Source: Opitutales bacterium | GTDB lineage: Bacteria; Verrucomicrobiota; Verrucomicrobiia; Opitutales; PNEW01 | Length of the DNA: 32,000 bases | Direction of reading: 5' to 3' | Assembly (NCBI GenBank): GCA_965219535.1 | Contig: CBDCNV010000002.1 | Location: 630,001 to 662,000, forward strand | In this document: positions 1-32,000 of the stretch, in pieces | Layout of the letters: every line of letters begins with the position of its first letter | Position numbering within the stretch: position 1 is the stretch's first letter | Notes under the pieces: generated by a model | The model's input: the letters and a program-made list of their open reading frames with translations, nothing else | Database searches by the model: none | Told to the model about the DNA's origin: nothing | Made by a program: the position numbers and the translations under genes

Positions 1-798
1 CTGACGCCATTGTTCGATTACCACTTGCGCTTCAGCCACGCTGAGCAACACTTCACGGTTCAAACACTCATCGCGTAAGCGGTTGTGAAACGACTCGATG
101 AAACCGTTTTGCCAGGGACTGCCCGGATCGATATAGATCGCCTTTATGTTATTACCGGACAACCACTGCTGCACTTGATGAGCAATGAACTCACTGCCGT
201 TGTCACTACGGATATAGCTGGGAGGTCCCTCCTCTTCAATGGCCTCGCTAAGCACAGAGAGGACATCGGTTGAGGTGAGTTGACGAGCGACCCGGATATC
301 CAGGCATTTACGCGTATATGTCTTCGCTTCGCTTGAGTGTCGTCGCTTTCAGCTCCTCGGTACATCGATTAGAGTCATCATCTTTAATGGACCGCCGTTG
401 TCTGTACGATCATGGACAAAGTCCCAGGACCAAACGTGATTGCGACCCTTTGCTTTAGTAGGTGACCCCGTAGAGACTCCTTGACGGTGTCTGCCCTTTT
501 TCGGGGGCTTTACCTGCAGCCCTTCTGAACGTCGTACCGCCTGGACAAACTTCCTGCTTGTTGTCCAGCCTTCCTTTACCAGCAAGGCACGGATGCGCCG
601 GTAACCGTAGCGGGGATGTTTCCAGGACAAGCTCACAATCCGCTCGACCAACCGCTGAGCTTTCTCACTGGCCTGTTTGGGCCGGTAACTGAACGTTGAC
701 CAACTCAGGCTGAGATAAGCACAAGCCCTCCGCAACGAGCACAACCCTTTCTCAGCCGCAGCTTTTACTACTCGTTTCTTCTGCTTTGGGCTCACCAT
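1..798 (-). pseudogene. IS3-family transposase OrfB (DDE integrase core), partial at window edge, one in-frame TGA at 349..351
   Basis: Same frame on both sides of the TGA: ...WSWDFVHDRTDNGGPLKMMTLIDVPRS*KRRHSSEAKTYTRKCLDIRVARQL...SDNGSEF... Confidence 0.8.
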
Positions 799-804
799 TT
801 TTTT
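798..804 (-). promoter_or_regulatory. A7 slippery heptamer for -1 programmed frameshift orfA->orfB
   Basis: The - strand reads TCA AAA AAA TGG TGA in the orfA frame. The orfB frame (AAA AAA ATG GTG AGC = KKMVS) is -1 relative to it. This is the canonical IS3 arrangement. Confidence 0.6.
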
Positions 805-872
805 GACAGCGTTTCCTCCATTACCTGATTCTTGAGCATTTGATCTGCGAGCAGCTTCTTCAGCTCGGTATG

Positions 873-1085
873 TCAGGCCTTCTCGCTTGCGCTCGTGAAT
901 TCTTTTTCCAGCTCTTTAAATCGCTTCGCATCGGCAAGTTCTAAATTGCCATATTTTTTACGCCAGCGATAGAAAGTCTGTTCGCTCAGGTTGTTTCCAC
1001 GGCAGATTTCCTGTACCGTTTTACCGGTATCGGCTTGCCGCAATATTGTTATAATCTGTTCTGTTGTGTATCTTTTTCTTTTCAT
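873..1085 (-). CDS. IS3-family transposase OrfA (helix-turn-helix), closed by an in-frame TGA at 873..875
   Basis: MKRKRYTTEQIITILRQADTGKTVQEICRGNNLSEQTFYRWRKKYG is a typical IS3 OrfA HTH. After the TGA the same frame continues HTELKKLLADQMLKNQVMEETLSKKW (leucine-zipper part) up to the slippery site and stops at 792..794. Confidence 0.85.
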   Translation of the reverse strand: MKRKRYTTEQIITILRQADTGKTVQEICRGNNLSEQTFYRWRKKYGNLELADAKRFKELEKEFTSASEKA

Positions 1086-1150
1086 TGAGGTTATCTGTTT
1101 ATCCCGATAACCTCTCTCTGTAAATGATACGATTTTTGGGGGTCACTCCA

Positions 1151-1525
1151 CCAGAATATAAAACAAAAGAAAGCAAAGTTTGGTATGTTTCTATGGGGTC
1201 AGGAGCACCGATTGCTGATCCTTTTTTAGGATTTCTACGCCATGTTTTTTGGCCAGATAAGCCACCTCCGCTAAGTGAAGGAAAATTTTACGTATGTTTA
1301 GCTTTAGACCATGTCATTCATCTTAATACAGGTGGAATAAAAGGTCCAAAACAGGTTGCAGAAATACGGAAGGATAAAAAGGATAATTTCAAAGCATCAA
1401 TAGTAGATGACATAGAAATGAACGATCATACAGACAATGTACGAAGTCTTTATGACTACATTAGGGGTTATCTAAAAAAAGACGAGAAGTCTGGTTCAAA
1501 AAAGCCAGTATTAAGCCCCGAATAG
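1151..1525 (+). pseudogene. 3' fragment of a proteasome-type (Ntn-hydrolase beta-subunit-like) protein, 5' end removed by IS copy 1
   Basis: The track ORF 1124..1525 takes its first 9 codons from IS sequence. The native part starts at PEYK. VSMGSGAPIADPFLGFL...LSEGKFYVCLALDHVIHLNTGGIKGPKQVAEIRKD resembles the GSG...A / ...D..SGG.i.v..i half of proteasome beta-type subunits (by memory). Confidence 0.35.
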
Positions 1526-1752
1526 AATCAAACCTAATGAATGCCAAATGAGCAACACACAAAAGAAAATCGACAAAGCAGCTAAGGCATTAATGAAGAT
1601 GCCTGCACCCAAAGAGCATATAAGGCCAATCCCGACTAAGAAGGAATTAGAAAAGAAATTCGTTATGCGAGTAGATCGGAAGGGCAAGCCATCTATGCGT
1701 GAAGTCAAATAATGTATGATGTGGGATTAACTTGTGTTAGCCGTTTGTCAAC

Positions 1753-2631
1753 TTAGCTACATAAGTCCCCAAATAATTTATTCTTTGCTTCCCGAGATAA
1801 TTGATTCGCCACATGGGTATGAAAAATGCAGAGGGCGGTATTATGCGGAGCCTTGGCAATTACATCGGGAAGAATATCAATGGCGTCGCCGGTGAAAAGT
1901 CGGGGTGGTCTCTCGGTGAATATTTCTTTTGCCGCGGCCAAGAGACCGATGCGCTCTTTTTCCTCTGGCCAGATTAACGCTCTCAACCACAGACTCTGAT
2001 CACTGTCATTCAGGTCGATGACATTTAAATCAATGCCCATTCGCGAGTCTATAGGTGGAGACGTGTGAAGGAATTCCGGATTCTTTTCCCCATTGATGGT
2101 TGCATTGATTTTGACCGTTGATGTTTTATCCCCATATACATTGCCGTCGCCATAGGAGTAAGCATAATTGTCCCACAATAAATTTAATCCCGCACTGGTC
2201 CCGATCTCAATCAGCGAGAGGGGTGTTTCTTGCGCGTGTTTATAGATGCGGCAAAAGGAGGGGAATAAGTAAGAGCATCTTTTAATCACGTTGGTTTGAA
2301 CCCGCCGCGTTTTGAGAAGATCGGTAATCTCATCCCTATGCTCCCGGCAGAAGGCCAGAAAGTGGGGATAGCAAGCTTCTCGAGGTTCTGTTGATTCCGT
2401 CATACTTGGATAATAGGCAGCCAACGCAGAGGCGGGTGATTGCAATAGTAAATAGTGAACAGCGGCAAAGAGCATATTGGGGATCGGTTGCCCATCTTGC
2501 GCCTTCGAAGCCAAGGTAAGCATTTCAGTATCTTCCGCGATTACCATCGACAATTGTTCATATAACGGAGAGGAGTCCCTCGTCTCACTTTCAGCGAAGG
2601 CGCGAAATTTATCAGCGATATTATCCAGCAT
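1753..2631 (-). CDS. DUF2332-like protein (putative methyltransferase-fold protein of unknown function)
   Basis: 292-aa ORF. The N-terminus FRAFAESETRDSSPLYEQLSMVIAEDTEMLTL....PNMLFAAVHYLLLQ matches my recollection of the DUF2332 family. Confidence 0.55.
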   Translation of the reverse strand: MLDNIADKFRAFAESETRDSSPLYEQLSMVIAEDTEMLTLASKAQDGQPIPNMLFAAVHYLLLQSPASALAAYYPSMTESTEPREACYPHFLAFCREHRDEITDLLKTRRVQTNVIKRCSYLFPSFCRIYKHAQETPLSLIEIGTSAGLNLLWDNYAYSYGDGNVYGDKTSTVKINATINGEKNPEFLHTSPPIDSRMGIDLNVIDLNDSDQSLWLRALIWPEEKERIGLLAAAKEIFTERPPRLFTGDAIDILPDVIAKAPHNTALCIFHTHVANQLSREAKNKLFGDLCS

Positions 2632-2682
2632 AGTTTAGACTTTCTTTAACTACCTCCGGACTAGCGAGTCAAAAAATAAGCT

Positions 2683-2759
2683 TCAACTCTGCGTCGCGTC
2701 GTCAACAGGCTCGTAGCCAACCAACTCTCGGGCTTGTTCGATATCCCAGCGCATCCCGG
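2683..2759 (-). pseudogene. C-terminal remnant of an NAD-dependent epimerase/uronate-dehydrogenase-like SDR
   Basis: The - strand frame starting at the IS boundary reads GMRWDIEQARELVGYEPVDDATQS* (stop TGA = 2683..2685). This is the usual C-terminal W/D-I-x-x-A-x-x-L-G-Y-x-P motif of this family. Confidence 0.45.
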
Positions 2760-2786
2760 TGATCGGACCCCGTTTTTCGTACCAAT

Positions 2787-3752
2787 TTAAGTGAGAGAGT
2801 TACCGGGTGTTAATGGTTTTAGGATTGATGTATATGAGAGATCTTGGCGAAGTGAGGGCGTAGCCCGAACGCGGCCAAGATCGGAAAGGAATCTGACAAA
2901 CTCTTGTGGGCTTTTGAAGCCTAAACGACTGTGGGGATGTTCATGGTTATAGGTCTGACGCCATTGTTCGATTACCACTTGCGCTTCAGCCACGCTGAGC
3001 AACACTTCACGGTTCAAACACTCATCGCGTAAGCGGTTGTGAAACGACTCGATGAAACCGTTTTGCCAGGGACTGCCCGGATCGATATAGATCGCCTTTA
3101 TGTTATTACCGGACAACCACTGCTGCACTTGATGAGCAATGAACTCACTGCCGTTGTCACTACGGATATAGCTGGGAGGTCCCTCCTCTTCAATGGCCTC
3201 GCTAAGCACAGAGAGGACATCGGTTGAGGTGAGTTGACGAGCGACCCGGATATCCAGGCATTTACGCGTATATGTCTTCGCTTCGCTTGAGTGTCGTCGC
3301 TTTCAGCTCCTCGGTACATCGATTAGAGTCATCATCTTTAATGGACCGCCGTTGTCTGTACGATCATGGACAAAGTCCCAGGACCAAACGTGATTGCGAC
3401 CCTTTGCTTTAGTAGGTGACCCCGTAGAGACTCCTTGACGGTGTCTGCCCTTTTTCGGGGGCTTTACCTGCAGCCCTTCTGAACGTCGTACCGCCTGGAC
3501 AAACTTCCTGCTTGTTGTCCAGCCTTCCTTTACCAGCAAGGCACGGATGCGCCGGTAACCGTAGCGGGGATGTTTCCAGGACAAGCTCACAATCCGCTCG
3601 ACCAACCGCTGAGCTTTCTCACTGGCCTGTTTGGGCCGGTAACTGAACGTTGACCAACTCAGGCTGAGATAAGCACAAGCCCTCCGCAACGAGCACAACC
3701 CTTTCTCAGCCGCAGCTTTTACTACTCGTTTCTTCTGCTTTGGGCTCACCAT
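2787..3752 (-). pseudogene. IS3-family transposase OrfB (DDE), full length, one in-frame TGA at 3303..3305
   Basis: D in WSWDFV, D in SDNGSEF, and E 36 residues later in PWQNGFIESFHNRLRDE (DD35E-type spacing). C-terminal ...YNHEHPHSRLGFKSPQEF. Track ORFs 3303..3752 and 2787..3209 are the same frame split by the TGA. Confidence 0.85.
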
Positions 3753-3758
3753 TTTTTT
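3752..3758 (-). promoter_or_regulatory. A7 slippery heptamer (-1 frameshift), copy 2
   Basis: T7 on the + strand at 3752..3758, identical context to 798..804. Confidence 0.6.
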
Positions 3759-3826
3759 GACAGCGTTTCCTCCATTACCTGATTCTTGAGCATTTGATCT
3801 GCGAGCAGCTTCTTCAGCTCGGTATG

Positions 3827-4039
3827 TCAGGCCTTCTCGCTTGCGCTCGTGAATTCTTTTTCCAGCTCTTTAAATCGCTTCGCATCGGCAAGTTCTAAAT
3901 TGCCATATTTTTTACGCCAGCGATAGAAAGTCTGTTCGCTCAGGTTGTTTCCACGGCAGATTTCCTGTACCGTTTTACCGGTATCGGCTTGCCGCAATAT
4001 TGTTATAATCTGTTCTGTTGTGTATCTTTTTCTTTTCAT
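3827..4039 (-). CDS. IS3-family transposase OrfA (HTH), copy 2, closed by in-frame TGA 3827..3829
   Basis: Identical 70-aa translation to 873..1085. Confidence 0.85.
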   Translation of the reverse strand: MKRKRYTTEQIITILRQADTGKTVQEICRGNNLSEQTFYRWRKKYGNLELADAKRFKELEKEFTSASEKA

Positions 4040-4104
4040 TGAGGTTATCTGTTTATCCCGATAACCTCTCTCTGTAAATGATACGATTTTTGGGGGTCAC
4101 TCCA

Positions 4105-4484
4105 GGGGTGTCAGCGGTAATTTTATTCGGTTCGGGAATGTCCTTATAGCCACCCATCGCGTGATTGGAACTGGCGAATATTACCCGCTTAACGCCTCCC
4201 TTAACGGATGCCGAGAGAGTATTGACCACGGCATCGATATTCGGGCCAACGACTTTATCCCAAATTTGATTAGCCGTTGGATCTGCTGCCATATGTACTA
4301 CCGTATCGACACCTTGAAAGTGATCGCTCCATGATTCGCTCCAAACACTCAAATCTGCCTGATTGATTTCTTTATCGCCACGGGGGTCAATGTCCAAGAG
4401 CCGCAAATCATAGCGGCCCTGAAAATGCTGCCTCAGCTTGTTGCCAATGTTGCCCGCCGCACCGGTGATGAGCACTGTCTTCAT
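4105..4484 (-). pseudogene. 5' part of an NAD-dependent epimerase/dehydratase (uronate-dehydrogenase-like SDR) gene, truncated by IS copy 2
   Basis: MKTVLITGAAGNIGNKL (TGxxGxxG Rossmann motif) ...RVIFASSNHAMGGYKDIPEPNKITADTP. From 4104 the ORF runs into IS sequence (GVTPKNRIIYRERLSG is IS-derived). Confidence 0.75.
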
Positions 4485-4495
4485 GTAATTTTTTA

Positions 4496-4514
4496 GGTTC
4501 CGGGTTCAACGTTC
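4496..4514. repeat. Left arm of inverted repeat flanking the four-helix-bundle gene
   Basis: GGTTCCGGGTTCAACGTTC matches the reverse complement of 5014..5032 (GGTTCCGGGTTCCACGTTC) at 18/19. A looser match extends to about 25 nt. Confidence 0.8.
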
Positions 4515-4980
4515 AGAGTTCAGGGTTGCCGTTCGGCCATTCCATTTCTCCGGTTACTAATTCAGGATATGGATATCCAGTTTCGTCTACTGCAGATGAA
4601 GGTTTCTTTTGTTCCTGATTAAAATTATGTAGATACTTAATGAAACCTCTAATTACGGCTCGAGTGCGGCCTGCATGTTCATACACTTCTTGGAATTCAG
4701 AATTAGAGATGTATTTTTCATCTAAAGCAACATAGAGTTCACTTTGCACTTCTGTACACGACCGCTTGGCATAACGCAGAAAACGTATAAATTCAGGGGT
4801 GGAATCAGCATCAAAGCCCTCGGCTATATTATGCATTGCTGATCCAGCTGCATTCTGGATTTGATTCTTTAAACCGTAGTCTTTTGAAAAATGAATTTTC
4901 TTAGTCAATGCGTATACTTTTATAGCCAAATCTCTAGCAAGCTGCCATGCTTCAATATCCTCAAAGCGATTAATTTTCAT
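4513..4980 (-). CDS. Four-helix-bundle protein ('23S rRNA intervening sequence protein' family) with a roughly 38-aa C-terminal extension
   Basis: MKINRFEDIEAWQLARDLAIKVYALTKK...KNQIQNAAGSAMHNIAEGF....FIRFLRYAKRSCTEVQSELYVA is the family signature. The tail ...EWPNGNPEL is encoded by the repeat-like GTTCAG/GGTTC sequence. Confidence 0.8.
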   Translation of the reverse strand: MKINRFEDIEAWQLARDLAIKVYALTKKIHFSKDYGLKNQIQNAAGSAMHNIAEGFDADSTPEFIRFLRYAKRSCTEVQSELYVALDEKYISNSEFQEVYEHAGRTRAVIRGFIKYLHNFNQEQKKPSSAVDETGYPYPELVTGEMEWPNGNPEL

Positions 4981-5013
4981 AATTAATAGCGCAAATTACT
5001 AATAATTAACCCG

Positions 5014-5032
5014 GAACGTGGAACCCGGAACC
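5014..5032. repeat. Right arm of inverted repeat flanking the four-helix-bundle gene
   Basis: GAACGTGGAACCCGGAACC. See 4496..4514. Confidence 0.8.
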
Positions 5033-5061
5033 TCTCAACCCTCCCTGGACACAACTCACCC

Positions 5062-7371
5062 CTAACTACTACCGCCCGCAGCGAGGGCGGGTTCTTCTAC
5101 GGGGTGCTGCATGGCAGCGACGATGCGATCCGGGCTCATGGGCAAATCATAAAGTCGCTTGCCGATGGCATGGTAAATGGCATTAGCAACGGCCGCTAAG
5201 GGCGGGACAATGGGTACTTCACCTACACCGCGGATACCGTGCGGGCTATCCGGGTTGGGAACTTCCACTAATATTGTTTCAATCATCGGGAGATCCAGTG
5301 AAGTTGGCATCCTGTAGTCCAGAAAACTGGTGTTATCGATGGTGCAATCTTTATTATAAAAAAACCCTTCATTGAGTGCCCAACCGATTCCTTGAACGAC
5401 ACCTCCTTGAATCTGGCCTTCTACGTAGCTGGGATGAATTGCCGTGCCGACATCCTGAACCGCGGTGTAACGCAAGATTTCTACTTTTCCGGTTTCAGGA
5501 TCAACCTCGACATCGACGATATGGGTAGCAAATGCGTTGCCTGGCCCGCTTGCATTAATAGATCCACTGCCGGTTATAGGACCGCCGGTACTGCCCTGTT
5601 CGGCAGCGACTTCCTTAAAGGAGAGACGTTTGGTCGAGTCCGATTTGCAAATGAAAATACCATTCTCAAATTCTACATCACCCTTTTCAATCTCAAGTTG
5701 GGCTGCCGCTCGTATGCACATTGCTTTTATGACATCTTGAGCAGCGAGGTAGCAAGCATGCCCGGTAGCGTAGGTGACTCTGCTCCCACCGGTGCCATCA
5801 GTATAAGCGATAGAATCGGTGTCGGCGACTATGGGGTTGACTTCGTTGACACTCAAGCCCAACTCTTCCGCGACGATCATGGCCATGGAGGCACGCGTTC
5901 CACCAATATCTACAGAACCTTCGATGAGGTTGACAGTACCATTAGTCGTAACGTTTATGACGGCAGCTGACTGCCCCCCGCCATTAAACCAGAAACCTGA
6001 TGCCACACCGCGGCCGCGATTGGGCCCTTCCAGTTTACTTTTATAGTGGTCCGATTGCACGGCTGCATCAACCGTTTCTTCACAACCTATTCGGTTGAAA
6101 ACCACACCGTCTGCGCGACGATCACCCTCTTTAGTGGCGTTCATGCGACGAAATTCCAGAGGATCGAGCTCGAGCTTCTCCGCGATCTCATCCAAAATCG
6201 CTTCCGCGGCATGGGCACCGTTGGGCGCACAGGGCGCGCGGTAGGCTTGTGATTTTGGTTTATTTAGCACGACATCGTAGGCGTCGACATGAAGGTTCTC
6301 TATATTATAGGGAGAGAACATGCAGGTGGCACCAGCACCCATAGCCGATCCGGGGAAGGCTCCCGCTTCAACACACATTTTTGCTTGCGCCGCCGTAATC
6401 TTGCCGTCCTTGGTAACGCCCACTTTCACGTGAATGTAAGATCCGGGGGCGGGGCCTGAAGCTTCAAAGACTTCAGTGCGCGACATCACAATTTTAACCG
6501 GATGGCCGGTCTTGTGGGACATTATCGCCGCGGCTGGTTCCATATAAATGGGGAATTTCCCGCCAAAACCGCCACCAATTTCACAGGGAATAACTTTTAT
6601 CTTGGAGATCGGTACTTTCAATACATCGGAAAGTTGGGCGCGAATTTGAAAGGGTCCCTGGGTGCTCACCCAGACCGTTACACTCCCATCCTTTTTCCAA
6701 TGGACGGTTGTATTGTGAGGTTCGATATAGCCTTGGTGGATCGTCGCATTCGTATACTCACGCTCCATAACAATATCTGCCACGGAAAACCCCTTCTCGA
6801 CATCGCCGAGTTTAAAAAGATTGTGCGTCGCGATATTGCTATGCTTACCTGTATCTTCGCCCATCGCTTGCGTCGTTCTTTCTTCATCGAGCAGGGGAGC
6901 GTCATCTTTCATCGCTTCGCGGACGTCTACTACACCTGGCAAAGTTTCATAATTTACCTCGATCAGATCCAAAGCTTCTTCCGCGATATGCGGACTGGTA
7001 GCAGCGACTGCGGCCACCGCGTGGCCTTTATAAAGAACTTTATCTGAAGCCAGGGAGTTACTCGCGATCTCTCGGATGTCGACAACGGTTTCGCCAATAT
7101 TGGCAAGTTTGCTCACTGTCTCTACCAAATCATCAGCGGTTGCCACCGCGCGGACGCCAGGCAGTTTCATTGCTTTACTCGTATCTATAGATAAAATCCG
7201 CGCGTGAGCATGGGGGCTGCGTTTGATTTTTCCATAAAGCAGATCCGGGATACGCACGTCAGCTCCGTAGATGGCACGCCCTGTTACTTTATCCCAACCG
7301 TCGTGCCGAATGGGACGAGAGCCAATTACTTTGTATTTACTGTTACCGTTGCCTGAAAAATCCTGTATCAT
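5062..7371 (-). CDS. Xanthine dehydrogenase/aldehyde oxidase family molybdopterin-binding (large) subunit
   Basis: 769 aa. N-terminus KVIGSRPIRHDGWDKVTGRAIYGADV, then GGGFGGK and the C-terminal RGVGEVPIVPPLAAVANAI, typical of the family. GAGGA lies 8 nt before the ATG. Confidence 0.85.
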   Translation of the reverse strand: MIQDFSGNGNSKYKVIGSRPIRHDGWDKVTGRAIYGADVRIPDLLYGKIKRSPHAHARILSIDTSKAMKLPGVRAVATADDLVETVSKLANIGETVVDIREIASNSLASDKVLYKGHAVAAVAATSPHIAEEALDLIEVNYETLPGVVDVREAMKDDAPLLDEERTTQAMGEDTGKHSNIATHNLFKLGDVEKGFSVADIVMEREYTNATIHQGYIEPHNTTVHWKKDGSVTVWVSTQGPFQIRAQLSDVLKVPISKIKVIPCEIGGGFGGKFPIYMEPAAAIMSHKTGHPVKIVMSRTEVFEASGPAPGSYIHVKVGVTKDGKITAAQAKMCVEAGAFPGSAMGAGATCMFSPYNIENLHVDAYDVVLNKPKSQAYRAPCAPNGAHAAEAILDEIAEKLELDPLEFRRMNATKEGDRRADGVVFNRIGCEETVDAAVQSDHYKSKLEGPNRGRGVASGFWFNGGGQSAAVINVTTNGTVNLIEGSVDIGGTRASMAMIVAEELGLSVNEVNPIVADTDSIAYTDGTGGSRVTYATGHACYLAAQDVIKAMCIRAAAQLEIEKGDVEFENGIFICKSDSTKRLSFKEVAAEQGSTGGPITGSGSINASGPGNAFATHIVDVEVDPETGKVEILRYTAVQDVGTAIHPSYVEGQIQGGVVQGIGWALNEGFFYNKDCTIDNTSFLDYRMPTSLDLPMIETILVEVPNPDSPHGIRGVGEVPIVPPLAAVANAIYHAIGKRLYDLPMSPDRIVAAMQHPVEEPALAAGGSS

Positions 7372-7439
7372 ATCAATTTCCTCTGTTGTTTGGCGCCAAA
7401 TCTAATGCGATTTCTATTTACTGTTACTTATTATAAATA

Positions 7440-7464
7440 AAGATGGAATTGTAAATACCATCTT
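7440..7464 (-). terminator. Weak hairpin, candidate intrinsic terminator after the YceI-like gene
   Basis: AAGATGG (7440..7446) pairs with CCATCTT (7458..7464), 11-nt loop. On the - strand it is followed by TATTTATAATAA. AT-rich stem, so only tentative. Confidence 0.3.
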
Positions 7465-7543
7465 ATTTTCCCAGTACTGGCAAGTCTGAGATATACGGTA
7501 CTATCTTAATTTTTACTCACATCGGGGTCAGGGGTCAAAGTTC

Positions 7544-8089
7544 TTAATTTAGCACACCTTCCAGGTGAAACTTTACGGTTAAATTAGAATCAACTTTCAG
7601 GACTAAAAATTTAACAATCGGCAAATCCCAATCGAGGTGGTCGATTGCCGCGCTTCCGACAATTGTCCACTTGGTCCCCTCTGATTGAACTTTGATCGGG
7701 ATGGTGATTTCTTTTTCGATACCGTGAAGCGTTAACTTACCTGCGGCGACAGATTTTTCTCCCTGTTCATGTAATTCGTTTAAAATAAAAGAACCATTCG
7801 GATATTTTTTATACTCCTCCCATTTAAGCATCGCTTTGTCCCGGGCTTTTTTGCCGGTTTTTAGATCGTCGAAATCGAAACTGAATTCCGTGTTTATGAT
7901 TTTCGCATTCTCAGCGTCGACATGGATTTTTAAATCGTAATTTTCTAAAGTAGCGACAAACGAATGAGCGGTGACATTGACTCCGACGACAATAGAGGAA
8001 TTATCTTTTTCGATCTGTAGCAGTTGCGCATCACCGTAAAGGAATAACGTAGTAGTGATTAGAATAAGGAAATAAATTAACTTTTTCAT
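7544..8089 (-). CDS. YceI-like (polyisoprenoid-binding) periplasmic protein
   Basis: N-terminal signal-like MKKLIYFLILITTTLFLYG. HSFVATLENY...FDFDDLKTGKKARDKAML...GKLTLHGIEKEITIP matches the YceI-domain pattern. Confidence 0.7.
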   Translation of the reverse strand: MKKLIYFLILITTTLFLYGDAQLLQIEKDNSSIVVGVNVTAHSFVATLENYDLKIHVDAENAKIINTEFSFDFDDLKTGKKARDKAMLKWEEYKKYPNGSFILNELHEQGEKSVAAGKLTLHGIEKEITIPIKVQSEGTKWTIVGSAAIDHLDWDLPIVKFLVLKVDSNLTVKFHLEGVLN

Positions 8090-8235
8090 TTAATTATTAA
8101 ATGTAATCAATAAGACTACATTTTTAAAGATGGCAACCTTTTGACATATAAAGGATTAAATAGAAATTCATTGACCATCCCTGAACGAATCTTGTCTAAT
8201 CAATATCCTGTTTCTCATACTATCGCACAATTAAT

Positions 8236-9909
8236 ATGTCTAAGAACATCAGTGCATTATCTTACCGGAAAGGTCTGGAAAAGAACCTTTTCGAAAAAAT
8301 GGTCGAGTCAGCGGAAAAGACGGGAACGGCAGTTTCGGACGACCTGAAAACAATGGCCGAAGAGTACTTAATCGGTGATGCGATTACACTGGGTGCCGTA
8401 TCTTTCTACGATTTTTTGAAAAAGGAGAATGAAGGTAAAAAAGTCTTTTATTGCAATGGAACGGCCTGCATGACTGCGGGAACACAAGACCCTTTAAAGA
8501 AATATTTGAATAAACATTTTAAAGAAGAAGAGATTGGTGAAATCTGTTGCTTGGGGCGTTGTCATGAAAACGGATCTTTCCAATTTAAGGGAGTAAATTA
8601 TTCGGGGAAAAACGAAAAAGATATCGACCAAATTATTGGAGGAGGAGATTTACCCTCATTAGATGAGTATAATACAGGTTCCAATTTCAAAACACCGGTC
8701 TTACTCGCGGACTATCCCGGACTGGATGAATATTACGGGGTGCTAAAAAAATTATTAGACCGCGATCCGGTTTCCCTTATCGATGAGTTGAAAGCATCGA
8801 AGTTGCGAGGTCGTGGCGGTGCTGGGTTCCCCGCAGGAATTAAATGGGAATCATGCCGTAATGTAACGGCCGAACCAAAATATATCGTTTGCAATGCTGA
8901 CGAAGGGGATCCAGGTGCATACATCGACCGGCATCTCATGGAAAAGCATCCCCACTCCGTTTTGTTTGGTATGATCATGGCGGGTTATCTTGTCGGTTCT
9001 AATGTCGGTGTCCTATACATCAGGGCAGAATATCCTGATTCAATTGCGATAATTGAGCAGTCAATCAAAGAGTTGCAGGAGAATGGGTATGTCGGTGATA
9101 ATATATTGGGCAGTGATTTCTCGTTCCGCTTTAAAGTTATTAAAGGCGCAGGTGCCTATATTTGTGGCGAAGAAACAGCCCTGCTCGCTTCAATCGAGGG
9201 TCGTCGACCTGAAGTGGGTGTTCGCCCTCCATTCCCTACGGAGCAAGGGCTATTTGGAAAACCTACCGTCGTCAATAATGTCGAAACATTTTCCTGCATC
9301 TACCATGTATTTAAAATCGGTGGTGAAGCTTATGCAAAAATTGGGACGGAAGCTTCAACCGGTCCCAAGCTTGTTTCCCTCGACGGCAATTTCAACAAAC
9401 CCGGTCTTTATGAAGTGGAAATGGGAACACCTTTTGTTGAGATTATTCATATTATGGGGGGCGGTTTTAAAGTCCCGGTAAAAGCAGTCCAGGTTGGGGG
9501 CCCCTTGGGCGGTATAGTTCCGGTCGATAAAATTGAAGACCTCACCCTCGATTTTGAATCCTTTAAAGAAAACGGATTTCTATTGGGTCACGGCAGCGTT
9601 GTCTGTATTCCTGAATCTTTCCCTATTCTTCAATACATCGAACACCTATTTGAATTCACGGCGGCTGAATCCTGTGGAAAATGTTTTCCCTGCCGTTTAG
9701 GCTCGGTAAGAGGTCAGGAAATGGCTGAAAAGGCGCGTAAAGAGGATTATAAAATTGACCCAGAACTGATTATGGATTTACTGGATACAATGGAGCTGAC
9801 TTCATTGTGTGCTCTGGGTGGTGGTGTTCCATTGCCGATTAAGAACGCACTTCATTATTTTGAAAAAGAGTTGAGACCCCATTTGAAAAATCAAACGATT
9901 ACGAGATGA
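8236..9909 (+). CDS. NAD-dependent formate dehydrogenase / NADH dehydrogenase flavoprotein subunit (fused NuoE-like 2Fe-2S + NuoF-like FMN/4Fe-4S)
   Basis: CNGTAC...CLGRC (thioredoxin-like 2Fe-2S motif), GRGGAGFPAGIKW (FMN/NADH site), ESCGKCFPCRLG (N3-type 4Fe-4S). The TGA stop overlaps the next ATG (ATGA at 9906..9909). Confidence 0.85.
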   Translation: MSKNISALSYRKGLEKNLFEKMVESAEKTGTAVSDDLKTMAEEYLIGDAITLGAVSFYDFLKKENEGKKVFYCNGTACMTAGTQDPLKKYLNKHFKEEEIGEICCLGRCHENGSFQFKGVNYSGKNEKDIDQIIGGGDLPSLDEYNTGSNFKTPVLLADYPGLDEYYGVLKKLLDRDPVSLIDELKASKLRGRGGAGFPAGIKWESCRNVTAEPKYIVCNADEGDPGAYIDRHLMEKHPHSVLFGMIMAGYLVGSNVGVLYIRAEYPDSIAIIEQSIKELQENGYVGDNILGSDFSFRFKVIKGAGAYICGEETALLASIEGRRPEVGVRPPFPTEQGLFGKPTVVNNVETFSCIYHVFKIGGEAYAKIGTEASTGPKLVSLDGNFNKPGLYEVEMGTPFVEIIHIMGGGFKVPVKAVQVGGPLGGIVPVDKIEDLTLDFESFKENGFLLGHGSVVCIPESFPILQYIEHLFEFTAAESCGKCFPCRLGSVRGQEMAEKARKEDYKIDPELIMDLLDTMELTSLCALGGGVPLPIKNALHYFEKELRPHLKNQTITR

Positions 9910-12716
9910 TTAAATCGGTCGATAATTCCCGCGTAGTATATGTTGATGATCAACCTCACGAATTCGAGGAGGGCGATACGATTTTGGCGTTAATCGATCG
10001 TCATTACGGTCGGGGTTTTGTGCCGACCCTTTGCGATGCTCCTCAATTAGAACCCTATGGTGCTTGCCGGGTATGCTCCCTCGAAATTGCCCAGTCTGCA
10101 GAAGGACCTCGCCGCGTTGTTGCTTCTTGTCACACCCCTATAACTCCGGGGATGCACATTTTTCCGGAATCAAAAAATATTCAAAGATTAAGGCGCAATA
10201 TTATTGAATTGGTTCTCACTGACCATCCCCTCGATTGCCTCACTTGTGAGGTTAATGGCAATTGTGAATTACAAACCGTTGCCGCCAAAGTAGGGGTTCG
10301 CGATGTGCGCTATCCGGAAGGTAAAAACCATCTCGATCGGGCGAAAGATTTGAGTCATCCCTACATGACATCGGATTTGTCAAAGTGCATAAATTGTGAT
10401 CGATGTGTTCGAGCCTGTGACGAAGTTCAAGGTCAATTCGTGCTCAGTATGCATGGCCGCGGTTTCGATAGCCGGATCATTAAAGGTTTGGATTCAACTT
10501 TTGAAGATTCGGATTGTGTATCGTGTGGAGCCTGTGCTCAAGCCTGTCCGACATCAGCAATTTCCGATGTATTTCAATCCAAGTCAATTGAAGCGTCAGC
10601 CAAAACGCGAACCGTCTGCACTTATTGCGGGGTGGGGTGCAACCTGGATGTTGCGGTCAAAAATAAAGAGGTGCATTCTATTCAAGCGCCGATAGATGCG
10701 GAGGTAAATCATGCGCACACCTGTATAAAAGGAAGGTATGCTTTTAAGTTTTATAACCACCCTGACCGATTGAGGACTCCGCTCGTAAAACGTGAGGGTA
10801 AATTTGTCGAAGTTTCCTGGGATGAAGCTTATGATACGATGGTAACCCGCTTCAACGAAATACGCGCGCGCTCCGGACCGGATGCGATTGCCGGTATATC
10901 ATCTGCGCGTTGCACAAACGAAGAAAACTACCTGATGCAAAAATTCATTCGGGCGGTCATCGGGACAAACAATATCGATTGCTGCGCACGTGTATGTCAC
11001 GCGCCGACCGCCTGGGGCATGCAACAGAGTTTTGGCACCGGTGCAGCGACAAATTCGACCAGCGATTTGGAAAAAACAGATTTGATTCTCCTTATAGGAG
11101 CTAATCCGACGCAGGGGCATCCCGTAACCGGAGCAAGGATTAAACAAAAGGTTATGAAGGGAACACCGTTGATTGTCATCGATCCGCGCGAGATCGAACT
11201 GGTTCCCTATGCGGATTATCATCTGCAATTACGTCCGGGTACTAACATCGCCATGCTCAACATGATTGCCTACTTCATTATTGAAGCGGGACTCGTCAAT
11301 GAGGATTTTATCAAGGAGCGCTGCGAGGACTTTGAAGTTTTTAGCGAGAATATAAAAAAGCTCGATATTGATGAAATGGAGCGTGTAACGGGTGTAGATC
11401 GTAACCTCGTTAAAGAAGCGGCCATCGCTTATGCTTCAGCACCGCGAGCGATGAGTTTTCACGGACTGGGTGTTACCGAGCATTCCCAGGGCAGCAAGAC
11501 CGTAATGCTCATTTCAAACATTGCCATGATGACGGGGAATATCGGTCGCGAAGGAGTAGGAGTCAATCCTCTGCGCGGGCAAAACAATGTTCAGGGCGCC
11601 GCAGATATGGGTGTGCAACCGCACCAGGGAGCGGGTTATCTCAATGTTACGCTTCCGGAAATTCACGAGCAATATGAAAAGGCTTATGGAGCCAAGCTCT
11701 CAAACAAGATCGGTTACAAGATTCCGCAGATGTTTGAAGCAGCATTGGATAAGGATCTTAAAGCGCTCTGGATAATTGGCGAGGACGTAGTTCAAACGGA
11801 TCCCAATTCCGCGGAAGTACGAAAAGCCATGGAGAGCCTGGAGTTTCTCGTTGTGCAGGAAATTTTCATGACCGAAACCGCCCACTACGCAGATGTCATT
11901 CTTCCGGCAACCTCGTTTCTTGAAAAAAGTGGAACTTTCACCAATGCCGAGCGCCGTGTTCAACGCGTTAATCGTGTAGTTGAACCACTTGAGGGAACCA
12001 GAACCGACGGGCAGATCGTTGTCGATGTAATGAACAGGATGGGCTACGAACAAAAAGGTTATAGTCCAGACATTCTCCTCGAAGAAATTTCACAGGTCGT
12101 TCCCTTTTTTAAAGGCATCCGTTGGGATGAACTGGGTAAAAATGGCAAGCAGTGGCCGGTGGCTGAGGATGGTACTGATACCAAAATTATGCACCGCGAC
12201 ACCTTTAAAAGGGGCAAGGGAAAGTTTCACTATTTCGATTGGATTGAATCAAAAGAAATAGAAAAAAATCGTGATGAGTTCCCCTTTATTCTTACAACCG
12301 GTCGAATATTGGAGCATTATAATTGCGGGACTATGACTCGCCGCACCAGCAATAAAGATATTGTCAGTGAAGATATTCTCGCGATTAACCCGAAAGATGC
12401 GGATAACAAAGGAGTCGTGTCAGGAGATAAAGTGAGAATCTTTTCCGAACGTGGTGAAGTGGAACTGGACGCAGTAGTTTCCAGTGAAGTTAAACCCGGC
12501 ATCCTTTATACTACTTTTCATTTTCCCGAACATATGGTCAACCAGGTAACAAGTGAGGAAAAAGACGAGGAAAGTATGTGTCCCGAGTATAAAGTTTCGG
12601 CCGTAGATTTTGAAAAAGTTTCACCGTCTGTTTCCGCGGAAAAGAAAACCGAAGAAACGGTCAGTTCTGGAAAAAAAAGAAAACCTACCCCTGTTTTTGG
12701 AAGTGGATCGGGTTAA
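9906..12716 (+). CDS. Formate dehydrogenase alpha subunit, NAD-linked type (NuoG-like Fe-S N-terminus + Mo/W-bis-PGD domain), Cys variant
   Basis: 2Fe-2S ferredoxin N-terminus, HPLDCLTCEVNGNCELQ, two CxxCxxCxxxCP motifs, CTYCGVGCNLDV. The active-site stretch IDCCARVCHAPT has Cys364 (TGT 10995..10997) where FDHs carry Sec or Cys, followed by His. Confidence 0.85.
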   Translation: MIKSVDNSRVVYVDDQPHEFEEGDTILALIDRHYGRGFVPTLCDAPQLEPYGACRVCSLEIAQSAEGPRRVVASCHTPITPGMHIFPESKNIQRLRRNIIELVLTDHPLDCLTCEVNGNCELQTVAAKVGVRDVRYPEGKNHLDRAKDLSHPYMTSDLSKCINCDRCVRACDEVQGQFVLSMHGRGFDSRIIKGLDSTFEDSDCVSCGACAQACPTSAISDVFQSKSIEASAKTRTVCTYCGVGCNLDVAVKNKEVHSIQAPIDAEVNHAHTCIKGRYAFKFYNHPDRLRTPLVKREGKFVEVSWDEAYDTMVTRFNEIRARSGPDAIAGISSARCTNEENYLMQKFIRAVIGTNNIDCCARVCHAPTAWGMQQSFGTGAATNSTSDLEKTDLILLIGANPTQGHPVTGARIKQKVMKGTPLIVIDPREIELVPYADYHLQLRPGTNIAMLNMIAYFIIEAGLVNEDFIKERCEDFEVFSENIKKLDIDEMERVTGVDRNLVKEAAIAYASAPRAMSFHGLGVTEHSQGSKTVMLISNIAMMTGNIGREGVGVNPLRGQNNVQGAADMGVQPHQGAGYLNVTLPEIHEQYEKAYGAKLSNKIGYKIPQMFEAALDKDLKALWIIGEDVVQTDPNSAEVRKAMESLEFLVVQEIFMTETAHYADVILPATSFLEKSGTFTNAERRVQRVNRVVEPLEGTRTDGQIVVDVMNRMGYEQKGYSPDILLEEISQVVPFFKGIRWDELGKNGKQWPVAEDGTDTKIMHRDTFKRGKGKFHYFDWIESKEIEKNRDEFPFILTTGRILEHYNCGTMTRRTSNKDIVSEDILAINPKDADNKGVVSGDKVRIFSERGEVELDAVVSSEVKPGILYTTFHFPEHMVNQVTSEEKDEESMCPEYKVSAVDFEKVSPSVSAEKKTEETVSSGKKRKPTPVFGSGSG

Positions 12717-12914
12717 TCCGCGGTAGGAACGCAGATGCCACCGGCTCAAGGTGGCGGATTCGCTAGATTCAGGATGCTACATTATAGAAATATAATGGAG
12801 GGCCGCGCATTACCTGTCGGCCATAGCCCACCGGCCGACGGCTGATCACGTCCGCTGATTGTCCATTGATTGCTGTAACCTAAAGCGGCCACGACGACGC
12901 GTGGCCCTCCACCT

Positions 12915-15332
12915 TCAACTCAGGTTCTTATCGCCCGTATTCCTGATAATAGAAGGGGAAAACTTTATCGCCGCATATTCATCTTCGTAGTAAGCGACCT
13001 TGGCATTTTCATCGAGCACAACTTGCCAATTCCGCTCCAGTTTTTCGTCAAATTTCACAGTTACACGCAATACATGTATTTCCATCATTTCACAGCAGCA
13101 ATCTTCAAAAGATAGCGGCGCGGTATCTTCATCGAGGTAAAAATAGAGAGAGTGCTCTGTTTGTTTCGGACCTGTCGATCTACCGGTAATTACCCGTGCT
13201 TGCGAATCATACTGCCACGCCTCGACAGCAAATGCACCTGTTATATGCCGATCCGAGCCGATGAGCGTAACTTCTTTCTGCTTTTCGCTAACAAATATCA
13301 CCTGACAGGTAAAAGGAGGAAGCGATACGGCATATTCATCATTGAGTATCCCCAGAAACCGTTTCTCCCAGAAGTCGAATAAGAAAAATTGCTTCTTACT
13401 ATCTACCACCTCTTCCTGTTTGAACGATACGCTGATTTCTTCGTCTTTATTCCAGTTGAACAAGCCAATTACCGTGTGGTCATCTCCTCCAGGTTGAGAG
13501 ACCGGAAGCACCCAGATACTCAGAGGGTTTTTTTCAGCCATCAGGTCGAGTGGGTATCCACGACCCGGATAAACGGGCAGGGCGCGGTTATAAAGATGAA
13601 AGCGTTCATCCGACGTTCTCTCCAGCGCTCCACCCACAAAAAAACACCAACAGTTGATCCCATACAAAGAGACAATTGCTTTTGCTTTTTCGAAAGGGGT
13701 TATAATTTTTTGTGTGAGTGGAATCTTTGAGTCCCAGAAGAATGGCTTTTCCGCGATATCAATAAATTCAGGGTCCAATTGAAACCACTTGCCGTGATAG
13801 AAGTAACGTTGGGCCATTTGATGAAGCAGTATCGTTTCCATACCTCCGCGAAAGTCCTGCGCGGCGCGCGAGCTATCGACGATCCCAATCGTTTGTGTTG
13901 GATGGGTGCTCGAGATAAACACATCGGGTCCGACTAACTCTCTTATGCGCTGAATTCTATTACGGTAGGCTTCTACTAATGTGATATCAGTTTGAAAATT
14001 TTGCGATCCACCCCCGATAAACAGATAGTCGAAACCCCATTCATCAATATACTTTTTTTTAATCCACTTGGCCGCCGCATCGTCCCATTCTCGCTTCCCT
14101 CCCTTGATATGTTGAAACTCTACAAAGTGAAATCCCGCTTGAAAACCGCGCTTATGAATCTCATCCGTAAAACTTCTGATACCATCGGGAAAATATTTCT
14201 CCAAGTTGAAGCCCTCAGCCAAGCCTTGATAATCCGAACGAGAGACATCAATCTTTTTTAGCACTTCATCCGGAATCGTTGACCTCCAATCAAAGTCGTC
14301 GGGAGCGACTTCATTAGCTTCACCTACAGCCAGCGTAAACATGATAGTGCTCAGACCGTAAGGTTGTAATTTATCCTGCAGGATTTCCATGTTGGTCGTT
14401 AATCGTTCACTGGTCACATGCTTAGGATCAATATTACGAAATGAAGGATCACAGGCGTAATCGCCCCATAACCCGGATGCTGGTTTGAACCTCAACTTTA
14501 TTTTGAGATAATCTCGGACATAATCAGCATGGTTATCCAATGCGTCATGGATAGAGCTTGAATGTGTAAATGAAAATCTGCACGCGATGGAACGACCCGC
14601 ACCCAGATAGAGCGGATGGATAGGGATAGTTTTCGCTTTCGGGTTGGCGGTCACTGCACCACCGGGACCAATCCAGGGATAATTGTTTTTAGTCTCCTGC
14701 AGAGCCGACGCATAGAATTTAATCCCTGAGTTATCGCGGGAAAAAACATAGCGATAAAAAGCTTTGGGAGCTGTCCCCATCCCAATAACAAAATTTATGT
14801 TTCTGGCGGGATTATTTAATGCCGTAGACCAGTAAGCTTCAATTTGCGAACCGCTCTTAAGCTCCGTTGTTACCTCTTCGAGGATTTTCGAATACCATAA
14901 AAAACCACCCATGTTCGGGCTGCAGTTTAGGACGCGACATTTCTCTTTTTCTTCCCAGTCTTCAAATAGGATTCCATCAATAGGGAATATGTCTTCGACC
15001 TTAACGGTGTCGGATGCATCGTTAGTGACCGTTAAGGCAATAGCCCGTGCCAGTCCGTTATCATAGCTATGGAGCTGCCAGATAAACGACAGATTAAACT
15101 CATCGTTGACAAACTCAGCAATGACACAATCGCCTGATCCGGCAGGGTCGTTGAAAGATTTCTTTTTAGATTGAACAAATCTACCAAAGATTTTTTTCCC
15201 ACCCGCGAGGTGAGCGCCCACTCGGCTTTCTTTGATTGTAAACCCGTCCGCGGTAAGCAGAGTCCAGGTGTTAGCAACCGAATCAAAGTGTATTTCTTCC
15301 TGATTAACGAGGGTGTGCTTTTCTGGGTTCAT
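12915..15332 (-). CDS. Large cytoplasmic protein of unknown function (possible TIM-barrel glycosidase, melibiase/GH-D-clan-like)
   Basis: Uninterrupted 805-aa ORF with no signal peptide. The only functional hint is YIDEWGFDYLFIGGG, which resembles the WG(V/I)DYLK.D motif of alpha-galactosidase-type enzymes. The function call is weak. Confidence 0.5.
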   Translation of the reverse strand: MNPEKHTLVNQEEIHFDSVANTWTLLTADGFTIKESRVGAHLAGGKKIFGRFVQSKKKSFNDPAGSGDCVIAEFVNDEFNLSFIWQLHSYDNGLARAIALTVTNDASDTVKVEDIFPIDGILFEDWEEKEKCRVLNCSPNMGGFLWYSKILEEVTTELKSGSQIEAYWSTALNNPARNINFVIGMGTAPKAFYRYVFSRDNSGIKFYASALQETKNNYPWIGPGGAVTANPKAKTIPIHPLYLGAGRSIACRFSFTHSSSIHDALDNHADYVRDYLKIKLRFKPASGLWGDYACDPSFRNIDPKHVTSERLTTNMEILQDKLQPYGLSTIMFTLAVGEANEVAPDDFDWRSTIPDEVLKKIDVSRSDYQGLAEGFNLEKYFPDGIRSFTDEIHKRGFQAGFHFVEFQHIKGGKREWDDAAAKWIKKKYIDEWGFDYLFIGGGSQNFQTDITLVEAYRNRIQRIRELVGPDVFISSTHPTQTIGIVDSSRAAQDFRGGMETILLHQMAQRYFYHGKWFQLDPEFIDIAEKPFFWDSKIPLTQKIITPFEKAKAIVSLYGINCWCFFVGGALERTSDERFHLYNRALPVYPGRGYPLDLMAEKNPLSIWVLPVSQPGGDDHTVIGLFNWNKDEEISVSFKQEEVVDSKKQFFLFDFWEKRFLGILNDEYAVSLPPFTCQVIFVSEKQKEVTLIGSDRHITGAFAVEAWQYDSQARVITGRSTGPKQTEHSLYFYLDEDTAPLSFEDCCCEMMEIHVLRVTVKFDEKLERNWQVVLDENAKVAYYEDEYAAIKFSPSIIRNTGDKNLS

Positions 15333-15488
15333 GATGCCTTTTTCGCTGAATTAATTTCGTTTAGGATGTTTCGAAATAGGCATTACAGCAATCTCTTATA
15401 TTCGTGTATGCGATAATGCGAATATGCGTGAAAGCGGATATGCGTGTATGAGTATAATCGGAAATGCAAATTAAGATATCTTTTCCCC

Positions 15489-15516
15489 AATCGAAAATCT
15501 GCAATCGAAAATCGGC
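15489..15516. repeat. Tandem 14-mer AATCGAAAATCTGC / AATCGAAAATCGGC, followed by AATTG
   Basis: Read directly. The same AATCGAAAATCGGC...GGCAATTG recurs at 19690..19715. A related AATCGGAAATGC lies at 15456..15467. Confidence 0.75.
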
Positions 15517-15553
15517 AATTGTATCAGCCCGCTCCACCTAATGAAGAGCATAG

Positions 15554-16501
15554 TCATGATCTACGGGAAAGCTGGTCCAATTTTGCCAATACCGTCTGAA
15601 TATAATTTCTTAACTCGTCGGCTGAACTAGGGGTGTAATCATAAAACCCTTTACCCGACTTTACTCCCAACTCACCGCGCTCAACTTTTTCTTTAAGCAA
15701 TGAAGACAGCTCGGTTGAAGATTCGATTACAGGTAAAAGGTTGGAAGTCACGGCGGAGAGAACGTCCCATCCACCAAAATCCAGAACCGCAAAAATCCCC
15801 GCTGCTGCCCAACGGCGACCAAGGCTGCTTTTGATAACGGTGTCTACATCCTGTGGGCTCGCAATACCGCGCTCCACGATGGATAGACTTTCGCGTAAAA
15901 GTGCAACTTGCAGGCGGTTGACGATGAAGCCGGGGACCTCCTTCTGCAGAACCACTGGGCTTTTCCCAATTTTTATTAATAAATCATAAATCGCTGTTAC
16001 TGTTTCATCCGCTGTTTCATCATGGCGGACAATTTCGACGAGGGGGATGAGATAAGGGGGGTTGATGTAATGAACAACAAGAACCTTTTCCGGACGATGA
16101 GTTGCGGACGCGAGTTTACTCGGAAGCAGGGTAGAGGTGTTGCTGCCAAGGATTGTATGCTCCGGGCATAATTTATCCAGGTCCTGAAATATCTTTTGTT
16201 TCAATTCCAGATCTTCGGTAACTGCTTCGATAACAAGATCAGCTTCAGAAACGGCGTCCTCGAGGACTGCGCTCACCTGGATGTTATCCAATACCTGAGT
16301 CGCTTGATCTTCTGTTACCATTTCAAGCTGGGTAAGTATAATTAAGTTTGCCTTAATATTTTCGATTGCCTGACAAAGCAGTTCTTCATTCAGATCGTGC
16401 ACACTTACCTGGTACCCCCCTAATGCGAATTCCTGGGCAAGACCATGGCCCATGAGCCCTGCACCGATAATGGTAATTTTTGAAATATCTTCTGCTTTCA
16501 T
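15554..16501 (-). CDS. 3-hydroxyacyl-CoA dehydrogenase family protein (Hbd / L-gulonate-3-dehydrogenase-like)
   Basis: ITIIGAGLMGHGLAQEFALGGYQV (NAD fold), EDLELKQKIF, HYINPPYLIPLVEIV, QKEVPGFIVNRLQ. ATG at 16501 is preferred over the upstream TTG at 16555 used by the track. Confidence 0.8.
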   Translation of the reverse strand: MKAEDISKITIIGAGLMGHGLAQEFALGGYQVSVHDLNEELLCQAIENIKANLIILTQLEMVTEDQATQVLDNIQVSAVLEDAVSEADLVIEAVTEDLELKQKIFQDLDKLCPEHTILGSNTSTLLPSKLASATHRPEKVLVVHYINPPYLIPLVEIVRHDETADETVTAIYDLLIKIGKSPVVLQKEVPGFIVNRLQVALLRESLSIVERGIASPQDVDTVIKSSLGRRWAAAGIFAVLDFGGWDVLSAVTSNLLPVIESSTELSSLLKEKVERGELGVKSGKGFYDYTPSSADELRNYIQTVLAKLDQLSRRS

Positions 16502-16655
16502 AATTCGGCTATTATGGTTCAATTTACTTATAATCGTCCATTCATCCAATCGCAATTGATTGCTATCCTATCTTTATTCCAGGAGCTTGAGAGTTGCAAC
16601 CACGATTTGTTAACGGTTGACTCTATCTTAATAATCGCTTGTTTTTCCGTTAGTC

Positions 16656-17723
16656 TTGAACGCGATGAAAACAATCGAGCATGAAGAGCGAATTCAGACG
16701 GTTTGTCTTCTTTTCCTGAGCGCCATAGGAATCGGTGTGGCGCTCTTCTTTTTAAAACCCGTCCTTATTCCTTTTGTCCTGGCGATTTTCTTTACCTATT
16801 GCCTGTTACCGGCCATCGATTTATTGAGACGCCATCTTCGCGCACCGCGCTATGTGGCGATGATTGCGACCTTTCTTCTTGGTTGCATTCTTCTCGCATT
16901 AATCGGGGTCCTCATTGCGGCGTCGGTCGGTCAAATGTCCACCCATGCCGAAGTCTATCAAACGCAGTTTATGCAGCTTTTAGATAAGTTTATGGCAGCC
17001 ATTCCCCTTGAACGCTTTGGGGTCCAACCGGCAGACCTTACGACTTCACTCTTAAATAACCTCGAGAATGTTGTGGGGAGCGTGGTCTCAGGCACGATCA
17101 GCTCGATCATGAGTGTTATTTCCAATGGGCTGCTGGTGTTGATCTTTTTACTCTTTCTTCTCATCGGAAGAACCGCAGGGGAGGAGACGACGCGAGGTAT
17201 TCTTGGCGAGATCGAGATGCGCATTAAGCGTTTTATATTAACCAAAGTATTAGTCTCAGTGCTGACGGGTATTCTTGTGGGCGCGGTGCTCGCGATCCTC
17301 GGTGTGCCTTTCGCTTTCGTTTTTGGTGTTCTTGCTTTCCTCTTTAATTTTATTCCCAGTATTGGATCGGTAATCGCGACTCTTATTCCCTTACCTGTTA
17401 TACTACTAAACCCTGAACTCGGAATGACCGCTAAAATCCTGGCTCTCGCTATACCAGGGATAATTCAATTCTCAGTCGGAAACTTTATAGAACCAAAATT
17501 AATGGGTAGATCGCTTGACCTGCATCCTATCGTCATCCTCATGTCATTAATTTTCTTCGGGATAATCTGGGGGATAATAGGGATGTTCCTGGCGACACCC
17601 ATTACCGCGGTAATTAAAATCATCTTTGAGAAAATTGAGATTACCAAACCAGTGGCGGAGATACTTGCCGGGCGGATGAATGTATTAATGGATGAAACGG
17701 GTGATGTTGCCGCTAGCCCTTAA
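16656..17723 (+). CDS. AI-2E family transporter (PerM/UPF0118)
   Basis: About 8 predicted TM segments. FNFIPSIGSVIA and LHPIVILMSLIFFGIIWGIIGMFLATPITAV match the family. The track start is TTG 16656; the ATG at 16665 is an alternative. Confidence 0.8.
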   Translation: MNAMKTIEHEERIQTVCLLFLSAIGIGVALFFLKPVLIPFVLAIFFTYCLLPAIDLLRRHLRAPRYVAMIATFLLGCILLALIGVLIAASVGQMSTHAEVYQTQFMQLLDKFMAAIPLERFGVQPADLTTSLLNNLENVVGSVVSGTISSIMSVISNGLLVLIFLLFLLIGRTAGEETTRGILGEIEMRIKRFILTKVLVSVLTGILVGAVLAILGVPFAFVFGVLAFLFNFIPSIGSVIATLIPLPVILLNPELGMTAKILALAIPGIIQFSVGNFIEPKLMGRSLDLHPIVILMSLIFFGIIWGIIGMFLATPITAVIKIIFEKIEITKPVAEILAGRMNVLMDETGDVAASP

Positions 17724-17749
17724 AACTTGAAATGGATGAGGTATATGAA

Positions 17750-18643
17750 ATGAAAAATATTATGATTACTAGAATTCTGATTTTAGCCGGTATGCTATTT
17801 GTGCTTAGTTCTTGCGCCGTGGCACCGGAGAACCTGGAAGAAGCCATTCACGAGGCATCGGCGAATGGAGACGCGATCAAAATTAAAGAAATTCTCGAAA
17901 AAGCACCCGAGCTGGTAAACCATCTTAAAAAAGACTCAGCAAGAAGAGATCGAACGCTACTCCACGAGGCGGCGACAAGAGAGGTTGCGGAGATACTCGT
18001 GTCTTATGGAGCGGACATTAACACGAAAGATCGTTTCAACTGGATCCCGTTACATACCGCGAAAAATGGTGAAGTGGCCGAGTATCTCATCAGTAAAGGA
18101 GCTAACGTTCACACTGAGGCCGCGCGTCAATTTACCCCGCTGCACACCGTGGATAATGCGGGAGCAGCTGAAGCACTGATAAGGCATCGCGCTGACGTCA
18201 ATCGTCAGGCCAATCAGCAAATAACGCCTTTATACTGGCAGATACAGAACGGTCATGCCGAAGTTGTTCGTGTTCTCCTGGAGAAACGGGCAAACTGGCG
18301 TGAGCGTTTGAATAATGGGAAGACCCTTCTTCATTTTGCCGCAGATCGTAATAGCCCCGAAATCGTAAATATGCTCGTAAAAAAAGGGCTGCGGGTTGAT
18401 TCCGTTGATGATCTGAAAGCGACACCCTTACATTATTCTGTGTATAAGGATCGCACCGAAGTCGCAACCGTACTGCTCAAACATGGCGCCAATCCCAACG
18501 CAAAACTTTCCAGTGAAGCGGCGATTTTTACTTACGGGGCATCGAACCTGCCTTCTGAAAAAACGGTGGGTGGATTTACCCCCTTGGCTCTCGCCGAGTC
18601 GGAAGAAATGAAAGCGCTCTTACGTCAGCACGGGGCTCGTTAA
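17750..18643 (+). CDS. Ankyrin-repeat lipoprotein
   Basis: MKNIMITRILILAGMLFVLSSC contains a lipobox (L-S-S-C). About 6-7 ANK units follow (TLLHEAA..., IPLHTAKNG..., TPLHTVDNA..., TPLYWQIQNGH..., TLLHFAADRN..., TPLHYSVYKD...). GAGG lies 8 nt before ATG 17750; the track start is 17732. Confidence 0.8.
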   Translation: MKNIMITRILILAGMLFVLSSCAVAPENLEEAIHEASANGDAIKIKEILEKAPELVNHLKKDSARRDRTLLHEAATREVAEILVSYGADINTKDRFNWIPLHTAKNGEVAEYLISKGANVHTEAARQFTPLHTVDNAGAAEALIRHRADVNRQANQQITPLYWQIQNGHAEVVRVLLEKRANWRERLNNGKTLLHFAADRNSPEIVNMLVKKGLRVDSVDDLKATPLHYSVYKDRTEVATVLLKHGANPNAKLSSEAAIFTYGASNLPSEKTVGGFTPLALAESEEMKALLRQHGAR

Positions 18644-18657
18644 AGTAAGCCTTTTTA

Positions 18658-19578
18658 TTACTTCGCACGCAATCCTTCCAGGACCTCTTTAGACATTTTA
18701 CAGATCATCGTATAAGCGGGATCGTAAACATTACCCATATCATATTCAACCGTTTGCCCCATTAATGTGTGAGCGGCGCGGGTGCTGAGACCATAATCTT
18801 CCTCTAACCATCGCACCATTTCAGTCGTTGCGTGTTCGACACATTGATCGAGGGGACGGGCATTGCCCACAGTTAAAATATGAGTGTCATTTTCCGCCCG
18901 GGGCCAATGAATGGTTTTTCCTTTTTGGAGATGCACGGTGAATGTCACGTCGAAAGAGATCTCCATGCCGGTTCCTACAATTTCACCATCGCCTTGCGCG
19001 GCATGGCCGTCACCTAAGTGAAAGAGCGCCCCTTCAGCCTCTACCGGAAAAAAAACAGTAACACCCTGGACAAAACCGTTGTAATCCATGTTGCCACCGT
19101 GAGTAGAAGAAGTGGCGGTGGAAATTGCCTGGCCACCTGGCGGGGCCACGCCAAAACATCCGGGCATGGGGAGTAAGGGGACACTTAAATTACTAAGCGG
19201 AGGGTCGACATCCAGGGGGCGTGCGGTATTTTTTTCGAGGTTGATTTCCCACTCTATTTTTATCTTATCATCATCAAATTCAGGATGGTATTCAGGATCG
19301 AGAACATTGGGGGCAATGGCACAGCGTGTCCAGGCGGTCTTCCGATTGGGAGTGATTTTGTCAAAAGTTACGGCCAGTGAATCTCCCTTCTCGGCTCCTT
19401 CGATGTAAAAGGGACCTGTCATTGGATTACCGCGCTTACCCACTTGATTATACTCAGCATCAACCCCCCAGGCATCGATCGTTGTGGTGGAGACCGTATC
19501 TCCATCGGCGATTTTCAGAACCGGCTCGTGAGAACCTATTGTATTATAGTAAACTTCAGGTGTGAATTGATGGTGCAT
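18658..19578 (-). CDS. Acetamidase/formamidase family protein
   Basis: 306 aa. ...VLKIADGDTVSTTTIDA...GNPMTGPFYIEGAEKGDSLAVTFDKI...HLGDGHAAQGDGEI fits the FmdA/AmdA family pattern. Confidence 0.75.
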   Translation of the reverse strand: MHHQFTPEVYYNTIGSHEPVLKIADGDTVSTTTIDAWGVDAEYNQVGKRGNPMTGPFYIEGAEKGDSLAVTFDKITPNRKTAWTRCAIAPNVLDPEYHPEFDDDKIKIEWEINLEKNTARPLDVDPPLSNLSVPLLPMPGCFGVAPPGGQAISTATSSTHGGNMDYNGFVQGVTVFFPVEAEGALFHLGDGHAAQGDGEIVGTGMEISFDVTFTVHLQKGKTIHWPRAENDTHILTVGNARPLDQCVEHATTEMVRWLEEDYGLSTRAAHTLMGQTVEYDMGNVYDPAYTMICKMSKEVLEGLRAK

Positions 19579-19582
19579 GGTG

Positions 19583-19616
19583 CGATTGGCGATTTCTGAT
19601 TTACGATTTCCGATTG
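19583..19616. repeat. CGATT(T/G)-rich arm, inverted relative to 19690..19715
   Basis: CGATTGGCGATTTCTGATTTACGATTTCCGATTG. 19604..19615 is complementary to 19690..19701 at 11/12. The odd pair is a U-G wobble in - strand RNA. Confidence 0.6.
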
Positions 19617-19689
19617 AACCTGGCGGCAGCTAAATATTTATTCTTCTATCTTACTTCTTATATCCATCTATATCTAGCGTTCCTTCTAA

Positions 19690-19715
19690 AATCGAAAATC
19701 GGCGATCGGCAATTG
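19690..19715. repeat. AATCGAAAATCGGC-GATCGGC-AATTG repeat (second locus)
   Basis: Same 14-mer and GGCAATTG tail as 15503..15520. Lies 8-33 nt past the stop of the enolase-superfamily gene. Confidence 0.75.
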
Positions 19716-19722
19716 AAATTTG

Positions 19723-20859
19723 CTAGGTTTTGTTTTTTTCAATATAATCAAAATTGATTTTCAATCCGAGGCCCGGTTCCTGGGAGACATGGACAAAACC
19801 TTCGCTATCGAGAGGATCGGAGATTTCATGGAGCCAGGGTGGGGGTTTATCATAGTCGATAAAAGGGTGTAACAAACCGCGTTCATAGTAGAGGCCTGCA
19901 ATGCCCATCGCACAGAGGACGTGCAGGTTGCCGGGACCGCCACCATGAACTTCCATTCTCATCCCAAAGGATTCACAGAGATGGGCTGTCTTAATCAACG
20001 GGGTAATACCGCCGAGGTCTCCGACTCCTCCCCGAATGATGTCGCTCGCGCCGCGTTTGATCCACTCAGCCCGGGTGAAATGTTTGCCTTCCGCGGTTTC
20101 CGGACCCACCACGGGGATATCGAGCTGCTCGGTGAGCCACACATAGGAGGAGACACTTTGCTCATCCATCGGTTCTTCAATCCAAAGATAATTTAACTTT
20201 TCCAGTTCTCGTCCGATGAAAAGCGCCTCGTGCCGATCGTAAAAATGATAGGAATCCAACATGAGATCTATATCATCACCCACTCGTTCTCTCACCGCGC
20301 GGCAAGCGGCTACATCCATCTTCGGATCCGGAGCCCATTCGATGGGCGGCATCCAGGTGTGCAGTTTAATCGCTTTATAACCACGGTCCACACTCATTTG
20401 AGCAAAATCGCCGTAGGCTTCGGGGGTATTCAATCCGCCTTCCAGTTCGTCGCCGCACATGCTGCTGGCATAAGCCGGTACCTTATCGCGAAAAGCACCC
20501 AATAATTTATGAACCGGTTGATTGGCACTACACCCCGCTAAATCCCATAGGGCCATGTCTACTACCGCAATCTCACGATCGGAGAGTCCGCTTTTATGAA
20601 TGCGCTGCCATTGATTGAGACGCTGCCAGATTTTCTCACGATAAAGGGGGTCTTCTCCGACAATTGCGGACTTGACGATATGTTCCATAACCCGGGGATC
20701 ACCGCCAAAGCAGTAACCTTCAAGGTCTTCATCGGTAATGATGCGCGTCAGAGTCTGGGTTGCTTCATGCTCCCCTCCCGGATGGCCGTGACCCTCGGAA
20801 TCACTGACATGATTCGAAAGGTAAGTAAATTGATCTACGGTGACATCGATAATTTTCAT
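19723..20859 (-). CDS. Enolase-superfamily enzyme (mandelate racemase/muconate lactonizing family; sugar-acid dehydratase-like)
   Basis: 378 aa. AIKLHTW, DLMLDSYHFY, LWIEEP and DIIRGGVGDLGGIT sit at the spacing expected for the metal-ligand and barrel motifs of the family. Confidence 0.75.
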   Translation of the reverse strand: MKIIDVTVDQFTYLSNHVSDSEGHGHPGGEHEATQTLTRIITDEDLEGYCFGGDPRVMEHIVKSAIVGEDPLYREKIWQRLNQWQRIHKSGLSDREIAVVDMALWDLAGCSANQPVHKLLGAFRDKVPAYASSMCGDELEGGLNTPEAYGDFAQMSVDRGYKAIKLHTWMPPIEWAPDPKMDVAACRAVRERVGDDIDLMLDSYHFYDRHEALFIGRELEKLNYLWIEEPMDEQSVSSYVWLTEQLDIPVVGPETAEGKHFTRAEWIKRGASDIIRGGVGDLGGITPLIKTAHLCESFGMRMEVHGGGPGNLHVLCAMGIAGLYYERGLLHPFIDYDKPPPWLHEISDPLDSEGFVHVSQEPGLGLKINFDYIEKNKT

Positions 20860-20874
20860 AGGATTAAGAAAAAA

Positions 20875-22119
20875 TTAATCGATTGTGGGCGGATCAGCTA
20901 TAACGCGAGTTTTCCGTCCCTTTTGTATCGCTTTAATTTGTTTATTGGCAAGGGCCACTTCCTTGTCATTGATCAGAGCAGAATATTCAATCGTAAAGTC
21001 TCTGCTCTCTCCTCCTTTGAGTTTAGGTATCCTGCCAAACTTCCGCTCAATACGTCGATTATAAGGAAAACTGGTTCCCGGTTCCAGTCCTGTAACATAA
21101 CCGTCTTCGATGGCGGCTGTATTTTTCCATAAATTTACGATCGGGAGCTGGTCCACCGAAAAGACCATCGATAATGCCCGATTGGCTGCCTTGTTTTGGA
21201 TCATGATTTGCGTCATCTTATTCTCATCGGCATAGGGGTGCATGCAGTAGACTTGCTCAATGAATCCTTGGATCGGGGTCTCGTAAACCTTGTATCGGTT
21301 TATAAACTTTGCTGCGTGATCATTGAAAGGAAAGACCTCTTTTACCGCGCCGACAAACTGTGCGCCCTCTTCCAATAAGGGCGGGCCAAAGTTGACATGA
21401 TATAGAATTTCAAACTCCTCGTCGAAGCCCCCACGATTGGTGATTTTATCCTCCATGCGAAGTGAATGCGAACCGGGGATTGTAGAATATTCCGTCCAGA
21501 GCTCAAATTTTGGCCCATAAAACATTCTTTCATGAACAATCCCGCGTATGCGTATGCGGTGCGGCGGCTCCCGATCGACCAACACTCGGACTTCAGAAGC
21601 GGGAATATTTGCGATCTTACCATGCAGCGTTAAATCCATCTCCGCTTCGTCGCCCGCATTATTGATAAATTTGTCTTTACCGGGGTGGCCCATAAATTCG
21701 ATGCCGCAGCGAACCATCCATTCATTAAAGCCATCCAACCAACCAAGGCCGCCCCGCTCCTGCAAATTGACATACTGGGGATGCACGACTTCTTTGACCG
21801 GTGAGTCCCATCCCAGTCGCATGTCCTCCAGATTCGCTTTCAGTATTCCCATCCCCCGCGTGGGAATCACCGTGAAACTTAATTTTCCGTTGTCCACTTC
21901 AATGACATCCACCCCTTCCTGCTTACCGCCGTGCAAGGTGTATTTTCTGATAGACCAGGGAGACCCGCTGTCAAAATCGACATCCTCATGAGACAACTGC
22001 CAGCTCTCTATATGTATTCCGCGTTTGGAACTCGTTAATAGTTGAGTGATTTGCTCATAGCCATATGCCGGAATAATGAACCACGAAAGAAGCAGACATG
22101 TAATTGTTTTATGCATCAT
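20875..22119 (-). CDS. Galactose-mutarotase-like (aldose 1-epimerase superfamily, DUF4432-like) protein with probable signal peptide
   Basis: [22 protein letters not shown] signal-like N-terminus. [31 protein letters not shown]...[15 protein letters not shown] matches my recollection of DUF4432 proteins. Confidence 0.5.
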
Positions 22120-22149
22120 TTTTTAGGAGGTTGATAATCAGGTTACAGG

Positions 22150-22947
22150 TTATAACCCGAGAGTTTTCATCAATTGAATTTTTTTCATACGTTCTGGACC
22201 TGCGGTTTCGAAAAGCCGATCCGAGATCAAACGGCCCGTTTCGGGGGACCATTGTTCCCCTTGGGATTTGTTTAAGCTGATGATACGCTCAATTTCCCAA
22301 TCCATGCGCGGATGTGTTCTCATCATCCATGCCATCTGCCGGCGGTTGGCGCCGCCACCCCAGCAGGCATGCTGGATCCTCGTATTGAAGACGATAAGAT
22401 CTCCCTTCTCTATTGTAATCTCATAACGACCGGGAAACTGGTCCGTGGGGTAGCCCACGATCAATTCATCAATGTGTTTTTTTTCGAAGGTATCGCTTAA
22501 GTGCATCGGCCAGTGATGACTTCCCGGAATAAAGCTTAAACAGCCTTTTCCCGGGTCGATCTCATCAAGGTAAAACGTCTGCTTCATATCGATGGCGGGT
22601 TCGGGCATATTGCCATCGCGATGCCAGTTGGTATTACCGTTATGTATCTGTCCGTCAGAGCTGCCATAGAAGATGCAATCTTCACCGAGCAGATCTTCTG
22701 CAATAGTCGCCAGTTTGGGGTGATCGAGCAGATTGTAAAAGTAAGGGTCGGCCTCAAATAAAGGGACAATAACGCGATGCCCGTCCGGGAATATTCTGTG
22801 ACCGGGAACCGAATCATCATCCTGTGCTTTATCCATTACCGCGTCAAATCTAGTGGAAAAATCATTGATCTCTTCATGCGTGAGCACCCCGGGGACCTTA
22901 AGAAAGCCTAATAAATGAAAATGAGTTTTTTGTTCGTCAGTCAGCAT
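22150..22947 (-). CDS. PhyH-type Fe(II)/2-oxoglutarate dioxygenase (divergent copy, opposite strand)
   Basis: MLTDEQKTHFHLLGFLKV..., NWHRD (HxD), FIPGSHHWP, IQHACWGGGANRR. Start at ATG 22947 chosen by analogy with the MLTEQQ starts of the array; the track start is 23034. Confidence 0.75.
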   Translation of the reverse strand: MLTDEQKTHFHLLGFLKVPGVLTHEEINDFSTRFDAVMDKAQDDDSVPGHRIFPDGHRVIVPLFEADPYFYNLLDHPKLATIAEDLLGEDCIFYGSSDGQIHNGNTNWHRDGNMPEPAIDMKQTFYLDEIDPGKGCLSFIPGSHHWPMHLSDTFEKKHIDELIVGYPTDQFPGRYEITIEKGDLIVFNTRIQHACWGGGANRRQMAWMMRTHPRMDWEIERIISLNKSQGEQWSPETGRLISDRLFETAGPERMKKIQLMKTLGL

Positions 22948-23135
22948 CTTATCAGCTCTTGTCGATTCTCTGGAACCCATATATTGATGTTCTATCCCCT
23001 CCATTTTTAAAAGAAAAATCGACTCCCACCCCAATTGATTTTTTCCTCACTCTACTAAGCTCTTGAATTCAGTTGGATAAAGTGCTGCTTTTGTTAAATA
23101 GAATATAAATCTGAATCAATAAACCTGTATCTGCC

Positions 23136-24041
23136 ATGGAATATTGCCTAATCCCCAACACCGAGATTGAAGTCTCAACCCTCTGTCTCGGAACGATGAC
23201 TTTCGGCGATCCGGTGAAAGAAAAAGAGGCGATCCACATTGTGGACTGGGCTATCGACCACGGATTAAACTTTATCGATACTGCGGATATGTATGAGGGA
23301 TATTCGCGAACCATGGGTTCACCGGGTGGGGTCACCGAAGAAATTCTCGGCGTGGCGTTAAAAGGCAAACGAGATCGTGTCATCGTGACGACGAAGGTGG
23401 GCAACGCGGTTGGCGATGACTCTTATCGGGGAACAGGTCTCAGCCGTAATCACATCATGCACCAGGTCGACGCGAGCCTGAAGCGAATGCAAACGGATTA
23501 TACAGATTTCTACCACCTGCACCGACCGGATCCCGATACACCCTTGGGGGAATCGATAGCCGTGATGGCTGAGCTCATTCAAGCGGGTAAAGTACGGCAT
23601 TGGGGATTTTCAAATTTTGAAGTGGAACAGATCCGTGAAATGCTTCAACTCTGCCAAACTAACAACTGGCCGCGTCCGGTTATCAGTCAACCGAATTACA
23701 GTTGGTTGAATCGAACTGCGGAAGAAGAACATTTACCCTTATGTAAGCAAGAATCCATTGCCGTAACTCCTTTTAAAGTCTTGGAAGGCGGGCTGCTTAC
23801 CGGTAAATATCGGAAAGGGCAGGAAGCTCCCGGTGACAGTCGAAATAGTGAAAACCCCGGGTGGATCGCATTTGATATGGACGATGATTTATTCGCTAAA
23901 CTGGATGCGTTTGAAAACGAAGCGAAGATAAAGTCGCGCAGTCCTGTAAAGCACGCCGTAAACTGGGTGTTGGAACAGGACGGAATCGCCTCAGTTGTGC
24001 TGGGGTTGAAACGGACCGACCAACTCGCTGATTTGCTTTAA
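23136..24041 (+). CDS. Aldo/keto reductase
   Basis: LCLGTMTFG...AIDHGLNFIDTADMYEGY...VIVTTKVG...YHLHRPD...RHWGFSNF are classical AKR motifs. Confidence 0.85.
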   Translation: MEYCLIPNTEIEVSTLCLGTMTFGDPVKEKEAIHIVDWAIDHGLNFIDTADMYEGYSRTMGSPGGVTEEILGVALKGKRDRVIVTTKVGNAVGDDSYRGTGLSRNHIMHQVDASLKRMQTDYTDFYHLHRPDPDTPLGESIAVMAELIQAGKVRHWGFSNFEVEQIREMLQLCQTNNWPRPVISQPNYSWLNRTAEEEHLPLCKQESIAVTPFKVLEGGLLTGKYRKGQEAPGDSRNSENPGWIAFDMDDDLFAKLDAFENEAKIKSRSPVKHAVNWVLEQDGIASVVLGLKRTDQLADLL

Positions 24042-24096
24042 AAAACGCAAACGGTAGCCATTGACTGTTGTCACTTTTTCCTGCATAATATCACGG

Positions 24097-24918
24097 ATGC
24101 TGAAAAAGGGACAGTTGGCTCATTTCGAAACTTTCGGGTTTCTCGTCTTGCGGCAGGCATTTTCACCCGCGGAGATGAAGACGATTATTGATGCAGCCGA
24201 AGAAATATGGGCGGTCGATGATGGAATGTCCGTTGGCAGTGGTGAAAACAACAGTGCTACCTCGGTGAGAGCGATTGTCGAAAGGCATCCAAAGTTAACA
24301 TCGCTTGCGGAAGACGACCGTATTTATGGAACCCTGGAAAAATTGCTGGGTCCGGAATTCATTTGGGCATTTTCGGAAGGGCAGCGAGGGCGCATCAGCA
24401 CCTCCTGGCATAATGACCGCCCGGGTAAGAATCAGAATAAATATACCCGCATCAAGGTTCACCTTTATCTCGAGCCGACAACAAAAGAGACCGGCGCGAT
24501 TCGCGTCATCCCCGGTTCTCATCGTTCACCCTATCACGAATCACTCGAGCCGCTCATGAATCGTCATATGCATAAAAATGATGCAATGAATGATAAAGAG
24601 GGTGGAGTCGGAAATCATCATACCTTACCCTTCGGGGTGGATGGGCCAGATATTCCCTGTTATGCTTTTGAATCCAAACCCGGAGACGTAATATTTTTTC
24701 ATCAGAATATATTCCACGCCGTGTATGGAGGACTGGGTGAAAGGCGCAGGTATATCGCGATGAAATTCGCGGCGAAACCGACGACCGATGAACATATCCG
24801 TTTAATTAAGGAACATACGGAATATGTATTCCATCCCCATGAAGCTTTTCTTAATAGCGATCGACCGCGCATCCGTGGGATGGTCAAAAACCTGGAAGAA
24901 TTGGGAGCTAGAGTTTAA
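24097..24918 (+). CDS. PhyH-type Fe(II)/2OG dioxygenase, array copy 1 (divergent)
   Basis: MLKKGQLAHFETFGFLVLRQAF, SWHND, GAIRVIPGSHRSP, IFHAVYGGLGERRR. The ATG at 24097 is preferred over the TTG at 24061. Confidence 0.8.
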   Translation: MLKKGQLAHFETFGFLVLRQAFSPAEMKTIIDAAEEIWAVDDGMSVGSGENNSATSVRAIVERHPKLTSLAEDDRIYGTLEKLLGPEFIWAFSEGQRGRISTSWHNDRPGKNQNKYTRIKVHLYLEPTTKETGAIRVIPGSHRSPYHESLEPLMNRHMHKNDAMNDKEGGVGNHHTLPFGVDGPDIPCYAFESKPGDVIFFHQNIFHAVYGGLGERRRYIAMKFAAKPTTDEHIRLIKEHTEYVFHPHEAFLNSDRPRIRGMVKNLEELGARV

Positions 24919-25062
24919 GTCTAAATATTACTTATACAGTTGTCGAATCACGCAAATAATTGAGTCAAAATATGCTTTTTTTTTTGAGAAGGTATGCGTA
25001 ATTATTATACTTCGAAAAATAACAGGATTTCATATTAATAGATAAACAATATAAGGTCATAT

Positions 25063-25884
25063 ATGTTAACCGAGCAACAGGTCACTCAATTTCACACCTT
25101 TGGGTTTCTGGTTCTGCGAAATATTATTACGGAAGCAGAGCATAAGAACATCAGTGAGGAAGTTGAAAAAGGTTACGCGGAGAAAGATAAAAGCGAATTC
25201 ATTGGCGGAGAACGTCTTCAGTTGAACTGGACCAACCTTGTCCCTCTCTGCCCCTTTTTAACTTCATTGCTTGAGAACCCAAGATTTTATGGAATTACGC
25301 AACAGCTCCTGGGAGAAGACGCCGTAGGCTTTGACACCACATCTAATATTATGAAAGGAGACCGCACTATCTGGCATCCCGATGCTCCACCTAATCTACA
25401 GGGATTAAAATTTACCTTTTATCTTGACCCTCTCGATGGAGAGTCGGGTGCGGTACGTATCATCCCCGGATCCCATCAGCCTGGATTCAGTGAGGCGATA
25501 GGAGAAATCAATTTAAAGGATAACAATCCCGGTCCTCCTGTAGATCCCGGTCTCGCCATTAACGAGGTGCCCTGTCATATATGTGAAACCGGTCCACGCG
25601 ACGCTGTTATTATGAACTATCTTAACTGGCATGCCAGCTGGCGTGGTTCATCACGCCGAAGGATGGTAACTTTAAAATATTATAAAAACCCGAAGAGTGC
25701 TGATGAAACTGAAGCGCTGCGGATACATTTCAAAAAAGCAATAGAAGACCGGAAAAATAATAAATTAACCATTAATAGAGCCTATTCCGAGTCCTGGCTT
25801 TCAAATCCCGATAACAGCCCGGTTCGCGCACGCTGGATAAGCTGGTTGCAGAAATGGGGATTGATTGATACAGTTGCAGCTTGA
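25063..25884 (+). CDS. PhyH-type Fe(II)/2OG dioxygenase, array copy 2 (sub-type A)
   Basis: MLTEQQVTQFHTFGFLVLRN. WHPD (His 25375..25377, Asp 25381..25383). GAVRIIPGSH. NWHASWRGSSRRR (His 25630..25632). Tail WLSNPDNSPVRARWISWLQKWG. Confidence 0.85.
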   Translation: MLTEQQVTQFHTFGFLVLRNIITEAEHKNISEEVEKGYAEKDKSEFIGGERLQLNWTNLVPLCPFLTSLLENPRFYGITQQLLGEDAVGFDTTSNIMKGDRTIWHPDAPPNLQGLKFTFYLDPLDGESGAVRIIPGSHQPGFSEAIGEINLKDNNPGPPVDPGLAINEVPCHICETGPRDAVIMNYLNWHASWRGSSRRRMVTLKYYKNPKSADETEALRIHFKKAIEDRKNNKLTINRAYSESWLSNPDNSPVRARWISWLQKWGLIDTVAA

Positions 25885-25913
25885 GACGATACTTATAATA
25901 CCTTGAATCAGCT

Positions 25914-26777
25914 ATGCTTACACAAAAACAGATCGATCAATACCATACTTTCGGATGCCTTATTCTAAGAAATGTTCTCCGCGAAAAAGACATTGATAGA
26001 ATAAACGCAGAGTTTGATAATAAACTGGAGACGACCTTTCGCGGGGAAGCGAACGGGGGGAAGCCGATTCATTGCAGCTGGCCTAATTTAAATCCGGATT
26101 CACCTTTTACCAGTACCCTCCTGGAAGATCCACGGATCTATGAGATTCCAGAGGCATTGTTCGAAGATAAAGTTTACGGGGTGTCCTGTACTGCCACCAG
26201 TTTTATAGAAGATACTCCTTGGCATCCCGACTCCGATCTTTTTCAACTGCACGGAATTAAAGTCGTCATCTATCTCGAGCCGCTCAATGGCGATAATGGT
26301 GCCTTGCGGGTCATTCCCGGTTCACATTTGAACCCCTATCATGACGAAATGCATGCGATTGGAATGTTGGCTGATTTTGATAATCGACCTCTGCCGAGCA
26401 GTCCCTACCTTATCGAGAGCGGCCTCACTATCAAAGATGTCCCTGCACTAATCTGCAGTGTAACTCCTGGTGATGTTATAGTCTTTAATTTCCGGATATG
26501 GCATGCCAGTACCGGGGGTAAGTTTGATCGGCGCTTTATCTCAAATATGTTTATTAAGGATACCGTAACACCCGAAGAAGAAAACGCGGTATCCGAATTA
26601 ATACAAACGACAATCAAAAATCGTGTTAAACGCGCCAGGGAAACCTTTCCTCACCCGAATCCCGAGTACCATTCGGAATGGTTGTCCAATCCAGATAAAA
26701 ATCCTAAGCGTCAATGCAATATCGATTGGATGCGGAAGAAGGGATACTTTGAAGACTATGAAACCTCATTGGTTTAA
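25914..26777 (+). CDS. PhyH-type Fe(II)/2OG dioxygenase, array copy 3 (sub-type B)
   Basis: MLTQKQIDQYHTFGCLILRN, PWHPD, GALRVIPGSHLNPYHD, IWHASTGGKFDRR. Tail WLSNPDKNPKRQCNIDWMRKKG. Confidence 0.85.
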   Translation: MLTQKQIDQYHTFGCLILRNVLREKDIDRINAEFDNKLETTFRGEANGGKPIHCSWPNLNPDSPFTSTLLEDPRIYEIPEALFEDKVYGVSCTATSFIEDTPWHPDSDLFQLHGIKVVIYLEPLNGDNGALRVIPGSHLNPYHDEMHAIGMLADFDNRPLPSSPYLIESGLTIKDVPALICSVTPGDVIVFNFRIWHASTGGKFDRRFISNMFIKDTVTPEEENAVSELIQTTIKNRVKRARETFPHPNPEYHSEWLSNPDKNPKRQCNIDWMRKKGYFEDYETSLV

Positions 26778-26796
26778 TCCTATAGCTGAATAATTC

Positions 26797-27675
26797 ATGC
26801 TGACCGAACAACAGATTCTTCAATTTCGCACCTTCGGCTTTATTCTTTTAAAGAACGTTCTCAGTGAGGATGAGATCCAGAGAATAAACACAGAATTTGA
26901 CCTTAAACTAGCGTCCACATCGAGCGGGAAATCGGATGGTGAGAAAACGGAGCGGATGAGCTGGTCCAGTCTGGGGCCGGATGCTCCTTTCACTTCATCT
27001 CTTTTGGAAGATTCACGAATCGTGAGCATCGTGGATTCATTGTACGGTGAAGATTATTACGGTATATCCTGCAATGCCTCGAGCATGGTCGGTGAAACAA
27101 ACTGGCATCCCGATGCTGACAACCTTAATATGCATGGATTAAAAGTGCTTTGCTATTTACAGCCACTCAATGGCAATAATGGAGCCCTGCGTGTCATTCC
27201 CGGTTCACACCTTAATTCATTGCACGATGATATTAAGCAGATTGAAATGCATGAGCCCAAACATGACGGGCTCACGCATATTGCTGCAGTGAATGACTCC
27301 GGCTTCGGTCTGAAAATAGAAGAAGTTCCCACCTGTGCTTGCTCTGTAATTCCGGGAGATCTCGTAGTCTTTGACTTTCGCTTGTGGCATGCCAGCTCAG
27401 GGGGATCCAATAACCGGCGCATGATATCGATGATTTTTATAAAAAATGCTATTACGCTTGAAGAGGAAGAAGCCGTTAATCAATCGGTCCTCAAGTCGCG
27501 CAGGAACCGGGCAATTCGTGCTAAAGCAGCTTTTGGGAAATTGGGTTCGGAATACCACCCGGACTGGATCGCAAATCCCGATAATATCCCGAGACGTCAA
27601 CGCTGGATCGATTGGATGCGGGAGAAAGGTTATTTCGAAGTTTATAATGCGTCATTAATAGAATCTAAAAATTAA
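26797..27675 (+). CDS. PhyH-type Fe(II)/2OG dioxygenase, array copy 4 (sub-type B)
   Basis: MLTEQQILQFRTFGFILLKN, NWHPD, GALRVIPGSHLNSLHD, LWHASSGGSNNRR. Tail WIANPDNIPRRQRWIDWMREKG. Confidence 0.85.
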   Translation: MLTEQQILQFRTFGFILLKNVLSEDEIQRINTEFDLKLASTSSGKSDGEKTERMSWSSLGPDAPFTSSLLEDSRIVSIVDSLYGEDYYGISCNASSMVGETNWHPDADNLNMHGLKVLCYLQPLNGNNGALRVIPGSHLNSLHDDIKQIEMHEPKHDGLTHIAAVNDSGFGLKIEEVPTCACSVIPGDLVVFDFRLWHASSGGSNNRRMISMIFIKNAITLEEEEAVNQSVLKSRRNRAIRAKAAFGKLGSEYHPDWIANPDNIPRRQRWIDWMREKGYFEVYNASLIESKN

Positions 27676-27685
27676 AAATAATACC

Positions 27686-28504
27686 ATGCTGACCGAACAA
27701 CAGATACACCAATTCCATACCTTCGGGTTCATCGTCTTAAAGAATATGTTAAGTGAGGACGAGCTTAAGATCATCAATGAGGAATTTGAAAAGGGCTACG
27801 CCAAGAAAGATAAAAGTGAATTAATCGCCGGCGCACGCGTGCAGTTGAACTGGTCGAACCTCGAACCTCACAGCCCCTTCACTGCTTCGCTGTTAGAGAA
27901 TAAACGGTTTTACGGAATTGCGCAGCAGCTCTTTGGCGATGATGCAGTGGGAACGAATTCACAATCCAACCATTACGCGGGTACACGCAGTCCCTGGCAC
28001 CCGGATGTTGGCCCTAATACTCATGGGTTTAAATTTACCTTTTATCTCTCGCCTGTGGACGCGGAGAGTGGAGCGCTGAGAGTTATTCCCGGATCACACC
28101 GTCCGGAATTCAGCGATATGATCAGAAAAGTCCGATTGAGAGACAATGATCCCGGGCCGCCCGAAGATCCTGGACTCGAGGTAAACGAAGTTCCCTTTTG
28201 TTCCTGCGACTCTCAACCGGGTGACGCGGTCCTATTCAATTATTTAATCTGGCACTTCAGCTGGCACGGTTCCCAAGACCGGCGCATGGTATCACTGCAG
28301 TATTATAAAAATCCAAAAACGCCGGAAGAAATTGAGGCGGCGCGGAATACGGCGAAACATATTCGGGAGCACAGGAAAGATAAATTAACGATTGATAGGG
28401 ATTACCCTGATTTTTGGCTTTCCAATCCCAACAACAGTCCGGTTCGCGCGCGCTTTATAAAGTGGCTTCGTGAATGGGGCTATATTGAATCCATGCCCGC
28501 TTAA
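27686..28504 (+). CDS. PhyH-type Fe(II)/2OG dioxygenase, array copy 5 (sub-type A)
   Basis: MLTEQQIHQFHTFGFIVLKN, PWHPD, GALRVIPGSHRPEFSD, IWHFSWHGSQDRR. Tail WLSNPNNSPVRARFIKWLREWG. Confidence 0.85.
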   Translation: MLTEQQIHQFHTFGFIVLKNMLSEDELKIINEEFEKGYAKKDKSELIAGARVQLNWSNLEPHSPFTASLLENKRFYGIAQQLFGDDAVGTNSQSNHYAGTRSPWHPDVGPNTHGFKFTFYLSPVDAESGALRVIPGSHRPEFSDMIRKVRLRDNDPGPPEDPGLEVNEVPFCSCDSQPGDAVLFNYLIWHFSWHGSQDRRMVSLQYYKNPKTPEEIEAARNTAKHIREHRKDKLTIDRDYPDFWLSNPNNSPVRARFIKWLREWGYIESMPA

Positions 28505-28535
28505 TTTAAATACACACTACAAACGCCATTATACG

Positions 28536-29354
28536 ATGCTGACCGAACAACAGATACACCAATTCCATACCTTTGGGTTTCTCGTCTTAAAGAATATGTT
28601 AACCGAGGATGAACTTGAGATCGTCAATGAGGAATTTGAAAAGGGCCTGGTAAAAAAAGATAAAAGTGAATTAATCGCCGGCGCGCGCGTGCAGCTGAAC
28701 TGGTCGAACCTGGATTCTCACAGTCCATTCACGGCCTCACTGTTGGAAGATAAGCGAATTTACGGGATCGCGCAGCAGCTCTGGGGAGAAGATGTAGTGG
28801 GAAAAAATTCTCAAGCCAATCATTACGCCGGTAACCGCAGTCCCTGGCACCCGGATGTCGGTCCTAATATTCATGGGTGTAAATTCGTTTTTTATCTCTC
28901 ACCGGTAGACGCCGAGTCGGGGGCATTGAGGGTCATTCCCGGTTCCCACCGCCCGGAATTCAGTGACAGGATCAGAAAAGTACGTCTCAAGGATAATGAT
29001 CCTGGACCACCTGAAGACCCGGGACTCGCGGTAAACGAAGTTCCCTTTTGTTCCTGCGACTCTCAACCGGGTGATGCGGTACTATTCAACTATTTGCTCT
29101 GGCATGCCAGCTGGCATGGTTCCGATAACCGGCGCATGGTATCCTTACAGTATTGGAAAAATCCAAAAACACCTGAAGAAAAAGAAGCGATGGCAGCAAT
29201 GGCGAGCGGTTTTGTGAAGAGAAGTCATGAAAAATTAACCGTTGTCCAACCTTACCCGGATTTTTGGCTTTCCAATCCGGATAACAATCCCCTGCGCGCG
29301 CGCTGGATAGAGTGGCTGCGTGAATGGGGCTATATTGAATCCCTAACCGTTTAA
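28536..29354 (+). CDS. PhyH-type Fe(II)/2OG dioxygenase, array copy 6 (sub-type A, near-duplicate of copy 5)
   Basis: The ATG at 28536 gives MLTEQQIHQFHTFGFLVLKN, the same length (272 aa) as copy 5. The track start 28470 overlaps copy 5. PWHPD, GALRVIPGSHRPEFSD, LWHASWHGSDNRR. Confidence 0.85.
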   Translation: MLTEQQIHQFHTFGFLVLKNMLTEDELEIVNEEFEKGLVKKDKSELIAGARVQLNWSNLDSHSPFTASLLEDKRIYGIAQQLWGEDVVGKNSQANHYAGNRSPWHPDVGPNIHGCKFVFYLSPVDAESGALRVIPGSHRPEFSDRIRKVRLKDNDPGPPEDPGLAVNEVPFCSCDSQPGDAVLFNYLLWHASWHGSDNRRMVSLQYWKNPKTPEEKEAMAAMASGFVKRSHEKLTVVQPYPDFWLSNPDNNPLRARWIEWLREWGYIESLTV

Positions 29355-29385
29355 ATTTATACGAAAGATAGAGAGGAGATGGGCG

Positions 29386-30171
29386 ATGCTTACTGAACCG
29401 CAAATCACGTTTTTTAATACCTTCGGGTTCATTATCCTGAGGAAAGTGTTTTCCGAGGAGGAGCTCGCGACTATGAATGATGAGTTCGATGCATCGTTAA
29501 GGAGTATTCAAAAGGAGAGGCCCGATAACGAACCACCGAAATTTTTAAACTGGTCAAACCTTGGTCCGGATAAACCCTTTCTAAGCATGCTGCCGGAAGA
29601 TCCACGCATTTATGAAACGGCGGAACAGCTATTTGGAGAGGACACGGTTGCCGTGTCATCGAACAGCAATCGCAGGGTGGGAGACACGCGCTGGCATACG
29701 GATCAATCTCACCCCCATTCTTATGGAATGAAATTTGCCGCTTATTTGCAACCCCTCGAAGCCAGTAACGGCGCCTTTTGTGTCATTCCGGGATCACATA
29801 AACAACCTTTTAATGATAATCTTAAGCATATAGAATTGGATAGTCCGGAGATCACTTTACCCTCTTATTCCTGTGATTCAATTCCAGGAGATATGGTCCT
29901 TTTCAACTTTGCCCTCTGGCATTCCAGCTGGGGAGGTTCCTCTGATCGACGCATGTGCACCGTTGACTTCTATAAAAATCCTGTAACACCGGAAGAAGTA
30001 GAGGGCACCTATGATCAGGTTAAAGTCGATGAGAAAGTATACGCTAAAATTCGCGCTTCTGGGTCGGGCTTTCATCCGCACTGGTTAGCCAATCCTCAAA
30101 ACAGTCCCCGGCGCCAACGCTGGATCGATTGGCTGCGGAAATACGGGTTTGTCAAATCAGAAGCAGCTTGA
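29386..30171 (+). CDS. PhyH-type Fe(II)/2OG dioxygenase, array copy 7 (divergent)
   Basis: MLTEPQITFFNTFGFIILRK, RWHTD, GAFCVIPGSHKQP, LWHSSWGGSSDRR. Tail WLANPQNSPRRQRWIDWLRKYG. GAGGAG lies upstream of the ATG. Confidence 0.85.
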   Translation: MLTEPQITFFNTFGFIILRKVFSEEELATMNDEFDASLRSIQKERPDNEPPKFLNWSNLGPDKPFLSMLPEDPRIYETAEQLFGEDTVAVSSNSNRRVGDTRWHTDQSHPHSYGMKFAAYLQPLEASNGAFCVIPGSHKQPFNDNLKHIELDSPEITLPSYSCDSIPGDMVLFNFALWHSSWGGSSDRRMCTVDFYKNPVTPEEVEGTYDQVKVDEKVYAKIRASGSGFHPHWLANPQNSPRRQRWIDWLRKYGFVKSEAA

Positions 30172-30206
30172 ATTTATTATAATCTAAAATCGAAAAGATA
30201 AAAACT

Positions 30207-31037
30207 ATGATCACAGAACAACAGGTGTACTTCTTTAAAACTTTTGGATTTCTCGTGCTTAAAAACGTTTTAACACCGGATGAAATAAAAAAAATAAATG
30301 AAGAGTTTGCGGTGGGATTGGCCAAAATGGATGAAACTAAAATGGGTGCCTCCGTGAGGAAGCAGTACAATTGGACTAATCTCGGACCCGATTCACCTTT
30401 CACTGCCTCATTGCTGGAGGATGAACGGTTCTATGGAATAGCTCAGCAAATTTTGGGGGATGACTGTGTGGGTGTCGATTCTCATGCAAATCAATACAAC
30501 GGGAATCGCAGTCCCTGGCATCCTGATATCAGGGAACCGGGGCCGGACCAGTTCAGTGGTTTTAAGTTTACCTTTTACCTTGCACCGGTCGACGGCAATT
30601 CGGGTGCTCTCCGGGTTGTTCCCGGTTCGCACTGCCCCGGGTTCAGTAGAAATGTCGAAAAAGTCTATTTGAAAGATAATAATCCCGGACCGGACGACGA
30701 TCCCGGTCTCGCTGTAAATGAAGTCCCCGCCCACATTTGCGTGTCCAAACCCGGGGACGCGGTGATTTTCGATTACTTTGTCTGGCACTCCAGTTGGGGT
30801 GGCTCAAAAGACCGCCGGATGGTATCACTGCAGTATTACAAAAATCCGAAAACCCCTGAAGAAGAGGAAGGCATGCGCCAGATGGTTGCTTTTCGGAAAA
30901 ATTTTAATAAAGGATTCAAACGTGAAACCAAACTTTATCCCGACTTCTGGCTTTCAAATCCGCATAATAATGCTATGCGTAGTCAATGGATAGAATGGTT
31001 TCAGAAGTGGGGCTTTATCGATGCGGTTAATGCCTGA
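30207..31037 (+). CDS. PhyH-type Fe(II)/2OG dioxygenase, array copy 8 (sub-type A)
   Basis: MITEQQVYFFKTFGFLVLKN, PWHPD, GALRVVPGSHCPGFS, VWHSSWGGSKDRR. Tail WLSNPHNNAMRSQWIEWFQKWG. Confidence 0.85.
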   Translation: MITEQQVYFFKTFGFLVLKNVLTPDEIKKINEEFAVGLAKMDETKMGASVRKQYNWTNLGPDSPFTASLLEDERFYGIAQQILGDDCVGVDSHANQYNGNRSPWHPDIREPGPDQFSGFKFTFYLAPVDGNSGALRVVPGSHCPGFSRNVEKVYLKDNNPGPDDDPGLAVNEVPAHICVSKPGDAVIFDYFVWHSSWGGSKDRRMVSLQYYKNPKTPEEEEGMRQMVAFRKNFNKGFKRETKLYPDFWLSNPHNNAMRSQWIEWFQKWGFIDAVNA

Positions 31038-31096
31038 CAATTAAAGAAAATTATATATTTTATTTAAAAATAATATTCAAAACTACCCCTTAAAAT

Positions 31097-31942
31097 ATGA
31101 TCGCTGAAAATTACAGCCTCACCGAAAAACAAATTCTACATTTTGAAACCTTTGGGTTTTTAGTCCGCAGAAATGTTTTCAGTGCTGAAGAAATGGCGAC
31201 AATAAATGGAGAATTCGATCGCCGCCGGGCTTCCATTTTAGCTGAAATCGATCCTGAAGAGAAAAAGACTTTCACTCAATGGCCTACCCGAAATCCGGAA
31301 AATCCCTTAACTGCCAGCTTGCTCGATGACCCGCGAATTTATGTGCCATCTGAACAACTGGTAGGAGAAGATTCCATTCCCGTCCAATCTCACTGCAACA
31401 GTTACGGGAAAAGTAGTGGATGGCATGTGGATACTTTTGATCGCCATTTATGTGTAGTCAAAAACATCATGTATCTTCAGCCGACAACCGCGGATCGTGG
31501 GGCCTTGCGTGTTATTCCCGGTTCACATAGAAATCCTTTATCGGAAGACCTGCACAGCATGGATTTGTATGGTTTCCATGATGACTCGTCGCCATTTTTA
31601 AAAGCATCCGGCATGAGAGGAGAAGATATACCCTGTTACATATTTGAGTCGGAGCCAGGCGATGTCATTACCTTTAACGAGTTAACCTGGCATGCGGCCT
31701 TTGGCGGTTATAAAGATCGCCGTTCCCTATCCTATAATTTTTTCACCAACCCAAAGACGGACGATGAAATTGAGTCGATGAAAACAATTGTCGAGCATAC
31801 CCCGGCAAACACACAGGGGTTGGGAACCGTGGGACTCGAATACCATCCCACCTGGTTGGATAATGCTGACAACAACCCGCGACGCGCGCGCTGGATAAAT
31901 TGGTTGGAAGAATGGGGCTTTGTGGATGCTTTTAAAAATTAA
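31097..31942 (+). CDS. PhyH-type Fe(II)/2OG dioxygenase, array copy 9 (divergent)
   Basis: MIAENYSLTEKQILHFETFGFLVRRN, GWHVD, GALRVIPGSHRNP, TWHAAFGGYKDRR. Tail WLDNADNNPRRARWINWLEEWG. Confidence 0.85.
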   Translation: MIAENYSLTEKQILHFETFGFLVRRNVFSAEEMATINGEFDRRRASILAEIDPEEKKTFTQWPTRNPENPLTASLLDDPRIYVPSEQLVGEDSIPVQSHCNSYGKSSGWHVDTFDRHLCVVKNIMYLQPTTADRGALRVIPGSHRNPLSEDLHSMDLYGFHDDSSPFLKASGMRGEDIPCYIFESEPGDVITFNELTWHAAFGGYKDRRSLSYNFFTNPKTDDEIESMKTIVEHTPANTQGLGTVGLEYHPTWLDNADNNPRRARWINWLEEWGFVDAFKN

Positions 31943-31970
31943 AATTTAACCGGTTCTAAACTATAATATC

Positions 31971-32000
31971 ATGATACAGGACAACTATAGAATTAGTGAT
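31971..32000 (+). CDS. Probable start of a tenth array copy (runs off the window)
   Basis: An ATG 28 nt after copy 9 reads MIQDNYRISD, resembling MIAENYSLTE of copy 9. Only 10 codons are visible. Confidence 0.35.
   Translation, partial: MIQDNYRISD

Follow-up and report, generated by a model that had tools for sequence, protein, structure and literature searches.

What use does a marine bacterium of the Opitutales (Verrucomicrobia) have for a long row of PhyH-type Fe(II)/2-oxoglutarate (2OG) oxygenase genes? The window analyzed here, a stretch of 32,000 nucleotides, ends inside such a row, which a preliminary description had taken for an array of ten or eleven copies. This number was too small. 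The source contig carries 22 PhyH genes in a row plus one aldo-keto reductase (AKR) gene over ∼20.4 kb, in the order one PhyH gene on the minus strand, the AKR gene, 19 PhyH genes on the plus strand, and two convergent copies.

Organization of the array

The window is identical to the source-contig locus (L001) across the overlap and covers the first 40% of the 22-gene array. Past its end follow 10 more plus-strand genes and the two convergent minus-strand genes, up to approximately window-equivalent position 42507. The nine plus-strand reading frames described earlier (starts 24097–31097, 261–292 amino acids) and the minus-strand copy are all present, and the interval 22150–32000 contains ten complete genes that match PF05721 (PhyH), each exceeding the Pfam gathering cutoff (30–66 bits against 22 bits). 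The ATG at 31971 indeed opens a tenth plus-strand copy (Table 1).

Table 1. Features of the array and its upstream neighbors in the window
Feature	Position	Strand	Remarks
FmdA/AmdA-family amidase	18658–19578	-	Pfam PF03069, E 1.5e-25; last gene of divergent operon
Enolase-superfamily (MR_MLE) enzyme, acid-sugar-dehydratase type	19723–20859	-	Pfam MR_MLE_C/N
DUF4432, aldose-1-epimerase-like protein	20875–22119	-	Pfam PF14486, E 1.8e-103
c0, PhyH, 265 aa	22150–22947	-	PF05721, 61 bits; first gene of divergent operon
Divergent intergenic region, 188 nt, between c0 and AKR gene	22948–23135	.	Presumed promoter region
Aldo-keto reductase (AKR)	23136–24041	+	PF00248, E 8e-66; first gene of plus-strand unit
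c1, PhyH, 273 aa	24097–24918	+	PF05721, 65.7 bits
Spacer, AT-rich, 144 nt	24919–25062	+	Sole long gap in plus-strand run; possible internal promoter
c2, PhyH, 273 aa	25063–25884	+	PF05721, 30.1 bits; H105/D107/H190/R199 present
c3, PhyH, 287 aa	25914–26777	+	PF05721, 59.6 bits
c4, PhyH, 292 aa	26797–27675	+	PF05721, 58.1 bits
c5, PhyH, 272 aa	27686–28504	+	PF05721, 58.5 bits; 81% identical to c6
c6, PhyH, 272 aa	28536–29354	+	PF05721, 66.5 bits
c7, PhyH, 261 aa	29386–30171	+	PF05721, 55.2 bits
c8, PhyH, 276 aa	30207–31037	+	PF05721, 53.9 bits
c9, PhyH, 281 aa	31097–31942	+	PF05721, 48.2 bits; first of 11 "MIQxN" subtype copies
Tenth plus-strand copy, start only	31971–32000	+	Cut at window end; L001 10875–11744, 289-aa PhyH gene

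The subtypes drawn by eye largely hold: c2, c5, c6, and c8 share 54–81% identity, and c3 and c4 share 52%. Copy c9 was wrongly regarded as a singleton; its subtype runs on beyond the window. The subtype of c1 is common to both convergent terminal copies (47% identity) and has the widest distribution of all (365 matches at E ≤ 1e-20). According to the identity matrix, c0 is the most divergent paralog (26–29% identity to the other copies).

The genes are packed in an operon-like manner. The spacers of the plus-strand copies in the window (144, 29, 19, 10, 31, 31, 35, 59, and 28 nt) are as first reported, and across the full array plus-strand spacers range from −4 to 59 nt with the single exception of 144 nt. 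This exception contains promoter-like hexamers (24933–24960 and 24984–25011), which are consensus matches only. No spacer contains a terminator-like site; a scan returned 7 such sites (11.2 expected), and all those on the plus strand lie within genes. No SD-independent breaks were found in the plus-strand array, and no Rfam element in the divergent intergenic region. As described before, no regulator, transporter, or carrier gene is interleaved, nor was a transporter or regulator found linked to the array. Judging from spacing only, the array genes are probably co-transcribed as one or two long operons with the AKR gene at the head.

Fold and catalytic residues

The AlphaFold2 model of c6, the reference copy for structure and residue numbering, has a pLDDT of 91, and its fold matches are PhyH-type oxygenases. 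The fold is shared with EctD, GriE, and the orthoester synthases (TM about 0.55–0.6, 15–21% identity). A conserved C-terminal helix (W-L-x-N-P…R-W-I-x-W-L) sits outside the Pfam core.

The residues of the HxD…H…R set (His-105, Asp-107, His-190, and Arg-199) are invariant in 98 of 98 array sequences from five genomes, and every copy thus has a complete metal and 2OG site and looks catalytically intact, as had been proposed. In c2, counting on the translation places the first His at 25375–25377, the Asp at 25381–25383, and the distal His at 25630–25632, in agreement with the earlier assignment. The longer motifs said to occur in every copy hold as a consensus and not as literal strings, since strictly invariant are only the two histidines, the aspartate, and the first arginine. 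The PGSH strand reads GAFCVIPGSH in c7, GAVRIIPGSH in c2, and GALRVVPGSH in c8, the cysteine of c7 replacing the conserved arginine of GALRVIPGSH in this genome only; the distal-His motif varies likewise (FHAVYGG..RRR in c1, WHFSW in c5). Because the aspartate of HxD is kept in every copy, the enzymes appear to be of the hydroxylase type and not of the halogenase type, and assignment to the halogenases fails. Assignment to EctD, PhnY, PHYH, or PHYHD1/FJS fails in each case as well. We found no close characterized enzyme for the array proteins and, as anticipated, NCBIfam, the PDB, and the literature offered no specific match to a described pathway.

Origin and retention of the copies

The array is also found in four other Opitutales genomes (loci L002–L005), where it numbers 14 to 21 or more copies. 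Five independent assemblies, among them a single-cell genome (SAG) and a chromosome-level MAG of 4.49 Mb, show the same gene order. Within a genome, the copies are 24–81% identical, with paralog dS values of 0.7–2.9, which are saturated or near-saturated. Adjacent copies share 55% identity, and the value falls to 33% for copies at a distance of 16 in the array (permutation p<1e-4), as predicted for stepwise tandem duplication. The sequences thus indicate that the array arose long ago by this route.

Every copy has a positional ortholog with 85–97% identity, compared with 46–81% to its nearest in-genome paralog. The dN/dS of orthologs is 0.04–0.30 (median 0.107, 69 ortholog pairs); for c0, orthologs are 86–97% identical with dN/dS of 0.04–0.05. 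These values indicate that purifying selection has since kept each copy as a separate positional ortholog. The number of plus-strand copies nevertheless differs among close relatives: 12 (L002), 19, and 20 or more (L003 and L004).

Thirty-eight positions are fixed inside orthogroups (≥0.9) yet highly variable between them. These orthogroup-specific residues lie mainly in the loops and hairpins that surround the conserved core and include positions 98, 108, and 109 flanking HxD, the hairpin 87–91, and residues 186, 201, and 205. Variability peaks at residues 140–170 and 213–240, that is, after the PGSH strand and after the RR motif, where differences had been described as clustering. However, variation is equally high in the hairpin before HxD (86–103) and in residues 21–62.

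Genomic context and proposed function

We lean toward reading the array as a cytoplasmic catabolic battery of substrate-diversified PhyH-family Fe(II)/2OG oxygenases, rather than as one multistep pathway, an amplification for dosage, or an assembly artifact. A substrate-diversified battery had already been suggested as the simplest hypothesis; it is still the best reading and is strengthened by the positional orthologs under purifying selection and by the species-varying copy number, which favors a battery over an obligate pathway. The substrates would be small, polar compounds derived from carbohydrates, with each enzyme using O2 and 2OG to hydroxylate its own member of this class. Hydroxylation at a carbon bonded to O, N, or S would remove a substituent. 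The AKR and the adjoining sugar or sugar-acid enzymes would then feed the products into central metabolism. The plus-strand operon(s) would diverge from an operon for PhyH, the aldose-epimerase-like protein, the acid-sugar-dehydratase-like protein, and the amidase, with a NagK-like kinase gene marking the end of the locus.

The neighbors are in part conserved. Upstream partners are the DUF4432, enolase-superfamily, amidase, and AKR genes; downstream, a NagK-like kinase gene lies at the far end of the array in two genomes. The AKR gene, the sole non-PhyH gene within the array, keeps its position in L001–L005. The DUF4432 gene stays beside the array in L001, L002, and L005, and its product matches a "hypothetical aldose 1-epimerase" (PDB code 3TY1, E 6.4e-97). 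The MR_MLE gene is kept beside the array in L005 and L002. Its product aligns with Agrobacterium tumefaciens structures (PDB codes 1RVK, 4HCD, 4HCH, 4HCL, and 4MMW; E 1e-143), and its best NCBIfam matches are L-talarate/galactarate, arabinonate, and gluconate/galactonate dehydratases, all under cutoff. The amidase gene follows 144 nt after the dehydratase gene and recurs as a neighbor in L002; as an NCBIfam formamidase its product is rejected (45 bits against a cutoff of 500). Among the partners named at the outset, the enolase-superfamily, amidase, and AKR genes are therefore conserved, but the HADH-family gene (15554), which lies beyond AI-2E transporter and ankyrin-repeat genes and for which no synteny was seen, has no supported link to the array. 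Genes for MR_MLE, AKR, GFO/IDH/MocA, FGGY kinase, class II aldolase, GHL10, and SBP5/Opp importers are found next to distant homologs of the array genes. There, the partners of the MR_MLE and AKR families are just 25–28% identical to those of the window, so that the association holds at the family level only.

Guilt by association with these carbohydrate-type neighbors suggests sugar-type substrates for the array enzymes. The best sequence and profile matches among solved structures, namely EctD (72 bits), proline hydroxylase entries, and the leucine hydroxylase GriE, have amino acids or osmolytes resembling them as substrates, so the array enzymes could instead act on amino-acid derivatives.

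Alternative explanations

These matches also speak for nutrient or osmolyte scavenging, with hydroxylation or dealkylation by the paralogs directed at small zwitterionic compounds containing N, P, or S and not at sugars. Ectoine-like osmolytes, betaines, amino-acid derivatives, and phosphonates would be the substrates, with release of N, P, or S or osmolyte catabolism as the outcome. We regard this as unlikely. EctD (PDB codes 4MHR, 4Q5O, and 3EMR) shares the HxD…H triad, the V-I-P-G-S-H strand, and the fold with the array proteins, but at ∼21% identity; the latter lack the 17-residue EctD signature (ectoine_ThpD, 31 bits against a cutoff of 336) and have no ect gene context. PhnY-like PhyH genes have been suggested to serve 2-AEP use in Poribacteria (PMC3909097), whereas the array proteins score 19 bits as PhnY-type enzymes against a cutoff of 500, and a PhnZ (HD) gene was not found nearby. 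An amidase gene in the divergent operon, SBP_bac_5/Opp-type importers recurring close to homologs, and DAO-family oxidase and creatininase genes in a Moanabacter locus with homologs would all suit scavenging, but the immediate conserved neighbors are of the sugar type (aldose-epimerase-like, acid-sugar-dehydratase-like, and NagK-like).

Sequential or multi-site action on one large molecule, for instance a polyhydroxylated natural product or a complex glycan or lipid, in tailoring or degradation, is decidedly improbable. Many PhyH-type structural neighbors do tailor natural products (FtmOx1, PrhA/AusE, SptF, PtlH, and the orthosomycin oxygenases), and the tight packing suits co-expression. However, no scaffold-forming gene (PKS, NRPS, terpene cyclase, or glycosyltransferase) was found in the window or past the array, and the observed differences in copy number are not expected of an obligate stepwise pathway. 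We know of no precedent for twenty-two oxygenases acting on one molecule.

Very doubtful, too, is a hetero-oligomer pool, in which specificity or regulation would depend on which paralogs combine into mixed dimers or oligomers. EctD is dimeric (PMC5924519), the conserved C-terminal helix could be an interface, and the PhyH-type heterodimer TlxI–TlxJ (PDB code 7VBQ), a precedent for paralogs as a hetero-oligomer, is among the fold matches; it belongs, however, to a fungal meroterpenoid pathway, shows 16–17% identity, and is one pair rather than an array. With the full catalytic set in all copies, none resembles a non-catalytic partner, and gain or loss of single copies between species speaks against fixed partnerships.

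Literal α-oxidation of phytanoyl-CoA (branched lipids), to which the name of the family and certain automated annotations point, is extremely improbable. Annotations of this kind have led to a proposal of phytol scavenging in lake Opitutae (bioRxiv 10.1101/324970), and a 3-hydroxyacyl-CoA dehydrogenase gene lies at 15554–16555. Unrelated genes separate it from the array, however, no 2-hydroxyacyl-CoA lyase or acyl-CoA ligase gene is adjacent, and the match of human PHYH (PDB code 2A1X) to the family profile, with only 39 bits, ranks after those of EctD, the proline hydroxylase entries, GriE, and SnoK. Finally, although assemblers are known to fail on tandem arrays, an assembly expansion of fewer copies or the recent amplification of a single gene for higher expression is refuted by the divergence of the copies, their dS values, and the positional orthologs in five independent assemblies.

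Relation to known systems

For the catabolic battery favored here, PF05721 offers a mechanistic precedent in the stripping of sugar decorations. The FJS/PHYHD1 enzymes are 2′-O-methylnucleoside demethylases that oxidize the 2′-O-methyl group of ribose with release of formaldehyde, and a poribacterial homolog was tested and active (Stonkus et al. 2025, PMC12709175). They are 20–24% identical to the array proteins (E around 1e-4 to 1e-6), and PHYHD1 matches the array family profile over a partial region (35 bits). Further sugar chemistry in PF05721 is represented among the top fold and profile matches by the orthoester synthases EvdO1/EvdO2, AviO1, and HygX and by SnoK/SnoN, which act on sugar-ring C–H bonds; these differ as biosynthetic tailoring enzymes of actinomycete clusters (17–21% identity, TM 0.55–0.6). 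Oxygenases of this type occur in one to three copies per gene cluster, compared with 22 genes here.

A comparable ancient expansion of one family in a marine heterotroph, read as widening the range of oxidizable DOM, is described for SAR202 in two reports (Landry 2017, PMC5395668; Saw 2020, PMC6946804). It concerns paralogs of catabolic oxygenases and enolase-superfamily enzymes, that is, other enzyme families in another phylum, and the text of the later report does not mention phytanoyl, 2-oxoglutarate, ketoglutarate, or tandem.

We found no report of an operon-like PhyH array of this kind in the literature. PhyH expansions as such are already known from sponge Poribacteria, where the same family, PF05721, is massively expanded, highly diverse, and of unknown function. 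There, PhyH genes, counted as genome-wide abundance, account for >1.9% of genes, with 305 sequences that fall into 193 clusters (Kamke et al. 2014, PMC3909097). Array members have homologs among poribacterial proteins (42–48% identity). In contrast to the one poribacterial locus examined, which holds only 2 PhyH genes in 18 kb, the 22 genes of the Opitutales array are contiguous, operon-like, and syntenically conserved in Verrucomicrobia.

Extent and organization of the PhyH array

The window contains 10 PhyH ORFs, nine complete ones on the plus strand (c1–c9) and one on the minus strand (c0). All had been reported in the preliminary description and are present in the ORF list. The residue coordinates quoted there for copy 2 are exact, the spacer lengths are correct, and the subtypes drawn by eye (c2/c5/c6/c8 and c3/c4) are borne out by pairwise identity, which ranges from 24 to 81% among the window copies. 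The motifs said to occur in every copy are real as a consensus but not literal throughout; c7, for instance, reads GAFCVIPGSH and c5 reads WHFSW. The Cys that replaces the conserved Arg of G-A-L-R-V-I-P-G-S-H in c7 occurs in 1 of 98 sequences; Arg is the consensus of the c7 orthologs elsewhere.

We read the extension of the locus on ENA contig ERZ25072670 ctg253917 (116,938 bp), which is identical to the window across the overlap. The ATG at 31971, previously proposed as the probable start of a tenth copy, opens a 289-aa PhyH gene and is followed by nine further plus-strand copies and two convergent minus-strand copies. Beyond these lie a BadF/BcrAD-type (NagK-like) ATPase, a methyltransferase, a glyoxalase, and the contig end. 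The array as first described is real, but its extent was set too small: the locus holds 22 PhyH genes and one aldo-keto reductase (AKR) gene within ∼20.4 kb (window-equivalent 22150 to ∼42507). It is also better conserved than a reading of the sequence alone could show.

The 19 plus-strand genes are spaced at −4 to 59 nt, the sole exception being a 144-nt AT-rich gap after the first copy. A scan found no terminator-like hairpin in any spacer, in agreement with the earlier reading, and the whole window gave no match to Rfam elements (riboswitches or other RNA clues to a ligand). Past the window, at positions 11741–19544 of the source locus L001, copies a14 to a19 are spaced with high regularity at exactly 20–21 nt. 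In the same stretch, a10 and a11 share 4 nt (ATGA), a12/a13 and a13/a14 are each separated by 1 nt, a19 has a GTG start, and the AT-rich spacers show no clear Shine-Dalgarno-like motif.

Features of the window with their coordinates
Feature	Position	Strand	Remark
DUF2332 gene	1753–2631	−	apparently unrelated to the array
23S rRNA intervening-sequence protein family gene	4513–4980	−	apparently unrelated to the array
Xanthine-DH/aldehyde-oxidase-family Mo subunit	5062–7371	−	
NuoF-like flavoprotein	8236–9909	+	
Molybdopterin oxidoreductase with NuoG-type N terminus	9906–12716	+	
805-aa ORF	12915–15332	−	no Pfam or NCBIfam match
Ankyrin-repeat protein	17732–18643	+	six Ank_2 stretches
DUF4432 protein	20875–22119	−	
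PhyH copy c0	22150–22947	−	
AKR	23136–24041	+	first gene of the plus-strand unit
PhyH copy c1	from 24097	+	
PhyH copy c2	from 25063	+	
PhyH copy c3	from 25914	+	
PhyH copy c4	from 26797	+	
PhyH copy c5	from 27686	+	
PhyH copy c6	28536–29354	+	reference for model and numbering
PhyH copy c7	29386–30171	+	
PhyH copy c8	from 30207	+	
PhyH copy c9	from 31097	+	

Family membership and catalytic residues

All 10 window copies match the Pfam PhyH model (PF05721) above its gathering score (30–66 bits versus a cutoff of 22), as do the terminal copies, which settles the family assignment made earlier. The PhyH genes on L001, L005, and L014 are all precomputed as PF05721. Residues H105, D107, H190, and R199 (c6 numbering) are invariant in 98 of 98 sequences. 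The predicted HxD...H facial triad and the basic residue that would bind the 2OG C5 carboxylate are present in all copies, and the claim that the copies are catalytically intact, with the Asp kept, holds at the level of sequence.

The AlphaFold2 model of c6 (pLDDT 91) assumes a double-stranded β-helix fold akin to that of solved PhyH-type enzymes (Foldseek probability 1.00 and E ∼1e-11 to GriE, FtmOx1, EctD, EvdO2, SnoN, and others). The fold matches include GriE, FtmOx1, AviO1/EvdO/HygX, TlxIJ, EctD, SnoN, MysH, and proline hydroxylase, at a TM of ∼0.55–0.6 and an identity of 15–21%.

Comparison with characterized enzymes

NCBIfam, PDB sequence/profile searches, and Foldseek returned nothing close enough for a specific family assignment. 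The PDB sequence/profile searches ranked EctD first (72 bits), followed by proline hydroxylase entries, GriE, and SnoK. In the PhyH-type halogenases (SyrB2, CytC3, and BtnX), the triad carboxylate is replaced by Ala or Gly (HxA/G). The array proteins are not halogenases, because the triad Asp (Asp107) is retained in 98 of 98 sequences; the score against TIGR01762 is 18.6 bits versus a cutoff of 226. A PhnY-type phosphonate hydroxylase was likewise rejected (NF052437, 18.9 bits versus a cutoff of 500, c0 only), and no PhnZ-type HD-domain gene is found in the window or its extensions.

EctD itself was set aside, because TIGR02408 yields 19–31 bits versus a cutoff of 336.5 and the 17-residue EctD signature, F-x-W-H-S-D-F-E-T-W-H-x-E-D-G-M/L-P (PMC5924519), is absent; the array proteins instead read W-H-P-D-V-G-P-N.... 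FJS, PHYHD1, and PF05721 homologs from Poribacteria, plants, and viruses O-demethylate 2'-O-methyl nucleosides with release of formaldehyde (PMC12709175, published in 2025). The array proteins are only 20–24% identical to such enzymes from Poribacteria and Acidisoma (BLASTP, E 1e-4 to 1e-6), so that this work provides an in-family precedent for the oxidation of a sugar substituent and not evidence of membership. PHYHD1 (2OPW) reaches 35 bits against the family profile, over a partial region only.

The c6 subtype is rare, with 65 of 1.84 billion cluster representatives matching at E ≤ 1e-30. The c1/terminal subtype is commoner and includes Poribacteria, Chloroflexota, and Candidatus Moanabacter. 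Two eukprot "COSAG" entries (P0064 and P0067) show ∼60% identity to the N-terminal half of c6, which could reflect bacterial contamination of the eukaryotic dataset or gene transfer.

Conservation and origin of the copies

Orthologous loci were found in four further assemblies. One is a Sargasso Sea single-cell genome, Verrucomicrobia bacterium Opi.OSU.00C; two are Opitutales MAGs, of which one is a 4.49-Mb chromosome; and the last is a 3.3-Mb contig. Opi.OSU.00C was described as a free-living, carbohydrate-degrading bacterioplankter, and these PhyH genes go unmentioned there (PMC6003095). A profile built from the window paralogs detects 21, 15, 21, 21, and 20 PhyH ORFs per 20-kb locus in the five loci. 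Orthology is positional, as counterparts share 85–97% identity, whereas identity to the nearest paralog within a genome is 46–81%. Some lineage-specific gain and loss has occurred, with 12 plus-strand copies in orthologous locus L002 versus at least 20 in L003 and L004.

Orthologs show dN/dS values of 0.04–0.30 (median 0.107; Nei-Gojobori, n = 69 pairs), and dS between paralog pairs is 0.7–2.9. Identity decays with distance along the array from 55% between neighbors to 33% at distance 16 (Spearman −0.57, permutation p < 1e-4), which reads as a signature of stepwise tandem duplication. Orthology, selection, and the invariant residues together show that every copy is a maintained and, as far as its sequence tells, functional gene. 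The array arose in tandem, its copies are maintained separately, and their number varies.

Variable positions among orthogroups

Across 18 orthogroups (c6 numbering), between-orthogroup entropy peaks at residues 213–240 (2.35 bits), followed by residues 140–170 (1.86 bits) and by residues 51–62, 21–50, and 86–103 (∼1.8 bits). Conservation within orthogroups averages 0.92, and 38 positions are fixed inside orthogroups yet highly variable between them, among them 98, 108, and 109 (beside HxD), the 87–91 hairpin, 186, 201, and 205. This is the pattern expected if specificities have diverged. The EctD signature segment that follows HxD has been reported to contribute ligand contacts (PMC5924519), and the segment after HxD in the array proteins corresponds to this part of the signature, which lends modest, indirect support to the idea that the orthogroup-specific positions may line the pocket. 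At 21% identity, a transfer of the EctD ligand-contact residues to the paralog alignment would be unreliable.

Neighboring genes

The array is divergent from a four-gene operon that comprises PhyH c0, a DUF4432 protein, an enolase-superfamily enzyme, and an FmdA/AmdA amidase. The DUF4432 protein matches the aldose-1-epimerase-like structure 3TY1 (E 6e-97), and the enolase-superfamily enzyme has acid-sugar dehydratases as its best family matches and also matches A. tumefaciens 1RVK/4HCD (E 1e-143). These matches identify the conserved neighbors: the divergent-operon neighborhood is kept in L002 and L005, and the gene after the array encodes a NagK-like kinase in two genomes. The DUF4432 protein begins with a hydrophobic, signal-peptide-like N terminus (23 residues), in contrast to the apparently cytoplasmic enzymes of the same operon.

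For context, we compared loci with more distant homologs (30–50% identity). In L006 and L011, these adjoin GHL10 hydrolase-like genes, SBP5/Opp importers, a P450, an aminotransferase, and an SDR; in L008 (Poribacteria), a 2-hydroxyacid dehydrogenase and SBP5 genes; and in L013, an FGGY kinase, a class II aldolase, and a GFO/IDH/MocA gene. In L015–L018, MR_MLE lies directly upstream, and AKR, DAO, and AP_endonuc_2 genes are present too. The MR_MLE and AKR partners are just 25–28% identical to those of the window, so the association is one of families, and a conserved orthologous PhyH + MR_MLE + AKR module across phyla was rejected. A methyl-sugar link through the P450 beside the L011 homologs gained no support, as this P450 resembles CYP107 (BioI/PksS/Vdh) and its best 60 matches include no carbohydrate-demethylase P450.

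In L006 (10950–15146, an unrelated 5.3-Mb genome), a 368-aa P450 is followed by two consecutive repeats, each a 302-aa PhyH and then a 134-aa P450 fragment, and by a third 302-aa PhyH. At the corresponding position, its sister L011 (10001–13108) carries a single PhyH and a single P450, which is intact at 415 aa. The L006 arrangement suggests a tandem amplification of recent date in which the P450 was truncated.

Proposed function

We lean slightly toward a battery of Fe(II)/2OG oxygenases that are cytoplasmic, co-expressed, and diversified in substrate, serving the catabolism of a class of small polar, probably carbohydrate-derived compounds. The oxygenases would each act on different members of this class, and their products would pass to the AKR and to the neighboring enzymes of sugar type. 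The earlier proposal of a battery feeding its neighbors is thereby retained as the best-supported reading; co-transcription of the array, diversification of its pockets, and the substrate class are parts that we infer.

Alternatively, the battery might serve osmolyte use or nutrient scavenging, which we consider unlikely. A tentative and likewise unlikely elaboration is that it strips substituents from methylated, aminated, or sulfated marine sugars. Each paralog would then recognize a different sugar and position, O-methyl groups would be lost as formaldehyde, and carbons bearing N-alkyl/amino groups or sulfate esters would become carbonyls. The AKR would then reduce or oxidize this carbonyl, or the aldose so formed, and the product would enter central metabolism through the neighboring epimerase-like, dehydratase-like, and kinase-like enzymes. 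If true, the array would do with 2OG oxygenases what P450 demethylases do to methyl sugars, and it could explain PhyH expansions in Poribacteria and other marine or sponge-associated bacteria.

Stepwise multi-site oxidation of one complex substrate is improbable, since copy number varies and scaffold genes are absent. Equally improbable is a pool of subunits for hetero-oligomers, for which TlxIJ is a precedent. Literal phytanoyl-CoA oxidation is very improbable: human PHYH (2A1X) ranks 11th against the family profile (39 bits), and neither a 2-hydroxyacyl-CoA lyase nor an acyl-CoA ligase, the context of α-oxidation, is among the neighbors in the window and its extensions. An assembly artefact or simple dosage amplification is ruled out by orthology, dN/dS, paralog dS, and identity decay, given the divergence of the copies, the saturation of dS, and the agreement of five independent assemblies.

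Relation to known PhyH expansions

In sponge-symbiont Poribacteria, PF05721 outnumbered every other Pfam family according to a 2014 report, and apart from a few PhnY-like cases it had no known function (PMC3909097). Such expansions have since stood as a striking, unexplained feature of sponge symbionts. In SAR202, other enzyme families have undergone comparable expansions, which two reports connect with DOM oxidation (PMC5395668 and PMC6946804), and the text of the latter (Saw 2020) makes no mention of PhyH or 2OG enzymes. Expansion of oxygenase paralogs is also among the main explanations proposed for the ability of marine bacteria to attack DOM of diverse chemistry. Neither the enzyme family nor its general expansion among marine and sponge-associated bacteria is new; the array form is without a described counterpart. 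Our literature search turned up no tandem PhyH array described for Opitutales, in line with the earlier failure to match it to a described pathway.

The locus offers an unusually clean natural experiment, with 22 anciently diverged, individually conserved, and by sequence catalytically intact single-domain oxygenases in one operon-like block, sister genomes with orthologous arrays of differing copy number, and a small, conserved set of sugar-type partners. It provides a defined panel of ∼20 soluble enzymes of 260–290 aa for substrate-library screens, along with a list of orthogroup-specific residues at which specificity is expected to be encoded. Were the substrates to prove decorated sugars or osmolytes, the array would represent a new enzymatic route in marine carbon cycling and a set of regio-specific C–H oxidation catalysts.

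Other genes in the window

Proteins with ankyrin repeats, such as the one in the window, are usually a mark of host-associated bacteria. The nearest relative with a name is a free-living pelagic SAG, and other relatives are MAGs. The NuoF-like flavoprotein and the adjacent molybdopterin oxidoreductase look like an NAD-linked formate-dehydrogenase-type pair, with the xanthine-DH/aldehyde-oxidase-family Mo subunit close by. Should the oxygenases generate formaldehyde or formate, these genes, ∼10 kb away from the array, might be relevant.
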